A stretch of DNA of 64,000 bases from Escherichia phage I29. Both the position numbers and the translations under genes were made by a program. Shown here piece after piece: positions 1 through 64,000 of the stretch. Numbering within the stretch: position 1 is the first letter of the stretch; the number at the start of each line of letters is the position of its first letter. Under the pieces are notes generated by a model, which was given only the letters and a program-made list of their open reading frames with translations, ran no database searches and was not told where the DNA came from. The DNA lies in sequence record ON286975, one strand, 5' to 3'.

Positions 1-373
1 GCTCCCACGATACCAGATCTCCATACGAGGAAATAGGATTACCGTCGATGAGTATGTCCTCTATACCTTCCAGAGGATGATTAGCAAGAACAATGGCACA
101 ATGGAGGGTTCTGTCTCTGTCCTGCTCCAAAAACGCAAGCAGTCCAGACGTGCGTGTCTTCCCATACACTACAGAGCAGGGTGCAGCAGAAGATCTGAGA
201 AGCTTTTGTCTATCTTGCTGACTTCTGTAAGATTTGTTGCCCTCAAAAATCTTATCCAGAGTTCTGGTGGTAACAGTGTTCAGGCTGTCAGCCAGAGCTG
301 CCTTGGATGCGTTCCAGTCATAACTTGAAGATCTTGCAGAAGCAACGATGTTATCAATCATTGCAATTGGCAT
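1..373 (-). CDS. hypothetical protein, 3'-truncated by window edge
   Basis: Own translation of minus strand: ATG at 373..371 overlaps the TAA of the upstream gene; frame stays open for 124 codons (MPIAMIDNIVASARSS...GNPISSYGDLVSWE) to the window edge. Absent from ORF track because there is no stop inside the window. Confidence 0.4.
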   Translation of the reverse strand, partial: MPIAMIDNIVASARSSSYDWNASKAALADSLNTVTTRTLDKIFEGNKSYRSQQDRQKLLRSSAAPCSVVYGKTRTSGLLAFLEQDRDRTLHCAIVLANHPLEGIEDILIDGNPISSYGDLVSWE

Positions 374-798
374 TAATACCTCCAGACATCAACAACGATA
401 GAATCTTTCATGTCGAACATAAAGACCCCTTTATCACCTTTCGCCCAAATCTGGTTGTTCCAGAACACACCAGCGGTGAGCCCGTTCAGACCTTCGAAGA
501 TAACAATATCGCCACGCTGAACCTGTTTAGGAGTATCTAGTCGAGTCATAAAGAGATCAAAAATAGTAGGCAGGTGTGTGGTTTTGAAACGGAGCATGCA
601 CCATCTTTTGCTTTCCAACTCTGTTTTATACGTTCCTTCGAAGTTAGAAAGAAAATCTGTTCCGTATTGGGCATCAACACACTTAGCTGCAAAGGTGCAG
701 CAATCGTGGAATCCCCATTCAAAAGGTATGGTGGCCTCTTCGTCAAACACTCTCCACAATCTTTCTTGCCAATCCACTAAACGAGGGTGTGTGCTCAT
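373..798 (-). CDS. NlpC/P60-like cysteine peptidase domain protein (lambda gpK C-terminal-like), putative tail-associated
   Basis: ORF track 373..810; ATG at 798 overlaps upstream stop (TAATG), whereas the track start at 810 is TTG. Motifs HDCCTFA ... GDIVIFEG ... TAGVFW match the Cys/His pattern of NlpC/P60 peptidases. Confidence 0.45.
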   Translation of the reverse strand: MSTHPRLVDWQERLWRVFDEEATIPFEWGFHDCCTFAAKCVDAQYGTDFLSNFEGTYKTELESKRWCMLRFKTTHLPTIFDLFMTRLDTPKQVQRGDIVIFEGLNGLTAGVFWNNQIWAKGDKGVFMFDMKDSIVVDVWRY

Positions 799-1349
799 TA
801 AACCTCCCAAATGATCGGGCGGCTCGCCACCTGATCCACATATTTAAAAAATCTGTCATTATCGTTTCTTGAGCTGTGGCTTTCCTCCGTGTACCGATAA
901 GGAAAACCTCTTAACCAGCTGTTGAAGATGGAAGAGATGGATATGGACAAAGCACTATTCTCACCTGTCTGAATAGCCATATCTGTTATAAGTCCGTCAA
1001 ACAAGCCATTAGTTGTAACAGGTAGACCATTCTCCATAGCGGTAATGTACAACGTGGCACGACAACCAGAATACTCCGTCTTCAGCAGATCACCCACATA
1101 CTTGGGATCAAACCCGTTTAATGTTGCTACCACAGATCCGAAGTTGGTGGCATCTTTCTCAGACACAGCAGTTAATGTTGCTGATCCACCTATCCCTATA
1201 AAATGTTGCCCCTCAATTACTACAACACCAGTGCCTGAGCACACTCTGACAGTTCCTGTCGGTAGCTCCAGCTTTGCAGCAATTAAGATCTCAACACCAT
1301 CAAGCTCCAGCTTTTCAAGAAATAAATTATCTAATGGCGCTCTGATCAT
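798..1349 (-). CDS. hypothetical tail-region protein
   Basis: ORF track 798..1364; first ATG at 1349 sits 1 nt after upstream TAA (track start is TTG). Co-oriented and tightly packed with tail genes. Confidence 0.45.
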   Translation of the reverse strand: MIRAPLDNLFLEKLELDGVEILIAAKLELPTGTVRVCSGTGVVVIEGQHFIGIGGSATLTAVSEKDATNFGSVVATLNGFDPKYVGDLLKTEYSGCRATLYITAMENGLPVTTNGLFDGLITDMAIQTGENSALSISISSIFNSWLRGFPYRYTEESHSSRNDNDRFFKYVDQVASRPIIWEV

Positions 1350-1350
1350 C

Positions 1351-1941
1351 TTAAAAATCCTCAAAGAAGTTGATAACTATATTATCACCTTTTTGCATAG
1401 CATCGACTTTTTGCTTAATTTTATAAATATCTCTGATATGAAACCTACCCTTCGGAGATTGAGTTATTATCTTCATGGTGTCCCCTGCGGCAATAGGTTT
1501 TCTAAGTCTTGGAGATATGCCTATAACAGCAGACCCAACACCATCACTACGCACTGGAGCTGTTACCACTTTCAACTCATCGTTCACAGATATTTTATCA
1601 CCAGCTCTGGCTATGTCTCTGTTTGGCTCCCACCCGACCGTCTTCAAAAAATCGTCGTTACCAGTAGGCCCAAGGGCGATTGGCTCGTTAGCTGTTACAG
1701 AGTGACCGTAAGTTTTAATAAGAAAGATGTTCCCATCTTTATACACCTGATCAACAAAGCTCTTAAGCTCTAGCAACTGTGACTCGCTGATATTGGAGAC
1801 CGTCAAAGTGCCTTTCCAGTTAGGTGTGGCATAGGTTACTTTTTGCGTTTTACCTGTAAACGGACTTTTAAACGTAACAATATCTGCCAGCAGCTCCAAT
1901 CTAATATCTGGAAGGTATCTAGGCCTTTCCCATAAAAACAT
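1351..1941 (-). CDS. hypothetical tail-region protein
   Basis: 196-aa ORF; ATG at 1941 preceded by GGAGG RBS on the minus strand. Confidence 0.5.
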   Translation of the reverse strand: MFLWERPRYLPDIRLELLADIVTFKSPFTGKTQKVTYATPNWKGTLTVSNISESQLLELKSFVDQVYKDGNIFLIKTYGHSVTANEPIALGPTGNDDFLKTVGWEPNRDIARAGDKISVNDELKVVTAPVRSDGVGSAVIGISPRLRKPIAAGDTMKIITQSPKGRFHIRDIYKIKQKVDAMQKGDNIVINFFEDF

Positions 1942-2002
1942 TGTGCCTCCAGGTTAAACAATCATGATAGTTATTTTACCAGATTTTGAGTTAATACGCA
2001 AT

Positions 2003-2033
2003 ACAAACAAAAAGCCCCCGCCGAAGCGAGGGC
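2003..2033 (-). terminator. intrinsic terminator downstream of long tail fiber gene
   Basis: Minus-strand reading GCCCTCGC-TTCG-GCGGGGGC (8-bp stem, one GU pair) followed by TTTTTGTTTGT. Confidence 0.65.
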
Positions 2034-2040
2034 AAAACAG

Positions 2041-5000
2041 TTACTTCAGTTTCTCTTGCAACCCAGTAACAACCTCTGTCAATTTTTTAACCTGCTCCTC
2101 AAGGGCGGTTATTTTATCGTCCTGTTCCCTGCAAACCTGGACAAGCAAGCCTGTTACAGCTGCATAGTCAACGTTATAGAATCTTTCCTCAGTCATCAGA
2201 GGGGTGCCGTCTTGAGTAGGCCCTGGAACCTCTTTCCTTTGCACGAAAGACCCAACCGCTTCTGGTAATGCTTCCATAACTTCTTGAGCAATTACCCCTG
2301 CGTAAGGCATACCATTCTCTTTTAAAGTATAGGTATAGCCTTTCATCTTCCGGATAGCTTCTACAGCGTTAGGTATGACCTCGATATTATCCTTCAGGTC
2401 ACGGTCAGAACTTTGACTAACAGTGGTGCATTCTACTGCACCATTGACAGCAAAATATCTTGATTTGGCCTCATCTGTCTTGGCCCCGCAATGGAATACC
2501 CAGTTGGAGAGTGTTGAGTTATCACTTATCTGGAACTCAAGCACATTCTTCCGGTCTGCACCATTGCCCCAATAATATAACCTACCTGTATTAGCAGGTA
2601 TGTTGGAACTGTTGCCAACAGTAGCTCCGCCGCCAGTGTGGATTATAAACTCTGGGTCAAGATTCGAACCTTGAGTTTTCAAAGTGATCCCTTTGCCACC
2701 AAGCTGCTGCCAAGGTCCCCATGTGAAAACACTACCTATTGTTGTTCCATAACGCAGGAATTTTTCCCCAAGATATGATACATATTCCTGCACACAGCTC
2801 TCAGGCACGTTGGCGTAATTCCTGTACACAATAAGTGTACCTGCCTGAGCACAAGGGTAGTTTCTCTCCGGAGTGGCCTGAGCATTGGCCTCTTGGTGAT
2901 AAAAACCCTCTCTATCCCCTTTGTAGTCGTTAAGGTCATTAGTTCCCAACCCTTGACCACGGTGCTGAATAACTTTGTTCCACGCTCTGTGGTTTCCCTG
3001 CTCTATGGAACGAGTGTACAGCTGGTCTAAACGACCTGCCATCTGGAAAGCGTAGTTTCCAGAAAAACCAACCGACAACCCTGCTACAACCATGGAACCT
3101 TCAGGTCCGTTGACGTTACCAGCCATTATTTTAGAAGGGTTGTTATTTCCGAACTGGTTGTTCCAGTCTGCACCTGTGTGGCATACAAAACCACCAGGAG
3201 CTGAGAAAGTGCCATCTTTGTTGAAGTTGTAGAATTTGTGAGCAGAACCTACAACATCACGAACAATAACTTGACCAGCCTCTGGAGTAGATCTGAACTC
3301 TGCCTGTCCTTTGAGACCAGCACCATTACCGCATTTAGAGGTAAACGTACCGTTAGTCAGATCCTCTGTCCCATCTGATGCACACTGGAAGCCTGCATTA
3401 GAGAATAACGCCTTTCTAGGACTGCCGTAGCACAAATAGTTAAGACCGTCTGCCCATAGCTCGACTTTTGGCATATTCATTTTGCTCATCACAGCATAGC
3501 GTTCAGCAGTGCCTATATAGTGCCACTGTGTGCCGCCACCAGTGTAGAACCCTGAAGTCCCTTTGAAGTCAACAATAGGTCTGGTGTTGGTATTATTATC
3601 TCCAAGAACAGCAAGATTCAAATCTGCTGACTGGAGAGGTGCAACGAACTTAACACCGTCCTGATTGTCTGTTACAGAGCCAACCTGGTAATCTTGCTCC
3701 CTGGTAAACACCTCGACAACATTTCTACTTGCGTATATGCTGACAGGGAAAGCACGCGCCTCTGCATAGAAAGCAACATATTCTTGTTTACCCCTTGTTG
3801 GAGCAACCATCCCAAGAAGTGCTTTTTCATTCTGGTAGAAATTTACTACCCCGTAGAAAGAGTCTCCTCTGTCTGTCCAACCACCAGTTCTATAGTGACA
3901 CTGTAAGGTCGCACAGTTCATAGGGTCATTTCCAGATGAAGACCTGGTGACTATAGTAATATCTGTACCTGTCGAAGGGGCGTAATACGGATCTGTTCTA
4001 ACGATGATTGGGTAGTATTTCCCATCTTCCATCCCTGCGGTTCTTGGCAGTGTTAAGAAGTCTTTTACACCTGCTGCTATAGGAACTTTGAACAGATTCT
4101 GAGCATCTGCTAAAGTTGTAGCCCCAGTGCCACCTGCGGCTTGAGGTAGAGGTTCCCACTTGGCCTTCCGGTTGTTATAAACACCCCATTCAAGCGTTCC
4201 TTCACCTTGCTCGTCCATACCGCCATCCCAGACAACCATCTTGGCGGCTTTCTTGGACCCCCAGAAGCCTCTTTCTGCCCCTGAACTACGGATCCACTCT
4301 CCAAGTCCCCAGTTTGCCAGCTGACCGTTCAGATCACCAACCTGCATATATTTAGGACAATCTAAGACCCCATCCTCACGGAAGCCTAAATAGCTATGAG
4401 TTTCAGATCCTTTTGCGCCTTTGTGCAGGTGGATTGTCAACCAAGCCTTATTGTCGTTTCTTACCTCAGAGTAGATCCTATACCCATGCTCAAGGACACC
4501 GTCAGCGCCGTATTTATCCCCATGGAGAATACCTGATGGAGACTTAACCTCAGAAGTGCTTTGAGATAGGTAAAGGTGCCCGAAGGTAGGGGTATTTCTA
4601 GACCCGAGACCGATGTGCGATCTAAAGGTATCATCGTTACGAGGTCTGACCATCGGCTGCCATGCAGTCCACTGATTTGTGTTGGCCTGATAGGTTCTCA
4701 AATACCAAACATCTACGTTAGAGAATGGATAGTATTCCTGACGACAACCTGTACCGCCGTTAGCATTGTTCTGCCAGACAATCAAGTGACCAGCACCAGA
4801 ACCTGCAGGGTAACCATTTGCCTCAGTTGCATAAGCAGTCATCGGCTGGTAGTATACACCATCCTGATTACCAGTCAAGTTATTGATATTGAAATTTGGC
4901 TCAAGGGCTGCACGTTGCTTATAGAAAGCACCGATATTGATACGGACTCCAGCGGCATCTCTAGCCCCTGTGCCGCCTTGCTCTATAGCAAGAGGTTGCC

Positions 5001-5841
5001 ACGAAGCTGTTTGTTGGTTCCACATACCCCAACGGCCTGTTGCATCAAGCTGCAAGTACCCTGCCGTATTTAAATCATCTCCAGCACGGATAACTGTTCT
5101 TGTTGGGTTGTTTGCCTCTAGGCGTTTAAATTCATCACGAAGTGCTATTCTTTTCGTTGTTGCTACACCGTTGGTTACTGCAATGGTGTACATGGCTCCG
5201 GTGGTAGCGCCACGGAAAATACCATCAACAGTTGTAGTATCACGACGAGATACCACACCGTTCAGAAATTTTTCACCAGCTGCTACAGAAGGGTAGTTGG
5301 TAGTTCTTCCCTCTTCAATAACTGCAGGGCCAACAAAGTTATCAAGGTGAATAACATCGCCTACAGTGTGCACTGTACCAAAATCTACACGCTGTGCAAG
5401 TGCTTTGGCATCGTTAGCTGTCTGAACAGTAACATCCATTACATCCTGGACAGACTGCCCTTCGGCTGTCATGATCATAGATGCGCCAATGGTAGATTCC
5501 AGCTCCTCCCTTAAGGACGGGTCAGTATATACCATCCATGCAGCATCAGTGATCCCACCATCGGAGTACGGTGAAGACAGTGCAGGAACAGTGTGCGGAA
5601 ATTCGCCTTTCCAACGTAGGTAGAGGTCTTCCTCTTCGAAGTAGGCAAAATCCATTGGGCCGTTTAACTTACCACCTTCCTTAAAGGAGATTACATGAGA
5701 AACAGTCCCATCAACATGGACAACATCGCCAATTTTTACACGACGGGTCAGGTCTGGTTGTTGAACAACCAGGTAATCATCCTCTGTCACTGCGGTAGTG
5801 GCAGGAAGAGATTCAATTCTGACAACTTTAATATCAGCCAT
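2041..5841 (-). CDS. long tail fiber / receptor-binding protein with C-terminal intramolecular chaperone domain
   Basis: 1266 aa; AGGAG RBS before ATG at 5841. N-terminal ~100 aa paralogous to the 8477..9145 product. C-terminal ~120 aa contains SDRDLKDNIEVIP...KMKGYTY, matching the conserved Ser-Asp-x-x-Leu-Lys autoproteolytic chaperone motif of tail fibers and tailspikes. Confidence 0.8.
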   Translation of the reverse strand: MADIKVVRIESLPATTAVTEDDYLVVQQPDLTRRVKIGDVVHVDGTVSHVISFKEGGKLNGPMDFAYFEEEDLYLRWKGEFPHTVPALSSPYSDGGITDAAWMVYTDPSLREELESTIGASMIMTAEGQSVQDVMDVTVQTANDAKALAQRVDFGTVHTVGDVIHLDNFVGPAVIEEGRTTNYPSVAAGEKFLNGVVSRRDTTTVDGIFRGATTGAMYTIAVTNGVATTKRIALRDEFKRLEANNPTRTVIRAGDDLNTAGYLQLDATGRWGMWNQQTASWQPLAIEQGGTGARDAAGVRINIGAFYKQRAALEPNFNINNLTGNQDGVYYQPMTAYATEANGYPAGSGAGHLIVWQNNANGGTGCRQEYYPFSNVDVWYLRTYQANTNQWTAWQPMVRPRNDDTFRSHIGLGSRNTPTFGHLYLSQSTSEVKSPSGILHGDKYGADGVLEHGYRIYSEVRNDNKAWLTIHLHKGAKGSETHSYLGFREDGVLDCPKYMQVGDLNGQLANWGLGEWIRSSGAERGFWGSKKAAKMVVWDGGMDEQGEGTLEWGVYNNRKAKWEPLPQAAGGTGATTLADAQNLFKVPIAAGVKDFLTLPRTAGMEDGKYYPIIVRTDPYYAPSTGTDITIVTRSSSGNDPMNCATLQCHYRTGGWTDRGDSFYGVVNFYQNEKALLGMVAPTRGKQEYVAFYAEARAFPVSIYASRNVVEVFTREQDYQVGSVTDNQDGVKFVAPLQSADLNLAVLGDNNTNTRPIVDFKGTSGFYTGGGTQWHYIGTAERYAVMSKMNMPKVELWADGLNYLCYGSPRKALFSNAGFQCASDGTEDLTNGTFTSKCGNGAGLKGQAEFRSTPEAGQVIVRDVVGSAHKFYNFNKDGTFSAPGGFVCHTGADWNNQFGNNNPSKIMAGNVNGPEGSMVVAGLSVGFSGNYAFQMAGRLDQLYTRSIEQGNHRAWNKVIQHRGQGLGTNDLNDYKGDREGFYHQEANAQATPERNYPCAQAGTLIVYRNYANVPESCVQEYVSYLGEKFLRYGTTIGSVFTWGPWQQLGGKGITLKTQGSNLDPEFIIHTGGGATVGNSSNIPANTGRLYYWGNGADRKNVLEFQISDNSTLSNWVFHCGAKTDEAKSRYFAVNGAVECTTVSQSSDRDLKDNIEVIPNAVEAIRKMKGYTYTLKENGMPYAGVIAQEVMEALPEAVGSFVQRKEVPGPTQDGTPLMTEERFYNVDYAAVTGLLVQVCREQDDKITALEEQVKKLTEVVTGLQEKLK

Positions 5842-5877
5842 TCTTTCTCCTGAAAGGGGGCAAACAGCCCCCCTATG

Positions 5878-8475
5878 TTAAAGGTACAATCCACGGTATT
5901 GAGCATAAAGGCCCAGACCGCGAAGGATTTCGCCAGAGTGATAGCCAACCGGATCAGAAACTGCCCAGCAGCCGTTTAAAATATTATCCCCATTAATGAA
6001 GTGGTGCTTTTGCAGTAGCTTCACACAGGCTTCCACAACAATATCTATTTGAGGTATTGTCTCTGAATACCCGCACAGACCTAGCCAGCAGCAACCTGCA
6101 AGCCATTCACCTACCACCCACATCCTGTCTCCTCTGTCCTGATAAGAATATCCCCCAGAGGTGTTAAAGTCTGTAGGCAGATTTCCTGAATGAGATGACT
6201 GGAATCTGTTGAGGAACCATGCCCATTTCTGGCAGAACAGGAATAGTCTTTCATCAACAGGTTCTTTATGTTTCTTGAGCTCATATATTGTGCGGCACGC
6301 AGCAACAAAAGATCTTGACTGGAGCTTAGAGTTATCTACCATCTCCCACCAACCAGTCAACCCTTCATTACCTCTTTGCCATACATAACGTGAGGCAACT
6401 GGACCCTCTGTCTTAAATGTATTATTATACCAGACTTGAGCGTCATACAGAAAGCCTATTGTATTTGACAATCTATGGCGATCTATGTTTTCTGCACCCA
6501 TGCAGTAGACTGCTGGGTATTGCATGCCAGGGTAGGGCCAATTTGGCCTTTCCTCTAAGAGATAGTTTTCCTTATCTATCACCTTTCCGGCAGGGAACAC
6601 ACCTGGTGTGTGCCTGTATGCACCTTGCTTGTAGTTTCTGACATAGCAATCACCAACCTTGGCGGTTGATTCTGTCTTGCTTGCCATCCATACGCTAAAC
6701 CAGATTAGATAAGCATCCCTATCTGCAATATAGAATTGCGGCAGTGTGTTGACGCAATATAGATCAAACAAGCCATTACCTATCTGCCTGTCGCTTAGGC
6801 TGAAATCTACAGAGGTGAGTCCCTTAGGATTAGCAAAGAAAGGTTTAATCTCTTCTTCAGTGTGATGAGGTTGTGTCGGATCTAGTTTGAAATCTCCTAG
6901 AGTAAGAGTTTCTGTTATCCATTGTCCATTAGTGGCATATAGATCAGCATACCATAACCACCTGTCTTTGTCAAGAAATTTGACCCTTACCATCTCATCA
7001 TCTGATCGATAAGTTACTGAGTTTAAAGAAATCTCTCTTCCAAAGTTGAAAGTTACTTTGCCTCTTGCTATATTACAACGGGTGAAGTTGTCAGAGTGGT
7101 TGTAAATGTCAGTATCGTACTGCATACTAACACTGGCACCACCGCTCACGGCAATGTTTTCCTCTTTAGGTAAGAGGTACGGATTACCGTCTTTACCAAC
7201 TACCTCTACGAAATCAGTAACCTTGGCAACTATTTCTGTTACCTCTGCCCCTCCAAAAGGAACCCCTATCCTGTACTGTTTTTTGTTATTGTTGCCATCA
7301 TTAAGGATGAAATGTGGCTGGAACAGAACCCCTTCTCCTCCGAAATTCATAACAATTTCAGCATCTCTGCCTATTTTGTATGTAGTCCCTTTTTGAATTA
7401 TTTCGCAAGGCTGGCGTGCGTTCATTCTAAAATTGATATACCCGTCACTGTCTCTGCTCATGACAGGAACTGTTCCTGCAACAAGACAAGTACCGTCTGT
7501 AAACGGTGCCTTAATCAACGTGGTCTTTCTAAACAACTTGTCGTAGGCGTTTATATCACTGAAATTAAGCAACTTGTTGTAAGACTGTTTAAACGCGGTG
7601 TAATACTTTTCCTCACCTGTCAAGGTGTAGAGTTGATAACAAGCGTCACACCACATTTCTTCCCCGTCCAACTCTGGGGCCTGATTATCTGCAACCACGT
7701 TTATAGGATTTACAATTACAGGGGATCCAGCAGGTATCACCGATCCACCCTGCTCTTGAGGTAATCTTACACAATAGGTCACCTTGTGGCTTCCTGTAAC
7801 ACCCTTATCTTGTAATTGGATTGTGCCGAACTCTATAGACGTATGCCCACTGTCGGCTATGCTCCCGTTAGCCCAATAGCGGTTACCATCCCATGCTATG
7901 TACCACTCAACCCACCAACTTAATCCTGATGTTGTCCAATCTGGGTTAGCATCTGTGCCACCGTAAACATCAGAGTCTACAGTGTTTCTTCCTAACACAC
8001 CGTTATACGCTTGGAATGCCTTGTCCAGGTATTCCCCCCATGTCGGAGATCCAGCTGGGATTTTTCCTCTACCGTTGGTAAAAGACACTACCACATCTTT
8101 AAACCCACCGTGTGATGGAACCCCATCTGTGGATAGAGGGTAGTGGGACAATCTTTGCATTTTACTTTCTACGGCATATGCACCCAGAAGATGACTATTG
8201 TAAGCTTCCCAAGCATCTTTTGCCCTATCCAGATAGAAATCGCTTTTCGATGCCCTGTATGCTTCAATGTATCCCAGAATCAACACAGCTTGGGACTCAT
8301 GCATTGCCCAATCGTTATTTATCTTATTACCTGCCCACCCTGCAGCTATAAGACCATCAGGGTTTACTAGCTTATTTTGTGTAGGTGTGTTGGTAATACC
8401 TGTGTTGTTATCGAGGCACTTCCTGTGCCCCTCAATCATCTGAAATACGTTATCAATGTTGTGTTGAATACGCAT
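5878..8475 (-). CDS. putative tailspike-like protein, possible glycan-degrading enzyme
   Basis: 865-aa ORF between two fiber genes; its ATG lies 1 nt after the TAA of the upstream 222-aa anchor-domain protein. No anchor domain of its own. Enzymatic assignment is inference only. Confidence 0.45.
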   Translation of the reverse strand: MRIQHNIDNVFQMIEGHRKCLDNNTGITNTPTQNKLVNPDGLIAAGWAGNKINNDWAMHESQAVLILGYIEAYRASKSDFYLDRAKDAWEAYNSHLLGAYAVESKMQRLSHYPLSTDGVPSHGGFKDVVVSFTNGRGKIPAGSPTWGEYLDKAFQAYNGVLGRNTVDSDVYGGTDANPDWTTSGLSWWVEWYIAWDGNRYWANGSIADSGHTSIEFGTIQLQDKGVTGSHKVTYCVRLPQEQGGSVIPAGSPVIVNPINVVADNQAPELDGEEMWCDACYQLYTLTGEEKYYTAFKQSYNKLLNFSDINAYDKLFRKTTLIKAPFTDGTCLVAGTVPVMSRDSDGYINFRMNARQPCEIIQKGTTYKIGRDAEIVMNFGGEGVLFQPHFILNDGNNNKKQYRIGVPFGGAEVTEIVAKVTDFVEVVGKDGNPYLLPKEENIAVSGGASVSMQYDTDIYNHSDNFTRCNIARGKVTFNFGREISLNSVTYRSDDEMVRVKFLDKDRWLWYADLYATNGQWITETLTLGDFKLDPTQPHHTEEEIKPFFANPKGLTSVDFSLSDRQIGNGLFDLYCVNTLPQFYIADRDAYLIWFSVWMASKTESTAKVGDCYVRNYKQGAYRHTPGVFPAGKVIDKENYLLEERPNWPYPGMQYPAVYCMGAENIDRHRLSNTIGFLYDAQVWYNNTFKTEGPVASRYVWQRGNEGLTGWWEMVDNSKLQSRSFVAACRTIYELKKHKEPVDERLFLFCQKWAWFLNRFQSSHSGNLPTDFNTSGGYSYQDRGDRMWVVGEWLAGCCWLGLCGYSETIPQIDIVVEACVKLLQKHHFINGDNILNGCWAVSDPVGYHSGEILRGLGLYAQYRGLYL

Positions 8476-8476
8476 C

Positions 8477-9145
8477 TTAGATAGCTCCTGCGATAATCAA
8501 TGCCCCGTACCAAGTTAACCCGTTGTCGTAGGTTTCCAACTTGAAAATGTCTGTTGCACCAGCTGTAAATGTTAGGATAGGATCTCTTCCGTAGGACCAT
8601 TTAACATTACCAGGCCAATAGACTTTGTTGCCGCCAGAGGTCTGAGTAATGCATACGGTTATAGTTCTCGCCACCCCTTCAAGACCTTCTGTTTGATTTT
8701 CAAAAGAGATTGTGGTATTTGAAGTTAGTCGAACCTTAAAGGTATCCGCAACTTCAAGATCCATATCAAGCTGACCACCGATAGATCCGTAATCAACTAT
8801 TCTGCCAGAAGAAGTTGCAGCAAGCTCACCAAAAACAGACCAGGCGTTTGCAGACACACCCCCAGCACCCTCTACAGTGGAGTCTGGGAGGATTATTTTA
8901 GGATAATCCCCGTTCCACGTGTAGTAGCGCTTAGTTTCTGGATCATAAGCAAAGTCCTTCTTGCTCTTAAGATAACCACCCTCTGTGAAATAGACTATCT
9001 TAGTAATGCTAAGATCGTTGACAACATCGTCAATCTTAGCCTTTCTTGTCCCATCAGTCTGGTTGACAACCAAGAAGTCATCACTCAGGACTGTTTCTGC
9101 ATCTTCAAGATCTGGAATTGGTATTGTAGGATAAGCTACAGCCAT
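8477..9145 (-). CDS. short tail fiber / adaptor protein with conserved N-terminal anchor domain
   Basis: 222 aa; N-terminus (DDFLVVNQTDGTRKAKIDDVV ... FTEGGYLKSKKDFAY ... WNGDYP) aligns with the N-terminus of the 1266-aa fiber. Confidence 0.55.
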   Translation of the reverse strand: MAVAYPTIPIPDLEDAETVLSDDFLVVNQTDGTRKAKIDDVVNDLSITKIVYFTEGGYLKSKKDFAYDPETKRYYTWNGDYPKIILPDSTVEGAGGVSANAWSVFGELAATSSGRIVDYGSIGGQLDMDLEVADTFKVRLTSNTTISFENQTEGLEGVARTITVCITQTSGGNKVYWPGNVKWSYGRDPILTFTAGATDIFKLETYDNGLTWYGALIIAGAI

Positions 9146-9154
9146 GATTTCTCC

Positions 9155-9871
9155 TTAGTTAACATCAATAGCACGACCAGACTGGTTGGCAATAGCCTCA
9201 TCATTGGAGGTAGCAATAACACCAGAGTATTCGCGCTCATCTGGAGCAAGAGTCCAGGTATTGCGGTTAATGGTTTGTTCTGCCTCGGTCATCAGCAGAT
9301 CTTTATCCTGAGTCAACAGAGAGCCTACAGGGATAGGGTTTTCCATCTCAGGACCAGCATACTGGTTCCACCATGTGGCATCTCCGGTTCTAGGCAATCT
9401 GAAGTTGATCAGGTAGTACAGTTTATTGGCCCACTTAATCCAACCTTCATCATCACAGAGAGAGGTTGTCCCAGAATCAGGCTGTGGGTAGGTAAACTGA
9501 TCAAGACCTACGAAAGCCAGCCTTACAATCTCGTTCTCTTTGGTAACAACCTCAAAGAACGCTTGGTATGTTCTCGATCTTCGATCCATGGTAGACTGGA
9601 AGTTTACGATGTTTAGCACATCCGGCTCTTGTCTTGCCACTTCCATAATCTTGTTATCAAGAACAGTCTTCATGACCTTCTTACTGAGAAAGTCCATATA
9701 AGGGAAGCCAAACAACTCGTCAAAGTACCAGCTCCCCTTCCACGTATTAAACCTCATCCACAAGCGCTGGCGCAGACTTACCTGGTTTGAATCTATCAAC
9801 TCAAGACCTTTGTCTATCGCCAAATCGCCTGTCTGTGGGTCCATCAATATATCACTATAAAGCGTAGCCAT
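9155..9871 (-). CDS. hypothetical baseplate/tail protein
   Basis: 238-aa ORF between spike-like gene and fiber genes; position only. Confidence 0.4.
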   Translation of the reverse strand: MATLYSDILMDPQTGDLAIDKGLELIDSNQVSLRQRLWMRFNTWKGSWYFDELFGFPYMDFLSKKVMKTVLDNKIMEVARQEPDVLNIVNFQSTMDRRSRTYQAFFEVVTKENEIVRLAFVGLDQFTYPQPDSGTTSLCDDEGWIKWANKLYYLINFRLPRTGDATWWNQYAGPEMENPIPVGSLLTQDKDLLMTEAEQTINRNTWTLAPDEREYSGVIATSNDEAIANQSGRAIDVN

Positions 9872-9883
9872 GAAAGCCCTCTA

Positions 9884-10561
9884 TTAGTGCGGTCCACTTG
9901 TCTCGCCATCAGGGCAAGAGTGGGTATGACCTTTATATTCTGCATAGAATGAATCCAAATCCACACCAGCAGCAGTTATAATTCTACCAGATGGGTCTAT
10001 TGTGGCACCATTCATTCTGATATTTCCATCCACAGCAGCTCGCAAATTGGCAGCACCGTTAGTGAAAGAAAACTCCCCGCTGCTGTCGCACCGTAATGTC
10101 CCACCCGGTGTTTGAAGCTCAAAATCTCCAGAAGGTGTCAGTTTAAAATAGACCTTATCATTCCATAACTCTACGTTATCAGGATCGATCTGTAAAGCGT
10201 TTGAGTCTGAATGAACAGAGGTTATTGCCCACCCAGGAAACAGGCCGTGAGTTTGTTGATCGTCGTTATTGTTTTCATTTCTCTCTGAAAACTGCAATCC
10301 TACAACATCACCAGCTTTAATAGGAAGTGTTAACCTTGCCTTTCCACTGTTTGCAGACATCACTTGAATTGGAACGTCATAGATAAGAGGGTATCTCTCC
10401 ACATCTCCATCATCAAACGTGGTTTCAGCTATTGGCTGCACGGCTGCAGAAGGGATACTGTAGTCTACACTGACAACTCTGGCCCTGATACTGGTGTGGT
10501 AGTCCCTCATTATTTTTTCTATAAAGGATCTTACAGCAGCATCTTTCCTATTTATTGCCAT
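9884..10561 (-). CDS. baseplate central spike-like protein (gpV / Mu gp45-like)
   Basis: 225 aa; C-terminal HTHSCPDGETSGPH resembles the His-rich apex of gpV-type spikes; located downstream of tape measure and hub-like genes. Confidence 0.5.
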   Translation of the reverse strand: MAINRKDAAVRSFIEKIMRDYHTSIRARVVSVDYSIPSAAVQPIAETTFDDGDVERYPLIYDVPIQVMSANSGKARLTLPIKAGDVVGLQFSERNENNNDDQQTHGLFPGWAITSVHSDSNALQIDPDNVELWNDKVYFKLTPSGDFELQTPGGTLRCDSSGEFSFTNGAANLRAAVDGNIRMNGATIDPSGRIITAAGVDLDSFYAEYKGHTHSCPDGETSGPH

Positions 10562-11565
10562 TATACCTCCTCAGTTTTGTCAACAACCCCACCGACTGTT
10601 TCCCCAAGGCCAAGCTCTGTGATGTAATCACCTCCTTCTATGGTTCCTTTATGATGCACCGTGATCACCTTATAGAAGCCTGTATATTGCTTGCTTTTAA
10701 GATAAATAGTGGACTCTGGGAGGATAGCTCCGTTAAGGCATGTGGTTACAGTAAGGCCAACATCCTCTCTCGGGTTTTTCTTTTTCTTTTTAGATGTCGA
10801 ACCACCTTTGGCAGCAGCTTTAGCTTTTCGTTTTTTAGCAGGTTCTGGATTTTTAGGGGTAGGAGATCCGTGCATCCCAGACTCTGCACTTATTTCAAAC
10901 ACAGAGTCTTTGAACCTTTTTCCAACCTTGGTCCAATACAAAGCCCCATCCTGAACGCTAAATGTGGAGTTGGTCAGCCTTGCAAACCTGCGGAGGTTCT
11001 CTGCAGTGTTTCCAGAGAAAGCCATAGAGTATTGTAAAGTCTGGTTTCCAAAACCAACAACCCTACCTTTTGGCAAGTTCATATCCTTCAGTAGGTCATT
11101 AAGCACAGAGTTCAGAGGCGTGCCTTTCTGATAAGATCTTGTGCTTTGGCACTTAATGATGTTCTCAGTGCCATCCCCAAAGATGAACTTAGTTTTTCTG
11201 GTAGGGCCTTCCCATCTGTCTTCAACAAACTCCACAGTTCCGGAGAATATCAACTGGTTCTCATTATCATAGCCAGCTTCAAACATAACTGCAAGGGCAT
11301 CAGCCTGATGCATATCCAAGTAGTTAACTGTATCGTCAGACAGGTTGTAAACTGTCACATAACCTTTGTTTGGCTCTTTGGTATTGTCCTTTTGTATGTC
11401 AAACTCTATATTGGCAGCACCAGTGTCCGAGCTAACTTCATAAACTCCGGAATCACTCTCCCCTTTCTTTTCAACAGATTTTGGGATATTGGTTTTTGAT
11501 TTGCCGCCATGTTCTACAGGACGACCAAACAATAATCGCCATGTTCTACGTCTGTACTCTGCCAT
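10561..11565 (-). CDS. baseplate hub-like protein (hypothetical)
   Basis: 334-aa ORF overlapping the spike gene start; Lys-rich internal stretch; assignment by position. Confidence 0.4.
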   Translation of the reverse strand: MAEYRRRTWRLLFGRPVEHGGKSKTNIPKSVEKKGESDSGVYEVSSDTGAANIEFDIQKDNTKEPNKGYVTVYNLSDDTVNYLDMHQADALAVMFEAGYDNENQLIFSGTVEFVEDRWEGPTRKTKFIFGDGTENIIKCQSTRSYQKGTPLNSVLNDLLKDMNLPKGRVVGFGNQTLQYSMAFSGNTAENLRRFARLTNSTFSVQDGALYWTKVGKRFKDSVFEISAESGMHGSPTPKNPEPAKKRKAKAAAKGGSTSKKKKKNPREDVGLTVTTCLNGAILPESTIYLKSKQYTGFYKVITVHHKGTIEGGDYITELGLGETVGGVVDKTEEV

Positions 11566-11945
11566 TATTCTAACCCTTGCTGTTCCTTGTAAAGATCAAC
11601 CGGGGTGCCGTATACAAGTTGTAGCTCAGATCTCGCCCCAAGGTTATATCTTCCAACCCTGCCCCAATATTGATCGTCTTTAAACGACAGCGCCATCAGT
11701 CTACCTTTCGGTAAATCATCTCTGTAATGCAGTCCGTCTAAAATATCTTGACAAGCTGTTACTTTTCTGGTTACTAAAGGACTGTCACCTACTGGACCAA
11801 GAGATAACCACCAGGACTCATCCCTCTCATTCCATTGCATACGCATTTCATACGTTTCATTGTCTAAAACAACACGCATGGTTTGATCAGGAAAGCCGTC
11901 AATGTCCCACACAAAGGTGATTATGCACCAATCTTTAAGCTCCAT
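11565..11945 (-). CDS. hypothetical tail protein
   Basis: 126-aa ORF, start/stop coupled to neighbours. Confidence 0.45.
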   Translation of the reverse strand: MELKDWCIITFVWDIDGFPDQTMRVVLDNETYEMRMQWNERDESWWLSLGPVGDSPLVTRKVTACQDILDGLHYRDDLPKGRLMALSFKDDQYWGRVGRYNLGARSELQLVYGTPVDLYKEQQGLE

Positions 11946-11957
11946 TATACGCTCCCC

Positions 11958-12842
11958 TTATTTCCCGTTAACTTTGTTGTAGTTTCCCTGCTCAGATGGG
12001 ACTATGGTAGAAGGTCTTCCATATTCCTGATAATACCAATCCGCAGCCGATTGGGTAACACCGTTTTCATCTGTCCACATCATAGATTTGTATGGCTGCC
12101 ACTCCTCTGCAGCGTTTGTGGATGCAGTGTCTGCGAATGCTCCTGTGTCCCTCTTGTTACCTACGTTACTACCATTCTTACAGTCGTTGACAGCGCCTTT
12201 TTGTTGGGTCTTGCCTACTTTCTTAGGATTGCTGTATACAGTTGCATTAACAACCTTATTCAAGTAGAATGTGCGGAACTCTGTAAGTTCTACATCAAAC
12301 ACCATTGCAGCGCCTTCACCAACAGACTTGTTGGCAGAAAGACTGGTTATGATGTAGTTCTCAAGAAGTCTCTCCTCGGTAACCAAAGAAACCAACTGGC
12401 GCTTATTAATGATCTCAGTCAAAGCCTCCAGTGCAGCGCCCGGTCGCATAGATGCTGCAGGGTTTTTAGAGTCAGTATTCCTGTCAATGTAGTTTTGCTC
12501 ATAGATTATATGTGGAGATGTATTTACCCTGCCAGTAAAAGAAAATACACCATCTTTAATTACAGCGTGGTCTGACAGGGTAGATTTATCTTCCACCGCA
12601 AACCCAGTCTTATCAACAGAATGTTTGAAAGAGTAATTCTCAACCTGATCGAAGATAATGGCAAGATCGTTAGTAAAGTTTTTACCCTTCATCTCCGTAT
12701 TGCGACCACCATAGTTAAGACCGCTGACAAACATAGTATACTTTACATCGCTTTCAGTTTGCTGCTCTGCCTTTTCAGCCTTTGGAGATTTAACCTCTTG
12801 AGGCTTGTACAGGTCTTTTTCATCAACTATATTGCTTGGCAT
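11958..12842 (-). CDS. hypothetical tail protein (immediately downstream of tape measure)
   Basis: 294-aa ORF; position after tape measure gene. Confidence 0.45.
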   Translation of the reverse strand: MPSNIVDEKDLYKPQEVKSPKAEKAEQQTESDVKYTMFVSGLNYGGRNTEMKGKNFTNDLAIIFDQVENYSFKHSVDKTGFAVEDKSTLSDHAVIKDGVFSFTGRVNTSPHIIYEQNYIDRNTDSKNPAASMRPGAALEALTEIINKRQLVSLVTEERLLENYIITSLSANKSVGEGAAMVFDVELTEFRTFYLNKVVNATVYSNPKKVGKTQQKGAVNDCKNGSNVGNKRDTGAFADTASTNAAEEWQPYKSMMWTDENGVTQSAADWYYQEYGRPSTIVPSEQGNYNKVNGK

Positions 12843-12946
12843 AACCTCTCCAGGACACTCCTATACCATCTAGATATTGTATCATAAAATAGCCGTTTTT
12901 ACAACACCGATAAAATAAAGGGGGCCGGAGCCCCCTGCACAGTTTA

Positions 12947-15283
12947 TTACCAAAGGTCGGTAGACATGAAGTTGATATCTTTATTGTTCTCCCACTCAAG
13001 TTTTGCATCAAATATTTTGTTAAACTCACCCTCATCTATTGAAATCGTGATTTTCCCATCACTGATCTCTAAAGGTAGCATTTCCATAGTTCTTAATTGA
13101 GAAGCAAAACCAGGGCCACCCGGCAACGGAAGAGTCCCGCCCGGTAAGGTGTCCAAAGGATTAACAAACCCGTTACCTCCCGATATGATATCTTTGCGAA
13201 TCATATCGCTGATAGTGTCCAGCTGCTGATTTCTTTCACTTAGTGGGTTGTAACGGTCATTAAATAATTCCCCGGCGCTTAGTATTGTACCGATAATGCC
13301 CAGCTTACCGAGCAGACCAACTTTGCCACCAGGTGTCTTGAGGCCACCCCCACCTTTTCCTGCCGGAGCTCCACCACCAGATCCTTCTGTAGTAGCGGCA
13401 CCCGCTGCTCCGGCTGCACCCCTTAGAGAGTTAAGGAATTTAAAGGTTTTTACAAGCATGGATGCCATGACAAAACCTTTTGTTAGGGCATTGACTACCA
13501 GCATGATGGCAGCAGCAAACCCTGCCCATTTAGCATAGCTAAAGGTGTCATGAAGCTCTTCAGAATATTCCTTCGTCTTAGCTGTTATGAATCCCCATTT
13601 AATCCCCCATTCAAGGAAAAACATGCGGATCTTGACTATGGTGTTGTTTAGTTCACCAACTACCCAGTTAAGGCCTCTCACAAACCCGCTAACAAAATCA
13701 CCAGAGGCATCCCACACAAATTGCAGAGTCTCACCAGTGCGGATTAGTGTATAATAGAACTCTGTTAGTTCGTCGGACCAACGGGTGAACAGTTTCTGAC
13801 GAGTCAGTTCGATGAAGGTTTTCAGTCTGTTTTCTGCCAGCACGTTAGACTTCTGCATTCTTTCATAACCAGCTGCAGATGCCTCGTTCATGTACTTAGC
13901 CACATACTTCATGATCTTGGCTGTTTTAACCTCACCTTTCTTCATCATGTCCATGAACTGATCCATGGAGAGTTCAGAAAGACCAAAAGCCTCTTTGGTG
14001 GCCTTGATAAAAGGTTCGTATGCACCGGGCAATGCTTCAGCAAGTTGTTGCTTCAGTTCTTCGGACATTACTTGTCCCTTGCCAAGCATCTGTTGGATAG
14101 CCATAATACCGCGCTGGTATTTTACCTCATCGGCACCATAAGCAGCAGCATACTGTGAGTATGCAGAAAACAGCTCATGCACTTCCTGATTTGTCATCTG
14201 GTTTTTGGCGTTTACCGACATCTGGGCGTAACCTTGAAGACCAGATTTGAGATCAAAACCAAGACGCATAGCCTCTTGCTGGACAAACGCAACCTCACTG
14301 TTGGCTTTGTTTGGATCTCCAGTAACAGCAGTAAGAGCAGCACTTGCCCCCTCCATCATGTGACCGGATCTGTTAACCGCAGCAAATCCAGAAAAAGCCG
14401 TATACGCAGCTGTTGCATTAATAACAGATCTACGTAAGTCTCTCATGGCATCGCCTAGTGTAAGCGTTTGGCTGGTGGCGCTTTTAAACCCAGACTGCAG
14501 CGCTGACAGGTGGGCGTTAAAGGTTGACTTCTTCATCTCCCCGCGAGCAAACCTGGACTCTAACTCTGAGTATCCTGGTAAGCTTCCACGGAATCCGGCC
14601 CCATACTTGGCAGAAAGTCTTATCGCGGAGTTGTAGAGGTGGGTTCTCCTTGCCTCACGATCCGACATAAGCTTATTATCCATACCAGCTTTACTGTCTC
14701 TTCTTAGCTGTCTATGATAACGATTCATAGCGGCTGTCTGAGCTTTCACAAGGTTAGGGTCGGAAGCCACACCACCCATATTAGGGTTACCGGGGATATA
14801 TTTGAAAGATTTGGCATTAGCCAAAACTCTTGCCTTAGGTGCCTTATAACCACCGTAAGACACTGGTGCAGATTTGGCAGCCTTTTTGGCCTCTTTAGCT
14901 TGCTGCTGGTAGAACTTACGCATCCTAGCCATTTCTGGATTTTTAGCGGTAAGATTACCTACAGCTTGTTTACGTCTCGCATTCTCCCTACGTTCTATTG
15001 CAGCCCTTACTGCAGCCTCTTTCTTGGCCTGTGCTACGCTCTCTCTGTGCAGTTTAGCATTTGCCTGAGATTGCTGTCTGGCAACCCGCTGCATTGTCTG
15101 CTGGGTTTTAACAGCTACCGCCTGCCATCTGCTCATGGGGTTGGCTGAGTTAAAATCTTCGCCCAGTTTCCTGAACTCCCTCCCAATACTGCGAATTTTC
15201 TCTACAGCTTTTTTGTAGGAGGAGTTCTCTATCTCAAAGCCAATCTTGTTGACTGTTGTGGCAACTATTTTGTTTGTAGCCAT
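12947..15283 (-). CDS. tail tape measure protein
   Basis: 778 aa, Ala/Gln/Lys-rich helical sequence with Gly-rich segment (GAAGAAGAATTEGSGGGAPAGKGGGGLKTPGG); located after the chaperone gene pair. Confidence 0.8.
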   Translation of the reverse strand: MATNKIVATTVNKIGFEIENSSYKKAVEKIRSIGREFRKLGEDFNSANPMSRWQAVAVKTQQTMQRVARQQSQANAKLHRESVAQAKKEAAVRAAIERRENARRKQAVGNLTAKNPEMARMRKFYQQQAKEAKKAAKSAPVSYGGYKAPKARVLANAKSFKYIPGNPNMGGVASDPNLVKAQTAAMNRYHRQLRRDSKAGMDNKLMSDREARRTHLYNSAIRLSAKYGAGFRGSLPGYSELESRFARGEMKKSTFNAHLSALQSGFKSATSQTLTLGDAMRDLRRSVINATAAYTAFSGFAAVNRSGHMMEGASAALTAVTGDPNKANSEVAFVQQEAMRLGFDLKSGLQGYAQMSVNAKNQMTNQEVHELFSAYSQYAAAYGADEVKYQRGIMAIQQMLGKGQVMSEELKQQLAEALPGAYEPFIKATKEAFGLSELSMDQFMDMMKKGEVKTAKIMKYVAKYMNEASAAGYERMQKSNVLAENRLKTFIELTRQKLFTRWSDELTEFYYTLIRTGETLQFVWDASGDFVSGFVRGLNWVVGELNNTIVKIRMFFLEWGIKWGFITAKTKEYSEELHDTFSYAKWAGFAAAIMLVVNALTKGFVMASMLVKTFKFLNSLRGAAGAAGAATTEGSGGGAPAGKGGGGLKTPGGKVGLLGKLGIIGTILSAGELFNDRYNPLSERNQQLDTISDMIRKDIISGGNGFVNPLDTLPGGTLPLPGGPGFASQLRTMEMLPLEISDGKITISIDEGEFNKIFDAKLEWENNKDINFMSTDLW

Positions 15284-15337
15284 GGTTTCCTCATAATAAA
15301 AAGGGCCAGATCCCAGAAAAGGAATCCGGCCCTTAGA

Positions 15338-15586
15338 TTATCCTCTCCTGCGCTTAGCTTTCGCAGCAGCTGCGGCAGCCTTCTGCTCCCGCTCCATTTC
15401 CCTGTTTTGGACGGTATCTAGGAATTCTTCGATATCAAGATACTCACAGAGCTTCAGGAAATACGCCATATCTGCAAGATTTAGCGATTCAAAATTTTCC
15501 CCTTTGAAATTCTTGAGCACCCTGCACCAAAGAAAGTCGAACCAGTTGAGTGAACTGTTCTTGGCTGCCCACTCACTGGCCCTCAC
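15338..15586 (-). CDS. tail assembly chaperone, downstream frame (possible frameshift extension)
   Basis: 82-aa ORF with GTG start at 15586; its frame is open upstream across the stop of 15598..16071 (own translation ...DSGRAGISKVV-MRA...), the usual G/GT arrangement before a tape measure gene. Confidence 0.35.
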   Translation of the reverse strand: MRASEWAAKNSSLNWFDFLWCRVLKNFKGENFESLNLADMAYFLKLCEYLDIEEFLDTVQNREMEREQKAAAAAAKAKRRRG

Positions 15587-15597
15587 AACAACCTTAC

Positions 15598-16071
15598 TTA
15601 TTCCTGCTCTTCCGGAGTCTGATCCAGGTTGTTCACCTGCTGAATCATACCCATCTGCTGTAACATCTCCAGAAGGCTTCCTAAACCGTCTTGTGTGAAA
15701 AAACAGCCGTAGTTAACCTCCAGAACCTTACCTGCCAGCTTAATCATCTCCAGCAGATGCCCTGCAAACACAACATCCGGGTTAAGCTTATCCACACCAT
15801 CTACGGTAATATCTTCGAACAAGATTTTAAATAACTCTTCAATAGAATTATCATCAAGTTCTTGGAACAGGTAAGCCAGAGCAGTAGGAAGGACCTCTGC
15901 CATATTCTGACCACCAGAGATAATAGATCCACCGATAGCACCTAGCGGGACAGCCACAATCTTACCGATTTTAGGCATGTTTTTCATTGCTTTCATCGGT
16001 CCCCAGTGGGTGATCACAAAGTTGTGCCCTGCTAAATCAATCTCTGTTGTAGGTCTAAAGTTTATAGCCAT
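15598..16071 (-). CDS. tail assembly chaperone (gpG-like)
   Basis: 157-aa acidic ORF directly upstream of the tape measure gene; RBS AAGGATG upstream of the ATG. Confidence 0.45.
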   Translation of the reverse strand: MAINFRPTTEIDLAGHNFVITHWGPMKAMKNMPKIGKIVAVPLGAIGGSIISGGQNMAEVLPTALAYLFQELDDNSIEELFKILFEDITVDGVDKLNPDVVFAGHLLEMIKLAGKVLEVNYGCFFTQDGLGSLLEMLQQMGMIQQVNNLDQTPEEQE

Positions 16072-16114
16072 TTTATAGCATCCTTATTAGTCATGTTGTG
16101 CACCATATTTGTGT

Positions 16115-16143
16115 ATTTTACCATGATTATGGTGCATTGTCAA
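16115..16143 (-). promoter_or_regulatory. sigma70-like promoter (TTGACA-17-TAAAAT) upstream of chaperone/tape-measure genes
   Basis: Minus-strand reading TTGACAatgcaccataatcatggTAAAAT. Confidence 0.5.
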
Positions 16144-16180
16144 TTTAACCTTTCAAGCAATTCAAGAACGTGTGTCAAAA

Positions 16181-16212
16181 CCATAAAAGCAAAAAGCCCC
16201 ACCCTAAGGTGA
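16181..16212 (-). terminator. intrinsic terminator after tube-like gene
   Basis: Minus-strand AGCCTCACC-TTAG-GGTGGGGCT (9-bp stem) followed by TTTTTGCTTTT. Confidence 0.65.
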
Positions 16213-16233
16213 GGCTTATGCTAAAATGTGCCC

Positions 16234-16707
16234 TTAGATAATACCTGCAAGACCTGCGAGGCCAGTGAGAGCACCAGTAATGTTATCACGGTTGAGCCAT
16301 GCATCCAGAATACCGATATCCCAGTCCAGTTGACCTACTTCGGTTCCGTAAGTCAGGTCAGGCTGTTTCTGGATCCAACCGATTGTGGAAATACCAGGGC
16401 CCTGGCTACCTTCCAGCAGAACCGGGAAGAATACCAGGCCAGTAATAGATGCCTGTTTCTGCCAGTCAGAAAGGTAAGCGTTCCATACAGAAGTGTTCTG
16501 CAAAGACACAGTCATAACACCAGATTGGTTACGGGACAGAGCTGCAGACATTTCACCATCCACACCAACGTGAGGATAAATGTTGTCTTCGTTTCTTGAA
16601 ACAACAATCTTGGTGTCAGCAGCGAAGCCAGTGACACGCTGCTGCATCAGATACAGTTTGACCTTTTTAGGGTCATACGCATAAGGAGTTAAAATTTGAG
16701 TTTCCAT
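16234..16707 (-). CDS. tail tube-like protein
   Basis: 157-aa ORF between the 458-aa sheath-like gene and the chaperone pair; assignment by gene order. Confidence 0.4.
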   Translation of the reverse strand: METQILTPYAYDPKKVKLYLMQQRVTGFAADTKIVVSRNEDNIYPHVGVDGEMSAALSRNQSGVMTVSLQNTSVWNAYLSDWQKQASITGLVFFPVLLEGSQGPGISTIGWIQKQPDLTYGTEVGQLDWDIGILDAWLNRDNITGALTGLAGLAGII

Positions 16708-16717
16708 CTAGGCTTCC

Positions 16718-18094
16718 TTATTCAGTCATTGCAACAGCATTGGTGGATTTAGAACCAACTTTGTCCAGAAGGACGTTGATCCGGATACGAACGAAGTGCA
16801 GGGCGTTGTTATACACCAGTTCTACTTTCACACCTTCCAGAACACGAGCAGCCAACTGATTGGTTGGGATTTCTGCACGTTTAGGAACTGTGATGATCGG
16901 GTCGTAGAACACATTGTTGTCTTCGTCAAAACCTGTCAGGATCGCGCCATTCTTAATGCCAGTATTGATCGGGTTGTTCATCAGAACAGACTTGATAACC
17001 GGAAGATCATCATCAGACATCTTCATGCTTAAACCCATGTTGGAGCGACGATGCATGTACCCAAACATAGATTCTTCAGATCTGAACTTGATCCAGTGTG
17101 CAAAACGAATAGCGTCTGCATACTGACCTGAAGCACACTTACCTTCCCAGAAAGCGCCAACACCGTTAATCATTCTGTAGAAGTTAACGTGGTTTTCCCA
17201 AATAGCCATACGCTGAGTTAAAGTCAGAGACGGTGCAATCACACCTGGCATCTGTTTTAAGTGCAAGCTGTCGCCGTAAGACGGATCGTTGGATGCCATA
17301 GCACCTATGATACCACCCTCCGGGAAGTCCTTATCTGCACGAGGATCGTACATGCCGACACTGTCATATTGTGCAGATTTCAGTTTGGTGGCGATGTTAT
17401 TATCTTTACCAGTCACATCTTCTGCAGTAGAGTAGACATGCAGCTTGTAGTTAGCCTGAGCCCACTTAGCACATGCTTCAATGTCGGTGTGGTCTTCATG
17501 GCACAGGAAGTACCAATTGTCACGCTCAGCATTGATCTTATCAACTACTGTAGAAGGTTTTTCAGCATTGGCGATATTTTTGATTGTATAGTTACCAGTA
17601 TGGTAACCAACAGTACAGTCACCAGTGATGGTGATAACACCATCAGCAGCCTCTACAGTGATATCGTCCAAGTTATCATCTGCTTCGATTTTAGTCTTCA
17701 TTGACTCTGCAATCTGAGTTGCAGCTGTTCCACCAGAGATAGGGACTATCAAAGAGGTATTGTAGCTACCTTTTGCAATAGTCATTACGACATCGGTATC
17801 AGCTGCGGCAGCAATACCTTTAAAATCTACAGTGGTCTTTTCTTTGGCCTGTCTGCCGATCATAACGTATTGTGGAGGGAATACACCACCAAAAGCTTTT
17901 GCTGCAAACTCATACGCTGCAGAGCCTTGTGCGAAACCATCTTCCACCATCTGATCCAGCTCTGCATATACGCGAGCTCGCTCAGTAAAGTTGTTGTGGA
18001 TAGCGATGAACAGGGGAGTTTCGAAACCTACAGTGTCAATAGGCTGGGTTCCGAGGTTAACTGTAACATCTACCACTTTATCTAAATATGGCAT
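16718..18094 (-). CDS. major tail protein, sheath-like
   Basis: 458-aa ORF followed by tube-size ORF, chaperones, tape measure and gpV-like spike, which fits a contractile-tail order; it could alternatively be a siphovirus major tail protein. Confidence 0.45.
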   Translation of the reverse strand: MPYLDKVVDVTVNLGTQPIDTVGFETPLFIAIHNNFTERARVYAELDQMVEDGFAQGSAAYEFAAKAFGGVFPPQYVMIGRQAKEKTTVDFKGIAAAADTDVVMTIAKGSYNTSLIVPISGGTAATQIAESMKTKIEADDNLDDITVEAADGVITITGDCTVGYHTGNYTIKNIANAEKPSTVVDKINAERDNWYFLCHEDHTDIEACAKWAQANYKLHVYSTAEDVTGKDNNIATKLKSAQYDSVGMYDPRADKDFPEGGIIGAMASNDPSYGDSLHLKQMPGVIAPSLTLTQRMAIWENHVNFYRMINGVGAFWEGKCASGQYADAIRFAHWIKFRSEESMFGYMHRRSNMGLSMKMSDDDLPVIKSVLMNNPINTGIKNGAILTGFDEDNNVFYDPIITVPKRAEIPTNQLAARVLEGVKVELVYNNALHFVRIRINVLLDKVGSKSTNAVAMTE

Positions 18095-18166
18095 TTGTTT
18101 CCTCTTAATATCTGTGCACGGATATCAAACACGCAGTGTAATCATTACACTACACAATTATAACGA

Positions 18167-18718
18167 TTACTGACCACTGTCTGTAACCGCTTTACCAGAA
18201 TTGGGTGAAGGGAAGTGTGTGGTTATTTCAGCCTTAATTCCCTGAAGATCCTCAAAAGCCCCAATGTCTGTTTCAACAAACCTTACGTTAAATGTCAGCA
18301 TCACAGTGGCTCTATTTTCATACGTCTGCTTATTCAACGGCACTCTTTGAGGTGAGATTGTTGAATTGTTAGAGTAGGCAAAGCACGATCCCAGAGGGAA
18401 ATACTTGTCATAAAACATTGGAAGGTTTATTGCTTGCAATACTCTGCTAAGTGCAGCATATGCCCTGCCACGATAAGCTGTTAACAGATAAGTAACAGTG
18501 TAGCTGTGGGTGACGTAAGCATTACCCTCCGCATCTTGAAACTCATTATCTTCCCAAGTGGTGGGATTGATCGCCAAGGTTTGTAAGAGTACAAACTCAC
18601 CTTCCGGCTTCGGTATGGTAGAGCTTTCTGCCAGAACTACAGTTCTTCCTGTGGCAACCTTGACAAGCTTAGCAATGGTTGTTTCAAGATCAGAAAAAAC
18701 TTTTTCGAAAGCTTCCAT
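18167..18718 (-). CDS. hypothetical head-tail joining/tail completion protein
   Basis: 183-aa ORF; position between head and tail genes. Confidence 0.4.
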   Translation of the reverse strand: MEAFEKVFSDLETTIAKLVKVATGRTVVLAESSTIPKPEGEFVLLQTLAINPTTWEDNEFQDAEGNAYVTHSYTVTYLLTAYRGRAYAALSRVLQAINLPMFYDKYFPLGSCFAYSNNSTISPQRVPLNKQTYENRATVMLTFNVRFVETDIGAFEDLQGIKAEITTHFPSPNSGKAVTDSGQ

Positions 18719-19143
18719 CAGTTTTCTCCTTCAGGCTCTTCTACCACAAAAAATCTATATCTCCCACCACCAGAGGTAACATATGCATCGCATTTTAAAA
18801 CAGTAAACCATTTCAAGTCACCACGGATGTCAGGCAGCTGAATTTGGTCAGCCATTGCATATGTTCCTTCGTCCGGACTATACAACTTGGTTGAGGAGTA
18901 AACTGTAAAAGCCTCGTACTGTCTGTCACCTTCAGGGTTTATTTGAGAGGAGTAATCTTTAGCTGCCCTTCCTGTCAACGGCTGCACAACACACTCTAAG
19001 ACATCAAACTCTTCATACTCAAGTTCTAACCCCTCGTTGGCAAAAGGGCCACCAACTGTTTTGTTATACACTCTGTGGCGACCTTTGAATGTTTTACGAG
19101 GTATTAGTCTGTTCTTTCCTATCAGCTTATAACCTGCTGCCAC
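18718..19143 (-). CDS. hypothetical head-tail protein
   Basis: 141-aa ORF overlapping neighbour by 1 nt. Confidence 0.4.
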   Translation of the reverse strand: MAAGYKLIGKNRLIPRKTFKGRHRVYNKTVGGPFANEGLELEYEEFDVLECVVQPLTGRAAKDYSSQINPEGDRQYEAFTVYSSTKLYSPDEGTYAMADQIQLPDIRGDLKWFTVLKCDAYVTSGGGRYRFFVVEEPEGEN

Positions 19144-19159
19144 TCAACCCCCTTATTTT

Positions 19160-19630
19160 TTACTGTCCGATTTTAAAGGTTGCAGATTCAAGCAGCACAT
19201 CGTAATGCCGCATAGCCTCGTTGAAGCCTTTCTCTTGTGCCCACTGCTCGCTAACAGTAGGATTACTAAACTGCCCAGCCTCAATAACAAACTGGATAGC
19301 TTTGGCCCCTGTGTCCCCCATCTGCTTAAGAATAGCCTCTGCACTTGATCCTCTAGCCATAGCTCTCAACAATTTTTCTGTCAAGGTCTGTAGTTGAGTG
19401 CTGTGAAATGCAAAGGCTGTCTCCATGAAATTGCGAACAGGCAGCCCGTTCCAACCGAAGTTGTGAATGGCTGCCAATGTTGCCATATTTAAGCCTGACG
19501 GGTGAGGTTCATCATAAAAGCCGTAGGTTATTGTTTTACTTTCAAGTCTCACAAGTTCTTTGTAGAAGCTATCTAAACGCTTTAGGTTGAACCTTGTTTG
19601 ACATTTAACCTTTAGCATTATATCCCTCAC
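19160..19630 (-). CDS. hypothetical head-tail connector protein
   Basis: 156-aa ORF; position. Confidence 0.4.
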   Translation of the reverse strand: MRDIMLKVKCQTRFNLKRLDSFYKELVRLESKTITYGFYDEPHPSGLNMATLAAIHNFGWNGLPVRNFMETAFAFHSTQLQTLTEKLLRAMARGSSAEAILKQMGDTGAKAIQFVIEAGQFSNPTVSEQWAQEKGFNEAMRHYDVLLESATFKIGQ

Positions 19631-19671
19631 TAATGTATTTTACCACAAAGATACATCAAAAGCAACAATTT

Positions 19672-20292
19672 TTAAAAACTGCGTTTGCGTCTTGGGTGGC
19701 GGGGAGGTTGGTTATTTAGACCACTGATAGGTGTAATACCCTGGACATCGAACGGCCCGTTGCTGTTTTCATTAAATTTAACCCGAATTCCTTCATCTAC
19801 ACGAACACCACCAATGATAATCATTCTGCTGTAAGCATCTAGCTCAGAATCTACATAGTCTGGGTGTGCCAGCAGCCAATCAAGGAAATCTTTCCATTGG
19901 GCGTAGGAAGATCCACCACGAATCTCTATGGTCTCATCACCTATTTTTTCCAGACGGGAAGTTATACTTGCATTACCGCTGGACACTTCCTGCATCATCA
20001 GCCACCGCACAAGCTGCACAAGCACATTGTACTTAAGCAGGGGCAGCTTATCAGGATCTGCCGGATAATTTAGTTTCAACTTCTCCATGTCAAGGAATGT
20101 TTTAATTACCTCATCAGGGAGGGTTTCCTCATCAACATTGCCAAGCAACAACCTCATAATATTAATAAGAGGTTGGTCTGGATCAGGTTCCGGAGGTACA
20201 GGATCTTCTTTTGGTGGTTCTTCTGGGGTATCGACTACACCATCATGGTTAGGCGGGGACGGGATAATCTCTTCATCTTCATACCATGCCAT
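19672..20292 (-). CDS. hypothetical head-tail protein
   Basis: ORF track 19672..20349 begins with TTG; ATG at 20292 (MAWYEDEE...) has a GAGG RBS and avoids overlap. Confidence 0.4.
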   Translation of the reverse strand: MAWYEDEEIIPSPPNHDGVVDTPEEPPKEDPVPPEPDPDQPLINIMRLLLGNVDEETLPDEVIKTFLDMEKLKLNYPADPDKLPLLKYNVLVQLVRWLMMQEVSSGNASITSRLEKIGDETIEIRGGSSYAQWKDFLDWLLAHPDYVDSELDAYSRMIIIGGVRVDEGIRVKFNENSNGPFDVQGITPISGLNNQPPRHPRRKRSF

Positions 20293-20351
20293 TTGAAAAT
20301 ACCTCGTAAAAATAAAGCCCCATTCCTGATTTGGAAGGGGCCTTAACAAAA

Positions 20352-21197
20352 TTATGCCAGTGCAGCCTCAAAATCTTTCATCATATTTTGGAAAGTTTTT
20401 GCCTTACTTAAGGTAACACCGTGCTCTTTGGCGAAGGTTTGGAGTGCATCTTTTGAACCACTTTTGTCATCTTCGTTGTTAAGAGCTGCGGCCTGCTGCA
20501 GTATGGCATCAATATCACTGCGAGAAGATCTTGATTCTTGTGCCTGTTCAGGATCCTGCTCAGTACCTCCCGGTGCAGCCGGATCTGGGGATTCTTCACC
20601 GTCACCACCAGGTTCAGTAGGACCTACAGGCAGCTCCGGTTCTGGTTCAGGCGGTGGAGCTATCGTAGAAACCAGTCCAAGATTTACAACCTGAGAACGT
20701 TTCTTAGGCCACTCAATGGTGAAAGTTTGGGTATCTTCTTCATAAACAATGTTGCATTGCTCATCGTTTATGGTCACTTTTTTAGGCATCCCTACAGGGT
20801 CCCATAGATGGCCCTCTGCCACGGAAACTTGGAAAGCAGCATCTACCTCTTTAAACACTGACGGGGTGAGGGTGATATTGACATCCCCGCTTTGCAGTGT
20901 TAAAGTGCTTTCATCAAGGTTCTCTGTGAAGAACAGAAGAATAACACCCATACGGATAGTTGAAATACCAGTATCAATTGGCAGGCCTGTATGTTTTGCA
21001 ATCTTCTCGAAGAAGTCTACAATCGTTCTACATGGATAGTGAACACTGCCAATAACGAATTCTGTTGGTGGCAGCAGAGCTGATAAACCAACATTGATTT
21101 CTTGATTGTATTGTGCTAAAAATTGATAAAAACTTAATTGATTGTTGAAAACTCTTAATAGAGGATCATACTCAACTGGATATACAGCTCTCTTCAC
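20352..21197 (-). CDS. hypothetical head protein with Pro/Glu-rich linker
   Basis: 281-aa ORF, GTG start with AGGAG RBS; internal PPPEPEPELPVGPTEPGG low-complexity linker. Confidence 0.4.
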   Translation of the reverse strand: MKRAVYPVEYDPLLRVFNNQLSFYQFLAQYNQEINVGLSALLPPTEFVIGSVHYPCRTIVDFFEKIAKHTGLPIDTGISTIRMGVILLFFTENLDESTLTLQSGDVNITLTPSVFKEVDAAFQVSVAEGHLWDPVGMPKKVTINDEQCNIVYEEDTQTFTIEWPKKRSQVVNLGLVSTIAPPPEPEPELPVGPTEPGGDGEESPDPAAPGGTEQDPEQAQESRSSRSDIDAILQQAAALNNEDDKSGSKDALQTFAKEHGVTLSKAKTFQNMMKDFEAALA

Positions 21198-21223
21198 GGG
21201 ACACTCCTGTTAAACCCTAATAA

Positions 21224-21254
21224 ATAAAAAGGGGAGGGGAGAACCCCCTCCCCA
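21224..21254 (-). terminator. intrinsic terminator immediately after major capsid gene
   Basis: Minus-strand GGGGAGGGGG-TTCT-CCCCTCCCC followed by TTTTTATTT. Confidence 0.7.
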
Positions 21255-21277
21255 TATGGGATGAATCACCTTAGTGA

Positions 21278-22288
21278 TTAGCCACCGTTTTTCAGAGTTA
21301 CTTTAACAACCAGCTCTGGGCGGGTGTTAACTGCCAGCATAGAAGTTTCAGATTCAATCTTCTCTTCACGCAGGTATGCAGAGTGTTTATACCACATATA
21401 CAGTTCCTGTGCTGGGGTATTTGCTTCGTTAACATCGTCTGCCGGAGCAAAGTGCAGCTGGAACATCTGATCAATACCCATCGGCAGAATGCGAGCTTCT
21501 TTCTTAGGAATATTGCCAGAGATATCTTCGATAAAGGTGATACCTTTATGCTCAAACACACGGTATACGCTGTCTTGACCGCCAGCACCCAGACGGCGAC
21601 GCAGAGGTTCCTGAGCAGAGCCGTAATAGGTGTATGCCAGTTCTACCAGCGGGTGATGGGTAATAGCACTGAAGAACTCTGGTGAGCACAGGGCTACAAT
21701 ACGATAGCCAGCTGCATTATCACCAGCTTGCAGTGCGATGTGCAGACGAGCTTCTTCCAGAACCTCCATAGGATCCTGATCTGCTTTTGCAGGGTCAATT
21801 TCAACAGATTTCTGAGACACACCCCACAGAGTGTAGTAATCATACTGACAGGTGGTGTCACCAGGTGCATAGGATTTACCCAGAATAGCCTGGAACAGCG
21901 CTTTCTCACGCAGTGCTTCATGAGAAACACGGATACGGCGAACAACGCGGGTTACTACGTCCTGAACAGTTTTCGGAGCATCAGGAGTGAAGTAACGACG
22001 GAAGTTCTGAACATCTGCGGCAGTGATGCCTTTGTCCAGAGGGAAGAACGGGATGTTCAGGTTTTTAACCTGAGCACGTTCACTACCAACGTAGTTACGC
22101 TCACCACCACGACGGCGTGCCGGAATGTCGGTTACAACTTCATCAACACGTTCGATCTGAGCAATTGTTGAGGTGCCGAGACGAGTTTCGAACAGATCCA
22201 TACCAGTAATCAGGCGGAATTGACGCGGAACAAGGTCCAGAGTAGCACCTAAATCAACAATGCCAAATTCATCTTTACGAGTAATCAT
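21278..22288 (-). CDS. major capsid protein
   Basis: 336-aa ORF downstream of scaffold and decoration-like genes and followed by a strong terminator; size and position typical for a major capsid protein. Confidence 0.6.
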   Translation of the reverse strand: MITRKDEFGIVDLGATLDLVPRQFRLITGMDLFETRLGTSTIAQIERVDEVVTDIPARRRGGERNYVGSERAQVKNLNIPFFPLDKGITAADVQNFRRYFTPDAPKTVQDVVTRVVRRIRVSHEALREKALFQAILGKSYAPGDTTCQYDYYTLWGVSQKSVEIDPAKADQDPMEVLEEARLHIALQAGDNAAGYRIVALCSPEFFSAITHHPLVELAYTYYGSAQEPLRRRLGAGGQDSVYRVFEHKGITFIEDISGNIPKKEARILPMGIDQMFQLHFAPADDVNEANTPAQELYMWYKHSAYLREEKIESETSMLAVNTRPELVVKVTLKNGG

Positions 22289-22336
22289 TTATTTCTCCAA
22301 AATAAAACTTAAATATTTTCCCGAACAATTTAGGGC

Positions 22337-22726
22337 TTACTCTTCACCAAGAGTCTGGACCTGAACCTTGTTGCCCAGAGCCTCAAGCTTGTCTAACACA
22401 GCCTGTTCTGCTTTAGCGCCACCAGTTGCCAGCAATTTATCCTTGGCAAAAGTAACACCACGCACAGCAACAACCAGTTTATATTTCTTTGTGCCAAGAG
22501 GTTCAGCGATATGTACTTTACCAGCAGAGTCTGGAATTAAAGCACGATCCACCAGAACGCCGTAGGCGTCTGAACCGTCCTGATTAGCAATGCTGCCATC
22601 TTTGGTCACAACCGTGCCAGCATGATGGTGCTCTGTCAGTGTAATTTCCATCTCTTTAAAATTGTAGCCAGCATCGCTAGAATCAACTTTGCCGAGCACG
22701 ATATCAGAATATTGAGCGGTAATCAT
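22337..22726 (-). CDS. head decoration-like protein (hypothetical)
   Basis: 129-aa ORF between scaffold and capsid genes. Confidence 0.35.
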   Translation of the reverse strand: MITAQYSDIVLGKVDSSDAGYNFKEMEITLTEHHHAGTVVTKDGSIANQDGSDAYGVLVDRALIPDSAGKVHIAEPLGTKKYKLVVAVRGVTFAKDKLLATGGAKAEQAVLDKLEALGNKVQVQTLGEE

Positions 22727-22746
22727 TTATTTCCCCCGTTAATGTC

Positions 22747-23724
22747 TTATTTGTTAGATTCTGCACGTGCACGAGCAAGTGCTTTTGCAACGTTTTCAGC
22801 AAGAATTTCTTCTGCGGATTTTGCAATATCATCCACAACAGGTTCGCCATCATTACCATGTTCAGTGGTGGCAAACTCTTCTTTGGTTTTATGAACCTCT
22901 GCTTCCAGCTCTTCAATTTTTGCTTGAGCTTTCTCCAGCATAGCTACGATAGGTTCGTTAGCTTTTTCCAGCATGAAGTCAACCAGGGTTGCGTGATCTT
23001 CTTCACCAACAAAGCTTAAAGCTTGAGCCTTAGTCAGCATTTTAGCTTTTTCAACTTCAACCTGGGCCTTGATAATTTCTTCAGCTTTACTCTGGGTTGC
23101 TTTCAGCTCTTCTACTTGCTTCAGCAGATCCAGATACTCTTTAGTTTTGGTTACGTCCACCGGATTCTCCTCGGTATTTGCGGATTTTGCAACATCATCC
23201 ACCTCGGTAGTTTTATCCACCTCAGCAGGTTCCTGTACCGCCTTGATCAGGTTCCCTTCTTTATCGAAGAGATCAGCGGTTACTTGTTCAAAAATCTGTT
23301 GTGTTTTTAACAGACTGTACTGATCTACCACACTAAGCTGCTTGCCTTCTTTTGCAGCTTTATGAATGGTCACGTTATCACAACGCTCTTCCAGCCATGC
23401 AATACAAGACTCTGCGTCAGCTTGCGCCCATTCCCAATCGGGGTGCTCTTTAGCCCAAGCCTCTTCTTCAATCTCAAAACCAAGCATGTGTGCAAGTGCT
23501 TTAGCATCATCATACCACATATCGAAGAAACGACGCAGGTATTCTTCAAAACTAAGCTCCACAGTAACTTGGCGAAGTGCCTTAACAATATCGTCTGTTA
23601 ACTGCTCCGGCTTAAGATCACTCTTCATCAAAAGAGATACAGGTCTGTTGTTAGCGCTATAGCCTTGCGCCTTATGGCACAGGGCGATCCCCTTCTCTTT
23701 AATAGTAATCGTTTTTTCAGACAT
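22747..23724 (-). CDS. scaffolding protein
   Basis: 325 aa, acidic, Ala/Glu/Lys-rich with coiled-coil character; located between portal region and capsid gene. Confidence 0.55.
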   Translation of the reverse strand: MSEKTITIKEKGIALCHKAQGYSANNRPVSLLMKSDLKPEQLTDDIVKALRQVTVELSFEEYLRRFFDMWYDDAKALAHMLGFEIEEEAWAKEHPDWEWAQADAESCIAWLEERCDNVTIHKAAKEGKQLSVVDQYSLLKTQQIFEQVTADLFDKEGNLIKAVQEPAEVDKTTEVDDVAKSANTEENPVDVTKTKEYLDLLKQVEELKATQSKAEEIIKAQVEVEKAKMLTKAQALSFVGEEDHATLVDFMLEKANEPIVAMLEKAQAKIEELEAEVHKTKEEFATTEHGNDGEPVVDDIAKSAEEILAENVAKALARARAESNK

Positions 23725-24155
23725 TATTCATTGCCCTCTTCTACAACACTGATCCCGAAGTTTACGTTGGTAATTTCACCAGTTTCTTCATCAACATTAC
23801 CTGTTGCCTGAATGCTTAGGCCACCGACAATGCCAGCCTTCTTAGCTTCCCATAGTTCAGGATTATTGTATTTAACTTTAGCAACCCAAGAGCCAGCCTT
23901 GATGACCTGCTCAGTGCCAATTACTACAACATCAAACTCTTCTTGAATCCACGTCTTTTCAATAGTGAAAGCATCTGTAGAGGTCAAGTGGAAAAGGTTT
24001 TCAGAAACTAGGCCTGCAGCGTATGCTGCGTCCCAGTTATCTTTAGCCTTTTTGATGGTGTCTTTACTCATCCACTCACCGTGAGCATCTTTAGTGTCAG
24101 GCTCGTAGATGATTTCGTAGGAAATCATTTCTTCCTGTGGCATCTTATTCCCCAT
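23724..24155 (-). CDS. hypothetical head morphogenesis protein (start uncertain)
   Basis: ORF track 23724..24299 overlaps the portal 3' end by 89 nt; internal ATGs at 24155/24143/24128 are more plausible starts. Confidence 0.35.
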   Translation of the reverse strand: MGNKMPQEEMISYEIIYEPDTKDAHGEWMSKDTIKKAKDNWDAAYAAGLVSENLFHLTSTDAFTIEKTWIQEEFDVVVIGTEQVIKAGSWVAKVKYNNPELWEAKKAGIVGGLSIQATGNVDEETGEITNVNFGISVVEEGNE

Positions 24156-24210
24156 GTGGATTATTTTATCACGCCAAAGGAGGTTTTGCAACCCCCTGTG
24201 TTGATAATTT

Positions 24211-25767
24211 TTAATTTTCCATGTTGGATATGGAATTATCTCTGGTTGATGATATCTTAGAAGTGCCGTTGCCAGTGGATCCTGCAGCCATTCCATCACC
24301 AGCTCTACTGATGTCCTGGCCCAAGAGCTTCATCAGCTCTTCCTGATCCATGTCCTCGTCAAATCTTTCATCAAACCCGCCTACTTCAAGAATCTTATTA
24401 ATTACTGCAGGAGTTTTTGGCAAGTAACCTACAGCACCGATCCTCTGGACAAACTTGGAGAAGCTCTCCATATCCACTTCTTCAATCAGACCAGGTTTCA
24501 GTTTAGGCATATCATCATCTTCAAGGATGATACCATTCAATGCCAGAAGCTGTGGAATAAGATCCTTATTGAAGGCTTCAGTGATAATATCTATATCACG
24601 CTGAACAAAATGACCATGGATAGACTGTTTTGACTCAGACAGAGAGAAGGATCCAACGTTATCGTTACCGAGGTTAATAAAGCCAGCACCGAAACGGTCA
24701 AGAATCGCCTTCTTACGGGCATCAATCAAATCTTTAGTGGAATACTGCTTACCCATACCGTCAACCCCCTTCAGGGTCATGGAGTAAAGCTCTTTACCAG
24801 ACTTATCTCTATCAGACGGAAGTATAAAGAAACTTTGCTCACCACTATGGGCGTTTGCTGCGTCAAGCATAAGGTCTGCAACCATTCTCCCTTCCATTGA
24901 ATTCGGGTCAATGCTGGCCTTGTTCAAAATATTGGAAGGAATTTTCAGCTCAAGCACACCACCAAGGTCTTTGGAACAGCCAACAACCTCAAGGTTTTCA
25001 ATCAGAACTTTCTCACGGAAAGATCTGTAGCAACCTATCATAGGTGACACACCTGCAGGGTTAGATTCTGTTCCTGACAGGGTCATGAGCATAAGCTTTT
25101 TAGCAGGGATGAAAATTTCAGGCTCATTAAAGCCTTTTGAAGGCATTGCAGCAAGAGGTCCAGCCCAGCGTGCATTCTGAGTGTTTAGAAATGCATTAGG
25201 TGACTGATAAATACCTGTCAGTGTTCTGCTATTCTTATCAAAAACAAACGGCTCTGATCTGGACAGGCTGGCCTGAGGCCGGAATGCAATTTTATCGATA
25301 AGAAGCATCCCGGCATATTTACCTTCTTTCTCTCTGCGGTATACTTTCTCAAACAGTGAAAAACCATACTCGTTAAAGGTAGCTGCGCTTCTTGCAATAT
25401 CTCGAAGAGTTTGTTGGTTTGCCAAATTACGCAAAGAATACTCTATAAGCTCGGCAGCTTTCTTAGAGTCTTCACTTTTAACATTATAAAGGATCTTAAA
25501 ATCATTGAATGCTTTCGTGATGAAAACATATTTTGTATCTAAGGCAGTAGCAACTGTGGAATCACATTTCATAGTCTCCACTGTGGCAATCAGCTGAGGC
25601 CAACGCAATTCCTCAACCATCATAGATTGCGATTCTGCCATAATTTGGGAAAGTGCGCCAGAACCGATCTCACTCATACGAACATTATGAGTTGGTGCGC
25701 CTGCGTTCCCAGATTTATTCACAGTTTTGGCTGTGGCGTTGTGTTTCCTGCGGTTCTTTTTGGACAC
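24211..25767 (-). CDS. portal protein
   Basis: 518-aa ORF immediately downstream of large terminase; size and acidic C-terminus typical of portals. Confidence 0.7.
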   Translation of the reverse strand: MSKKNRRKHNATAKTVNKSGNAGAPTHNVRMSEIGSGALSQIMAESQSMMVEELRWPQLIATVETMKCDSTVATALDTKYVFITKAFNDFKILYNVKSEDSKKAAELIEYSLRNLANQQTLRDIARSAATFNEYGFSLFEKVYRREKEGKYAGMLLIDKIAFRPQASLSRSEPFVFDKNSRTLTGIYQSPNAFLNTQNARWAGPLAAMPSKGFNEPEIFIPAKKLMLMTLSGTESNPAGVSPMIGCYRSFREKVLIENLEVVGCSKDLGGVLELKIPSNILNKASIDPNSMEGRMVADLMLDAANAHSGEQSFFILPSDRDKSGKELYSMTLKGVDGMGKQYSTKDLIDARKKAILDRFGAGFINLGNDNVGSFSLSESKQSIHGHFVQRDIDIITEAFNKDLIPQLLALNGIILEDDDMPKLKPGLIEEVDMESFSKFVQRIGAVGYLPKTPAVINKILEVGGFDERFDEDMDQEELMKLLGQDISRAGDGMAAGSTGNGTSKISSTRDNSISNMEN

Positions 25768-25782
25768 AAGCTTTACCCCTCA

Positions 25783-25817
25783 AAACAGTATAACAAAATA
25801 GCCCTCGTCAGAGGGCT
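25783..25817 (-). terminator. hairpin with T-rich tail after terminase gene (weak terminator or attenuator)
   Basis: AGCCCTC-loop-GAGGGCT 7-bp stem; minus-strand downstream sequence ATTTTGTTATACTGTTTT. Confidence 0.4.
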
Positions 25818-25867
25818 AGTATCTCCAATTACTTTATTGTACCACATCTAATTAAGATTGGCAACAC

Positions 25868-27415
25868 TTAGATAAAACGCTTGAACATAGAAGGTGATGA
25901 GATTGATGGAATCACACAAGGAAGTGCTACCTCCTCTTTCTCTAGGAAATTAATCGCAGAAGCTACACAGTCGGCCCAGTCGTCTTTTCTGTTAAATGTT
26001 GATCTTTCCCCGTTGAATTTTTCAAGTTCAGTCAGAAATGCTTCCAGAGTATCAGGATGGAAACTGGATTTTACAATCCTCACCATTCCTTGTTGGGCAA
26101 GATTGGCAAAAGGTGAGAACCTTGTCAGTTTAGACTTGTTGGAAGGCATTGGGTCTTCTTCAACCCTGAACCCTTCGGCAAGCAAGGATCTGGAGGAGGT
26201 TAAGAACTCACTCTTACCTGCCTGCCCTGGGTCCACAGAGAAGACGATTATGCAATCATCACCATCGAACTGCGCCTGTTTCCTGATGATCACATCTCGT
26301 TCACCAGCCTTTTTACAGAACTTGCCTTCCAGACCTGTGGAATACCTCCCGTCATCCACGTTCTCAGGACAATAATCACCGGACAGGTAATAAAAGCCGT
26401 CGCTATCTTTACTTACCTTAATACTGGCAGTAAAGTCAGGAAATTTATTACCGGAAGTTCTCTCGGTTCCTGCCTTATCCCATGCCCTGCAAGATACTGA
26501 CCCAAGAGGTACTCTATCGGCATCACGAAGGAAAGATCTTTGAAAATAGTTTGCACCCTCAGGCTTTGCAAACCAGTTACCATGGAGAAGCTGAGCTTTT
26601 TCCAGCTCTGGTAGACCTTCGAGGAAAGCAAGGTATTCTGGGTTGTCTCTCAAACAGACAGGATTATCGAATATTGTTGCGCCTATGAACGAGAATGACA
26701 ACGGTCTTGGCTTGATCTCTACGCCAAGTCCGTTAACCGTGGTGTATTTCTCTATCAACTCTTCTTTAGAGTCTCCCCAGATAAATTCACCGTCGCGTCG
26801 GATAAAATATCTTTTCTTACCGCATTTCTCCGGATCTGGATACCCTTCATCGTCCAACCACCATCTAACCAGTTTGGCAAGCATGTGTTCTGAATCGGGG
26901 TTACAGCTGATAACCATTCTTGATGGATACTTTGACTGAGATCGCAGACGAGACATCAGATAGTCTATCTGCTCCCATTCGAACTGCGTGCCCTCATCGA
27001 AGCAAACCATGGTGTACTCAAGCCCCTGATGGTTAAGCTTATCTTGTACATACTCCATATGGCAGTATTTTACAACAGCTCCCTTTTTGCTTCTATCCCA
27101 CTTACCAGTGTTCGGATCAAACCGTGGAAAAATGAACTTATGATCCTTCTCTCTGAACTTTGGCTTAATGTTTTCAGGCAGATCACTGTAAATAGCTACT
27201 GCTTTAGGCCATAGTCCACCCTCACCTTCCAACTGTGGGGTTGTTCTTCGGAACATAACCACAGAGCTGTGGGGGTCATCAATAATTTTAAGTGGCATCA
27301 ACTGCAAGAGGAACGACTTGCCAGACCCTGCGGCACCGCCGATTACCAAAATATCTGCATCGTTTTCTAGGATCATCTTCTGCTTTTCAGAACACGGTCC
27401 GTAAATCTTAGACAT
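25868..27415 (-). CDS. terminase large subunit
   Basis: 515 aa; Walker A GGAAGSGKS near N-terminus, Walker B-like VCFDEG, nuclease-type C-terminal half. Confidence 0.85.
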   Translation of the reverse strand: MSKIYGPCSEKQKMILENDADILVIGGAAGSGKSFLLQLMPLKIIDDPHSSVVMFRRTTPQLEGEGGLWPKAVAIYSDLPENIKPKFREKDHKFIFPRFDPNTGKWDRSKKGAVVKYCHMEYVQDKLNHQGLEYTMVCFDEGTQFEWEQIDYLMSRLRSQSKYPSRMVISCNPDSEHMLAKLVRWWLDDEGYPDPEKCGKKRYFIRRDGEFIWGDSKEELIEKYTTVNGLGVEIKPRPLSFSFIGATIFDNPVCLRDNPEYLAFLEGLPELEKAQLLHGNWFAKPEGANYFQRSFLRDADRVPLGSVSCRAWDKAGTERTSGNKFPDFTASIKVSKDSDGFYYLSGDYCPENVDDGRYSTGLEGKFCKKAGERDVIIRKQAQFDGDDCIIVFSVDPGQAGKSEFLTSSRSLLAEGFRVEEDPMPSNKSKLTRFSPFANLAQQGMVRIVKSSFHPDTLEAFLTELEKFNGERSTFNRKDDWADCVASAINFLEKEEVALPCVIPSISSPSMFKRFI

Positions 27416-27702
27416 TAACCTCTCTCCTTTGGAAACAGTGTTCTAATATAGTCTTGCAAAATGATCAATTTAGCTCTATCATTGCTACAAGACAGATTAT
27501 TATCCCTCATAATGCCAGAATTCACTGCATCTGGCGCACCTTTCTTCAAAGGCATAGCTTTAGCAGGTGGTTTCATGGCACCTTCCGGGGGTTTAACAAT
27601 CAACCTTCCTACATCCGGAGGGTCAATCTTGTATTCTCTCTCAACGCTGGTTGCACACCCACATAATAACAAGCACACAATAAACAGTGTAGCAACTCTC
27701 AT
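27415..27702 (-). CDS. o-spanin-like outer membrane lipoprotein (Rz1-like)
   Basis: 95 aa; signal peptide with Cys-containing lipobox-like LLLCGCATS; Pro-rich mature region; ends ...ERG as lambda Rz1 does; overlaps upstream i-spanin-like gene by 4 nt. Confidence 0.6.
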   Translation of the reverse strand: MRVATLFIVCLLLCGCATSVEREYKIDPPDVGRLIVKPPEGAMKPPAKAMPLKKGAPDAVNSGIMRDNNLSCSNDRAKLIILQDYIRTLFPKERG

Positions 27703-28097
27703 CTACCCTCCTGATTAATACTCTCATTATAAATATCTATAAGCTGATCAGGGAGTGTTGACTTCTTACCCTCAGGTGACTGGAGGTAAATAATCTGCTT
27801 TTCTTTACCTGCCTTCTCAGCCATATTTAATTTATCCTGTAGATCAGAAAGGGATTTTTCAAGGTTTTTAACCTCCTCTGCGTGGCCCATTTTAATTTTG
27901 TCGGCCTGCTTTTGTTGCTGATCAAGGATCCGTTCCCACTTTAACTCTGTTGCTGACACACCTTCTTGGTAGGCATCATTAAGCTTAGAGTTAAACCAAT
28001 ACACGGCCCCAAGATAAGCTGTACCTATCGCAGCTGCAAAAACTAAACCTTTTATGATCCATCTATACCTGCTCAGCCATGTTAAAACTGAAATCAT
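27699..28097 (-). CDS. i-spanin-like protein (Rz-like)
   Basis: 132 aa; N-terminal transmembrane segment (WIIKGLVFAAAIGTAYLGAVYWF) followed by charged coiled-coil-like region. Confidence 0.55.
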   Translation of the reverse strand: MISVLTWLSRYRWIIKGLVFAAAIGTAYLGAVYWFNSKLNDAYQEGVSATELKWERILDQQQKQADKIKMGHAEEVKNLEKSLSDLQDKLNMAEKAGKEKQIIYLQSPEGKKSTLPDQLIDIYNESINQEGR

Positions 28098-28113
28098 TTT
28101 AAGGCTCCAGAAA

Positions 28114-28148
28114 CGAAAAAACCCCGCAGCTATACAGCTAACGGGGCG
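28114..28148 (-). terminator. hairpin plus T-tract (terminator) upstream of spanin genes
   Basis: Minus-strand CCCCG...CGGGG stem enclosing AGCTGTATAGCT, followed by TTTTTTCGTTTCT. Confidence 0.45.
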
Positions 28149-28202
28149 GGTTAAAATTGAGTAACCTAAATAGATCGAAACTAACTAAAAGGAGACTAAT
28201 AC

Positions 28203-28472
28203 TTATCGAGGCACTCGGTGGATGATTCTAACAGTAACTGCATTTTCATTCATCAAGTATGCATCTACATCTCTGTAAATATAAAACTTCTGCTCACTAT
28301 CAACAACACAAGCTACCGCCCCTTCAGAGTTGTCTTCAAAAAAGACCACCACTGCATCGCAGCTGAGTTCATGATATGACTCTCGAAGATTTACAGCCAG
28401 AGGATTGAAATCGTCACGAAAATCTACGGTATGGGTTGGATTTACACGCTCTACAATTTTAAGTGTATACAT
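28203..28472 (-). CDS. hypothetical protein
   Basis: ORF track 28203..28562 would overlap tRNA-Pro; internal ATG at 28472 (MYTLKIVERV...) has an AAGGAAC RBS. Confidence 0.4.
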   Translation of the reverse strand: MYTLKIVERVNPTHTVDFRDDFNPLAVNLRESYHELSCDAVVVFFEDNSEGAVACVVDSEQKFYIYRDVDAYLMNENAVTVRIIHRVPR

Positions 28473-28518
28473 TTTAAAGGTTCCTTTTGTTTGTATATGT
28501 TTAAAGTATAACTGAAAG

Positions 28519-28595
28519 TGGTCTCCACGGAGTGATTCGAACACTCGACCTCCTGATCCCAAATCAGGCGCTCTACCAAGCTGAGCTACGCGGAG
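28519..28595 (-). tRNA. tRNA-Pro (anticodon UGG)
   Basis: Hand-folded: acceptor CTCCGCG/CGTGGAG (C1-G72), anticodon stem CCTGA/TCAGG, loop TTTGGGA, T-arm GAGTG-TTCGAAT-CACTC, encoded CCA. Confidence 0.8.
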
Positions 28596-28606
28596 TATTT
28601 ATTATT

Positions 28607-28681
28607 TGGTGGCCCTGGGTGGAATTGAACCACCGTCTGGCGATTATGAGTCGCTTGCTTGAACCTTCCAGCTACAGGGCC
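28607..28681 (-). tRNA. tRNA-Met or Ile2 (anticodon CAU)
   Basis: Hand-folded: acceptor GGCCCTG/CAGGGCC, anticodon loop CTCATAA, T-arm GGTGG-TTCAATT-CCACC, encoded CCA. Confidence 0.75.
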
Positions 28682-28682
28682 A

Positions 28683-28758
28683 TGGTGCTGATGGCAGGAC
28701 TTGAACCTGCAACCTATTGATTACAAATCAATTGCACTACCAATTGTGCTACATCAGC
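28683..28758 (-). tRNA. tRNA-Thr (anticodon UGU)
   Basis: Hand-folded: acceptor GCTGATG/CATCAGC, D-stem GCAC/GTGC, anticodon stem ATTGA/TCAAT, loop TTTGTAA, T-arm GCAGG-TTCAAGT-CCTGC, CCA. Confidence 0.8.
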
Positions 28759-28763
28759 AAAAA

Positions 28764-28862
28764 GGTGCTAGGTGATGGAATCGAACCACCTATGTATTCA
28801 ACGACTACCTCGTCTATTTTCAGGATTAAAAATCCTCGCCCTTGCCAAAGGGCTTACCTAGC
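28764..28862 (-). ncRNA. atypical tRNA-like element (possible pseudo-tRNA or small stable RNA); anticodon not assignable
   Basis: 7/7 complementary acceptor ends GCTAGGT/ACCTAGC, D-arm GCCC-TTTGGCAA-GGGC and T-arm GGTGG-TTCGATT-CCATC, but the 46-nt middle has no canonical anticodon arm and contains a tight AGGATT-TTT-AATCCT hairpin; 3' end is ACC-T rather than CCA. Confidence 0.35.
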
Positions 28863-28960
28863 TCAGTATGTTGACCATGTTGCTAGTCGGCGATGACGAC
28901 TGTAACATTTGATAATCCGGTTCTGCTTCCGGCTTTCGCTTAATTACAAGGTCAACAATA

Positions 28961-29051
28961 TGGCTGAGGGTAATGGAATCGAACCATCATCAAGTCATCC
29001 TCAACGGGACGGTTTTCAAGACCGCTTGAGCACCATTGCTCCCTACCCTCA
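28961..29051 (-). tRNA. tRNA-Ser (anticodon UGA), type II with long variable arm
   Basis: Hand-folded: acceptor TGAGGGT/ACCCTCA, anticodon stem GCGGT/ACCGT, loop CTTGAAA, long variable arm, T-arm GATGG-TTCGATT-CCATT, discriminator G, CCA. Confidence 0.7.
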
Positions 29052-29165
29052 TTTATAAACAATACTGATAATGACACTGATTTTCGAGCAGTTAGTGACT
29101 AGTATAAACGACGATAAATATCAATGCCATTATCTGTATGATTTATGCATTTAAAACTATAAATT

Positions 29166-29252
29166 TGGTGGGGAGTGGTGGAGTCGAACCACCCGAGTCG
29201 CAATGACAATAGATTTACAGTCTACACCGCTACCCCTACGGGATAACTCCCC
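29166..29252 (-). tRNA. tRNA-Tyr (anticodon GUA), type II
   Basis: Acceptor GGGGAGT/ACTCCCC, anticodon loop CTGTAAA and variable arm TGTCATTGCGACTCG closely resemble bacterial tRNA-Tyr; T-arm GGTGG-TTCGACT-CCACC, CCA. Confidence 0.8.
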
Positions 29253-29256
29253 AATT

Positions 29257-29331
29257 TGGCACCCCGTACTGGACTCGAACCAGTGTCAACGGCTTAGAAG
29301 GCCGCTGCTTTATCCACTAAGCTAACAGGGC
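29257..29331 (-). tRNA. tRNA-Arg (anticodon UCU)
   Basis: D-arm TTAGCTTAGTGGATAAAGC, anticodon stem-loop GCGGC-CTTCTAA-GCCGT, T-arm ACTGG-TTCGAGT-CCAGT, CCA; resembles bacterial tRNA-Arg(UCU). Confidence 0.75.
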
Positions 29332-29389
29332 ACTGGGTGGCTTTCTTTTACACCTTAGCCGCCAGAAAAGGTGGGAGACCATGTTTACA

Positions 29390-29419
29390 ATATTACACTG
29401 TTAAGCAAAGTTTGTCAAG
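29390..29419 (-). promoter_or_regulatory. sigma70-like promoter (TTGACA-18-TAATAT) upstream of tRNA cluster
   Basis: Minus-strand reading cTTGACAaactttgcttaacagtgTAATATtg, about 60 nt upstream of the first tRNA. Confidence 0.5.
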
Positions 29420-29427
29420 AAAATATT

Positions 29428-29766
29428 TTAGCTATTGCTAACAGGTTGTATTTCTGTGGTAAATGGCATAAAAGGTGCTGGTTTTTCAGCCTCTTCTACT
29501 ACCACCTCTTCCTCTTCACCAAACATCTCATCATATTCTTCCTGCATTCGGTCTGCCTTATCAAGAACATACTCTGCAATGCTTTGACGAATATTTTGTT
29601 TGGTTTTCGGGTCCAACATCAGCTCTCTTAAAACTTTGTGAGCTTCTGGAACCATCGCTATAAAAGATTCCTTCATATCAAGGATGTTCTTCTCTAGCTG
29701 AATGGCGTTGGACTCCTCTTTCAGAGGTCTGCCTCTACGGCGACGCTTTTTAGTTGTATCCGCCAT
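29428..29766 (-). CDS. small DNA-binding-like protein with AT-hook-type motif and acidic C-terminus
   Basis: ORF track 29428..29886; ATG at 29766 has a GGAGGAAAC RBS and sits downstream of the promoter at 29795..29823. N-terminus MADTTKKRRRRGRPLKEE contains an RGRP core; C-terminus is Glu-rich. Confidence 0.45.
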   Translation of the reverse strand: MADTTKKRRRRGRPLKEESNAIQLEKNILDMKESFIAMVPEAHKVLRELMLDPKTKQNIRQSIAEYVLDKADRMQEEYDEMFGEEEEVVVEEAEKPAPFMPFTTEIQPVSNS

Positions 29767-29794
29767 GTTTCCTCCATTATCACGTGATAGGTGG

Positions 29795-29823
29795 ATTTTA
29801 TCATAGCAAATACTGATTGTCAA
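29795..29823 (-). promoter_or_regulatory. sigma70-like promoter (TTGACA-17-TAAAAT)
   Basis: Minus-strand reading cTTGACAatcagtatttgctatgaTAAAATcc; same TTGACAAT...TAAAAT pattern as the promoter at 16115..16143. Confidence 0.55.
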
Positions 29824-30110
29824 GTTCGCCGCAGGGTGGTATTCCCTGCGACTTGTCCAGCGTCCTGGACCAGAAAGACCCAACAAGTGGGTTACCAGAG
29901 CCCATTACCGCACTTTGGCTCGACCTTATTACAGGTTGGCTGGGGTCACATCGTCATGTGCTGGCTGCCCCTACCATTTTAAGTGTGGTGCACTATCAAG
30001 CCCTCTAAGGGGAACTCAGCCTTCTCCGAACCCTGTTTCAAAGCATCCGGAGATAAAGCCATCAAATTCATCTTTAAATTGGATATTCATCATGATACAC
30101 GAAAACAACC

Positions 30111-30353
30111 TCATTGTAAAGCACAAATAAATAAAACATACTTAATTTGTTTGTTATCAGGCTCAGGGTAGAAGTAGAAGATCTTGCTATCACCGATCTG
30201 AACACCACCATCCCAACAGCATAGCCCATAACCCGTATTCATACAAGCTAAGTCGTTGGCAAAATCTATTGCATCATCCAGTGCACGAAATTCACCTTCA
30301 TCTTCTAAATAATCCTCATTCATGGAACGAAAAACGAGCTTAACCTTAAACAT
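30111..30353 (-). CDS. hypothetical protein
   Basis: 80-aa acidic ORF. Confidence 0.35.
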   Translation of the reverse strand: MFKVKLVFRSMNEDYLEDEGEFRALDDAIDFANDLACMNTGYGLCCWDGGVQIGDSKIFYFYPEPDNKQIKYVLFICALQ

Positions 30354-30429
30354 AGCATTACCTGTAGACCTCGTAAGTTAAAATTGCATCACATCATATT
30401 GCAGATCTTATCAGGTAACACTATTTTTG

Positions 30430-30639
30430 TCAACAGATTCCGGCCTTATCCTTCCTGTCTGCGTATTCTTTAATCGCAACCTCATCTGCATTAGTGACCA
30501 GGTCTTCAAAGTAACTCTCAAGCTCCTCGTCAATGTCAGGAGACCAGCTCTTTTTCCTGTCAGTGTGAATTGCAGACTTGTTGAACTTATTACAGTTCTT
30601 TGCTACCGGGTTGTTCATTAAGCGCTCCTCAGCGTTCAT
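30430..30639 (-). CDS. hypothetical protein
   Basis: 69-aa ORF overlapping the stop of the upstream gene. Confidence 0.3.
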   Translation of the reverse strand: MNAEERLMNNPVAKNCNKFNKSAIHTDRKKSWSPDIDEELESYFEDLVTNADEVAIKEYADRKDKAGIC

Positions 30640-31207
30640 AGTAAATCTTATTTAACATTACCTCATCCTTTGCAGAAAGGATATCAAGATATGCATCACC
30701 AAATCTTCCTGCAACAACCTCTGCATGATACATCACTTCGTTAACATCGTCAAGAGTGATAACCGGATGACCATATCTTTCTGAATATTGTCTCAGGGTG
30801 CGATGTAACGAGTCGTCATCATATGCAGACTTTTTAATATCACAAACACGACGAATAGCCTTGATGTCGAAAAAACCTGTGCGATACCACCCAAGAAAAA
30901 GGTTTCGTGCAGTGTCAACATCTACATTGATACCATCAAGAACCTTATCTACAAGATAGCTGTCATCCTTTGGACCAGCGTCCTTAGTGCGAATGTAGTT
31001 GCCATCTTTTCCAGGCGACATCTCCTTCTCATCCCCAACCTGCATGCCATCATTTGGCGGTGTTAGCCACTTATCCGGATGCTTACGATCACGAGCGTTA
31101 GAATGATTACGCTGGAAACCGGGCTTCCACTTGAAAGTTTTCTCCATCTGTTCTTCATTCTGATAACGTTTTGCAATCTTTTCACGGTCATCTTTGCGTG
31201 AACCCAT
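30629..31207 (-). CDS. hypothetical protein
   Basis: 192-aa ORF; first gene leftward of the iteron-containing intergenic region. Confidence 0.45.
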   Translation of the reverse strand: MGSRKDDREKIAKRYQNEEQMEKTFKWKPGFQRNHSNARDRKHPDKWLTPPNDGMQVGDEKEMSPGKDGNYIRTKDAGPKDDSYLVDKVLDGINVDVDTARNLFLGWYRTGFFDIKAIRRVCDIKKSAYDDDSLHRTLRQYSERYGHPVITLDDVNEVMYHAEVVAGRFGDAYLDILSAKDEVMLNKIYYER

Positions 31208-31711
31208 AGCTGCCTCCTCTTCAAGTTATAGAAAAACTAACTGTATCGCTTTGTAACGAGCTTTTCTATCAAACTGGTGCGATTGCATTACCTGGTATAG
31301 TTTATATAGCTGTGGAGCGATTTAGGGGCCTTCTTGTCAGTTTCCACACATAAACTTCATCCAAGCTCGCGCGGGAGACTCTCAACCGACTCCTTACGGC
31401 GCTGGCAAGCTTTCGTCGGTGGTCCACATCAGTGCTCGGCCTTTGGCCTGCGCTATCGCTTCGCTCCCACACATGTTAACAGACCTGTATGTATGAACTT
31501 CTGTTATTGTGTGCACCAAAGAGGCCCGGCATCTCGCCCCTCGTAGGCGAGTGCCAATGAAGGGCCGACACTGCCCATAGTAAGTAATAAATTTAAAACA
31601 TGGTACTTAGGATCTAGTATATTCTACATAAGTTAAGTATATGTACTTAGTACCATAAGTACTAGATCTTTTATTTTTTTATTATTTAGTTATTTTAGTT
31701 ATATTCTTTAT

Positions 31712-31820
31712 GTGTCCGTATCACGGACAGCTAGTGTCCGTATTACGGGCAGATGTGTCCGCGTGACGGACAGTAGTGTCCGTATCACGGACAGTTAATA
31801 GTATCCGTTCCATGGCGAAC
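31712..31820. repeat. array of four tandem ~21-bp direct repeats (iteron/operator-like), each with internal inverted repeat, plus one degenerate copy
   Basis: GTGTCCGTATCACGGACAG at 31712-31730 and 31776-31794 (identical), GTGTCCGTATTACGGGCAG at 31734-31752, GTGTCCGCGTGACGGACAG at 31755-31773, degenerate copy about 31800-31820; spacing 22/21/21 bp; each unit contains GTCCG...CGGAC. Confidence 0.8.
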
Positions 31821-31868
31821 ATAAAACATACGAATCCTTATAGTACAGATATTTAAGTTTTTACTGGT

Positions 31869-32219
31869 CTAACCAGTTGTTGACATCCGAATAACTTCTT
31901 CTGGTGGCAAAACTTTGGAAAATGTGCATCTTTTACCTCTCCCTTGTGTGGATGTTTCAACCACTCCTGCACATTCTAAAGTTTTAACGCACGCTGCTGC
32001 TTTTGTTTTCTTTATCCCAACATCTGCTGCAATTTTCCTTGTGCTTGGTGTGAAGCGTGAATTTCCTCCAAGCTTATACCAGTTGTGCAGGTAGCAGTAT
32101 ACGATCTTGTCATACAAGTCAAGAACAACAACCTCCCCAGTTGTGTCATTCAAAACTTTTGACATAGATAGTATTTCAAGGGGGACTTTAAGATATAGCA
32201 GCTTATCCCCATCTTTCAT
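31869..32219 (-). CDS. hypothetical protein, possible helix-turn-helix DNA-binding protein
   Basis: 116-aa ORF; segment STRKIAADVGIKKTKAAACVKTL has helix-turn-helix character (inference); 3' end abuts the iteron array. Confidence 0.35.
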   Translation of the reverse strand: MKDGDKLLYLKVPLEILSMSKVLNDTTGEVVVLDLYDKIVYCYLHNWYKLGGNSRFTPSTRKIAADVGIKKTKAAACVKTLECAGVVETSTQGRGKRCTFSKVLPPEEVIRMSTTG

Positions 32220-32266
32220 ATCTCCTGATTCTCCTTGTGTGGCAATTTTCTTTAAAATAGCAGGGA

Positions 32267-32821
32267 TTACTCCCTGCTGTCAATATCAAAACTCATTGCA
32301 ATACGGTATGCCTCTTCTAATGGTAAGAGTCTCCCCCACACATCCCAACCGACATCAAGCTGCCTGCCAAACAACTGTTGTGTGGTTCCGTGAGCATGAC
32401 CGAACAGTTGGACTGATCCGTGAGGCTTTCTGTTCCACTTTGCAAACTGGTAATGGCTCATACAGATCAAATTCTTGTTGTGGCGAAGCTCGTAATAATC
32501 TACAACCTCATGACCGAACTCTTTCATAATTCTGACAGTCGTCCTTGTGTCATGGTTGCCACGAACAAGAATAATATGTCCGTTCAACATATTTAGAATA
32601 TCTGGAAGTAAGTTGTTGATATTCTTATCATTAGTGCACGCAATATCTCCCAAGTGGAACACAGTGTCTGCAGGTGACACAACAGAGTTCCACTTGGCGA
32701 TGATTCCCGCATTCATACTGTCAAGATTGTGATCATACTGAGATCTGTGTTTTTGACATGAATCAAACTCCATGACCCGCTGGTGGAGAAAGTGTGTGTC
32801 GCTTGTTACAAAGTATTTCAT
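32267..32821 (-). CDS. calcineurin-like metallophosphoesterase (candidate RNA 2',3'-end phosphatase)
   Basis: ORF track 32267..32926; ATG at 32821 (MKYFVTSDTHF...) has a GAGGAA RBS. Motifs SDTHF, GDI, GNHD, GHAHG match binuclear metallophosphoesterases. Confidence 0.7.
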   Translation of the reverse strand: MKYFVTSDTHFLHQRVMEFDSCQKHRSQYDHNLDSMNAGIIAKWNSVVSPADTVFHLGDIACTNDKNINNLLPDILNMLNGHIILVRGNHDTRTTVRIMKEFGHEVVDYYELRHNKNLICMSHYQFAKWNRKPHGSVQLFGHAHGTTQQLFGRQLDVGWDVWGRLLPLEEAYRIAMSFDIDSRE

Positions 32822-32828
32822 ACATTCC

Positions 32829-33239
32829 TCATTTAAGTTTAATGCAGTTTTTAAGCTGGCGTTCCATACGATCCACAACCTTGTCTGGAACATCATGAAT
32901 GCTTTTATTACCGTGGCGGTTTTCAACCACGATCACGGTATAACTATACCCATGACTGATTGCCATGTCAACATATTCCTGCACATGTTTTTCTTTTGTA
33001 AACGTATTACTTACCACGATACGGTCGTATCCCATACGCATCATATCTTCTACGTTATCTTTGCACCATTTTGCTGCGAGTGTTACTTTACTTGCATCCC
33101 AGTTGTAATTGCCGTCATCGTCATACCAGAACATGTCGTTCTCAAAATGTGGATACAGACCCTCTAAAGATAGCGCATTTGCCAGTGTTGATTTGCCAGA
33201 CCCTGGTAGACCACGCACGATATATAGCATTTTAGACAT
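32829..33239 (-). CDS. P-loop kinase, polynucleotide kinase-like
   Basis: ORF track 32829..33296; ATG at 33239 (MSKMLYIVRGLPGSGKST...) has a GGAGGG RBS; Walker A GLPGSGKST at the N-terminus as in polynucleotide 5'-kinase domains; adjacent to phosphoesterase and RNA ligase-like genes. Confidence 0.55.
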   Translation of the reverse strand: MSKMLYIVRGLPGSGKSTLANALSLEGLYPHFENDMFWYDDDGNYNWDASKVTLAAKWCKDNVEDMMRMGYDRIVVSNTFTKEKHVQEYVDMAISHGYSYTVIVVENRHGNKSIHDVPDKVVDRMERQLKNCIKLK

Positions 33240-33339
33240 AGTGACCCTCCGTTTTAATTTCAACGGTAGTATACCTGACTGTTTTGTTAATTTCAAGTGT
33301 TGACACTAGGTTATTTGTGTGGCAGGATAGACTGACAAA

Positions 33340-34275
33340 ATGACAAATGAGGAACGTATGATGAAGTATTTTAATGCAGACGACCTAGTTGACAAAGGTC
33401 TTGTAACCAGTAGGTATTACCCAGATCTCGGGTTAAAGATCTATAAATATGCTAGAAAAGTATTTTACAACAATTTATGGCATTTGTCCCCTCGTTTACT
33501 GGAGTGCCGAGGCATTGTTGTAGGTAATGAAGGAAATGTTGTGGCATGGCCCTTCACAAAAGTGTTTAACTTGGGAGAAAACTCCACCAACCTGCCTGAC
33601 AATAAGCTTGTGACTGCGGTAGAGAAAAAGAACGGATTCCTTGGTGTGGTATCATCTCATAAAGGTGACCTATTGTTCTCAACAACCGGGTCTCTTGATT
33701 CTCCATATTGTAACCTTGCAAAGGAAACCATCCAAGAGCAATGTGGTAATTTAGATCTTATCAAGAAGGTTATGGGCAATGAAAACATGACATTCATGTT
33801 TGAAATTTGTCACCCTTCAGATCCGCATATTGTTCAAGAAGACCATGGCGCATATTTGATAGGTTGCAGATATAATGATTCTGGAATAATGCTACCAGAA
33901 GCAGCTTTAGATGGGATTGCCAAATACCTTGGTGCAAAACGTCCTCACACTGTGCGTGAAATCCCGTTCAGCTATGCAAAAGAATTAGCTGCAGAAACAA
34001 GGGGCGAAGGGTATATGATCCGTAAGCCTTACTACCCTTATGACCTGCAGCTGAAGATCAAGTCTCCATACTATTTGGCACGGAAGGCCGTAATGAGGGG
34101 TAAAGCTTGGAAGATTTGGGATGATGATATCTTTAAACGTATTGACGAAGAGTTTTATGGCATGGTAAACTTCATTCGTAGCAATTACACAGAAGATGTG
34201 TGGAACTGCCTCCTGGAGCAGGAACGCCGTGAGATACTTGATTGCTATTTTCACAACGAGGACTATATGCAATGA
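33340..34275 (+). CDS. RNA ligase-like nucleotidyltransferase
   Basis: 311 aa; covalent nucleotidyltransferase motif I-like VEKKNGFLG (KxNG); distinct from the DNA ligase at 36746; divergent from the kinase/phosphatase pair. Confidence 0.5.
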   Translation: MTNEERMMKYFNADDLVDKGLVTSRYYPDLGLKIYKYARKVFYNNLWHLSPRLLECRGIVVGNEGNVVAWPFTKVFNLGENSTNLPDNKLVTAVEKKNGFLGVVSSHKGDLLFSTTGSLDSPYCNLAKETIQEQCGNLDLIKKVMGNENMTFMFEICHPSDPHIVQEDHGAYLIGCRYNDSGIMLPEAALDGIAKYLGAKRPHTVREIPFSYAKELAAETRGEGYMIRKPYYPYDLQLKIKSPYYLARKAVMRGKAWKIWDDDIFKRIDEEFYGMVNFIRSNYTEDVWNCLLEQERREILDCYFHNEDYMQ

Positions 34276-34622
34276 AGAAGTTGATTGTGTGGCTAGATGA
34301 CTTGAGAGATCCGTCAAATTACGGAATCCAAGATGCTCTTTGGCTGAAGAACTCTTCTGAGTTCATGGATTTTATTAACGATAATAGAAAGCTCTACAGG
34401 CGCGTTTCTGAGTGGCATTTTGACAATGATCTAGGTGAAGTGCTTGAAGGGTACGACTGCTTCTCTGCGCTAGAGGAGAAACTTGTATTCGGAAAGCCAC
34501 CACTTATTGACAACGTGATTATTTTCGTGCATACTTCTAATCCATCGGCAGCTCGTAAATTTATGCTTGCTGCTGACTCATTCAAGAAGTTTGGAATAGA
34601 GATTAAACAAAACATCTACTGA
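34272..34622 (+). CDS. hypothetical protein, receiver (CheY-fold)-like residue pattern
   Basis: ORF track 34242..34622; ATG at 34272 overlaps the RNA ligase stop (ATGA). Pattern LIVWLDD ... HFDNDLG ... IFVHTSNP ... AARKF recalls the acidic/Thr/Lys positions of receiver domains (inference). Confidence 0.4.
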   Translation: MKKLIVWLDDLRDPSNYGIQDALWLKNSSEFMDFINDNRKLYRRVSEWHFDNDLGEVLEGYDCFSALEEKLVFGKPPLIDNVIIFVHTSNPSAARKFMLAADSFKKFGIEIKQNIY

Positions 34623-34630
34623 GGACACTT

Positions 34631-35392
34631 ATGCGACGACTGATTATTATCTCCGGTGCTGGTTTGAGCGCTGAATCTGGTATTCCCACTTTCCGATCTG
34701 GTAGCACTGCAATGTGGGAGAATTTCAGCATCGATGAGGTGTGCAACATCCACACCTTTGCCAAGAACTACTATAAGGTGCATGACTTTTACAATGCACG
34801 TCGTGTAGCTCTGGGCAGTGTTGATCCTAACCTTGCACATCTTCGGATCGCTGAGTGGTATTCCCGCTGGTCTGGTCGTGTGATCAACCTTACTACCAAT
34901 GTAGATGATTTGCTGGAGCGTGCTGGTGTAAAACATGAAGATATTTTACATGTCCACGGGTATTTGCCTGAAATCACCTACGAAGATGCTGAAGGTAATG
35001 ATGTAATTAAAAATATCGGATACACGGAGGTAGATACAGGCAAGTATACCTGGGTTAAGCCCAATGTAGTGTTCTTCGGTGAGGTTGCTCCTAAGTATAC
35101 AGACATGTATGACCTGTTGACATCTCTCACAAGCAATGATATGGTGATCCTGGTAGGTTGTTCTAACACAGTTATTAATTTTAACTGGGAATTGTTTCCT
35201 GCTACTTGTAAAGGCACAAAACTGCTGATTGTAAACAAGTATGATTCGCAGAGTGCAGATGGAAGTGGCATTTCACGTAGCGACCTTTATCAATATGAGG
35301 ATCGCGGGATCCCTGTATGGTTTAACGGTGCTGTTGACGCTTTCTCTGATAAAGCATTTATTGAAACTGTAGAAAACTTTATGGAACTTTAA
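34631..35392 (+). CDS. Sir2-family NAD-dependent deacylase/ADP-ribosyltransferase-like protein (zinc-ribbon-less)
   Basis: 253 aa; N-terminal GAGLSAESGIPTFRSG matches the Sir2 NAD-binding signature, with later HVHG; the canonical tetracysteine zinc module is not evident. Confidence 0.75.
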   Translation: MRRLIIISGAGLSAESGIPTFRSGSTAMWENFSIDEVCNIHTFAKNYYKVHDFYNARRVALGSVDPNLAHLRIAEWYSRWSGRVINLTTNVDDLLERAGVKHEDILHVHGYLPEITYEDAEGNDVIKNIGYTEVDTGKYTWVKPNVVFFGEVAPKYTDMYDLLTSLTSNDMVILVGCSNTVINFNWELFPATCKGTKLLIVNKYDSQSADGSGISRSDLYQYEDRGIPVWFNGAVDAFSDKAFIETVENFMEL

Positions 35393-35405
35393 AAGGAGAC
35401 CTTTA

Positions 35406-36119
35406 ATGCTGAATACTAAACTGATCGACAACCTGGAAAAACTGTCCCAGCCTGAAAACTACCTTTGGTCTGCCAACTGGGTGGAAAACTGGAACCGTGT
35501 GGCAGCTAAAGTGAAAAAATCATACACACCATTCGAATTACAGCTTAGCTTCATTGAGGAAGAGTTCAATGAGGTTTTGGAAGAGCTGGAGAAAGGTGAT
35601 GGTGGAGATCACCTGCTAAAAGAGGCCTGCGATCTTCACGTTGTCACAAGTTATGCAGCTTATCTTGTTAATGATAACCACGAAAAGTGGTCAAACCTGT
35701 TTGATAATCCGCGAGGTCTTAAGTTCAAGATCGGTGAGTTCTATGATACACTGATCGCTGCGAAAAACACATCCAAGCAAAGAGCGTCAGCTTACCGACT
35801 AGCGGAGTTATCAACAGCTTTGCTGTTCCAGCTTAGCGGGGATGTGTGTGGGATGATGCGGAAGGTTCTAAAATCTAATGACAGTAAGTTTGCACGGATC
35901 AACCATCTACGGCATTCACACGGTGCCAGTGCAGATATGCCTGCTGAACAACTCATCGAGTTGGAGATTAAAGATCTTGAGCGTCGTTTTGGTGGTCGCT
36001 ACGAAGGTTTCGTTGCTAAAGAGGAGTTCTACAACGGCAATAAAGTTATTATATTCCTTGACAGTAAAGGTAAGATTATGAAGCCTTCGAGCTTCAAGGA
36101 TGTAACAGAGTATATTTAA
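35406..36119 (+). CDS. hypothetical protein, possible MazG-like NTP pyrophosphohydrolase
   Basis: 237 aa; EEEFNEVLEELEKGD ... LLKEACDLH resembles the EExxE...D metal-binding motif of MazG-like enzymes (weak). Confidence 0.35.
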   Translation: MLNTKLIDNLEKLSQPENYLWSANWVENWNRVAAKVKKSYTPFELQLSFIEEEFNEVLEELEKGDGGDHLLKEACDLHVVTSYAAYLVNDNHEKWSNLFDNPRGLKFKIGEFYDTLIAAKNTSKQRASAYRLAELSTALLFQLSGDVCGMMRKVLKSNDSKFARINHLRHSHGASADMPAEQLIELEIKDLERRFGGRYEGFVAKEEFYNGNKVIIFLDSKGKIMKPSSFKDVTEYI

Positions 36120-36124
36120 CAACA

Positions 36125-36150
36125 TAGCCGGGATTACCCGGCTTTACTTA
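36125..36150 (+). terminator. hairpin terminator after 35406..36119
   Basis: AGCCGGG-ATTA-CCCGGCT 7-bp stem followed by TTTACTTATTAT. Confidence 0.5.
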
Positions 36151-36181
36151 TTATGGAAAGTATGCAGTGAGGTAGTCAGTT

Positions 36182-36490
36182 ATGTACAAGCATTCCAGAG
36201 ATCTTGAAAAAGATGCTGTGTTTGGCGACCAGATGAAGGAGCTGATCAAACTTATTGGTAGAATGGAAGATAAGTTTGACACTAAAATCTACATCGATAG
36301 CAAGGTCTTCAACCACAAAATATGGACAAATGTGTGTGTTGGGCTACATGGTGATAAAGATATTGTAAATTTGGTTGTAATAAAGTTCATAGTGTGGCAG
36401 AATAGGACTATACGTTATTACGACCCACACTTACTTGTTTATCCTATAAAAGACCTACTACAGAAGGAGGACTGCAATGCCGTTATTTAA
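36182..36490 (+). CDS. hypothetical protein
   Basis: 102-aa ORF. Confidence 0.4.
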   Translation: MYKHSRDLEKDAVFGDQMKELIKLIGRMEDKFDTKIYIDSKVFNHKIWTNVCVGLHGDKDIVNLVVIKFIVWQNRTIRYYDPHLLVYPIKDLLQKEDCNAVI

Positions 36491-36746
36491 TCTTGCTAAA
36501 CCTGTAGAAGCACATCAGTTTGACGGAAGCTCTTCATCAGTATCTGATCTGCAACGGTGGATTGATACAGGTGTGTTTACATCGTCACCTGTTCGGACCA
36601 GAGATCTTCGTCGCATGTGTGAGCTTGTCGAGCCTTTTGGTAACCTTGTCTTGTACCAGGGAGATTGGCTAGTTGACTTTATGGGAGACTGGTTGGTAAT
36701 GAGTAAAGAAGAGATGTTTAAAATTTTTAAGGAAGAGGCCGAGTAA
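36477..36746 (+). CDS. hypothetical protein
   Basis: 89-aa ORF overlapping neighbours at both ends. Confidence 0.4.
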   Translation: MPLFNLAKPVEAHQFDGSSSSVSDLQRWIDTGVFTSSPVRTRDLRRMCELVEPFGNLVLYQGDWLVDFMGDWLVMSKEEMFKIFKEEAE

Positions 36747-38029
36747 TGCATCAGATCAAAACAACACTGTACGCACTGAATAAAGATGGCAGCTACCAAC
36801 AGTGGAAAGTATTCACGGATGGTGATAAGGTTATCGTAGAGTTTGGCAAGCTTGATGGTAAACTGCAGTACAAAGAGACGGTATGCACACCTAAGAACGT
36901 AGGTCGTGCCAACGAGACTACAGCTGAGCAACAGGCCGAGCTTGAGGCTATCAGCAAGTGGGAAAAACAAGTCCGTCTGGGGTATGTTGAAAACATGGAA
37001 GATTGCGAGCAGGGTGTTGATCTTTTACCCATGCTGGTGCATGACTACCTGAAGCGTGGCAAGGCACTTAAATTACCTTGCTGGATCTTGCGTAAGTTAG
37101 ATGGCCTTCGTCTGCTTGTTGTTTTCCAAAATGGTGAGCCTAAATTTATTTCCCGTGGTAATAAGTCCTACCCTATTCAAGGAAAGCTTTTAGAGCAACT
37201 TCGTTCTTTCCATTCTACCACTGGGATTAAACAACTTGATGGGGAACTATACATTCATGGTCTTCCTTTGCAGAAAATAGTGTCTCTTGCTAAACGGTGG
37301 CGCACACAGGAAGAGATTCAGGCCGAGATCGATAAAGACTATGAGGCAGATAAAAAACGCCGTCATGCAGCAATTAAGGCAGGTTTATCAACATACAAAA
37401 ACTTCAACAAGGTAGATATTCCTGTCGATGTTGAGCCTGTTCGTGATGATTTGCGTTACGGTGGGTACTGTAGCTACGATCTGGAGTATCACATTTTTGA
37501 TATTCCTAGCGACAAGGTGTGGTGGGATCCAGAAACAGAGTCTGGACGCTGCAAGGATCTTATGGATGCAGAGGATACCGTTACCACTCTGATGCTTGAC
37601 CATATCAAGGTTGTTGACGCAGAGCTTGCGTACACAGTTGATCATTGCGAAGAATCTGTTGGTATATTCATGTCCGAAGGATATGAAGGTACTATCATGC
37701 GTAATTTCTGCGGTAAATACGAGTACGGTCAGCGAACATCTGAAGCATTGAAATGGAAAAAGTTCAACGACGCAGAGGTGAAAGTTATTGACGTTGAGAA
37801 AGATAAGAATGATGAAGGTGTTCTTATCTGTGTTGACAAGGAAGGTGTTATTGTTAAAATGAAGATGAAAGGCACGCACGAGGAGCGTAGCTATGACAGG
37901 ATGCAGGAAATGATCGGCAAGTTTGTCACCTTCAAATATCAATCAAGGACAGAAGACAACAACTACCAATTCCCTGTCGGTATCTGCGTCCGAAATGTTG
38001 ACCCAGACACTTGGGAGGTTCTGGAATGA
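36746..38029 (+). CDS. ATP-dependent DNA ligase
   Basis: 427 aa; motif I KLDGLR (KxDGxR) at about residue 118. Confidence 0.65.
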   Translation: MHQIKTTLYALNKDGSYQQWKVFTDGDKVIVEFGKLDGKLQYKETVCTPKNVGRANETTAEQQAELEAISKWEKQVRLGYVENMEDCEQGVDLLPMLVHDYLKRGKALKLPCWILRKLDGLRLLVVFQNGEPKFISRGNKSYPIQGKLLEQLRSFHSTTGIKQLDGELYIHGLPLQKIVSLAKRWRTQEEIQAEIDKDYEADKKRRHAAIKAGLSTYKNFNKVDIPVDVEPVRDDLRYGGYCSYDLEYHIFDIPSDKVWWDPETESGRCKDLMDAEDTVTTLMLDHIKVVDAELAYTVDHCEESVGIFMSEGYEGTIMRNFCGKYEYGQRTSEALKWKKFNDAEVKVIDVEKDKNDEGVLICVDKEGVIVKMKMKGTHEERSYDRMQEMIGKFVTFKYQSRTEDNNYQFPVGICVRNVDPDTWEVLE

Positions 38030-38153
38030 TGTAGGAAGGTTTAGTAGGTAACGGTAGCCAATCGAATGATGGTTTTTCAATTGGCACCTACATAACCACA
38101 CTGTGTAGTGTTGTTGATCTGGTTAGTTATGAGTAAACTGGAGAGTATGAAAA

Positions 38154-38624
38154 ATGAAACTTGATAAAAATGTTCAACGAAAAGCTTTCTTGGATATGAT
38201 CGCATATTCAGAAGGCACAGATAATGGTAGACAACCCACCAAGGATCGGGGCTATGATGTCATAGTTGGTGGCAAGCTGTTTAGCGATTACAGCAAGCAT
38301 CCAGGTGTGTACGTTAAGCTAAATGCTAAACTTACCTCCTCCGCTGCTGGGCGTTACCAGGTTTTGGAGAAGTTTGCTAAACACTACATGGAACAGTTAG
38401 GATTGCCAGATTTTGGCCCTGCCAGTCAGGACAAGATTGCGTTGCAACTGATCCGTGAGTGCAAGGCTCTCGCCGACATTGACGAAGGGCGTATCCACGA
38501 GGCTATCCATAAATGCCGTTCCCGCTGGGCTTCGTTACCTGGTGCTGGATATGGTCAGCATGAACAGAAGATTGAGAAGTTGATCGAGGTGTTTAAAAAG
38601 GCAGGCGGTGTTGTCCTTGATTGA
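38154..38624 (+). CDS. endolysin, lambda R-like lytic transglycosylase
   Basis: 156 aa; near-colinear similarity to lambda R as recalled: QRKAFLDMIAYSEGTDNGRQ ... GYDVIVGG ... AAGRYQ ... WASLPGAGYGQHEQ. Confidence 0.85.
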   Translation: MKLDKNVQRKAFLDMIAYSEGTDNGRQPTKDRGYDVIVGGKLFSDYSKHPGVYVKLNAKLTSSAAGRYQVLEKFAKHYMEQLGLPDFGPASQDKIALQLIRECKALADIDEGRIHEAIHKCRSRWASLPGAGYGQHEQKIEKLIEVFKKAGGVVLD

Positions 38625-38687
38625 TCATTGACATAACCACACGGACGTGGTATTGTTGCCTCATAGAATGTTCGAAAGGGTTTAACC

Positions 38688-38894
38688 ATGAAAGATTTTC
38701 TGTTGGCAATTTTGTTCATGGCAGCATGTCTGGCCTGTGGTGTCGTGTTTGCAGGTGAAACAGCGTATCTTGTCGATGTATATCGGGACAATGGTAAACG
38801 TATTTGCCTTTATGAGACAAGCCAAGGTGAGCTCTACGAGCTTGTGAAACAAGGCGAGGCTGGATCTTGTCCTCGCACCCATTTCTTTGAATGA
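38688..38894 (+). CDS. small secreted/membrane protein (signal peptide, Cys-containing)
   Basis: 68 aa; hydrophobic N-terminus FLLAILFMAACLACGVVFAG; immediately downstream of endolysin. Confidence 0.4.
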   Translation: MKDFLLAILFMAACLACGVVFAGETAYLVDVYRDNGKRICLYETSQGELYELVKQGEAGSCPRTHFFE

Positions 38895-38903
38895 GGAGAA
38901 TAC

Positions 38904-39368
38904 GTGGAAGACGGACGTTTAATGAAGTCTGAACGCAGGCTTATTGTGCAACTGATCCCAGAAACAGCTTGGTATAATAACCTACGAAACGCTGTGAAGA
39001 AGAGTGAGTGGGATAAGATCCGTAAGAAGTGCTACAGAGAAGCCAACTACACTTGTGAGGTGTGCGGAGGTAAAGGCAGCAAACATCCAGTGGAGTGTCA
39101 TGAACTTTACACTTTCGAAGAGGGAGTGATCCGGCTTGTCGGACTGATAGCGTTGTGCCCAGATTGTCACACATCTGTGCATCCTGGGTTAGCAAATATC
39201 CGTGGAAAGTATGCTCAGGCAGTTAATCAGTTGGCTAAGGTGAATAAGATCACCAAGGGTATGGCAGAGGCCTATTACCGAGACTGCTTTGCAGAGTGGC
39301 GTGAGCTTAGTAAAGTTCCAGAATGGAAGACTGACTTTTCGTGGATAGAAGGTTACCTTGATGGCTAA
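38904..39368 (+). CDS. HNH-like zinc-binding nuclease (putative)
   Basis: 154 aa; CEVCGG ... ECHE ... CPDCH...VH Cys/His pattern. Confidence 0.45.
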   Translation: MEDGRLMKSERRLIVQLIPETAWYNNLRNAVKKSEWDKIRKKCYREANYTCEVCGGKGSKHPVECHELYTFEEGVIRLVGLIALCPDCHTSVHPGLANIRGKYAQAVNQLAKVNKITKGMAEAYYRDCFAEWRELSKVPEWKTDFSWIEGYLDG

Positions 39369-39651
39369 GAAACCTGCAAAAGAGAAATTTGATAAGACAG
39401 CTTTTGTATTCGATACACCTCTGGACGATATCATCAGAGGTATGCAAGCCTTGTATCGGAAGTCTGAATCTGAGCAGTTGTCGGAATCAGAGCTTTACTG
39501 GTTGGGTTGGTGGGAGCTTAATCTACCTAAAGCTGAAAGCTCTGATCTAAAAACCGTTAAAACGTGTGCCCAAGAAAATGCTGCACTTGGAATTTACCAC
39601 AAAAGAAAAAGATCAACAAAAAGCTCTCCAAGAAAGACTAAAAAGTCTTGA
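39358..39651 (+). CDS. hypothetical protein
   Basis: 97-aa ORF, basic C-terminus. Confidence 0.35.
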   Translation: MMAKKPAKEKFDKTAFVFDTPLDDIIRGMQALYRKSESEQLSESELYWLGWWELNLPKAESSDLKTVKTCAQENAALGIYHKRKRSTKSSPRKTKKS

Positions 39652-39677
39652 CAAATGAGTCTCTGATCTGATATTAT
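39648..39677 (+). promoter_or_regulatory. sigma70-like promoter (TTGACA-18-TATTAT)
   Basis: TTGACA at 39648-39653, TATTAT at 39672-39677; downstream AGGAGAACTAGGT-ATG start of 39711 gene. Confidence 0.5.
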
Positions 39678-39710
39678 CAGTTAACTATTTATTAACTAGG
39701 AGAACTAGGT

Positions 39711-40019
39711 ATGCTTAAAATTTTTATTGTTGAAGATAAAGATATCGTCCAGTTGTATGCAAATGAGAATCACAAAGGTATGATTCTGAAGAAGGCAAGC
39801 AACCTTCATGAAAACACAATTCAACCTGGCGATGTAATTAAGATCTGTGGCTATCTGATACCAGACTCCTTGATGAAAATAACCCACCACTGGGGGTCTA
39901 ATCCGTTCCTTTTTGAAAAGTATTGGGATGTTGAGTCACTTATTGCAGAAAGTGATGATGCATTTCATTACAGCATCCAACCATCTTGCAGAGTAACTAA
40001 CAGGAGGGGCTTTGAGTAG
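39711..40019 (+). CDS. hypothetical protein
   Basis: 102-aa ORF with RBS. Confidence 0.4.
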   Translation: MLKIFIVEDKDIVQLYANENHKGMILKKASNLHENTIQPGDVIKICGYLIPDSLMKITHHWGSNPFLFEKYWDVESLIAESDDAFHYSIQPSCRVTNRRGFE

Positions 40020-41151
40020 AGAATATCCACTTATTGAATCTGTAGATTGTCTTGCTGATCTTCTCGAACCTGACGCTATAGTTTATTATGACTTCGACCA
40101 GGTTGCATATCAAGCTGCGGCAAGTTGTGAAAAAAGGACAATTGAGGTAACACACAAAGCCTCCGGACGCAAGAAGATGTTTAAAACACGAACAGAGTTC
40201 TGGGGGCGGCAGAAGAACACCGTTGGTGGTTGGTTAAAAGCTGAGAATACCAACCGTGAAGCCGCATGTAAAAAGGCTGGAAAGGAGTTTATTCCGTGGA
40301 CACGCGAAGATTTCGATGTCTTGGATATCCAAACCCCTGATCCTGTAGAGAACTGCTTACACACAATTAAGTGTAAAGCTAATGCAGTTCTTAACTATCT
40401 AGGTATTCCGGAAGAGCGATGTGTCGGGGTGTTGGGAGGCACAGGTAACTTCAGACTAGATCTTCCAATGCCGGAAAGATACAAGGCCAACCGTAACAAT
40501 ACTCTTCGACCACTGCTGCTTGGAGATGCAAGACAGTATCTACAAAAGCAGTATAATGCTCAAGTGATCAACGGTATCGAGGCTGACGACTGGTTAGCTA
40601 TTCAGCAATTTGAAGGTTGGAACCACTACCAAAAAACAGGTAAGTTCAACAAGTTTATTATCTCTATTGATAAGGACCAAAGAACACTACCTGGGCTTGT
40701 GTTCGATCCCATGCGAAACGATAAGGGGGATTTTGTAAGGGAAACCCCTATGCTGATCGATAACGGTATGGGGAACATCTTCATGAAGCCTAATGGAGAG
40801 GTTGGTGGTTACGGAATGCTGTTCTTCGGATACCAAATGCTGTGTGGTGACTCTGCTGACAACATTAAGCCGTATCAAGGACTTATCGGTAAGGGTAAGT
40901 TCGGGGATGCCTCAGCATTCTACCTACTGTCTCAGTGCAGCACTCCAAAGGAGATGTGGGTGGCTATTATTGATCAGTACAAGAAGTGGTTCCCGAAAGG
41001 TGTTGTTAAGTATACTGACTTCAATGGTGTTGATCGTAGAATTTCCGTAGGTCAATGGATGAGTATAATTTTTGACTGTTTGTATATGAAGCGAACATTC
41101 AATGATCAAACAAAACTTGTTAACGTTCTTAGAAATGTTGGAGCAATTTGA
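40012..41151 (+). CDS. 5'-3' exonuclease / flap endonuclease (RNase H-like, FEN family)
   Basis: 379 aa; H3TH-type motif LCGDSADNIKPYQGL. Confidence 0.6.
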   Translation: MSREYPLIESVDCLADLLEPDAIVYYDFDQVAYQAAASCEKRTIEVTHKASGRKKMFKTRTEFWGRQKNTVGGWLKAENTNREAACKKAGKEFIPWTREDFDVLDIQTPDPVENCLHTIKCKANAVLNYLGIPEERCVGVLGGTGNFRLDLPMPERYKANRNNTLRPLLLGDARQYLQKQYNAQVINGIEADDWLAIQQFEGWNHYQKTGKFNKFIISIDKDQRTLPGLVFDPMRNDKGDFVRETPMLIDNGMGNIFMKPNGEVGGYGMLFFGYQMLCGDSADNIKPYQGLIGKGKFGDASAFYLLSQCSTPKEMWVAIIDQYKKWFPKGVVKYTDFNGVDRRISVGQWMSIIFDCLYMKRTFNDQTKLVNVLRNVGAI

Positions 41152-41483
41152 TGACTAAAAATTCTGTAGATAATGCAATTATGGAAGCTGTTTTTGAGGA
41201 TGATCATACAACAGGGACCATTAAAACAAAAAATACATTTATTGTTGCCACAGGTATGTGGCGGTTGTATGAAGATGACACTATTTCATACATCCTGTAC
41301 ACGGATGATTACGCAGATGACCGTGTATGGTCTGCTGTTTTAAAAGAGGATTGTGAGCTGATTGAGGGCGAGCGGTTATGCATGTTCACCAGTGTGGAAA
41401 CAGATGTTAAGCTTTGCTCTCTCGTCCTGTTCAAAGATAAGGCTTATGCTCCTGATGAAGGAGAGGAGGATGAGGAAGCATGA
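41148..41483 (+). CDS. hypothetical acidic protein
   Basis: 111-aa ORF, Glu/Asp-rich C-terminus. Confidence 0.4.
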   Translation: MMTKNSVDNAIMEAVFEDDHTTGTIKTKNTFIVATGMWRLYEDDTISYILYTDDYADDRVWSAVLKEDCELIEGERLCMFTSVETDVKLCSLVLFKDKAYAPDEGEEDEEA

Positions 41484-42109
41484 GAGAGCGTCTATTATCC
41501 ATAGACCAGTCGTTGACACACACAGCTTGCGTTGTATGGGACGATGGAAAGCCTGTTCACAAGGTTGTGTTACGAACTCAAAGCTCATCTGCAAAAGAGA
41601 AGAAACCAGGGACGGTTTCTTTTGCAACAGCTGCTGAGCGTATTGACTGGATCTGCAAACAGGTCAGATATTATATCCACACGCACCACGTTGACACCGT
41701 GGTTATGGAAGGGCTTTCCTTTGGATCACGCGGGGATGCCACACGTGAACTGGCTGGGTTGTTTTACGGTCTCGAAGTTATGCTTTGGGATGCTTTAGCT
41801 GATTGTGAAAATGACGGCCTGTTTAAGGTTCACACAGTGACACCAACAACTGCCAAAAAGTTTGCTCGTAGTCATCTTCCTGAGGAACTTGCTTTTGAGG
41901 AGAAGAAAAAGCTTGACAAAAGGACAGGTAAAGAGCATACTGTGAAGAAACCTGTTACGATGGATAAAAAGTTGATGGTTAAGGCCTGCGAAGTATCTGA
42001 ACCTGGGTTCCTAGATGGGATCAATTTGGTACAAGGTAAGGCCGATCTTGCAGATGCTTATTGGATAGGCAGGGCGCATCTGGAGGGATTATCGCAAAGC
42101 GTAAAATAA
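41480..42109 (+). CDS. RuvC-like Holliday junction resolvase (putative)
   Basis: 209 aa; N-terminal LSIDQSLTHTACVVWDDG and C-terminal DAYWIGRA resemble RuvC-fold catalytic segments (inference). Confidence 0.5.
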   Translation: MRERLLSIDQSLTHTACVVWDDGKPVHKVVLRTQSSSAKEKKPGTVSFATAAERIDWICKQVRYYIHTHHVDTVVMEGLSFGSRGDATRELAGLFYGLEVMLWDALADCENDGLFKVHTVTPTTAKKFARSHLPEELAFEEKKKLDKRTGKEHTVKKPVTMDKKLMVKACEVSEPGFLDGINLVQGKADLADAYWIGRAHLEGLSQSVK

Positions 42110-42666
42110 GAAAGAAAGCTGTCAAAGCTCCCGTTCATAACGGGTGGTTAAAAGATTCTAAGGACATAGCCAACTTTCGAAAAGAATTGTCAGAGGAGCA
42201 GGATGGTCTTGATCCAATCTTGTGCGAGCCACTTCGTAAGCCTTGTTTAGATCATGATCATCTGACTGGTCGTTGCAGGGGTGTTTTGTCTCAATGCACT
42301 AATACCTTTGAGGGGTATGTGCTTAAATACTGGATGAAATACTGTAACGAGTATACAGATTGCAGTTTATCAGAGGCGTTGCGCCGGATGGCTGACTATT
42401 TGGAGAAAGACTACAGCGACTTCCCGCTCCACAAAAACTACAGAGATGATATGACAAAGTTCTTGAGGAGATGCTCTAAAGCTACGATCATTGCACGAGC
42501 AGAATCAGATCTCAATCTTGTCATTAATCCGGAGTGCACCAAGCATGAGGCTATTGAGTTCTACATGCAGGAGTTTATAAAGAAAACTGAGGAGAGAGAT
42601 TTCTATGGGGATGAAAAAGGTATTCAATCCTTGCGACTCAGTCCTGATCAGGATGAAATACCGTAA
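42061..42666 (+). CDS. endonuclease VII-like (T4 gp49 family) HNH nuclease
   Basis: 201 aa; CLDHDHLTGRCRGVLSQCTN matches the DHDHxTGxxRGxLCxxCN signature. Track start is TTG and overlaps the RuvC-like gene by 49 nt, so the true start is uncertain. Confidence 0.6.
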   Translation: MDRQGASGGIIAKRKIRKKAVKAPVHNGWLKDSKDIANFRKELSEEQDGLDPILCEPLRKPCLDHDHLTGRCRGVLSQCTNTFEGYVLKYWMKYCNEYTDCSLSEALRRMADYLEKDYSDFPLHKNYRDDMTKFLRRCSKATIIARAESDLNLVINPECTKHEAIEFYMQEFIKKTEERDFYGDEKGIQSLRLSPDQDEIP

Positions 42667-42826
42667 CTGGAAAGGTGTTGTTGCAGATCGCTGCGTTACT
42701 GAGCCTAATTTATGGTTTGGCTCTACAGAGTATCATAAAGAAGAGCAGTGGTTGATGCGTGCCTTCGATGTAGACAAGGGCGAATATCGTGACTTCGCTT
42801 TAAAAGACATTCTTCAGTTTTACTAA
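42605..42826 (+). CDS. hypothetical protein (start uncertain)
   Basis: 73-aa ORF overlapping the endonuclease VII-like gene; internal ATG at 42653 is an alternative start. Confidence 0.3.
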   Translation: MGMKKVFNPCDSVLIRMKYRNWKGVVADRCVTEPNLWFGSTEYHKEEQWLMRAFDVDKGEYRDFALKDILQFY

Positions 42827-42838
42827 GGAATCTTAACG

Positions 42839-43822
42839 ATGATGACAAAGTTAACTCTTGAGCAAATTTTAACACTAAAGCAACAGGGATACACTAATAG
42901 ACAAATTGCTCGTGAATTTTTAGGCCGTGAGTCACGTGAGAGCTGGATCCGACTACAGCTTAAACGTGCACAAGAGAATATGTCAGAGATTGTAGGAGAA
43001 GCAACGGAGCGCTTCCTTGAAGAGCACAAAGGCGCTAAAGTTTGGGTGTATGATACAGAGACATCCCCAACAAACGGCTGGTTCTTTGGGCACTATAAGA
43101 CCAACATTCAAACCTGTGGTATTGAAGTTATGCCTTATATGCTAACTTTCGCAGGTAAGTGGTTAGACAGCCCTAGTGTGGTTGACTGCGCTCTTCCCGA
43201 TTACAAAATGTGGGATGAGGATATTCACAATGATCTCGAATTGATTCAGGATTTGTGGTATTATCTGGATAAATGCGATGTCGCAGTAGCCCACAATTCA
43301 GGTTTTGACTGCGGGTGGGCCAACCAACGATTTGCATTTCACGGGTTGCCTCCAACAAGCCCCTACAAAGAGGTTGACACCCTTAAAATGATCAAGAAGG
43401 CATTCCGTTTGAATGCAAACACTTTGGAGTATGCATGCAAATACTTCCAACTGGCCAGACAGAAACTGATTGATCACACATTTGAAATGTGGATCAAGTG
43501 TGTCCATGGCGATCTTGAGGCATTTAAACAGATGCGGGAGTATAATGTTGGTGATATCCTGTCTCTGGAAGGACTGTATTTGCTGGCTCGCCCGTTTGCT
43601 AAGCAGCACCCAAACATGTCATTGTACTACCAGGACGAGGAGCCAAAGGTTCGTTGCCCACGCTGTGGTGGAGAACACCTTCACGAGGAAGAAGCTTTGG
43701 CATATACTCAGCTGAGTGCATTTAAAACATACCGCTGCGAAGGTTGTGGATCTGTTGTTCGTGACCGTAACAACATCCGTACCAGAGAAGAAATGAAAAA
43801 CACCCTGATTCAGATAATCTAA
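42839..43822 (+). CDS. DEDDh-type 3'-5' exonuclease (DnaQ-like) with N-terminal HTH-like segment
   Basis: 327 aa; Exo I VWVYDTETS, Exo II AHNSGFDCGW, Exo III YNVGDI; C-terminal CxxC...CxxC. Confidence 0.65.
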   Translation: MMTKLTLEQILTLKQQGYTNRQIAREFLGRESRESWIRLQLKRAQENMSEIVGEATERFLEEHKGAKVWVYDTETSPTNGWFFGHYKTNIQTCGIEVMPYMLTFAGKWLDSPSVVDCALPDYKMWDEDIHNDLELIQDLWYYLDKCDVAVAHNSGFDCGWANQRFAFHGLPPTSPYKEVDTLKMIKKAFRLNANTLEYACKYFQLARQKLIDHTFEMWIKCVHGDLEAFKQMREYNVGDILSLEGLYLLARPFAKQHPNMSLYYQDEEPKVRCPRCGGEHLHEEEALAYTQLSAFKTYRCEGCGSVVRDRNNIRTREEMKNTLIQII

Positions 43823-43837
43823 CAATTATAGGGAGGC

Positions 43838-44686
43838 TTGCGCCTCCCTTTTCCTTTTGGAGGCACTTTGAGCAAGAAAGAGTCCAACGACAAATATTAC
43901 ACAAACCCTGAGTATGCAGAATATCTTGTTGGTAAAGTAAAAGATAAGTATGGAAATTGTGCATACGTTGAGCCTTCTGCTGGAAGAGGTTCTTTTTCAA
44001 AACTATTTTCAGAGATACTGTCGTACGATTTAGTACCAGATCCTGAATTTGAAGGGCCAACACCGTGCATTCAGGCAAACTTCTTGGAGGTGCACCCCAA
44101 GGCAGATGTCTTCATAGGTAACCCACCATTTGGCAAGAATTCATCTTTAGCTTGCAAATTCTTCAACCATTGTGCATCATTGCTAGAGCTTGGAGGGGCC
44201 ATAGCCTTCATCTTGCCACGGACATTTGAAAAAATATTTTTTGCAAACAAATTGGACATGTCGATGCACCTTGTCTACAGCGAAAGGTGCCCTAAGAATT
44301 CGTTTTTACTTAATGGCAAACCTTATGACGTGCCGTGTGTTTTCCAAATTTGGGAGAAAAAGGCGTGTAATAGGGATCCTGTAGAGATTGGAGAGAATAA
44401 GTTATTTTCTTTTAGCACTCCAGATGACTACGACTTCTGTGTAAGACGTGTTGGGTATAATGCTGGAAAAGTATTGGGGGATGATGACCCAAAATCTGAA
44501 GAATCGACATATTTCATAAAATCTTTAGTTGACGGTGTTGACAGAGTGTTTTCTGAATGCTATTCTTCTTTTCAAGAAGAAGCAGGTAAGACTGCCGGAA
44601 TGAAGAGTATAGGCAAGAAAGAACTACAATACATTTTGGAGACCAGGTATGATCAAAAGCATAGACTTGACCAAAGAACTCACTGA
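43838..44686 (+). CDS. DNA amino-methyltransferase (N6-adenine or N4-cytosine), orphan
   Basis: 282 aa; motif I VEPSAGRGSF and motif IV GNPPFG. Confidence 0.7.
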   Translation: MRLPFPFGGTLSKKESNDKYYTNPEYAEYLVGKVKDKYGNCAYVEPSAGRGSFSKLFSEILSYDLVPDPEFEGPTPCIQANFLEVHPKADVFIGNPPFGKNSSLACKFFNHCASLLELGGAIAFILPRTFEKIFFANKLDMSMHLVYSERCPKNSFLLNGKPYDVPCVFQIWEKKACNRDPVEIGENKLFSFSTPDDYDFCVRRVGYNAGKVLGDDDPKSEESTYFIKSLVDGVDRVFSECYSSFQEEAGKTAGMKSIGKKELQYILETRYDQKHRLDQRTH

Positions 44687-45107
44687 TGCGAAAGCTTTTG
44701 GTGAGACAGCGGTACAAAGGGGGCAGGCAATGGGACTGGCACTACCTTTCGTCTTAAAAGAGCACTTTACAGATTTTCAACTTATCAAGGGCGATAAGGG
44801 AATGCTTATCCTGGAGCATAAGTTGAGTAAGAAACGCTATAAAGTTGTTTTTAATTCTAAAGCTCCAACAAAACTGGGATTCAGAACTTACAATCTTAAC
44901 CCATCCTACACTAAGGGTGTTGGAAGGGTAGAACAACAGCATTTCAGTGCCAGAGCTTCTTTAGCCCCTTTGATGCTAAATTTCTCAGGGGTGGCTTTAG
45001 GATACCTTGATAAGAAAAGAGTTCTTCATGTCCGTTTCACAGACTTTGTAACGCTTTTAGCTAACAACGAGGTTGATGAAAAGGGACGTGTAAAAACAAA
45101 CTTCTAA
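44649..45107 (+). CDS. hypothetical protein (start uncertain)
   Basis: 152-aa ORF overlapping methyltransferase end by 38 nt. Confidence 0.35.
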   Translation: MIKSIDLTKELTDAKAFGETAVQRGQAMGLALPFVLKEHFTDFQLIKGDKGMLILEHKLSKKRYKVVFNSKAPTKLGFRTYNLNPSYTKGVGRVEQQHFSARASLAPLMLNFSGVALGYLDKKRVLHVRFTDFVTLLANNEVDEKGRVKTNF

Positions 45108-45122
45108 TAACGCATAATATGA

Positions 45123-45326
45123 TTGGAGACCACAATGACACTAAAGTTAACAATTCCAGACAGCTTTTCAGAAAACTTTATCCCAGAAATGATGAGTAAG
45201 ATGCGATCATTGCTTGATCAGATTGAGGAGGCTGTTTGGGAAGACGATGCTGTAGTGGCTAACGAGCTGGTAGATAAGTGTAAAAGTATTATTGATGCAG
45301 TTGAAGAATACCACGGAGGTTTTTGA
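45123..45326 (+). CDS. hypothetical protein
   Basis: 67-aa acidic ORF. Confidence 0.35.
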   Translation: METTMTLKLTIPDSFSENFIPEMMSKMRSLLDQIEEAVWEDDAVVANELVDKCKSIIDAVEEYHGGF

Positions 45327-45940
45327 TGGATATTATTGTTCTTAACGCCCCACCCAGCAGTGGTAAGGATCACATTGCAGATCTCTTGTTGGAAGCTATT
45401 CCTAACTCACACCACCGTGAGGTTAAGGAGATGCTCTTCAGTGTGGCAATTAAGGCAGCTGGTGTAACTCCTCAACTCTGGAATGCCCTTTATGACCGCC
45501 ACTACAAAGAAGAGCCTTGCCCTTTCTTAATGATAGACGGCAAGCATGTTTCTCCGCGAGAATGGATGATCCATTGTAGTGAAAATCTGATTAAACCTAT
45601 CTTTGGTGAAGATGCTTTCGGTAAAGCCGCAGTCACATCTTTGAAGAAAGATTTCCCTGAAGGTAAAGGGGTTATTGTTTACTCCGATGGGGGATTCAAA
45701 GAGGAGCTGGCATGCCTTAGTGAGTACGCATACAGTACAGGTGGAGATCTGTTGTTGTTCCGTATTCACCGTGTAGGATATGACTGGGGAAATGATTCCA
45801 GAACCTACCTAAGTCTGGAAAAGAACGGAATAAAAGGGGTTGAGTTTGATGTTGTAAACCCTGAAGGTGCACCTTGGGAGTGTGCATCGGAGATTGTGTG
45901 CAAGTATATTGATGCTAAAGAGGCCCAAGAAGAATGTTAA
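45323..45940 (+). CDS. deoxynucleoside monophosphate kinase-like P-loop protein
   Basis: 205 aa; N-terminal IIVLNAPPSSGKDH resembles the phage dNMP kinase P-loop. Confidence 0.45.
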   Translation: MMDIIVLNAPPSSGKDHIADLLLEAIPNSHHREVKEMLFSVAIKAAGVTPQLWNALYDRHYKEEPCPFLMIDGKHVSPREWMIHCSENLIKPIFGEDAFGKAAVTSLKKDFPEGKGVIVYSDGGFKEELACLSEYAYSTGGDLLLFRIHRVGYDWGNDSRTYLSLEKNGIKGVEFDVVNPEGAPWECASEIVCKYIDAKEAQEEC

Positions 45941-46527
45941 TCGGAATTGATGTAGATCTGACACTGGTAGATTCAGGAACAGCATGGTGGGAGTGGTTGG
46001 AGCGTTTGTATGGTCCAGCCAGTAAGACAGTCGCTAAACCTTCTAATGGGTTAATGTATTACGATCTGTCAAAGTATTGGCCTGATCGCCCCAAAGAAAA
46101 CATCATAGGGCCTTTTGATTTCTGGAGTGACCCGTTCCTTTACGACTTTCTTAAGCCTGAAGAGGGGGCTATTGAGGTTATGAAAGATTTGGTGGCTCGT
46201 GGTCACAAGCTTGCGTTTATCTCGGTATGCAAGAAAGGTCACCTTGCATCTAAATCAAGGTTCTTAAAGCGTTGGACCAGTGATTTTATGGATCTGGACG
46301 ATCACACCCAGGGCCACGGATTCTACGCCACACATTTCAAAGGGAATGTGGCTGTAGATGTTATAATTGACGACAGGCATGAATACCTGAACCAATTCGC
46401 TTCACGACCTGAAGTTATTAAAATCCTAAAAGATACGCCTTATGAGCAATTCGAGGAGTTAAAGGTCAGTATTGACTATACCGCCAATAGCTGGTATAAA
46501 ATAGGAAAGTTTTTAGAAGGTATTTGA
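45934..46527 (+). CDS. HAD-superfamily phosphatase, 5'(3')-deoxyribonucleotidase-like
   Basis: 197 aa; motif I GIDVDLTLVDS (DxDxT) and later VIIDDR. Confidence 0.55.
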   Translation: MLIGIDVDLTLVDSGTAWWEWLERLYGPASKTVAKPSNGLMYYDLSKYWPDRPKENIIGPFDFWSDPFLYDFLKPEEGAIEVMKDLVARGHKLAFISVCKKGHLASKSRFLKRWTSDFMDLDDHTQGHGFYATHFKGNVAVDVIIDDRHEYLNQFASRPEVIKILKDTPYEQFEELKVSIDYTANSWYKIGKFLEGI

Positions 46528-46528
46528 A

Positions 46529-46729
46529 ATGGGCAGATGTTCTAAAGGTGGCGATCCTGTAGTCAGATACGGAGACTGGCTAGAGGTATATAATCTGGAG
46601 GGAAAGCTAGTGTATGCTTCCAGGATCACCCAGGATATGTGCTCTGATATGTTTAACAGGTACCTTGCATTTAAGGCCAACATAAACCCAGACGAAATTT
46701 CCAAAATTAAAACAAGGAGAGCTAAATAA
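46529..46729 (+). CDS. hypothetical protein
   Basis: 66-aa ORF. Confidence 0.35.
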   Translation: MGRCSKGGDPVVRYGDWLEVYNLEGKLVYASRITQDMCSDMFNRYLAFKANINPDEISKIKTRRAK

Positions 46730-47712
46730 TGCTAAAACTGTGCACTGCAAAGATTATTGCTGACAGCATTTCCGAGAAAGGTAAGCGTATAACCACTTTT
46801 GAGCTAGAGTATCCTAGAATCATTCACTCTGAACTCATGACACACCGAGTTTTCAGCAGAAACGCCATGTCCTCTCGTGCAGTACCTGTTAACAAAATGC
46901 TGCAGCAGGTTGTGGAAAATCCTGCAATGCCAGTTCGTTTTGGTGTAAACCAGCGAGGTATGGAGGATGGTGGCGATCACGATCAGAAGATCCGTGTAGA
47001 GTATACTGATCTTGAGTTCTCTCCTGAAGAGTTCTGGAAAGAAGCTGCCAAAAATGCAGCCTGGCATGCAGAGAAGTTCGCACTTGCTGGTTACCATAAG
47101 CAAGTATGTAACCGCTTAGTGGAGCCTTTTCAGCGCATGAAAACAGTTGTAACAAGCACCGAGTGGAATAATTTTTTCCACCTCCGTTGCTGGCACGATG
47201 CGGATCCTACGATTCAGATGTTGGCTAATTGTATGTGGGAGGCTCTTGGGAATAGCACTCCTGAAATCCTTAAACCGGGTCAATGGCACACCCCATATGT
47301 AGAGCACGTTTATTTGGACGGAGAGTTTAACTACGCTGTGCGTGACACAGAAGGAAAGCTCTGCATTCTCGATACTAAAGAAGCTCTGTCTATCAGTGCT
47401 AGTTGCTGTGCACAAGTATCTTATCGAAATATTGACAGCACGTTTGAAAAGGCAGACAGTGTGGCTAAAAAATTGATTGGTGGGGATCGTATTCATGCAA
47501 GCCCTTACGAGCACCAGGCAACACCTATGGATCACGATAACGCAATGGAACGTTTAAACTACTACCTGTCTTCATGTGAAATCACACAAGACATCAGTAC
47601 TTGGCAGGAAGGTGTAACCCATCAAGACCGTGATGGTAAATTCTGGTCTGCCAACTTTTGTGGGTGGGTTCAGCACAGACAACTGCTTAATAACCACTTC
47701 GTGAAAGGTTAA
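46729..47712 (+). CDS. thyX: flavin-dependent thymidylate synthase ThyX
   Basis: 327 aa; ThyX signature THRVFSRNAMSSRA (RHRxxSxxxxSxR). Confidence 0.85.
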   Translation: MLKLCTAKIIADSISEKGKRITTFELEYPRIIHSELMTHRVFSRNAMSSRAVPVNKMLQQVVENPAMPVRFGVNQRGMEDGGDHDQKIRVEYTDLEFSPEEFWKEAAKNAAWHAEKFALAGYHKQVCNRLVEPFQRMKTVVTSTEWNNFFHLRCWHDADPTIQMLANCMWEALGNSTPEILKPGQWHTPYVEHVYLDGEFNYAVRDTEGKLCILDTKEALSISASCCAQVSYRNIDSTFEKADSVAKKLIGGDRIHASPYEHQATPMDHDNAMERLNYYLSSCEITQDISTWQEGVTHQDRDGKFWSANFCGWVQHRQLLNNHFVKG

Positions 47713-47713
47713 T

Positions 47714-47738
47714 CCTATCACAGCGATAGGTAACTTTT
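47714..47738 (+). terminator. hairpin after thyX (weak terminator)
   Basis: CCTATC-ACAGC-GATAGG followed by TAACTTTTGTG. Confidence 0.35.
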
Positions 47739-47741
47739 GTG

Positions 47742-47770
47742 TTGACTAATAGTATCAGATAATCTATAAT
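47742..47770 (+). promoter_or_regulatory. sigma70-like promoter (TTGACT-17-TATAAT)
   Basis: TTGACT 47742-47747, 17-bp spacer, TATAAT 47765-47770; followed by GGCTCAC-TTTGTTA-GTGAGCC hairpin at 47774-47794. Confidence 0.6.
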
Positions 47771-47810
47771 AATGGCTCACTTTGTTAGTGAGCCAGAAAT
47801 GGAGACAGAT

Positions 47811-48272
47811 ATGAGTAATGTTATGATTCCTAAAAAGACATTTATTTCAGTTACTTTGGATTTCCTATCTACCGTTCCCGGGTTTAACGTTCGCACACGA
47901 AACGGTCTCCGAGCTGCACTCTTTGCCGTAGGGTTCGATTTAAAAAGTATTGATGTTCTTCGTGGAAAAAACGTTCGATGCAAAAATAAGCCAACACATT
48001 ATCGAAAGGCAGATGTATTTGCTGGTGTCATGCGTGCAGACTTTAGATATCCGCAAATGTATAACGGTGTAGATATTTTAGATGTAGATAAAGCACCCGG
48101 TGAGGCAATGCTTGTTCAAGATCTTCCGTATGATATCCCTGTAGAGGATCGTGTTAATGTAAGAAAGTATACAAAACAATCTGAAAAGGCTGAAGATATT
48201 CATATTGTTGATGAACCTTTCAATTTTGAAGATCTGCATCGCCTGGAAAAATTATTCGGTATTGAAAGCTAA
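47811..48272 (+). CDS. hypothetical protein
   Basis: ORF track 47772..48272; the ATG at 47772 lies inside the -10 region, so ATG at 47811 (MSNVMIPKK...) with GGAGA RBS is the likely start. Confidence 0.4.
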   Translation: MSNVMIPKKTFISVTLDFLSTVPGFNVRTRNGLRAALFAVGFDLKSIDVLRGKNVRCKNKPTHYRKADVFAGVMRADFRYPQMYNGVDILDVDKAPGEAMLVQDLPYDIPVEDRVNVRKYTKQSEKAEDIHIVDEPFNFEDLHRLEKLFGIES

Positions 48273-48285
48273 GGTGGTGAAGATG

Positions 48286-48513
48286 AGTCATAACTCCAAG
48301 TGGAAGGATCTTGGTTTTGCAAGCCGGGCAGAGTATGTTGGTTGGCTTTGGTTCAATGGCCTGACAAACGATATTAAAATGTATGATGATGTCTATTATG
48401 ACGAGTATACAGGTAAAATTATAAATATCTCTGTAGAAGAGGATACTTTTATCCAGCAAGATACTGATACCTGCCTTGATAAATACGTTAGTGAAGTGGA
48501 GGAAGCAAATTGA
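48286..48513 (+). CDS. hypothetical protein
   Basis: ORF track 48205..48513; internal ATG at 48286 (MSHNSKWKDLG...) avoids the overlap. Confidence 0.35.
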   Translation, partial: SHNSKWKDLGFASRAEYVGWLWFNGLTNDIKMYDDVYYDEYTGKIINISVEEDTFIQQDTDTCLDKYVSEVEEAN

Positions 48514-50825
48514 TCACCAAGGTAATTAAAAGCAACGGATGTGAAGTGGCATTCGATCCAGAACGTTTAAATAAGGCAGCTATTTTCGGTGACGACGGTA
48601 ACGGCAATTGGTCACACATTGCACTGGATGCATACAAACGACTGTATGATGGATGTACAACCAAAGAAGTTAACCAAGCTATCATAGACTCCTGTGTTAG
48701 CCGTAAAGACGAAGCACATTCCCGTATGGCTGGTCGTGTTCTTATTGGTCAGATTTATAAAGAGGCTTTTGGAGGGTTTACAAAGATCCCTTCCTTACCA
48801 TCATTTTACAATACCATGGTTGAGAAAGGGTATTGGGAGGATATGGGCTATAGCTTTACCGAGCTAAACACTTTAGACGCTGTTATTGACCACAGTAAAG
48901 ATCTCGGTTATGGCTATGCAGTCCTTAAACAGTTTCGCGACAAATACGGGATCAAGGATACTCTTAAAGACACCCTGTTTGAATCTCCCCAGATGATGTT
49001 TATGGGGATAGCAATGGCTGTCATGAAGAATATGCCGAAAGAACGTCGTATCAACGATGTTGTAAAATTGTACACTTATCTGTCCGACTTAAAGATCAAT
49101 GCCCCGACACCGTACTTAAACGGGCTGCGCACAGGTAAGACAGGGTATGCATCTTGTTGTGTAATAAAAGCTGACGATACAGCAAAATCTATTGGTGTGG
49201 CACGTGAAGTTGCGTACACAATGACGGTTAACCAAGCAGGTATCGGCTACTATTTATCATCAAGATCTGCAGGCGATGGTGTTCGTGGTAACACTATTAA
49301 ACATATGGGTAAGATTCCATATTATCGAGGTATTGATGCTGGGGTTAAGGAGAACAGACAACAATCACGTGGCGGTTCTGCAACAGTATCATTCCTTGCA
49401 CTGGACCCGCAGATTGATGAGCTAATCCGTTTGAGAAACCCTATGACTGTTGCTTCAAAAAGAATCAACACCATGGACTACTCCATCGGTATTAATAGGT
49501 CGTTTATCAACCGTGTGGCTAAGAATTTGGATTGGATGCTTGTTTCTTATAAGCACGCGCCTCAACTGCATGAGGGTATCTTCACCATGTCTATGGAGGA
49601 GTTTGATGCAGAGGTTGATCGTATCGCTAAAGATGACAGTATTCCTAAAACATGGATCCGAGCTAGAGATCTTGCTGTTGAGCTGATCACGCAGCGTACC
49701 GAGGTGGGAAGACTGTACGTATACTGGACAGATGAGATGAATAGACATACACCTTTTAAAGATGTGATCTATTCAAGTAACCTGTGTGCAGAAATAGCTC
49801 TCCCGACAAAAGGCTATTCAGATATGCGTAATATCTTCAAGCACGATGTTGATGATGGCGAAGTTGCATTGTGCTTCCTGTCATCTCTTGTAGCTGGAAG
49901 GGTTACCCCAGAGGAGTATGAGGATGTTGCATACTACACGGTGCTTATGATTGACAATGTTATGGAAATCATGACATATCCGTATGAAAATATGGAAAGC
50001 ACAGTTAAAAAACGCAGATCCATCGGGGTTGGCCTTACCAATGTTGCACATTTTATTGCCAGCCACAAGGTTACTTACGGATCTCCTGAAAGTAAACAGC
50101 TCGTTCACGATCTTGCAGAACTTCACAGCTACAGCTTGCATAAGGCAAGTTTACGGTTGGCAAAAGAGCGTGGTGTCTGCGAGTGGATGCATAAAACAAA
50201 ATATCCAGAAGGTTGGTTACCAATCGACACCTACAACAAAGAGGTCGATAGCGTGGTGAAAGATCCTTCTCTTAAACAGGATTGGGAAGGGTTACGTAAA
50301 GAAATCATTGAAAATGGTGGGCTACGTAATAGCGTTCTTGAAGCATATATGCCTAATGAAAGCTCTTCGCTGGCAACAAACACCACTAACGGGGTTTATC
50401 CTGTCCGTGAGCACATTATCTTTAAAAAGTCGCCACAAGGGCAGGTGCTGTTTATCGTTCCTGACTATGATGAGTTGAAAGAGTATTACACCTCGGCTTG
50501 GGACGTTGATACTAACGACATGATCGATATGTATGCTGTAATTCAAAAATTCACAGGTCAGGCAATCAGCGCGGATTTATACATAGACTACACCAAGTTG
50601 AAAGATGGTAAAATTTCAATGAAGGAGCAGTTAGGGTACCTTATCCGTGCCACTAAATTCGGGATGAAGACATGGTATTATTTAAACTCTAGGGTTGGTG
50701 CTGGTGACTCCTTGGCAGAGGAACTTCATGCCAAGAAACAGGCTGAAGATGAAACCAGAAAGAACTATCCTTTGATTGCAGATAGTTCAGTTGAAGATCC
50801 GTATTGCGAAAGCTGTGCACTATAA
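48510..50825 (+). CDS. nrdA: ribonucleotide reductase class Ia large subunit
   Basis: 771 aa; N-terminal ATP-cone (VIKSNGCEVAFDPERL), active-site SNLCAEI, C-terminal CESCAL. Confidence 0.9.
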   Translation: MITKVIKSNGCEVAFDPERLNKAAIFGDDGNGNWSHIALDAYKRLYDGCTTKEVNQAIIDSCVSRKDEAHSRMAGRVLIGQIYKEAFGGFTKIPSLPSFYNTMVEKGYWEDMGYSFTELNTLDAVIDHSKDLGYGYAVLKQFRDKYGIKDTLKDTLFESPQMMFMGIAMAVMKNMPKERRINDVVKLYTYLSDLKINAPTPYLNGLRTGKTGYASCCVIKADDTAKSIGVAREVAYTMTVNQAGIGYYLSSRSAGDGVRGNTIKHMGKIPYYRGIDAGVKENRQQSRGGSATVSFLALDPQIDELIRLRNPMTVASKRINTMDYSIGINRSFINRVAKNLDWMLVSYKHAPQLHEGIFTMSMEEFDAEVDRIAKDDSIPKTWIRARDLAVELITQRTEVGRLYVYWTDEMNRHTPFKDVIYSSNLCAEIALPTKGYSDMRNIFKHDVDDGEVALCFLSSLVAGRVTPEEYEDVAYYTVLMIDNVMEIMTYPYENMESTVKKRRSIGVGLTNVAHFIASHKVTYGSPESKQLVHDLAELHSYSLHKASLRLAKERGVCEWMHKTKYPEGWLPIDTYNKEVDSVVKDPSLKQDWEGLRKEIIENGGLRNSVLEAYMPNESSSLATNTTNGVYPVREHIIFKKSPQGQVLFIVPDYDELKEYYTSAWDVDTNDMIDMYAVIQKFTGQAISADLYIDYTKLKDGKISMKEQLGYLIRATKFGMKTWYYLNSRVGAGDSLAEELHAKKQAEDETRKNYPLIADSSVEDPYCESCAL

Positions 50826-50832
50826 TTTTAAA

Positions 50833-50851
50833 GGGGCTTCGGCCCCATTTT
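50833..50851 (+). terminator. GC hairpin with TTCG tetraloop between nrdA and nrdB (attenuator or RNA stabiliser)
   Basis: GGGGC-TTCG-GCCCC followed by ATTTTAG; lies in the 38-nt nrdA-nrdB gap. Confidence 0.4.
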
Positions 50852-50863
50852 AGAGGTAGAATA

Positions 50864-51952
50864 ATGGCTGTATTTAATGCTGAGAACACCGCTCATAAAA
50901 CTGGTGACTATCCGCTGTTTCTGGGACAGCAAATGGGTATGTACGACTCTATCAACAAAAAATATCCACAACTGTTTGAACTATACAAAAAACAAAAAGA
51001 GCAAGATTGGGCAGAGGATGAAGTGGATTTGTCGCAATCTATTTCAGATTTTGTAACATGCTCAAAGTCAACTTATGACGTGATGGTACAGACCTTGATG
51101 TGGCAATGGGAGGCTGATAGCGTTGCGGCAAGATCGATCATCTGCCTCTTTTCACCATTCATCACTAATAGTGAGCTTTTCACTCTATTGATGAAACAGT
51201 CAGAGATTGAAGTTCTTCACGCACTAACTTACTCAGAGATTGTTAGACAATGCCTCCCCAATGCCCGTGAGATTATAGAAGAGATTCAGGAAAACCAAAA
51301 CGTTCTGAGCAGATCCGGCGTTATTGTCAAATACATGCAAGAGCTTGAGGTTATTGGTGCAAAATACCGCCTGGATCCTTCTAGTGTTGAAGAAGATATT
51401 GTGCGGAAATGCATTCTTAGAGCGCTTTTTGCACTTTTAGCCCTGGAAAGTATTGAGTTTATTGCAAGTTTTGCATGCACTTTCGCAGTAGCTGAACAGG
51501 GTATTTTTGTTCAGGTGGCGCAGCTTGTTCAAAAAATCATGCTTGACGAAATGCTACATTCGAAAGGTGATTTTGCCATCATTGATATCTTGCTTAACGA
51601 TCCCGCATGGGAGAAAAGCTTCCTGGAGATAAAAGGGGAGTTAAAAGAGATTCTTGATGAAGTACGAACCAAAGAGTACGGTTGGAGTGACTATATTTTC
51701 AGCGAAGGAAGAGCGATTATAGGTCTTAACTCACCGTTGCTTAAAGAATGGGTTGACTATAACTGCTCACCGATTTATGATTACTACGACATCGACAAAG
51801 ACTTTGTGCCGCCAACAAAGGACCCGCTACCGTTTATGCAGGTGTGGATGAAACCTTCATTGCAACAGACGGCGAACCAAGAAATGTCGAACACTGACTA
51901 CCGCGTCAACACAACTGTTAACGACGCTGAAGAAGAAATTTGGGAGTTTTAA
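50864..51952 (+). CDS. nrdB: ribonucleotide reductase class Ia small subunit
   Basis: ORF track 50804..51952; ATG at 50864 (MAVFNAENTAHK...) follows the hairpin and an AGAGGTAGA RBS; helical di-iron type protein, adjacent to nrdA. Confidence 0.85.
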   Translation: MAVFNAENTAHKTGDYPLFLGQQMGMYDSINKKYPQLFELYKKQKEQDWAEDEVDLSQSISDFVTCSKSTYDVMVQTLMWQWEADSVAARSIICLFSPFITNSELFTLLMKQSEIEVLHALTYSEIVRQCLPNAREIIEEIQENQNVLSRSGVIVKYMQELEVIGAKYRLDPSSVEEDIVRKCILRALFALLALESIEFIASFACTFAVAEQGIFVQVAQLVQKIMLDEMLHSKGDFAIIDILLNDPAWEKSFLEIKGELKEILDEVRTKEYGWSDYIFSEGRAIIGLNSPLLKEWVDYNCSPIYDYYDIDKDFVPPTKDPLPFMQVWMKPSLQQTANQEMSNTDYRVNTTVNDAEEEIWEF

Positions 51953-51955
51953 TAT

Positions 51956-52234
51956 ATGAGCTGCGAAAAATCTTTTTTCATCATCATTTACGGTAAGGAT
52001 AACTGCCCACATTGTGTCAGAGCAAAAGAATTTGCAATCAGCAAAGGTCTGCCTTTTGTATATAAGACACTTGGCGAGGGCTACACAAAAGAAGAGCTTA
52101 TTGAGAAGTGTAGTCCAATCGTCCCCCGAACGTTGCCGCAGATCTTCTTAGAAAGCGATCTTGACAGTATCCATATAGGCGGTGCCGACGATTTCATCTC
52201 TTTTGTTAAGAATGGTTTTGGAGAGAAAAAGTGA
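51956..52234 (+). CDS. glutaredoxin/NrdH-like redoxin
   Basis: 92 aa; CPHC active site (IIYGKDNCPHCVRAKEF). Confidence 0.7.
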   Translation: MSCEKSFFIIIYGKDNCPHCVRAKEFAISKGLPFVYKTLGEGYTKEELIEKCSPIVPRTLPQIFLESDLDSIHIGGADDFISFVKNGFGEKK

Positions 52235-54369
52235 AAGTTGTAAAACGGGACGGTAGAGAAGAGTTCTATAACGGAATTAAGGTGATCAAGGCGGCAGAGT
52301 CCGCCTTACTTGAGTCTGGACATACTGAAGAAGAAGCTTACCGGATCGCTTGTGCGGTTAATGAAGTTGTTGCTAACAATCTGCCAACCGACCAGTGCAC
52401 GATCTCTGTAAAAAATATCCATATCCTTGTTGAAGATGCTCTTATGGATATGGGTTTAAAATGTGCAGCCAGAGAATACATCCAGTATAGACAGACAAGA
52501 GATAATAACAGAGAGGCAGGTGGAAAACTGCTTGCAGATATTAGTGGCTTCTTGGATCGAACTTGTGATGAATTTACAAAAGAAAACGCAAATAAGCCCA
52601 CTAATCATGTACACACTCATCGTGACCTGCTTGCAGGCATCCTTAGCAAACACCTTGCATCAACACAGATCCTGCCAGACCGTGTCTCCGAAGAGCACAA
52701 TAAAGGCTTCATCCATGTGCATGATCTTGACTACTTGATCAGTCCGTTAACAAACTGTTGTTTGGTAAATTATCCAGATATGCTGGAAAACGGATTCAAC
52801 ATTGGTAACGCCCATGTCAGTAAGCCGAAGTCAATAGGGGTTGCAACAACAATCCTTAGCCAAATCTCCAGTGCGGTAGCTAGTGCTCAATATGGTGGTC
52901 AGACTATGAGCCATATTGATCATTATCTGGCACAGTATGCTGAAGCGACCTATGAGAAGAACCTTAAATTTTGCCAGGAACATTGGTTGCCAGATGCTGA
53001 GACCGTTGCAATGCAAATGACAGATAAAGACGTGTTTGACAGCATGCAGACTTTGCTCTATCAAATCAATACGTTAACCTCTGTCAACGGGCAAACTCCA
53101 TTCATCACATTAAGTTTAGGACTGGATACCTCGGTCTTTGGTAGAATGATTACCAAAAATTACTTGAAAGTCCACAAAATGGGTCTTGGTGAAGAACGGA
53201 TCACACCTGTGTTCCCTAAAGTGCTGTTCTTCCTAGAAGAGGGTGTCAACATGAGCCCTAGAGATCCTAACTATGATTTGAAACGATTAGCTCTGGAATG
53301 CTGTGCAGAACGTATCTATCCTGACTTCGTATCTGTACCACTAAATAGAAAAGTGACAGGCTCGACAGATGGCAAAGTAACGAGCATGGGTTGCCGGAGT
53401 TTTCTTAGCAAATACAATGACTTGGAAACAGGCGAGGAGAAATACCTTGGCAGATTTAACTTAGGCGTTGTTAGCCTTAACCTGCCAATGATTGCGGCAA
53501 AAGCTAAGACGGAAGGTGTTGATTTCTTTGCAGTTCTTGACGAATACTTAGATCTTGCATACGAGGCTCACCTTGTAAGGGTTAACCGTCTAAAAGGAAC
53601 AAAGGCAGGGCAGAACCCCATCATGTGGTGTGAAGGCGCTCTTGCTCGCCTGGATCCTGAAGAAAGTATTGATAAACTCTTCTATGACGGGTACGCTTCC
53701 ATCAGCATTGGGTACATTGGTGTGTATGAAACCTGTCAGATTTTGGGCAGAGAAGGTGACAAGGCTTTAGCTCTTGGAATCCTTCAGCACATGAGAGATG
53801 CTTGTGAGCGATACAAGAAGGAAAGTAGACTAGCATTTAGCTTGTACGGCACTCCTTCTGAGAGTCTATGCTATAAAGCTGCAACCTGTCTGGATCGTGA
53901 ATATCCAGAAGTGTTAAAGCACGAGCATGAATATCTCACCAACAGTTTCCATCAGCCAGTATGGATCAATAGCTCTCCTTTTGATAAGTGGGAGTATGAG
54001 GAAGGTTTTGCTATGATCTCCTCCGGTGGCAACATCGGATACGTAGAGACACCTAACCTGAAAAACAACCTTGATGCTTTAGAGGCTCTTGTTGACTTCG
54101 GGTATAAACACATTATGTATTTTGGTATTAACCAACCTGTGGATAAATGTCTCAAGTGTGGTTTCTCTGGTGAGTTCAGTGCAACAGCTAAAGGGTTCTG
54201 CTGCCCTGCGTGCGGATGCCACGATGAACAATATATCTCAGTGATCCGAAGAGTGTCTGGCTATCTCTCCAGCCCGAACAGTAGGCCGTATAACACAGGT
54301 AAACAAGCAGAGGTTATCGAACGTGTTAAACATGTTGGGAATGTAGACTGTTGTCCGTTGAGTAAATAA
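52231..54369 (+). CDS. nrdD: anaerobic ribonucleoside-triphosphate reductase
   Basis: 712 aa; N-terminal ATP-cone, C-terminal Zn-ribbon CLKCGFSG...CCPACGCHD and glycyl-radical-type RVSGY. Confidence 0.85.
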   Translation: MKVVKRDGREEFYNGIKVIKAAESALLESGHTEEEAYRIACAVNEVVANNLPTDQCTISVKNIHILVEDALMDMGLKCAAREYIQYRQTRDNNREAGGKLLADISGFLDRTCDEFTKENANKPTNHVHTHRDLLAGILSKHLASTQILPDRVSEEHNKGFIHVHDLDYLISPLTNCCLVNYPDMLENGFNIGNAHVSKPKSIGVATTILSQISSAVASAQYGGQTMSHIDHYLAQYAEATYEKNLKFCQEHWLPDAETVAMQMTDKDVFDSMQTLLYQINTLTSVNGQTPFITLSLGLDTSVFGRMITKNYLKVHKMGLGEERITPVFPKVLFFLEEGVNMSPRDPNYDLKRLALECCAERIYPDFVSVPLNRKVTGSTDGKVTSMGCRSFLSKYNDLETGEEKYLGRFNLGVVSLNLPMIAAKAKTEGVDFFAVLDEYLDLAYEAHLVRVNRLKGTKAGQNPIMWCEGALARLDPEESIDKLFYDGYASISIGYIGVYETCQILGREGDKALALGILQHMRDACERYKKESRLAFSLYGTPSESLCYKAATCLDREYPEVLKHEHEYLTNSFHQPVWINSSPFDKWEYEEGFAMISSGGNIGYVETPNLKNNLDALEALVDFGYKHIMYFGINQPVDKCLKCGFSGEFSATAKGFCCPACGCHDEQYISVIRRVSGYLSSPNSRPYNTGKQAEVIERVKHVGNVDCCPLSK

Positions 54370-54380
54370 GGAAAGAGGTG

Positions 54381-54419
54381 GAGAGCAAGGATGCTCTCAT
54401 TTTTTTTTTTTTTGTTTTT
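54381..54419 (+). terminator. strong intrinsic terminator after nrdD
   Basis: GAGAGCA-AGGA-TGCTCTC 7-bp stem followed by a run of about 20 T. Confidence 0.75.
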
Positions 54420-54420
54420 A

Positions 54421-54449
54421 TTGACTTCTATTCCTCTTTTCTATAGTAT
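54421..54449 (+). promoter_or_regulatory. sigma70-like promoter (TTGACT-17-TAGTAT)
   Basis: TTGACT 54421-54426, TAGTAT 54444-54449, upstream of 54488 gene. Confidence 0.4.
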
Positions 54450-54487
54450 GCAATATAAAGTGAATAGCGGAAGGGTCTGGTCTGGTA

Positions 54488-55420
54488 ATGAGAAGACTAA
54501 CAACCGAAGAGTTTATAGAAAAAGCTCAGACTATACATGGTGACAAATATGATTACTTCAAAGTGGAGTATAAAAACAACAAGACACCTGTGTGTATAAT
54601 TTGTCCTGAGCACGGTGAGTTCTGGCAAACCCCTGTGGCACATGCTTTCAAGAATCATGGTTGTCCAAGGTGTGGTGGGTCAGCGAAAAAGAACACTGAA
54701 GAGTTCATAAAAGAGGCTATGGCTGTTCATGGGGACAAGTACGATTACTCATTAGTCAAATATGCGAACATGAGAACGCCTGTAAAAATTGTTTGCCCTG
54801 AACACGGTGTGTTTGAACAATACCCTGAAAACCACTTATACCAAAGAAACGGCTGCCCAGAGTGCTATGACTTAAGACGTGGGCAAAGTCAAGCGTTAAC
54901 CCATAAGGAGCATGCTGCAATTATCCACAAAGCCAACCCAGACATAGAAATATTAGAGAAAATTGCCAATGATAACACAAAAGTGCAATGTAGGTGCAAA
55001 ATTTGTGGGTATAAGTGGTCTGCTAAACCTAATAACCTAAAAAGTGGTCGTGGCTGCTGTAAATGCGCACAAAATGGATTCTTATCTCATGAGTACGGTA
55101 AACTCTACATTATGGTTGATGACTTAGAAGTGCCAACACTTATGAAAATCGGTGTATGCGTTAAAATGCACAGGAGGAAAAATGAGGTGCTTAACAGTGC
55201 TCGTAAATCTGGCGCAGGTGTCCACACTCTTCACGTAGTAAAAACATGGAGCGGATCAACTCAAAACATGGTAGATTTAGAAAAATCTGTGCATAAGGCC
55301 TTGAGCAAGTATAAAATAAACTTTCCTGTAAAATTTGACGGTAGCACTGAGTTTTTCTACTACAGGCCTGAAGTGTTTGACACGGTAGAAGAGGTATACA
55401 AGAAGATTTGTGGTAAATGA
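54488..55420 (+). CDS. homing-endonuclease-like protein (repeated Zn-finger modules plus T5orf172/GIY-YIG-like C-terminal domain)
   Basis: 310 aa; three repeats of HGDKYDY..V.Y.N..TPV.I.CPEHG.F.Q.P..H....GCP.C; C-terminal GKLYIMVDD...KIGVCVK...VHTLHVV...GSTEFF. Inserted between nrdD and nrdG with own terminator/promoter. Confidence 0.45.
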   Translation: MRRLTTEEFIEKAQTIHGDKYDYFKVEYKNNKTPVCIICPEHGEFWQTPVAHAFKNHGCPRCGGSAKKNTEEFIKEAMAVHGDKYDYSLVKYANMRTPVKIVCPEHGVFEQYPENHLYQRNGCPECYDLRRGQSQALTHKEHAAIIHKANPDIEILEKIANDNTKVQCRCKICGYKWSAKPNNLKSGRGCCKCAQNGFLSHEYGKLYIMVDDLEVPTLMKIGVCVKMHRRKNEVLNSARKSGAGVHTLHVVKTWSGSTQNMVDLEKSVHKALSKYKINFPVKFDGSTEFFYYRPEVFDTVEEVYKKICGK

Positions 55421-55472
55421 TTGTAGAAAGATATGCATATCTTAAACATGCTATTAACTAAGGAGGTGCAGT

Positions 55473-55589
55473 ATGTCATCAGGTATTTATAAAATTTGCA
55501 AGTGCGGCTGTAGTTGCAATCTTCGTTGGTGCAAGGCACTAGACGATTTTATTTGGCATTGCCCTAAATGTGATGCGGAGTATCTATGA
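55473..55589 (+). CDS. 38-aa Cys-rich micro-protein (zinc-ribbon-like), translationally coupled to nrdG
   Basis: Own translation MSSGIYKICKCGCSCNLRWCKALDDFIWHCPKCDAEYL; AAGGAGGT RBS 5 nt upstream; stop TGA overlaps nrdG ATG (ATGA). Below the ORF-track size cutoff. Confidence 0.45.
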   Translation: MSSGIYKICKCGCSCNLRWCKALDDFIWHCPKCDAEYL

Positions 55590-56059
55590 ACATTGTCGGA
55601 TACACAGAAATATCTTACACCGAAGGGCCAGGTATTAGAACTGCCTTGTGGGTATCTGGGTGCCCACACGCTTGCCCTGGTTGCTTTAATCAGGCATTTT
55701 GGTCAAAAGATAAGGGGAGGGAGTTCACTGAAGAAGACTTGCAAAAAATCTTGTCAGATTTAGATAACCCGTCTGTGTGCGGTATCTCTCTGCTGGGTGG
55801 AGAACCCTTAGCATACTATAATGAGCCAGATATTATTAGCCTGATGGAGAAAATTAAGGAAAAATTTGGTGACAAGAAAACTATTCTTGTATATACTGGG
55901 TTCACATTTGACCATATCTCTAGTGATGTTCTTAAACTGGCTGATATCATCATTGACGGTAAGTATGTAAAAGATTTACCAACCAAGAAACCGTTCCGAG
56001 GCAGTGATAACCAAAGAATGTTTAAAAAAGTATCAGGCGGTTGGGTTCAGGTAGACTAG
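55586..56059 (+). CDS. nrdG: anaerobic ribonucleotide reductase activating protein (radical SAM)
   Basis: 157 aa; radical-SAM cysteine motif CPHACPGC near N-terminus. Confidence 0.85.
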   Translation: MNIVGYTEISYTEGPGIRTALWVSGCPHACPGCFNQAFWSKDKGREFTEEDLQKILSDLDNPSVCGISLLGGEPLAYYNEPDIISLMEKIKEKFGDKKTILVYTGFTFDHISSDVLKLADIIIDGKYVKDLPTKKPFRGSDNQRMFKKVSGGWVQVD

Positions 56060-56062
56060 TTG

Positions 56063-56092
56063 TTGACAAAGCTTTGTTTAGATAGGTATAAT
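56063..56092 (+). promoter_or_regulatory. sigma70-like promoter (TTGACA-18-TATAAT)
   Basis: gTTGACAaagctttgtttagataggTATAATtatcg. Confidence 0.6.
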
Positions 56093-56123
56093 TATCGTAA
56101 AATGAAAGTAGAGGAGGTGCCAA

Positions 56124-56237
56124 ATGGCTAAAAAAGCCTTGAAGAAGGCGTACAAGAAAGAGATTGCGCTTGAGCTTAAGAAAAAACACAAGCGTGAAAA
56201 GAAACATCATGGAGATGAAGAGGGGGTGCAACAGTGA
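56124..56237 (+). CDS. 37-aa Lys-rich basic micro-protein (hypothetical)
   Basis: Own translation MAKKALKKAYKKEIALELKKKHKREKKHHGDEEGVQQ; GAGGAGGTG RBS; stop overlaps GTG start of next ORF. Confidence 0.3.
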   Translation: MAKKALKKAYKKEIALELKKKHKREKKHHGDEEGVQQ

Positions 56238-56584
56238 CACAAGAACGTATCGATTTGGCTAATAAGTTTGTAGATCTCATTTTGCCACGGTTAGTTACTC
56301 AACATGCAGATGCTATTTCTACTAATCTTGATGGCTTACGCCTAATGCTGAATCGCACAGATGACCCTCGTATTCGGGCTGATTTAGAAGCCTCTGCCAA
56401 CAAACTGGAAAAGTTCTTGCAAGTAGACACGCAAGAAGCCTTGCACAAGATTATGGTGGAAGGTTTCTCTAAAGAATTTACCATTAAAGAGCTTAAGGAG
56501 CTGATCCACCAAGAAGAGATGAATATCCGAGTTCAGGCTGTTGCAAGCAGCATGGAAGCGGCTATTGAAAAACTGTTGCAGTAA
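56234..56584 (+). CDS. hypothetical protein
   Basis: 116-aa ORF (GTG start). Confidence 0.4.
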   Translation: MTQERIDLANKFVDLILPRLVTQHADAISTNLDGLRLMLNRTDDPRIRADLEASANKLEKFLQVDTQEALHKIMVEGFSKEFTIKELKELIHQEEMNIRVQAVASSMEAAIEKLLQ

Positions 56585-56622
56585 AAGTACTTGGCACATC
56601 TCAATCTGAAAGGAGTCCCAAC

Positions 56623-57411
56623 ATGGGTCGAGCTAAAGAAACAAAACGCATGCGTGATGAAGCTAGAGAGGCTCGCAAATCTGATCGCTTGCGTAAGGCT
56701 GCTGAGAAATTTGCTGACGAAAGAGAGCACACCGCTCCAGCTCTCCGACCAATGAATAAGAAGCAGCAAAAGTATCTTGATTATCTAGGGTCACGTAAGA
56801 TTATTATTGTAAACGGTGTGTTTGGATCCGGTAAGACATTTATGGCATCTGCATATGCAGGTGATCTTCTGCGTAAGAACGAGATTGATAAGATCATTGT
56901 TGCACGTCCTTACGTCCAGACAGGAAAGACTTCAGGATTTAAACCCGGAAATGCAATTCAGAAACTGTGGCCCTATCTTCGAAGCATGATGGACACGATT
57001 TGTCGTCGTGTTGGCAAAGGTGCTTTTGCCGCAATGCTGGGAGACGGTCAGAACAGTCGTATCGAGATTTGTGAGGTTGAAAGCATTCGTGGTCGTAGTT
57101 TCGATGAGCGATGCTTTGTCCTGATTGACGAGGCACAGCAAACTAACCCTGAAGAAATGTTGTCAATTATCACAAGGATCTCTGATCAAGCCACCCTTGT
57201 AATTATGGGTGATAATAGCCAACGTGACATCCCTGGTAAATCTGGCCTTGCGTGGGTGACGGATTTCTTTACTCGTCATCCAGATCCTGAGGTTGGAATG
57301 ATCAGCTTTGATAGTCCAGACGATGTCGTTCGTTCCGGGTTGGGCCGTCAGATCGCACTCAATCTTATTGAGGATCGTGCAAATCATATTTGGACCCCTG
57401 TTTCCGAGTAA
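56623..57411 (+). CDS. phoH: PhoH-like ATPase
   Basis: 262 aa; Walker A VNGVFGSGKTF and conserved PhoH core (LIDEAQQ, IMGDNSQRD). Confidence 0.8.
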   Translation: MGRAKETKRMRDEAREARKSDRLRKAAEKFADEREHTAPALRPMNKKQQKYLDYLGSRKIIIVNGVFGSGKTFMASAYAGDLLRKNEIDKIIVARPYVQTGKTSGFKPGNAIQKLWPYLRSMMDTICRRVGKGAFAAMLGDGQNSRIEICEVESIRGRSFDERCFVLIDEAQQTNPEEMLSIITRISDQATLVIMGDNSQRDIPGKSGLAWVTDFFTRHPDPEVGMISFDSPDDVVRSGLGRQIALNLIEDRANHIWTPVSE

Positions 57412-57416
57412 TACAG

Positions 57417-57437
57417 AAGGGTGGTTATTCCACCCTT
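57417..57437 (+). terminator. hairpin after phoH (weak terminator)
   Basis: AAGGGTGG-TTATT-CCACCCTT 8-bp stem; downstream sequence is A-rich, so efficiency is doubtful. Confidence 0.35.
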
Positions 57438-57455
57438 AAATATCTAAAACAGTTG

Positions 57456-57484
57456 TTGACAAATAGGTAAGCTTTAGATATTAT
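57456..57484 (+). promoter_or_regulatory. sigma70-like promoter (TTGACA-17-TATTAT)
   Basis: gTTGACAaataggtaagctttagaTATTATcgg; shares the GTTGTTGACAAA -35 context with the promoter at 56063. Confidence 0.55.
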
Positions 57485-57512
57485 TATCGGACAAAACAGA
57501 GAGAAGGACAGT

Positions 57513-57824
57513 ATGGCTACAATACAAGAGAAACTGAATAAAATATACTGCCTGTTTGTCTATAACGGCGAGACAATTTTGGCAAATAAAGGATCCAAGA
57601 ATGTGTGGACCAAGGACAGCGGTGGTAATATAATTAACTTAGCGTTGCTACGTGAGCGCCGACACAGATTCTTTATCGAGTCTCGAATTATTGAAAGCAG
57701 CACTTGCTACAGAACAGGCGATAAAGTAATTGTTGACAATGATACGTGGTATGTGGTAGATTGGCAATCATTGAGTTGTGATGCTTCTGACAATCGTAAG
57801 TACTCCATAGTGATTGCTAAATAA
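57513..57824 (+). CDS. hypothetical protein
   Basis: 103-aa ORF. Confidence 0.4.
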   Translation: MATIQEKLNKIYCLFVYNGETILANKGSKNVWTKDSGGNIINLALLRERRHRFFIESRIIESSTCYRTGDKVIVDNDTWYVVDWQSLSCDASDNRKYSIVIAK

Positions 57825-57884
57825 AGGTAAATGTGAATCAGGTTTAAATAAATAGCTTTCAACTTCCAATATTAAGGATTTCTC

Positions 57885-58934
57885 ATGAATTTAACACCTC
57901 GCAGCACCATGGTACACGGCATGAAAGAAAAACAGAACGGTTTCGAACCTATGAGTAATAAAATGTTTGGTATGCCGGGCGGTATCATGGAAACATACAG
58001 CTACCCAACACCTGTTGTTGACCACGTTCTTTATATCGACGATTTGGAGGACCTGCAGGATCATATGTCTCGTCTGCAGACGATCCGTATGGCTCAGCCG
58101 GAAGAAAGCATTCGTGTGATCATCAATAGCCCTGGTGGTTGCGTGCACATTGCAATGGCTTATCTGCAGGCATTCCGCGAGTCTCAGGCAAGCGTTGTTG
58201 CACATGCTGAAGGGATGTGCTGCTCTGCTGGAACAATCTTATGGCTTGGTTGCAAAGAACGTACTGTGGCTCCGGACACAGAATTTATGTTCCACTACTA
58301 TCAAGGTGGCACTTATGGTAACGGTGTTAACATGAATACTCAGGTCAGCTACTGGAAAAAACGTTTTGAACACCTGATCGAAAAATACTACGGTGGGGTG
58401 CTGACAGAAGATGAGATCGCATCCATCACAGCTGGTGGCGAAGTGTGGTTGGACGGAGAAGAGTTGGCAGCACGCACTGGAGCTATTATTCTGGATGAAG
58501 GCAACATACAACGCATCCAGAACGGACAAAAACCGAAAAAGCTTCTGGCAAAAGGTGATGAAGAAGGCGTGTTAGGTGAAGCAGGTCTTCCGGAGATTCA
58601 TCAGTGCACATCTTTAGATGAGTTAGTTCATGCTGTTGAATCTGCAAAAGCGGGTGGTTCGAAAGGTGATGTTCACACTGTGTTCCTGAATCTGCAGATG
58701 GAAAGTGGCGAGACCGTCCGAATTGCCCTGGGTGAGATTACTTCAGAAGATCTGCAGAGATTCTCTGTCGTTGAACTTCAGGATATTCTGTCTCAATTGA
58801 AGACTACTCTGAACGGCGGTGAAGAGGTTAAGGTGAAAGATAAGACTCGCAAGCGTCTTGTGGACAATATTATTAAAACAGCAAAAGAGCTCAATGAAAA
58901 AATCCTGGGTGCAGGAATTGTCGAAGAAGCTTAA
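57885..58934 (+). CDS. ClpP-family (S14-like) serine protease homolog
   Basis: 349 aa; ClpP-like blocks VIINSPGG, AEGMCCSAGTIL (Ser) and FMFHYYQGG (His); long C-terminal extension; true start may be a downstream Met. Confidence 0.7.
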   Translation: MNLTPRSTMVHGMKEKQNGFEPMSNKMFGMPGGIMETYSYPTPVVDHVLYIDDLEDLQDHMSRLQTIRMAQPEESIRVIINSPGGCVHIAMAYLQAFRESQASVVAHAEGMCCSAGTILWLGCKERTVAPDTEFMFHYYQGGTYGNGVNMNTQVSYWKKRFEHLIEKYYGGVLTEDEIASITAGGEVWLDGEELAARTGAIILDEGNIQRIQNGQKPKKLLAKGDEEGVLGEAGLPEIHQCTSLDELVHAVESAKAGGSKGDVHTVFLNLQMESGETVRIALGEITSEDLQRFSVVELQDILSQLKTTLNGGEEVKVKDKTRKRLVDNIIKTAKELNEKILGAGIVEEA

Positions 58935-58947
58935 ACATTAATTCTAA

Positions 58948-58968
58948 AGCCCTCTTCGGAGGGCTTTT
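58948..58968 (+). terminator. intrinsic terminator after ClpP-like gene
   Basis: AGCCCTC-TTCG-GAGGGCT followed by TTTT. Confidence 0.6.
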
Positions 58969-58985
58969 ATGATCTGGAGATTTGC

Positions 58986-59519
58986 ATGACTTGTGCTAGA
59001 AAACCTGATGAACAACGTAACGCCTACGATGAGTATGTGACACCGGAGTGGTGTGCAGAAGGGCTGTATGACCTTATTCCGTTCCCAGAAGACTGGACCT
59101 ACTTAGAGCCTTGCAGGAATAGTGCCTCAGGTGTGTTCTACTCCCGTATGCCGTTAGGATCTGCATGGGGAGAAATCCAAGAAGGTGTTGACTATCTGAA
59201 TACAGAATACAACCATGTTGACTGTATTATCACCAACCCGCCGTACAGCCTGGCTCGTGAGTTTGTGGACAAGGCGTTGAAAGATGCCGACGTAGTTATT
59301 ATGCTTTTGCGTCTTAATTTTCTGGAAAGCAAGGCCAGATTTGAATGGTGGCTTGATAATGCACCTACCACTGTGATCACAATATCTAAGCGTCCGTCAT
59401 TCCAATCTAATGGTAGAACGGATGGGCAGGCATATGCATATTTTGTGTGGGATAAGAAAAACCGTTTAGACTTGCCGCCATTTATGTGGTTGGCACCCCC
59501 AGAGGTAGACCTGAAATGA
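58986..59519 (+). CDS. small DNA amino-methyltransferase (NPPY type)
   Basis: 177 aa; LEPCRNSASG (motif I-like) and ITNPPYS (motif IV). Confidence 0.55.
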   Translation: MTCARKPDEQRNAYDEYVTPEWCAEGLYDLIPFPEDWTYLEPCRNSASGVFYSRMPLGSAWGEIQEGVDYLNTEYNHVDCIITNPPYSLAREFVDKALKDADVVIMLLRLNFLESKARFEWWLDNAPTTVITISKRPSFQSNGRTDGQAYAYFVWDKKNRLDLPPFMWLAPPEVDLK

Positions 59520-59800
59520 AAATGAGTGCTAAGGACAAATTACACCAGTTAGCGCTAAAACGTCCTGTAACGCTCCCTGACGAGCTTAACTCCATTTATG
59601 ATGCGATTGTAGGGGAGATACAAAATAAAGCGTTAGCAGGCTTTCTGGGATGCGGATTTTCGATAAATCTACCGTCGCATCTCTCAGATTACTTCCCGCA
59701 CATTGTTGGAGATTTAAGGGCAGGAGGTTTGCAGGTAGATGTTGTCGGCATCTCTCCAGAGAAAAATAACACGGTTGCCTACTTGACAGTAACCTGGTAG
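59516..59800 (+). CDS. hypothetical protein
   Basis: ORF track 59486..59800; ATG at 59516 overlaps the methyltransferase stop (ATGA). Confidence 0.35.
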   Translation: MKMSAKDKLHQLALKRPVTLPDELNSIYDAIVGEIQNKALAGFLGCGFSINLPSHLSDYFPHIVGDLRAGGLQVDVVGISPEKNNTVAYLTVTW

Positions 59801-59807
59801 TTGTGTA

Positions 59808-60074
59808 TTGTTGTTCTCAACAAGGGGGTCATTTATGTACAAGTCATTCTCAATTTACTCAAGACAGGCGAAACACTACACAGAGATCCTGATTACTCAG
59901 AAAAAATCTGTAGAAGGTGAGTGGGAATATCACCATAAAATGTTGCGTCCAGATTGGGTTTTTGATAGACTTATTGCCATGATCCCTCTTGGGGAAGTAT
60001 ACCCTCTGACAGCCCATCGCGATGCTTGGGATTTAATTGATTACATAGATTCATTTAAGGAGCCTAGATTATGA
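59808..60074 (+). CDS. hypothetical protein
   Basis: 88-aa ORF. Confidence 0.35.
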   Translation: MLFSTRGSFMYKSFSIYSRQAKHYTEILITQKKSVEGEWEYHHKMLRPDWVFDRLIAMIPLGEVYPLTAHRDAWDLIDYIDSFKEPRL

Positions 60075-60472
60075 AGATTGAGATTACTAAAGAAGGTAAG
60101 AAAGTGTCCGGCAACTATGCAACAGTAATTCGGGATTTAATGTTTGAAGCCACCAAGATAGGTACATCTAAAGTTGGTCAAACTGTTAGTGTGAAAAGTA
60201 ATATCGCCACAGGAGAGAAGGTATTCATTGTGGTCAAAGGGCAGGATCCTGTGGAAGGAACAGTGGGCCGAGGAGGTTACCTGTGCATTTCTGAAGAGCC
60301 TCGTATGCTAGTGGCTGACTCCGCTACTATAGGTGGGAAACGTGTGTGCGAGGCGGATGAGGTAATGATTATCCAGCCTGTTGACCCAGATGATCCAGCA
60401 ACTTGGGTGGTAGGAAATGAAATCTTCTCTTTAGAAGAGTTATCCTTCCCAGCCCCGCGCTCTGTTCAGTAA
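60071..60472 (+). CDS. hypothetical protein
   Basis: 133-aa ORF, ATGA overlap with upstream ORF. Confidence 0.4.
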   Translation: MKIEITKEGKKVSGNYATVIRDLMFEATKIGTSKVGQTVSVKSNIATGEKVFIVVKGQDPVEGTVGRGGYLCISEEPRMLVADSATIGGKRVCEADEVMIIQPVDPDDPATWVVGNEIFSLEELSFPAPRSVQ

Positions 60473-60511
60473 TAATTTATCTTACCAGGGACGGTAGAAG
60501 CAGGAGGTAGC

Positions 60512-60745
60512 ATGAAAGTTAAATTTCTTACAGATTTAGGGTACCCTTCCTTGGTTGACTGTGTTGGTAAAATTGTGGAAGCAAAACGGCTATCTGCAAA
60601 CGAGAATGTTGTCCTGGTTAAAGGGAAGGATTTACTAGCTGCAGGTGCAGAGTCTGGCAGGATCTCTCCTGATTATATGTATTACCTATCTTTAAGTAAT
60701 CTGCCAGAGCGAGGCGGTAAAGGCCTTGAAGTTGTGGAGGAGTGA
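60512..60745 (+). CDS. hypothetical protein
   Basis: 77-aa ORF. Confidence 0.35.
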   Translation: MKVKFLTDLGYPSLVDCVGKIVEAKRLSANENVVLVKGKDLLAAGAESGRISPDYMYYLSLSNLPERGGKGLEVVEE

Positions 60746-61275
60746 CAGGTATGCTTCTGATTAACTGGGAAGACCTCTATGGGGACAAAGACCCTGTTGC
60801 GTTTGTTGATCGTAGGTGGAGATACACTGAAGAACAACTGGCGGCAAAAAATTTAACTGCAAAACGCAGAAAGATCATCCAGTGCAAGTACAAATACGCA
60901 CAGTTTGCTGCAAAAGTGTCTCCACAAATCGAGAGCTTTGTGCTTAAATTGTATGACGAGTACCTCAAATTCAAATTGGATTTTGTACAGGTGTACCGTG
61001 CACAGGTACGACCAGATACCAACATATGTAGATGGAAGGTTGTTTGTGACGGTAAAGATTTGCCGCTCAGCTTGACAATTGAGTGGCGTTATGGGTATCA
61101 TGAGTGTGGTCTGTATGATATTTGGGATGTCATTGTAGATCCTGCTAAGCATCTGAACACAGAGGAGCTGGAATATATCAATAAGGTTATTCTCGATATG
61201 TTTTTCAGCTACACCCATGAAAACTCTGAGAAAGAACGGGATAATTTTCTTGACACCCTCAGCTGCCATTTGTAG
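60742..61275 (+). CDS. hypothetical protein
   Basis: 177-aa ORF. Confidence 0.4.
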   Translation: MTGMLLINWEDLYGDKDPVAFVDRRWRYTEEQLAAKNLTAKRRKIIQCKYKYAQFAAKVSPQIESFVLKLYDEYLKFKLDFVQVYRAQVRPDTNICRWKVVCDGKDLPLSLTIEWRYGYHECGLYDIWDVIVDPAKHLNTEELEYINKVILDMFFSYTHENSEKERDNFLDTLSCHL

Positions 61276-61305
61276 TATACAATTTAACCTACAAAGGGAG
61301 GACCA

Positions 61306-61542
61306 ATGAGTATAAATGTTGTGCTAATAGGTTACCTGGTAATGTCCGTTATAACAGCGGTATTCTTGACAGGTGTATGCATCGTGTCCAGACGAAGGGT
61401 GAAGTTTGATGATTTTATCACCATCATCACTGCTGCACCTTTTTGGCCTGTTGTTATCTTCATCGTGATAATGTGCCTGGTTGATTACTACAAGAATATC
61501 CGTAAGGAGAAAAAGGAGGGTAGGGATGGAGACCGCACCTAA
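61306..61542 (+). CDS. small membrane protein with two predicted TM segments (holin-like topology)
   Basis: 78 aa; two hydrophobic stretches (VLIGYLVMSVITAVFLTGVCIV and ITAAPFWPVVIFIVIMCLV) and a charged C-terminus. Confidence 0.4.
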   Translation: MSINVVLIGYLVMSVITAVFLTGVCIVSRRRVKFDDFITIITAAPFWPVVIFIVIMCLVDYYKNIRKEKKEGRDGDRT

Positions 61543-61678
61543 AACTGTTTATACTGTTCTTAAAGAGATTGCGTTCTACGCAGATCTTAGTCAGGCACCT
61601 TTATGGGAAAAGAACATGTATTTAAAATGGTGCGTTAATTTAGGGAGACCTTCCAGTGTTTCAAGCCATGTTTATTGA
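61526..61678 (+). CDS. hypothetical small protein
   Basis: ORF track 61481..61678; ATG at 61526 (METAPKTVYTV...) has a GGAGGG RBS. Confidence 0.3.
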   Translation: METAPKTVYTVLKEIAFYADLSQAPLWEKNMYLKWCVNLGRPSSVSSHVY

Positions 61679-61743
61679 GATGCTATCTGGGGTATTGTTA
61701 CTGGTAGCCATCTTAGGTGGTGCAGTTCTGATGTATAACTATC

Positions 61744-61947
61744 TTGAAAAAGGAGACAGTAATGGCAAAAAATAAATCTTTAGAGCAGGCTGAAAACCTT
61801 CTCCACGAGCTGGTAAAGGAGTGGAAAGTCGAATACTCAGATTTTAATGCACGAGAGGGTGAAGATTATTGGCCTACGGAGCGCTCCGAGGGTGAATGGT
61901 ATCAAGATTTTATAGAGTGGTTATATCAGACGTGCGATGAGGGGTGA
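61744..61947 (+). CDS. hypothetical protein
   Basis: 67-aa ORF. Confidence 0.35.
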   Translation: MKKETVMAKNKSLEQAENLLHELVKEWKVEYSDFNAREGEDYWPTERSEGEWYQDFIEWLYQTCDEG

Positions 61948-62414
61948 CGATGTTTGTTAAATATGTAAAAACGTGCCTCAACAGCCTTGGCAGAGAGCAT
62001 TGGTACACCTTGCTTGAAAAAGGAGAAATTTTAACAAAATCTGGAAAGATAACTTTGATACCTCTTGATAGTAAAGGTAAAGACCCGTCACGACTTGTTA
62101 TAGATGATTACGTTACAGGTGTGACGTTCGAGGTCTCTGTGGAGAGGTTAATACGCAGAGCTGGCGGCCCTTATGACCGAAGAGAGTATGTTTTCGATTC
62201 CGTTACAGAGATGGGGGAGCATCCGTCTTTAATGTTCAGGATGGTAATCAGAGATATGAGGTCATCTATAGATAGGATCGTAAAGGACATTAAGGAACCT
62301 TTTAGAGTAAAAGTTAAGAAGTTTTTCGATTCTAAGATTAACATACTCGCCGTTGCACTAGGTGTAGTTCAACTTCTGTTAATTTTGCACTATTTTGAAC
62401 TGTTGTTTAAGTAG
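61944..62414 (+). CDS. hypothetical protein
   Basis: 156-aa ORF; hydrophobic C-terminus. Confidence 0.4.
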   Translation: MTMFVKYVKTCLNSLGREHWYTLLEKGEILTKSGKITLIPLDSKGKDPSRLVIDDYVTGVTFEVSVERLIRRAGGPYDRREYVFDSVTEMGEHPSLMFRMVIRDMRSSIDRIVKDIKEPFRVKVKKFFDSKINILAVALGVVQLLLILHYFELLFK

Positions 62415-62474
62415 TGTGCAACAAGGCACAAAGGATGTGCCATAATTAAACAAATTAAGAAAGAGGTAGAGAGA

Positions 62475-62822
62475 ATGTCAAAGATTAAATCGATATTAAT
62501 GTGGGTAGCTGTTGTGGCTTTTGTAGGATACTGGACTTGGGAAACTGAATTAAAAGATATCGGATATACCAGTCTTGAGAGCAAGGCGTGCATTGGCATA
62601 ACCGATGCATTCAGGCAAAATGCTATGGATCACGAATGTGTCGATGCAGATATAGATGAGAAACTGTCTAAGGACAAGGATTTTTACCATGGTCATGCCT
62701 TGCTTGATAGTGGTGACACTGTAGAATTCTGGTCGTGGTTCCGTGAAGATGGAACAATAAAGACAGCAGTAAAGATTTCCAACAAAGAGTTAATGCTGTT
62801 GCAGCAGAAGGAGGTGCAATGA
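62475..62822 (+). CDS. hypothetical protein with N-terminal TM/signal segment
   Basis: 115 aa; N-terminal SILMWVAVVAFVGYWTW. Confidence 0.4.
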   Translation: MSKIKSILMWVAVVAFVGYWTWETELKDIGYTSLESKACIGITDAFRQNAMDHECVDADIDEKLSKDKDFYHGHALLDSGDTVEFWSWFREDGTIKTAVKISNKELMLLQQKEVQ

Positions 62823-63106
62823 TTTGGATATCCTACACTGATGGCACCATGCTGTATACTGCAGGTACCAGATATGAAGTTCAGGAGAACGATAAAAAAT
62901 TTATCGTAAAAACATTTGACAAGGACGACAACCTTTTGCTAGAATTGACTTACAAAGTTGGAGAGGTATCCAATATCCAGTTGGATTGTGGTCATAAAGA
63001 TAATCCACTCAAAAAACCTGGAGTAGGTAAGGCTTCAGAAGAACGTCTGTCTCGTATTGCAGAAAGCGTTTCTCCCCAAAAATCTAAGAAGAGGACTAGA
63101 AAATGA
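62819..63106 (+). CDS. hypothetical protein
   Basis: 95-aa ORF. Confidence 0.35.
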   Translation: MIWISYTDGTMLYTAGTRYEVQENDKKFIVKTFDKDDNLLLELTYKVGEVSNIQLDCGHKDNPLKKPGVGKASEERLSRIAESVSPQKSKKRTRK

Positions 63107-63297
63107 AAAACTTACGTTTTAACACTTATTACTACAACACATTGAATGATTTGTATTATATTGTTCGAAGTAAAAGTCCTGAAACAGTCCTATTCTGCCG
63201 CGAACCTTTCAAAGGGGAGGAAGTAGAGTCTGAGATGAATGTTAGCCAGATCACCTCTTTGTTGCTCTCAGGCGCAATGGAAGAAGCAATATTCTAA
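63103..63297 (+). CDS. hypothetical protein
   Basis: 64-aa ORF. Confidence 0.3.
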   Translation: MKNLRFNTYYYNTLNDLYYIVRSKSPETVLFCREPFKGEEVESEMNVSQITSLLLSGAMEEAIF

Positions 63298-63315
63298 ACC
63301 AGGCGGGAGGGTTTT

Positions 63316-63501
63316 ATGAAGCACTATTGCCTGTCTGGTAGAATGGGTGCAGATTGTGATTGGGTTTTCTTAAAACTTGTCAGCATTCGAGAGTTCATCC
63401 CAGAGGAAGAGCAAGAAAGCGAGCTGATGTCATGGATCAACCATTACGGTAACACTTTTCGGCATGTTAAGGTGGAAGAGTTGCCAAGCGAGGCTGATTG
63501 A
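63316..63501 (+). CDS. hypothetical protein
   Basis: 61-aa ORF. Confidence 0.3.
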   Translation: MKHYCLSGRMGADCDWVFLKLVSIREFIPEEEQESELMSWINHYGNTFRHVKVEELPSEAD

Positions 63502-63596
63502 CTATGATTGCATCAATATTAACGTTTATGGGTGGCGTGGCATTCGGATTCATTGTTTGCCTGTTTATAGTGATTATGTCTATGCGAGGCTGAATT

Positions 63597-63893
63597 ATGA
63601 AACTTTTTGAGTGGTTTAAAAAGTTTAAATATAAAGCTGTAGCCATCGTGCCGTGGTCCATTCAGTGGGTTGATGAAGGTGGTCTACCAATACCTGGTGA
63701 CAAAGATACTGGGTACTGGATTATGATGGAGAACGGGTTTGGAAAGCGAAAGTATACGTGCACAAACTCTACTCGATCTGCACTTAATAGAGTGCCTGGT
63801 TACAAACTTATGGTTGTGTGGAAAATGTCAGGTGTGCCTCCAGCTAATGCTCAATTTCTTACTGACAATCCGACCACGGTGGAGGGAGATTGA
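63597..63893 (+). CDS. hypothetical protein
   Basis: 98-aa ORF. Confidence 0.35.
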   Translation: MKLFEWFKKFKYKAVAIVPWSIQWVDEGGLPIPGDKDTGYWIMMENGFGKRKYTCTNSTRSALNRVPGYKLMVVWKMSGVPPANAQFLTDNPTTVEGD

Positions 63894-63895
63894 TA

Positions 63896-64000
63896 ATGAA
63901 AAAGATTAACAGTGGTGAAGTTGAGTTTAAACTTGTCGGGAAAGGCACTTACTGGGAAGTTCGTCAAAAGGTATATTTGTTCGGTCTTATTCCCTATTGG
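63896..64000 (+). CDS. hypothetical protein, 3'-truncated by window edge
   Basis: ATG at 63896 preceded by GGAGGGAGA RBS; open to window end (MKKINSGEVEFKLVGKGTYWEVRQKVYLFGLIPYW). Confidence 0.3.
   Translation, partial: MKKINSGEVEFKLVGKGTYWEVRQKVYLFGLIPYW

Follow-up and report, generated by a model that had tools for sequence, protein, structure and literature searches.

The closest described system was the type phage rV5, for which sigma70-type promoters were predicted by Kropinski et al. in 2013 (Virol J 10:76, PMC3606486; Table S4) and entered as 'Sigma70-type promoter' features in DQ832317. The rV5 paper concluded that promoters resembling the E. coli consensus were spread across the genome, in agreement with our results. 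For the Certrevirus phages CB7, CR3, CR8 and CR9, a putative early promoter AAAA(N3-4)TGTTGAC(N17-19)TATAAT was described by Buttimer et al. in 2020 (PMC7344957). The CB7 paper reported no phage RNA polymerase gene and likewise concluded that host sigma70 was used. A 2023 paper on O177 phages ran a promoter predictor only. In the searchable literature, neither transcript 5' ends nor in vitro transcription or reporter experiments were found for any member of the Vequintavirinae. Lambda PL and PR and the early promoters of T5, T7 and T4 also have near-consensus hexamers spaced 17-18 bp apart and are read by the unmodified host holoenzyme.

The window analysed here, a stretch of 64,000 nucleotides from Escherichia phage I29 (ON286975), came from a Vequintavirus, an rV5-like E. 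coli myovirus with 97-99% identity to known Vequintavirus genomes and isolates. The initial annotation had flagged eight sites with a TTGAC[AT] -35, a 17-18 nt spacer and a TATAAT-like -10, and all eight existed where it had placed them. At a probability of about 0.85, these sites are predicted to be ordinary sigma70-class promoters of an rV5-like phage. The -35 hexamer was TTGACA at six sites and TTGACT at two. The -10 hexamers were TATAAT, TAAAAT and TATTAT (two each), TAATAT and TAGTAT, with A2 and T6 kept in all of them. Six sites had a 17-bp spacer and the other two an 18-bp spacer. Every site was oriented with its downstream gene (8/8), and the -10 ended 23-58 nt before a ribosome-binding site and ATG, or before tRNA-Arg.

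Each site was scored over 12 positions by its match to the hexamers of TTGACA-N16-18-TATAAT, and each distance is the gap between the last base of the -10 hexamer and the start codon or tRNA that follows. Three sites were on the minus strand. P051 (16115-16143, TTGACA-17-TGgTAAAAT, 11/12, extended -10) lay 44 nt before the tail assembly chaperone gene, with a tail-tube-side structural gene on its other side. P(tRNA) (29390-29418, TTGACA-17-TAATAT, 10/12) lay 58 nt before a cluster of seven tRNAs that opens with tRNA-Arg. P074 (29795-29823, TTGACA-17-TGaTAAAAT, 11/12, extended -10) was located ~28 nt before the ATG of ORF74. The other five were on the plus strand. P093 (39648-39677, TTGACA-18-TGaTATTAT, 11/12, extended -10) was found 33 nt before an ATG. 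P107 (47742-47770, TTGACT-17-TATAAT, 11/12) followed thyA and lay upstream of ORF107/108 and the nrd operon. A homing-endonuclease-like ORF (54488-55420) had its ATG 38 nt beyond the promoter-like site at 54421-54449 (TTGACT-17-TAGTAT, 9/12), the weakest of the eight. P118 (56063-56092, TTGACA-18-TATAAT) matched at 12/12 positions, 31 nt before an ATG, and P121 (57456-57484, AAAA-N4-TGTTGACA-17-TATTAT, 11/12) was 28 nt before an ATG. The extended -10 TGn was thus present at 16115, 29795 and 39648, and absent at 29390 (in the 17-bp spacer reading), 47742, 54421, 56063 and 57456. Since only 3/8 sites carried it, it was a feature of a subset and not of the class.

The names used here are those of the rV5 equivalents, and seven of the eight sites were already known from rV5. 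Both hexamers were identical to rV5 at 7/7 common sites, and 1-6 spacer substitutions were seen at three of them (39648, 56063, 57456). The 54421 site had no counterpart in the rV5 promoter list, and no comparable ORF is annotated there in rV5. Further promoters of the same kind were found on the minus strand at 30405-30433 (rV5 P075, TTGACA-17-TGaTAAGAT), at 32254-32283 upstream of an HTH regulator gene ('P76' in the rV5 GenBank record, TTGACA-18-TATTTT), at 32943-32971 ('P80' in the same record, TTGACA-17-TATAGT, 11/12) and in a divergent switch region at 33268-33296 (rV5 P081, TTGAAA-17-TATACT). On the plus strand they were found at 38628-38656 (rV5 P090, TTGACA-17-TGgTATTGT) and 46472-46500 (rV5 P105, TTGACT-17-TGgTATAAA). 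Two conserved candidates on the plus strand were missing from the rV5 list, one at 59783-59811 (TTGACA-17-TATTGT, 23 nt before an ATG) and one at 61250-61278 (TTGACA-17-TAGTAT, 27 nt before the ATG at 61306).

The analysis shows that the motifs are present, enriched, biased in strand and position, and constrained in evolution; that E-sigma70 binds them, where transcripts begin and when each promoter is used are inferred. The host holoenzyme would read a -35 TTGACA and a TATAAT-like -10 placed 17-18 bp apart. Transcripts would start ~7 nt after the -10, which would give short leaders of 16-50 nt. Sites of this class lie ahead of the tRNA cluster, a run of small ORFs, the nrd operon and, in a single case, the gene for the tail assembly chaperone.

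It had also been proposed that terminator-promoter pairs reset transcription between cassettes. A pair was counted when a GC-rich hairpin with a U-tract occurred within ~60 nt upstream of the -35. Canonical terminators preceded 16115 and 54421, and a weak one with a 6-bp stem preceded 47742. The first was the intrinsic terminator t052 of rV5 (16194-16217, minus strand; 10-bp stem and U-run), 51 nt upstream of P051, and the second was at 54381-54398 plus a T-run on the plus strand. The other five sites had no such terminator. The paired arrangement was thus seen in part of the set only, with a real terminator ahead of just 2-3 of the 8 sites. Hairpins without a U-tract preceded 57456 and 29795, and neither a terminator nor a hairpin was found upstream of 29390, 39648 and 56063.

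A 9-bp stem-loop was found immediately downstream of P107 (47773-47795, plus strand; dG -15.2 kcal/mol, z -4.5), at or overlapping the expected transcript start. Relatives carried hairpins of unrelated sequence at the same position. Conserved in form and not in sequence, this structure may regulate or stabilise the nrd-operon transcript. The inverted repeat was also compared by eye with the NrdR-box consensus as a candidate NrdR operator, and it did not fit. The GC-rich, sequence-unrelated hairpins of the relatives favoured an RNA or DNA structure over a sequence-specific operator. An Rfam scan of the whole window returned only tRNAs.

Conservation was followed in relatives obtained by an IMG/VR PhoH search (4 loci), tblastn of GenBank phages, six regions, and three further IMG/VR scans. 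Compared with rV5, 2 of 168 hexamer positions had changed, against 20 of 240 spacer positions (Fisher p = 0.0013). The hexamers were under purifying selection relative to the spacers. P093 showed 0 hexamer and 6 spacer changes against rV5 and was conserved in the relative L107, and the 61250 site showed 0 and 5. The 59783 site was conserved in rV5 and also in L004 and L007, where its spacer had turned over. The TTGACA of P118 was invariant in 9 aligned sequences from 3 genera, including Seunavirus GAP31 and Mydovirus KpS8, and TGTTGACAA of P121 was invariant in 7 relatives. The spacer varied in both cases, and the mean column identity of the two alignments was only 55-63%. In other genera the promoter ahead of ORF118 and the one after thyA kept their positions but had unrelated spacers, and TTGACA-17-TATCTT was found at the thyA stop codon in five Seunavirus- or Mydovirus-like contigs. 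P051 was found only in Vequintavirus proper and was absent from 10 more distant relatives.

The P118-P121 interval was organised as two units on the plus strand. P118 lay immediately after the nrdG stop codon. The cassette between the two promoters (56124-57411) contained ORF118 (56124-56237; 37 aa, Lys-rich), ORF119 (56234-56584) and a PhoH-like ATPase gene (56623-57411; Pfam PhoH, E = 7e-47). An 8-bp hairpin without a U-tract followed phoH (57417-57437; dG -13.7 kcal/mol, z -3.35); it was not a canonical intrinsic terminator and was not called by the terminator scan. Downstream of P121 were ORF121 (57513-57824) and a ClpP-like protease gene (57885-58934). P118 would start an ORF118-ORF119-phoH transcript, and P121 would start an ORF121-clpP transcript.

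Shared strings around the -35 had been reported for two pairs of sites, and both were recovered: AGTTGTTGACAAA at 56063 and 57456, and TTGACAAT...TAAAAT at 16115 and 29795. The 13-mer common to 56063 and 57456 was not unique to that pair, and runs of 12-13 nt were common to other promoter pairs. Across the family, the bases from -10 to -4 ahead of the hexamer tended to be A-rich, T was preferred at -2 and never seen at -1, and A was preferred after the hexamer. The 13-mer likeness reflected this preference. TGTTGAC occurred on the sense strand in 22 copies against 6.6 +/- 2.3 expected. G at position -1 was present in 12 of 26 rV5 promoters and 5 of 14 window promoters. The A-rich stretch just upstream of the -35 at many sites resembles a proximal UP-element subsite.

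The matches might be non-functional products of chance, arising from the composition of an AT-rich genome and its codon usage. The weak matches spoke for this. Those at 9/12, the level of the 54421 site, were only modestly above the shuffle expectation (53 vs 40.9 for 20 kb, 41 vs 31.5 and 54 vs 39.3), and several 10-11/12 matches lay deep within genes. Strong in-gene matches at 37833, 61072 and 62916 may be fortuitous, and the one at 37833 was not conserved in rV5. At higher stringency the result was different. There were 10 sense matches of at least 11/12 against 0.72 expected (~14-fold), with 0 against 0.58 on the antisense strand. Matches at 10/12 numbered 27 against 8.7 +/- 2.7 on the sense strand and 10 against 7.7 on the antisense strand, and TTGACW-N16-19-TAWAAT matched 6 times against 0.26 expected. 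Matches were concentrated in non-coding DNA (2.5 per kb vs 0.42 per kb in coding DNA, ~6-fold); this is a lower bound because the gene map uses maximal ORFs and some 'coding' matches are really intergenic. Even the in-gene matches exceeded the codon-permutation control (21 vs 7.3 and 4 vs 0.36), and 11 of the 25 matches within coding sequence were at most 120 nt from the next gene start. The retention of hexamers relative to spacers and of positions across genera despite unrelated spacers also spoke against chance. An origin by chance is contradicted for the high-scoring set, and we consider it extremely improbable overall. A separate proposal concerned P118 and P121, as recent duplicates of one promoter module flanking a mobile, moron-like phoH cassette. 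Duplication would explain AGTTGTTGACAAA and the TTATCG strings common to both, and the pair indeed had an identical 13-nt run in common, together with the spacer strings AGCTTT / TAGATA and a TTATCG that follows the -10. Gene content near phoH also varied between genera. However, P107 and P121 shared 13 positions, with a single mismatch that fell in the hexamer, and P(tRNA) and the 61250 site shared 12 nt. P121 stayed directly upstream of the ORF121 homologue, and did not follow phoH, even where an extra gene was inserted after phoH, and P118 tracked the ORF118 homologue across three genera. Duplication was rejected because other pairs shared equally long runs and because the likeness vanished in the divergent clade L005-L007, where P118 and P121 were no more alike than any other pair. 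We regard it as very improbable.

The late genes raised a further question. About 16 full promoters were found in the 36 kb of the tRNA and small-ORF region and the nucleotide-metabolism arm. The 28-kb structural module had one full -35/-10 promoter, at 16115, and other gene starts within it carried a TGGTAAAATA-type motif. Late transcription was therefore not obviously explained by sigma70 -35/-10 promoters. The sequence TGGTAAAAT was present in 5 sense copies against 0.6 expected, with 0 antisense copies. Intergenic copies preceded late genes at 1981, 16123 and 19645, and related copies were TGGTACAAT at 25844 and TGATACAAT at 12884. The TGGTAAAATA sites formed a set separate from the eight, and only 16115 belonged to both. 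Kropinski et al. 2013 (PMC3606486) placed P051 on both the sigma70 and the 'late motif' lists and proposed TGGTAAAATA as a late promoter. Because P051 carries the TGGTAAAATA motif, its promoter class is ambiguous. Some sites, especially TGnTAAAAT at 16115 and 29795, might not be simple constitutive sigma70 promoters and might belong to or overlap a phage-controlled class marked by the putative late motif. Temporal control of that class would require either a factor from the phage or modification of the host polymerase. The sense-strand excess of TGGTAAAAT, its copies ahead of late genes, the double listing of P051, the single full promoter of the structural module and the Srd-like anti-sigma candidate noted in rV5 (PMC3606486) were in line with this. 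However, the 'late' sites inspected by eye had a weak -35-like hexamer (TTGCGT, TTGCTT, TTGCCA, TTGTAA) exactly 17 nt upstream, which makes them compatible with ordinary sigma70 promoters of the extended -10 class. Unlike T4, rV5 was reported to have no homologues of the late-transcription proteins gp33, gp45 and gp55 (PMC3606486), and no factor is known for such a class. Control of these sites by the phage was thus judged improbable. The comparison of the TGGTAAAATA motif in relatives covered near-identical phages. Somewhat less doubtful, though still unlikely in our estimate, is a scheme in which the whole temporal programme runs on host sigma70. Early genes, middle genes and the tRNAs would be read from full -35/-10 promoters, and late structural genes from promoters that combine a weak -35 with an extended -10 (TGTGGTAAAATA). 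The switch would be made by a phage factor, coupling to DNA replication or an anti-sigma decoy, and P051 would be a hybrid gained only in Vequintavirus.

The reading of the eight sites as ordinary sigma70-class promoters was thus retained. Heavy use of the host sigma70 polymerase, as originally proposed, was supported by the hexamers, strand bias, non-coding enrichment, placement, hexamer-over-spacer conservation and the position kept across genera. The promoter set was correct and also ordinary, because 7/8 sites had been predicted and annotated for rV5 in 2013. The published rV5 promoter map carries over to the present isolate, and the strand bias, the tighter constraint on hexamers than on spacers and the positions conserved between genera add comparative evidence beyond the 2013 prediction. 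The map can be used in annotating or engineering Vequintavirus therapy phages, for example in choosing a native promoter or an insertion point. Understanding of phage transcription is unchanged by the promoter set, and the sites bear on, but do not explain, the activation of late genes in the absence of a sigma factor or polymerase from the phage.

The locus can be placed among known systems. The classical coliphage promoters have been mapped experimentally, whereas those of the window are predictions. T4 later turns to MotA/AsiA middle promoters and then to gp55 late promoters. A MotA box, (a/t)(a/t)(a/t)TGCTTtA centred at -30, replaces the -35, and the T4 late promoter has TATAAATA at -10 with no -35 element and depends on gp55, gp33 and gp45. 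All eight sites kept a TTGAC(A/T) -35 with a 17-18 bp spacer, so they were neither of the T4 middle type nor of the T4 late type. The string (G)TGTTGAC also occurs in lambda PL and PR and in the trp and tac promoters. The likeness to Certrevirus, a sister genus in the Vequintavirinae, was in the TG before TTGAC and the A-tract a few bases upstream. Certrevirus is another genus with another host, and in the window this TG/A-tract context was a preference and not a rule. P121 fitted the Certrevirus consensus exactly, as AAAAcagtTGTTGAC.

All eight near-consensus host-type promoters proposed in the initial annotation were located, and each was co-oriented with the downstream gene (8/8). We named them after the rV5 promoters, scored them out of 12 against TTGACA/TATAAT, and counted the distance to the gene from the end of the -10 hexamer. 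On the plus strand, P118 (56063; TTGACA-18-TATAAT, 12/12) was 31 nt from the ATG of ORF118. P121 (57456; TTGACA-17-TATTAT, 11/12) was 28 nt from the ATG of ORF121, and P093 (39648; TTGACA-18-TGaTATTAT, 11/12) was 33 nt from that of ORF93. P107 (47742; TTGACT-17-TATAAT, 11/12) preceded ORF107 and the nrd operon. On the minus strand, P074 (29795; TTGACA-17-TGaTAAAAT, 11/12) was approximately 28 nt from the ATG of ORF74, P051 (16115; TTGACA-17-TGgTAAAAT, 11/12) was 44 nt from the tail assembly chaperone gene, and P(tRNA) (29390; TTGACA-17-TAATAT, 10/12) was 58 nt from tRNA-Arg. The plus-strand site at 54421 (TTGACT-17-TAGTAT, 9/12), 38 nt from a homing-endonuclease-like ORF, was the weakest and was missing from the rV5 list. 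The shared strings were also found, AGTTGTTGACAAA at both 56063 and 57456, and TTGACAAT...TAAAAT at both 16115 and 29795. Among promoter pairs, an identical run of 13 nt such as that of P118 and P121 was unexceptional.

The window corresponded to approximately 32.1-96.8 kb of the type phage rV5 (DQ832317). In megablast searches with 55000-59000 and 29000-34500, many Vequintavirus genomes, including Shigella phage CM1, rV5_ev146 and BASEL-collection phages, showed 97-99% identity over the full query. About 19 UNVERIFIED "Campylobacter phage" records (GenBank MG0656xx) also matched this E. coli Vequintavirus at 97-99% identity, and their host labels look unreliable. The minus-strand arm (1 to ~33,300) carried tail, head and terminase genes, then seven tRNAs and small ORFs. 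The plus-strand arm (~33,340 to the end) carried RNA ligase, DNA ligase, exonuclease, thyA, nrd genes, phoH, clpP and small ORFs. The GC skew reversal coincided with this switch of gene strand. Between tRNA-Thr and tRNA-Ser, ARAGORN called a tRNA of 99 nt whose anticodon has 4 bases (atcc) at 28764-28862 (minus strand), which also exceeded the gathering score of the Rfam tRNA model (35.5 bits). Nothing is annotated at this position in rV5, and the tRNA may be intron-containing, frameshift-suppressor-like or degenerate.

Enrichment was measured against 200 dinucleotide-preserving shuffles, with each transcription arm shuffled separately. At a score of 11/12 or better, the sense strand had 10 matches (0.72 expected) and the antisense strand had 0 (0.58 expected). 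At 10/12 there were 27 sense matches (8.7 ± 2.7 expected) and 10 antisense matches (7.7 expected). The pattern TTGACW-N16-19-TAWAAT matched 6 times versus 0.26 expected. Match density was 2.5 per kb of non-coding DNA and 0.42 per kb of coding DNA, where non-coding DNA was under-called because the gene map was built from maximal ORFs. Matches scored as coding exceeded a codon-permutation control (21 vs 7.3, and 4 vs 0.36). For 11 of these 25 the next gene began no more than 120 nt away, so many lay inside the 3' end of the preceding gene.

The hexamers were also constrained. Across 14 credible promoters compared with rV5, changes occurred at 2/168 hexamer positions and 20/240 spacer positions (Fisher p = 0.0013). 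The sites at 39648 and 56063 had six and four spacer changes, respectively, and no hexamer change. The P118 alignment comprised the window, rV5, Seunavirus GAP31, Mydovirus KpS8 and three IMG/VR contigs whose clade has 84% PhoH identity. TTGACA was invariant and the -10 retained T-A---T, at a mean column identity of 55%. In those genera P118 lay in the intergenic space preceding the ORF118 homologue, which stayed the first gene after it across three genera; the upstream gene varied, with glutaredoxin in place of nrdG. ORF118 itself (56124-56237, plus strand) encoded a very lysine-rich 37-aa peptide (MAKKALKKAYKKEIALELKKKHKREKKHHGDEEGVQQ) with no Pfam match. In P121, TGTTGACAA was invariant in 7 sequences, and the promoter still immediately preceded the ORF121 homologue where an extra gene had been inserted after phoH. 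Five Seunavirus/Mydovirus-like contigs carried TTGACA-17-TATCTT exactly at the thyA stop codon, the P107 position.

The proposal that terminator-promoter pairs reset transcription between cassettes held only in part. Canonical terminators preceded 16115 (16194-16217, minus strand; 10-bp stem and U-run) and 54421 (hairpin and T-run) only. A weak terminator preceded 47742, hairpins lacking a U-tract preceded 57456 and 29795, and no terminator or hairpin was found upstream of 29390, 39648 and 56063. The 54421 site preceded a 310-aa ORF (54488-55420, plus strand) with DUF723, CapR/treble-clef zinc finger and T5orf172 domains. This homing-endonuclease-like ORF was inserted between nrdD and nrdG, where rV5 annotates no comparable ORF, and had a terminator and weak promoter of its own (54381-54449).

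In the tail tube-chaperone gap (16072-16233), a hairpin was present in all Vequintavirinae examined (the window and loci L017-L026), reading GCCACAnnGAnGTGGCCTTT in distant genera. Ten more distant relatives had only a short hairpin and no P051 in this gap. P051 was confined to Vequintavirus proper, where alone a full sigma70 promoter was added after the hairpin. An 8-bp inverted repeat, GCACCATA...TATGGTGC (16100-16136, minus strand), flanked the P051 -10 on both sides; it is probably not an operator because it was imperfect in the close relatives L014 and L015.

A 9-bp stem-loop (47773-47795, plus strand; dG -15.2 kcal/mol, z -4.5) directly followed the P107 -10, ahead of ORF107 and the nrd operon, and overlapped the expected transcript start. 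Relatives in other genera (L027, L029, L030 and L032-L036) carried a promoter that coincided with the thyA stop codon or lay close to it, and then a GC-rich hairpin without a U-tract whose sequence was entirely different. Structure was conserved here, but not sequence. The stem-loop may be a 5' stabiliser, an attenuator or a DNA-level element.

Full promoters were concentrated in the tRNA/small-ORF region and plus-strand arm (approximately 16 in 36 kb), versus one in the 28-kb structural module. Several late gene starts instead carried TG(G/A)TA(A/C)AAT(A), found in gaps before late structural genes at 1981, 12884, 16123, 19645 and 25844 (minus strand). TGGTAAAAT had 5 sense-strand copies versus 0.6 expected. 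On visual inspection, every late site examined had a weak -35-like hexamer (TTGCGT, TTGCTT, TTGCCA or TTGTAA) exactly 17 nt upstream. The late sites therefore fit an extended -10 sigma70 class, which does not account for their timing. The promoter-like TTGCCA-17-TGgTACAAT at 25836-25864 (minus strand), the rV5 "late" P064, lay upstream of an intrinsic terminator (25799-25818). The order was therefore promoter, terminator, next gene, and so a transcript from this site would meet the terminator at once.

The sense-strand enrichment, the hexamer constraint and published predictions for rV5 and Certrevirus supported the initial reading. Plain sigma70 promoters used by the host holoenzyme are the best-supported interpretation at the sequence level. 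P118 would start an ORF118-ORF119-phoH transcript and P121 an ORF121-clpP transcript, and both leaders were unstructured. In the literature searched, no member of the Vequintavirinae subfamily had mapped transcript starts, reporter data or in vitro transcription data.

For rV5, 33 sigma70-type promoters and 20 terminators were predicted, and E. coli-like promoters were concluded to be distributed across the genome (Kropinski et al. 2013, PMC3606486). Its Table S4 lists P051, P(tRNA), P074, P093, P107, P118 and P121, in each case with the same two hexamers as in the window, and the GenBank record (DQ832317) labels these "Sigma70-type promoter". The same study proposed a separate late motif, TggTAaAAtA, which is the late motif of the window, and placed P051 in both classes. 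Two plus-strand candidates, 59783-59811 (TTGACA-17-TATTGT) and 61250-61278 (TTGACA-17-TAGTAT), are not in Table S4; each was 23-27 nt before an ATG, and in relatives their hexamers were intact or nearly intact with changed spacers. TGTTGAC had 22 sense-strand copies (6.6 ± 2.3 expected), and positions upstream of the -35 were A-rich from -10 to -4, with T at -2 and never T at -1. The promoter set is a property already described for this phage genus and subfamily. In the sister genus Certrevirus, where a phage RNA polymerase gene was noted to be absent, the reported consensus is AAAA(N3-4)TGTTGAC(N17-19)TATAAT (Buttimer et al. 2020, PMC7344957). This consensus corresponds to the shared -35 context noted in the initial annotation, and P121 fits it exactly.

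What the first reader, a model, noticed from the sequence alone, without database searches (positions are those of the whole stretch)
57885..58934. ClpP-like serine protease encoded in the early region, far from the head genes
Clear ClpP-type blocks (INSPGG, the Ser block, the His block) with a ~150-aa C-terminal extension. ClpP-fold prohead proteases normally sit between portal and scaffold genes. This one is about 34 kb away on the opposite strand behind an early-type promoter, while the protease slot in the head module holds an unassigned ORF (23724..24155). It may be a relocated maturation protease or a protease targeting host or defence proteins.
Basis: partly seen in the sequence, partly recalled or inferred. 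Interest (0 to 1): 0.5.

Follow-up and report, generated by a model that had tools for sequence, protein, structure and literature searches.

The report
Orphan ClpP-like protease of rV5-like phage
This is the already-annotated ClpP-like protease (rV5 gp122) of a Vequintavirus; it is a real, apparently active protease of untested function, and it is not a displaced capsid protease, because the head gene cluster carries its own.

Summary
ORF 57885..58934 (+, 349 aa) is a ClpP-fold serine peptidase with INSPGG, Ser114 and His137, plus a C-terminal extension of about 137 aa. It lies 34 kb from the head genes, on the other strand.

The window is a Vequintavirus, 98-99% identical to published phages. 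This gene is rV5 gp122, annotated "ClpP protease subunit" since 2013.

The "unassigned" head-slot ORF 23724..24155 is a Peptidase_S78_2 (XkdF-type) prohead protease. It is 40% identical to ICP1 gp125, annotated "capsid protease". It is followed by a homologue of ICP1's experimentally shown scaffold. The head module is therefore complete.

gp122 belongs to a widespread lineage of orphan phage ClpP-like proteases (PHROG 5410/1827), which includes T5.042, ICP1 gp211 and nt-1 ORF271. These sit among replication and nucleotide-metabolism genes, often just downstream of phoH. At least in ICP1, T5-like phages and this window they coexist with a separate head protease.

In the window the gene is the second of a two-gene cassette with a sigma70-like promoter and a terminator. 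The residues that dock ClpX/ClpA in E. coli ClpP are not conserved. Substrates are unknown.

Verdict: ordinary, already known, modest interest.

The parts
56623..57411 (+). PhoH-like P-loop ATPase gene (rV5 gp120), upstream neighbour
   Evidence: Pfam PhoH E=7e-47; PHROG 170 E=7.5e-75. A phoH gene lies 0-4 genes upstream of the ClpP-like gene in many phage lineages.
57417..57437 (+). Stem-loop after phoH; a possible terminator or processing site, but it lacks a clear U-tract
   Evidence: RNAfold -13.7 kcal/mol, z=-3.6.
57456..57484 (+). Sigma70-consensus-like promoter (TTGACA-17-TATTAT), equivalent to rV5 P121
   Evidence: 11 of 12 consensus positions match. The same site was predicted in rV5 Table S4 at 90197..90242.
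57513..57824 (+). 103-aa ORF (rV5 gp121), first gene of the cassette, function unknown
   Evidence: ORF; PHROG 5456 'unknown' E=2e-39; no Pfam hit; no homologue among the intervening ORFs of the ICP1, CR3, PWH3a-P1, helene 12B3, B31, phiPsa397 and Barba16S loci.
57885..58934 (+). ClpP-like serine protease gene (rV5 gp122, Bas49_0178), 349 aa
   Evidence: (PHROG 5410 E=2e-154, full length).
58017..58529 (+). ClpP-fold protease domain (res 45-215). INSPGG is at 58122-58139, the Ser114 codon at 58224-58226, His137 at 58293-58295 and Glu186 at 58440-58442
   Evidence: AF2 pLDDT above 90; Foldseek to ClpP; residue conservation.
58677..58913 (+). C-terminal domain (res 265-343): a beta-hairpin plus two long helices, with invariant F293, E297 and R322. 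It is family-specific
58946..58970 (+). Intrinsic terminator (GC-rich hairpin followed by UUUUAU), equivalent to rV5 t122
   Evidence: RNAfold -14.7 kcal/mol, z=-4.2; rV5 Table S4 t122.
58986..59519 (+). N6-adenine DNA methyltransferase-like gene, downstream neighbour
   Evidence: PHROG 799 E=8e-67; 62% identical to CR3 gp204, which also follows the protease gene there.
23724..24155 (-). Head-module protease candidate (Peptidase_S78_2 / XkdF type) in the canonical slot after the portal gene
   Evidence: Pfam E=5e-18, above cut-off; PHROG 1530 E=2.9e-52 and PHROG 3017 'head maturation protease' E=6e-14; 40% identical to ICP1 gp125 'capsid protease', E=3e-19.
22747..23724 (-). Scaffold homologue (325 aa)
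   Evidence: BLASTP to ICP1 gp124 gives E=1e-10. gp124 was shown experimentally to be the scaffold (PMC10002752).
21278..22288 (-). Major capsid protein (lambda gpE-type)
   Evidence: Pfam Phage_cap_E E=1.5e-39; ICP1 gp122 E=2e-62.
24211..25767 (-). Portal protein
   Evidence: PHROG 113 E=2e-88; ICP1 gp127 E=4e-50.

Best explanation
ORF 57885..58934 is the Vequintavirus orthologue of rV5 gp122. It is a catalytically competent ClpP-fold serine endopeptidase. The catalytic residues are Ser114 and His137, with Glu186 in the Asp171 position and INSPGG as the oxyanion-hole element. It is not part of head morphogenesis.

It belongs to an old, widespread lineage of 'orphan' phage ClpP-like proteases that includes ICP1 gp211, T5.042, nt-1 ORF271 and the Pakpunavirus and Otagovirus homologues. 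These genes reside in the replication and nucleotide-metabolism region. In the cases checked they coexist with a separate prohead protease.

In this phage the gene is transcribed by host RNA polymerase from a sigma70-type promoter. It is the second gene of a two-gene cassette (gp121-gp122) that ends at an intrinsic terminator.

Inferred steps:
- The protein is made before or alongside DNA replication and acts in the infected-cell cytoplasm on host or phage proteins.
- It probably works without host ClpX/ClpA, because the hydrophobic docking-pocket residues are replaced by charged or polar ones.
- The family-specific C-terminal domain, and possibly the N-terminal tail, supplies targeting or gating.

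Shown here: fold, catalytic residues, gene context, the separate head protease, and family distribution.
Not shown: activity, oligomeric state, timing in this phage, and substrates.
For: Identity and fold.

Already-annotated orthologue: (rV5 gp122).

The head module is complete and collinear with ICP1's portal-protease-scaffold-decoration-coat genes. ICP1's scaffold is verified experimentally and gp125 is annotated as capsid protease. PHROG 1530 and 2970 proteins, but no PHROG 5410/1827 protein, appear in the W70 virion mass spectrometry. rV5 gp122 carries no 'MS evidence' tag.

Orphan homologues lie in non-structural regions in ten further loci: ICP1 (32), CR3 (33), Pakpunavirus B31 (34), T5-like Slocum, whose gene is annotated as the T5.042 homologue (54), nt-1 (55), Barba16S (56), PWH3a-P1 (67), phiPsa397 (68), helene 12B3 (69) and 4MG (105). 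BF23, a T5-like phage, has both a prohead protease and this 'Clp protease, function currently unknown'.

True head-type ClpP proteases sit between portal and capsid genes and score only E about 1e-8 against the family profile. In the same search the Vequintavirinae-type members score E<=1e-77 and the shorter Barba-like and PhoH-linked relatives E<=2e-42.

ICP1 gp211 is classed 'Middle-late', as is its PhoH neighbour.

Promoter and terminator.

Docking pocket: E. coli ClpP Y60, Y62, F82, I90, M92 and L114 correspond to R77, I79, E99, H107, E109 and A129. The list of pocket residues is from my own knowledge of the ClpP literature.
Against: There are no functional data for any member of this lineage in the literature searched.

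Timing is inferred from a 35%-identical homologue in another genus and from a promoter consensus match. rV5-type promoters of this kind also occur in the late region.

The best-scoring annotated profiles are ClpP-related head-maturation proteases: NF045542 at 60.6 bits, and PHROG 1684 at E=8e-22 reaching residue 256.

The T5-type homologue was detected at low abundance in purified BF23 virions.

Position 186 is Gln, not an acid, in most 4MG-like family members, so the triad is not strictly conserved.

The catalytic competence of the S78_2 head-slot protein is itself only predicted.
Confidence: 0.6

Rival explanations
1. gp122 is a second, relocated capsid or virion protease. It would be packaged into or act inside proheads, for example to process scaffold or internal proteins, with its C-terminal extension acting as a capsid-targeting or scaffold-like tail as in protease-scaffold fusions.
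For: The nearest annotated profiles are ClpP-related head-maturation proteases. The architecture, a protease followed by a helical C-terminal extension, resembles lambda-like protease-scaffold proteins such as P0227, which sits between portal and gpD/gpE genes. The T5.042-type homologue was detected in purified BF23 virions with 3 peptides. No experiment has identified the acting maturation protease in rV5 or ICP1.
Against: The head slot holds an S78_2 protease whose PHROG family is found in W70 virions. gp122 is not listed in the rV5 or W70 virion proteomes. Its scores are below the family cut-off. It lies 34 kb away on the opposite strand behind a sigma70-type promoter. The ICP1 homologue is not co-expressed with the capsid cluster. 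BF23 virions also contained DHFR, so carry-over of non-structural proteins is possible.
Confidence: 0.15
2. gp122 is a true ClpP substitute, as the 'ATP-dependent protease subunit' annotation implies. It would form ClpP-like rings that dock host ClpX or ClpA and redirect host unfoldases to phage-chosen substrates.
For: It has the ClpP fold and catalytic Ser and His. The N-terminal segment is comparable in length to ClpP's axial region.
Against: The IGF/IGL-loop pocket residues are replaced by Arg, Glu and His. The score is 33 bits against the 308.6-bit cut-off of the ClpP equivalog TIGR00493. In E. coli ClpP, Arg170 precedes the catalytic Asp171. Here the aligned residue is Gly185, so the Arg is absent.
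Confidence: 0.1
3. gp122 works together with the neighbouring phage PhoH-like ATPase as a dedicated two-component module, either ATP-dependent proteolysis or coupled RNA/protein turnover.
For: phoH lies 0-4 genes upstream on the same strand in Vequintavirus, Certrevirus, 4MG, ICP1, PWH3a-P1, Barbavirus, Otagovirus (the two genes overlap by 8 nt), helene 12B3 and a metagenomic contig (3 nt apart). This holds although the PhoH and ClpP-like proteins are only 21-44% and 25-35% identical across lineages.
Against: In this window the two genes are separated by a hairpin and a promoter. Pakpunavirus kept the protease and the upstream genes but has no phoH at that locus. T5-like and nt-1 phages have the two genes apart or not adjacent. 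phoH occurs in 3199 phage records, many of them cyanophages. PhoH is a helicase-like P-loop NTPase, not a known unfoldase. The synteny may simply be inherited gene order.
Confidence: 0.08

Closest known systems
rV5 gp122 / Bas49_0178 and the other Vequintavirus 'ClpP-like protease' annotations
   Same: Orthologue. The 3-kb region is 98-99% identical to many GenBank Vequintavirus genomes (121 records match, 115 over at least 80% of its length), with the same length of 349 aa and the same neighbours.
   Different: Nothing of substance. The function is untested in all of them.
Orphan phage ClpP-like proteases: ICP1 gp211, T5.042 / BF23 ORF45, nt-1 ORF271, Pakpunavirus and Otagovirus 'ATP-dependent Clp protease'. 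The window protein also matches PHROG 1827 at E=3e-40
   Same: The protease domain is 25-35% identical with Ser and His conserved. These genes lie in replication or nucleotide-metabolism regions, often downstream of phoH. They coexist with a separate prohead protease where checked (ICP1, T5-like). Function is unknown.
   Different: The Vequintavirinae version has its own C-terminal domain. Homology to CR3's is detectable (E=2e-5), but homology to the ICP1-type extensions is not significant. Many relatives are short, about 180-245 aa, with no such domain.
ClpP-related phage head-maturation proteases (NCBIfam NF045542; PHROGs 1684, 94, 2976)
   Same: Same fold and Ser/His catalytic residues. These are the best-scoring named profiles after its own PHROGs.
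   Different: The score is below the family cut-off, the gene is not between portal and capsid genes, and the head module has another protease.
Bacterial ClpP (MEROPS S14, Pfam PF00574)
   Same: Fold, INSPGG, the Ser-His-acid arrangement and the long 'handle' helix.
   Different: About 20% identity, far below the equivalog cut-offs. The AAA+ docking-pocket residues are not conserved. It has extra N- and C-terminal regions, and no clpX-type neighbour.
Lambda gpC / SppA (S49) prohead proteases
   Same: ClpP-class fold. Lambda-type gpD/gpE capsid genes are present in this phage.
   Different: S49 enzymes use a Ser-Lys dyad, whereas this protein has the ClpP-type His. SppA profiles score only E=0.022. 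Here the gpE-type capsid is paired with an S78_2 protease instead.

Membership tests
ClpP / Pfam CLP_protease (MEROPS S14, broad sense) | Profile match above the Pfam gathering score | tested here: met
   47 bits against 20.2, E=3.5e-12.
ClpP / Pfam CLP_protease (MEROPS S14, broad sense) | ClpP alpha/beta fold | tested here: met
   AF2 core pLDDT above 90. The top 50 Foldseek PDB hits are all ClpP, at E about 1e-10 and target TM 0.64-0.73.
ClpP / Pfam CLP_protease (MEROPS S14, broad sense) | Catalytic Ser-His-Asp triad | tested here: inconclusive
   Ser114 and His137 are invariant. The Asp171-equivalent is Glu186 here, Asp or Glu in most distant homologues, but Gln in most 4MG-like members and in Barba.
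Canonical ClpP (NCBIfam TIGR00493 equivalog; AAA+-dependent) | Equivalog score cut-off | tested here: not met
   33.2 bits against 308.6.
Canonical ClpP (NCBIfam TIGR00493 equivalog; AAA+-dependent) | Hydrophobic pocket that docks the ClpX/ClpA IGF/IGL loops | tested here: not met
   E. coli Y60, Y62, F82, I90, M92 and L114 align to R77, I79, E99, H107, E109 and A129. This rests on alignment only, and the residue list is from my own knowledge.
Canonical ClpP (NCBIfam TIGR00493 equivalog; AAA+-dependent) | Stacked heptameric rings (tetradecamer) | not testable with these tools
   Only single-chain prediction was available.
ClpP-related head maturation protease (NCBIfam NF045542) | Family score cut-off | tested here: not met
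   60.6 bits against 120.
ClpP-related head maturation protease (NCBIfam NF045542) | Gene located in the head module between the portal and scaffold or capsid genes | tested here: not met
   It lies 33.7 kb away on the opposite strand. Genuine examples are adjacent to portal and capsid genes.
ClpP-related head maturation protease (NCBIfam NF045542) | Late expression and cleavage of scaffold or capsid proteins | not testable with these tools
   Only indirect evidence is available: ICP1 gp211 is 'Middle-late', and the local promoter is sigma70-type.
Orphan phage ClpP-like protease (PHROG 5410; broader PHROG 1827) | Full-length profile match | tested here: met
   PHROG 5410 E=2.2e-154 over residues 24-345; PHROG 1827 E=3.2e-40.
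Orphan phage ClpP-like protease (PHROG 5410; broader PHROG 1827) | Location in the replication and nucleotide-metabolism region, with a separate head protease in the same genome | tested here: met
   The neighbours are NrdAB, NrdDG, PhoH and a methyltransferase. An S78_2 protease sits in the head module.
S49 (SppA / lambda gpC) | Profile match and Ser-Lys dyad | tested here: not met
   SppA_dom scores E=0.022, 14 bits against 155. A ClpP-type His is present.
HeH / SAP / Rho_N motif (C-terminal domain only) | Profile or fold match to a helix-extension-helix nucleic-acid-binding motif | tested here: inconclusive
Peptidase_S78_2 (XkdF-type prohead protease), for head-slot ORF 23724..24155 | Profile match above cut-off, and position after the portal gene | tested here: met
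   65.7 bits against 24. It lies directly downstream of the portal gene. The DAHG, NLFH and GLSI motifs are shared with ICP1 gp125.

The most novel reading that the evidence does not exclude
The recurrent phoH-then-ClpP-like gene pair reflects a functional partnership. The pair is overlapping or 3 nt apart in two lineages and 1-4 small genes apart in seven others. On this reading the phage PhoH-like ATPase feeds or regulates the orphan ClpP-like protease, or both act on the same nucleic-acid-bound host targets, possibly through the HeH-like C-terminal domain. That would give a first mechanistic role to phage phoH, a widely used but functionally unexplained marker gene.
Probability: 0.08. Interest if true: 0.75.

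Novelty: already known. Interest (0 to 1): 0.3.

Why it matters
The case for a 'missing' or relocated head protease in rV5-like phages disappears once the S78_2 protease is recognised in the head module. The finding therefore does not revise phage assembly.

What remains is a known gap. A conserved, apparently active ClpP-fold protease is carried by many large virulent phages, including the model phages T5 and ICP1, alongside their replication genes. No function has been assigned to it.

If it degrades host or defence proteins during takeover, it would be a broadly distributed takeover or counter-defence tool. Its frequent linkage to phoH is a testable lead.

Tried and rejected
- T4-type late promoter TATAAATA: not enriched in the window (5 found against 2.5 expected). 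The rV5 late motif TGGTAAAATA is enriched, but none lies directly upstream of gp122.
- The search for related loci with the diverse alignment failed because there was no conserved stretch. With a single protein it returned only close Otagovirus relatives.
- Literature searches for functional work on phage ClpP-like proteases found nothing. A Vequintavirus transcriptome search found nothing relevant.
- PADLOC: no defence-system match for gp122 or gp121.
- PDB sequence search for the S78_2 ORF: no solved relative.
- S49/SppA assignment was rejected.
- The idea that the 103-aa upstream ORF is a conserved partner was rejected. It has no homologue among the intervening ORFs of the other lineages compared.

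Full report
**What the window is.** The 3-kb stretch around the finding is 98-99% identical to many Vequintavirus genomes. It matches 121 GenBank records, 115 of them over at least 80% of its length; examples are EmilHeitz/Bas49, rV5 derivatives, Murica and PDX. The head region matches the same phages. GC skew flips at about 34 kb. Genes at 1-34 kb (structural) run on the minus strand, and genes at 34-64 kb (replication and nucleotide metabolism) run on the plus strand.

**The observation.** ORF 57885..58934 (+) encodes 349 aa and has an AAGGA ribosome-binding site 6 nt upstream.
- It matches Pfam CLP_protease above the gathering score (E=3.5e-12).
- It matches PHROG 5410 'ATP-dependent protease' over its full length (E=2e-154).
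- INSPGG (80-85), Ser114 and His137 are invariant in a 20-member family alignment. Ser114 and His137 are also conserved in ten distant phage homologues aligned with E. coli ClpP.
- Glu186 aligns with the ClpP catalytic Asp171. That position is Asp or Glu in most distant homologues but Gln in most 4MG-like members.
- AF2 gives a confident ClpP core (res 45-215, pLDDT above 90), a low-confidence linker (223-262) and a folded C-terminal domain (265-343).
- Foldseek returns only ClpP structures at the top.

The extension is about 137 aa.

**It is already annotated.** The gene is rV5 gp122, 'ClpP (ATP-dependent) protease subunit', 349 aa, in the 2013 rV5 paper (PMC3606486). In the BASEL phages it is 'ClpP-like protease'. 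The same paper predicted promoter P121 and terminator t122. These correspond to window 57456-57484 (TTGACA-17-TATTAT, 11 of 12 matches) and 58946-58970 (hairpin of -14.7 kcal/mol, z=-4.2). The gene is therefore the second of a two-gene cassette, gp121 (103 aa, PHROG 5456, unknown) followed by gp122. A hairpin after phoH and a terminator after gp122 flank the cassette.

**The head module is not missing a protease.**
- It also matches PHROG 1530 and PHROG 3017 'head maturation protease'.
- The whole module is collinear and homologous with that of Vibrio phage ICP1. The portal matches gp127 (E=4e-50), the protease matches gp125 'capsid protease' (40% identity, E=3e-19), and the 325-aa ORF matches gp124 (E=1e-10). 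Decoration and coat follow, with coat matching gp122 (E=2e-62).
- ICP1 gp124 was shown experimentally to be the scaffold (PMC10002752). gp122-126 form ICP1's late capsid cluster (PMC7567579).
- In the Vequintavirinae phage W70, virion mass spectrometry detected the PHROG 1530 'capsid maturation protease' and the PHROG 2970 protein. It detected no PHROG 5410 or 1827 protein (PMC11370258).
- rV5 gp122 carries no 'MS evidence' tag in the rV5 gene table.

**The family and its contexts.**
- Full-length relatives with the C-terminal domain are confined to Vequintavirinae-like phages: 4MG, Hena1, and Klebsiella and Enterobacter phages of 145-150 kb. They form only about seven 50%-identity clusters.
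- The protease domain has thousands of relatives.
- In annotated phages these relatives sit among replication and nucleotide-metabolism genes. Examples are ICP1 gp211, CR3 gp205 (33), Pakpunavirus B31 (34), T5-like Slocum, whose gene is annotated as the T5.042 homologue (54), nt-1 ORF271 between frd and uvsX (55), Barba16S (56), PWH3a-P1 (67), Otagovirus phiPsa397 (68), helene 12B3 (69), 4MG (105) and a metagenomic relative (104).
- ICP1 and T5-like phages are shown to have distinct head proteases. T4-like phages such as nt-1 use gp21 by established knowledge, which I did not check here.
- BF23, a T5-like phage, explicitly has both. Its 'Clp protease (ORF45)' is described as of unknown function (PMC10644984).
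- Genuine ClpP-type head proteases lie between portal and capsid genes and score only E about 1e-8 against the family profile. Bacterial clpP in a tig-clpP-clpX-lon locus scores similarly. In the same search, relatives of the orphan type score E<=2e-42.
- ICP1 RNA-seq classes gp211 and its PhoH neighbour as 'Middle-late', whereas capsid genes are late.

**How it probably works.**
- The catalytic apparatus is intact, so an active serine peptidase is expected.
- Membership of canonical ClpP fails on two counts: the equivalog cut-off (33 bits against 308.6) and the residues that form the ClpX/ClpA docking pocket in E. coli ClpP. Y60, Y62, F82, I90, M92 and L114 correspond here to R77, I79, E99, H107, E109 and A129. 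The 'ATP-dependent' label is therefore not supported.
- The domain is homologous to that of CR3 (hhalign E=2e-5). Homology to the ICP1-type extensions is not demonstrable.
- My best reading is a non-morphogenetic, partner-independent ClpP-fold protease. It would be made from a host-type promoter and act in the infected cell on unknown host or phage substrates, with the C-terminal domain used for targeting.

**Rivals.**
1. *A second capsid or virion protease.* The nearest named profiles are head-maturation proteases, and BF23 virions contained the T5-type homologue at low level. The evidence in the head-module and family sections above argues against it.
2. *A ClpX/ClpA-dependent ClpP substitute.* The docking pocket and the scores argue against it.
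3. *A PhoH-coupled module.* See the next section.

**The phoH linkage, noticed in passing.**
- phoH lies 0-4 genes upstream on the same strand in the window, CR3, 4MG, a metagenomic Vequintavirinae-like contig, ICP1, PWH3a-P1, Barba16S, phiPsa397 (8-nt overlap), helene 12B3 and a JGI contig (3-nt gap).
- The proteins are only 21-44% identical across these lineages.
- The linkage is not universal. Pakpunavirus retains the two genes upstream of phoH and the protease gene but lacks phoH at that locus. T5-like and nt-1 phages do not have the genes adjacent. phoH is far more widespread, in 3199 records.
- In the window, a hairpin and a promoter separate the two genes.
- Inherited gene order is the simplest explanation. 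A functional link is a low-probability but interesting possibility.

**Verdict.** The feature is real but already known and annotated. The idea that made it look unusual, an empty protease slot, is wrong. Its function remains untested, which gives it modest residual interest.

Noticed in passing
window 56623..58934; loci L004, L005, L009, L011, L012, L013, L022, L028, L029: A phoH-like ATPase gene lies 0-4 genes upstream, on the same strand, of the orphan ClpP-like protease gene in at least nine phage lineages. In Otagovirus the two genes overlap by 8 nt, and in a JGI contig they are 3 nt apart. The proteins are only 21-44% identical. The pair is not adjacent in Pakpunavirus, T5-like or nt-1 phages.
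   Followed up: partly
window 23724..24299 (-): The head-slot S78_2 protease ORF has an ambiguous start. ATG 24155 gives 143 aa. GTG 24299 gives 191 aa and overlaps the end of the portal gene. GenBank records differ (134-190 aa). Murica labels it 'DNA methyltransferase', and PHROG 1530 carries the same apparently wrong label.
   Followed up: partly
window 1..34000, minus strand: The rV5 late-promoter-like motif TGGTAAAATA (up to 1 mismatch) occurs 19 times against 6.4 expected. Twelve of these are on the minus strand of the structural region, for example upstream of the portal gene (25835-25844) and at 19636-19645 and 16114-16123.
   Followed up: partly
window 22747..23724 (-): The homologue of ICP1's scaffold (PHROG 2970) is reported as an abundant component of mature virions in W70 (913 spectra) and as 'MS evidence' in rV5. 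This is unusual for a scaffold and suggests that it, or fragments of it, stay in the head.
   Followed up: no
window 54488..55420 (+): A 310-aa ORF with repeated zinc-finger-like modules (DUF723, CapR) and a C-terminal T5orf172 domain looks like a homing-endonuclease-type mobile gene. It sits just upstream of nrdG. EmilHeitz has no such ORF at that position.
   Followed up: partly
window 20352..21197 (-): A 281-aa ORF downstream of the capsid gene is annotated 'inhibitor of prohead protease' in rV5_ev168. Only its last 45 or so residues match PHROG 1051 (E=2e-7) and the C-terminus of ICP1 gp120 (E=0.013). The label looks weakly founded.
   Followed up: no
T5-like phage BF23 (PMC10644984): The T5.042-type orphan Clp protease (ORF45) was detected at low abundance in purified BF23 virions together with the true prohead protease. 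The authors call its function unknown.
   Followed up: no
L013 3983..4843 (Vibrio phage helene 12B3): A gene annotated 'head maturation protease' sits next to phoH and nrdB, far from any head gene shown. It is probably an orphan ClpP-like protease that has been mislabelled.
   Followed up: no
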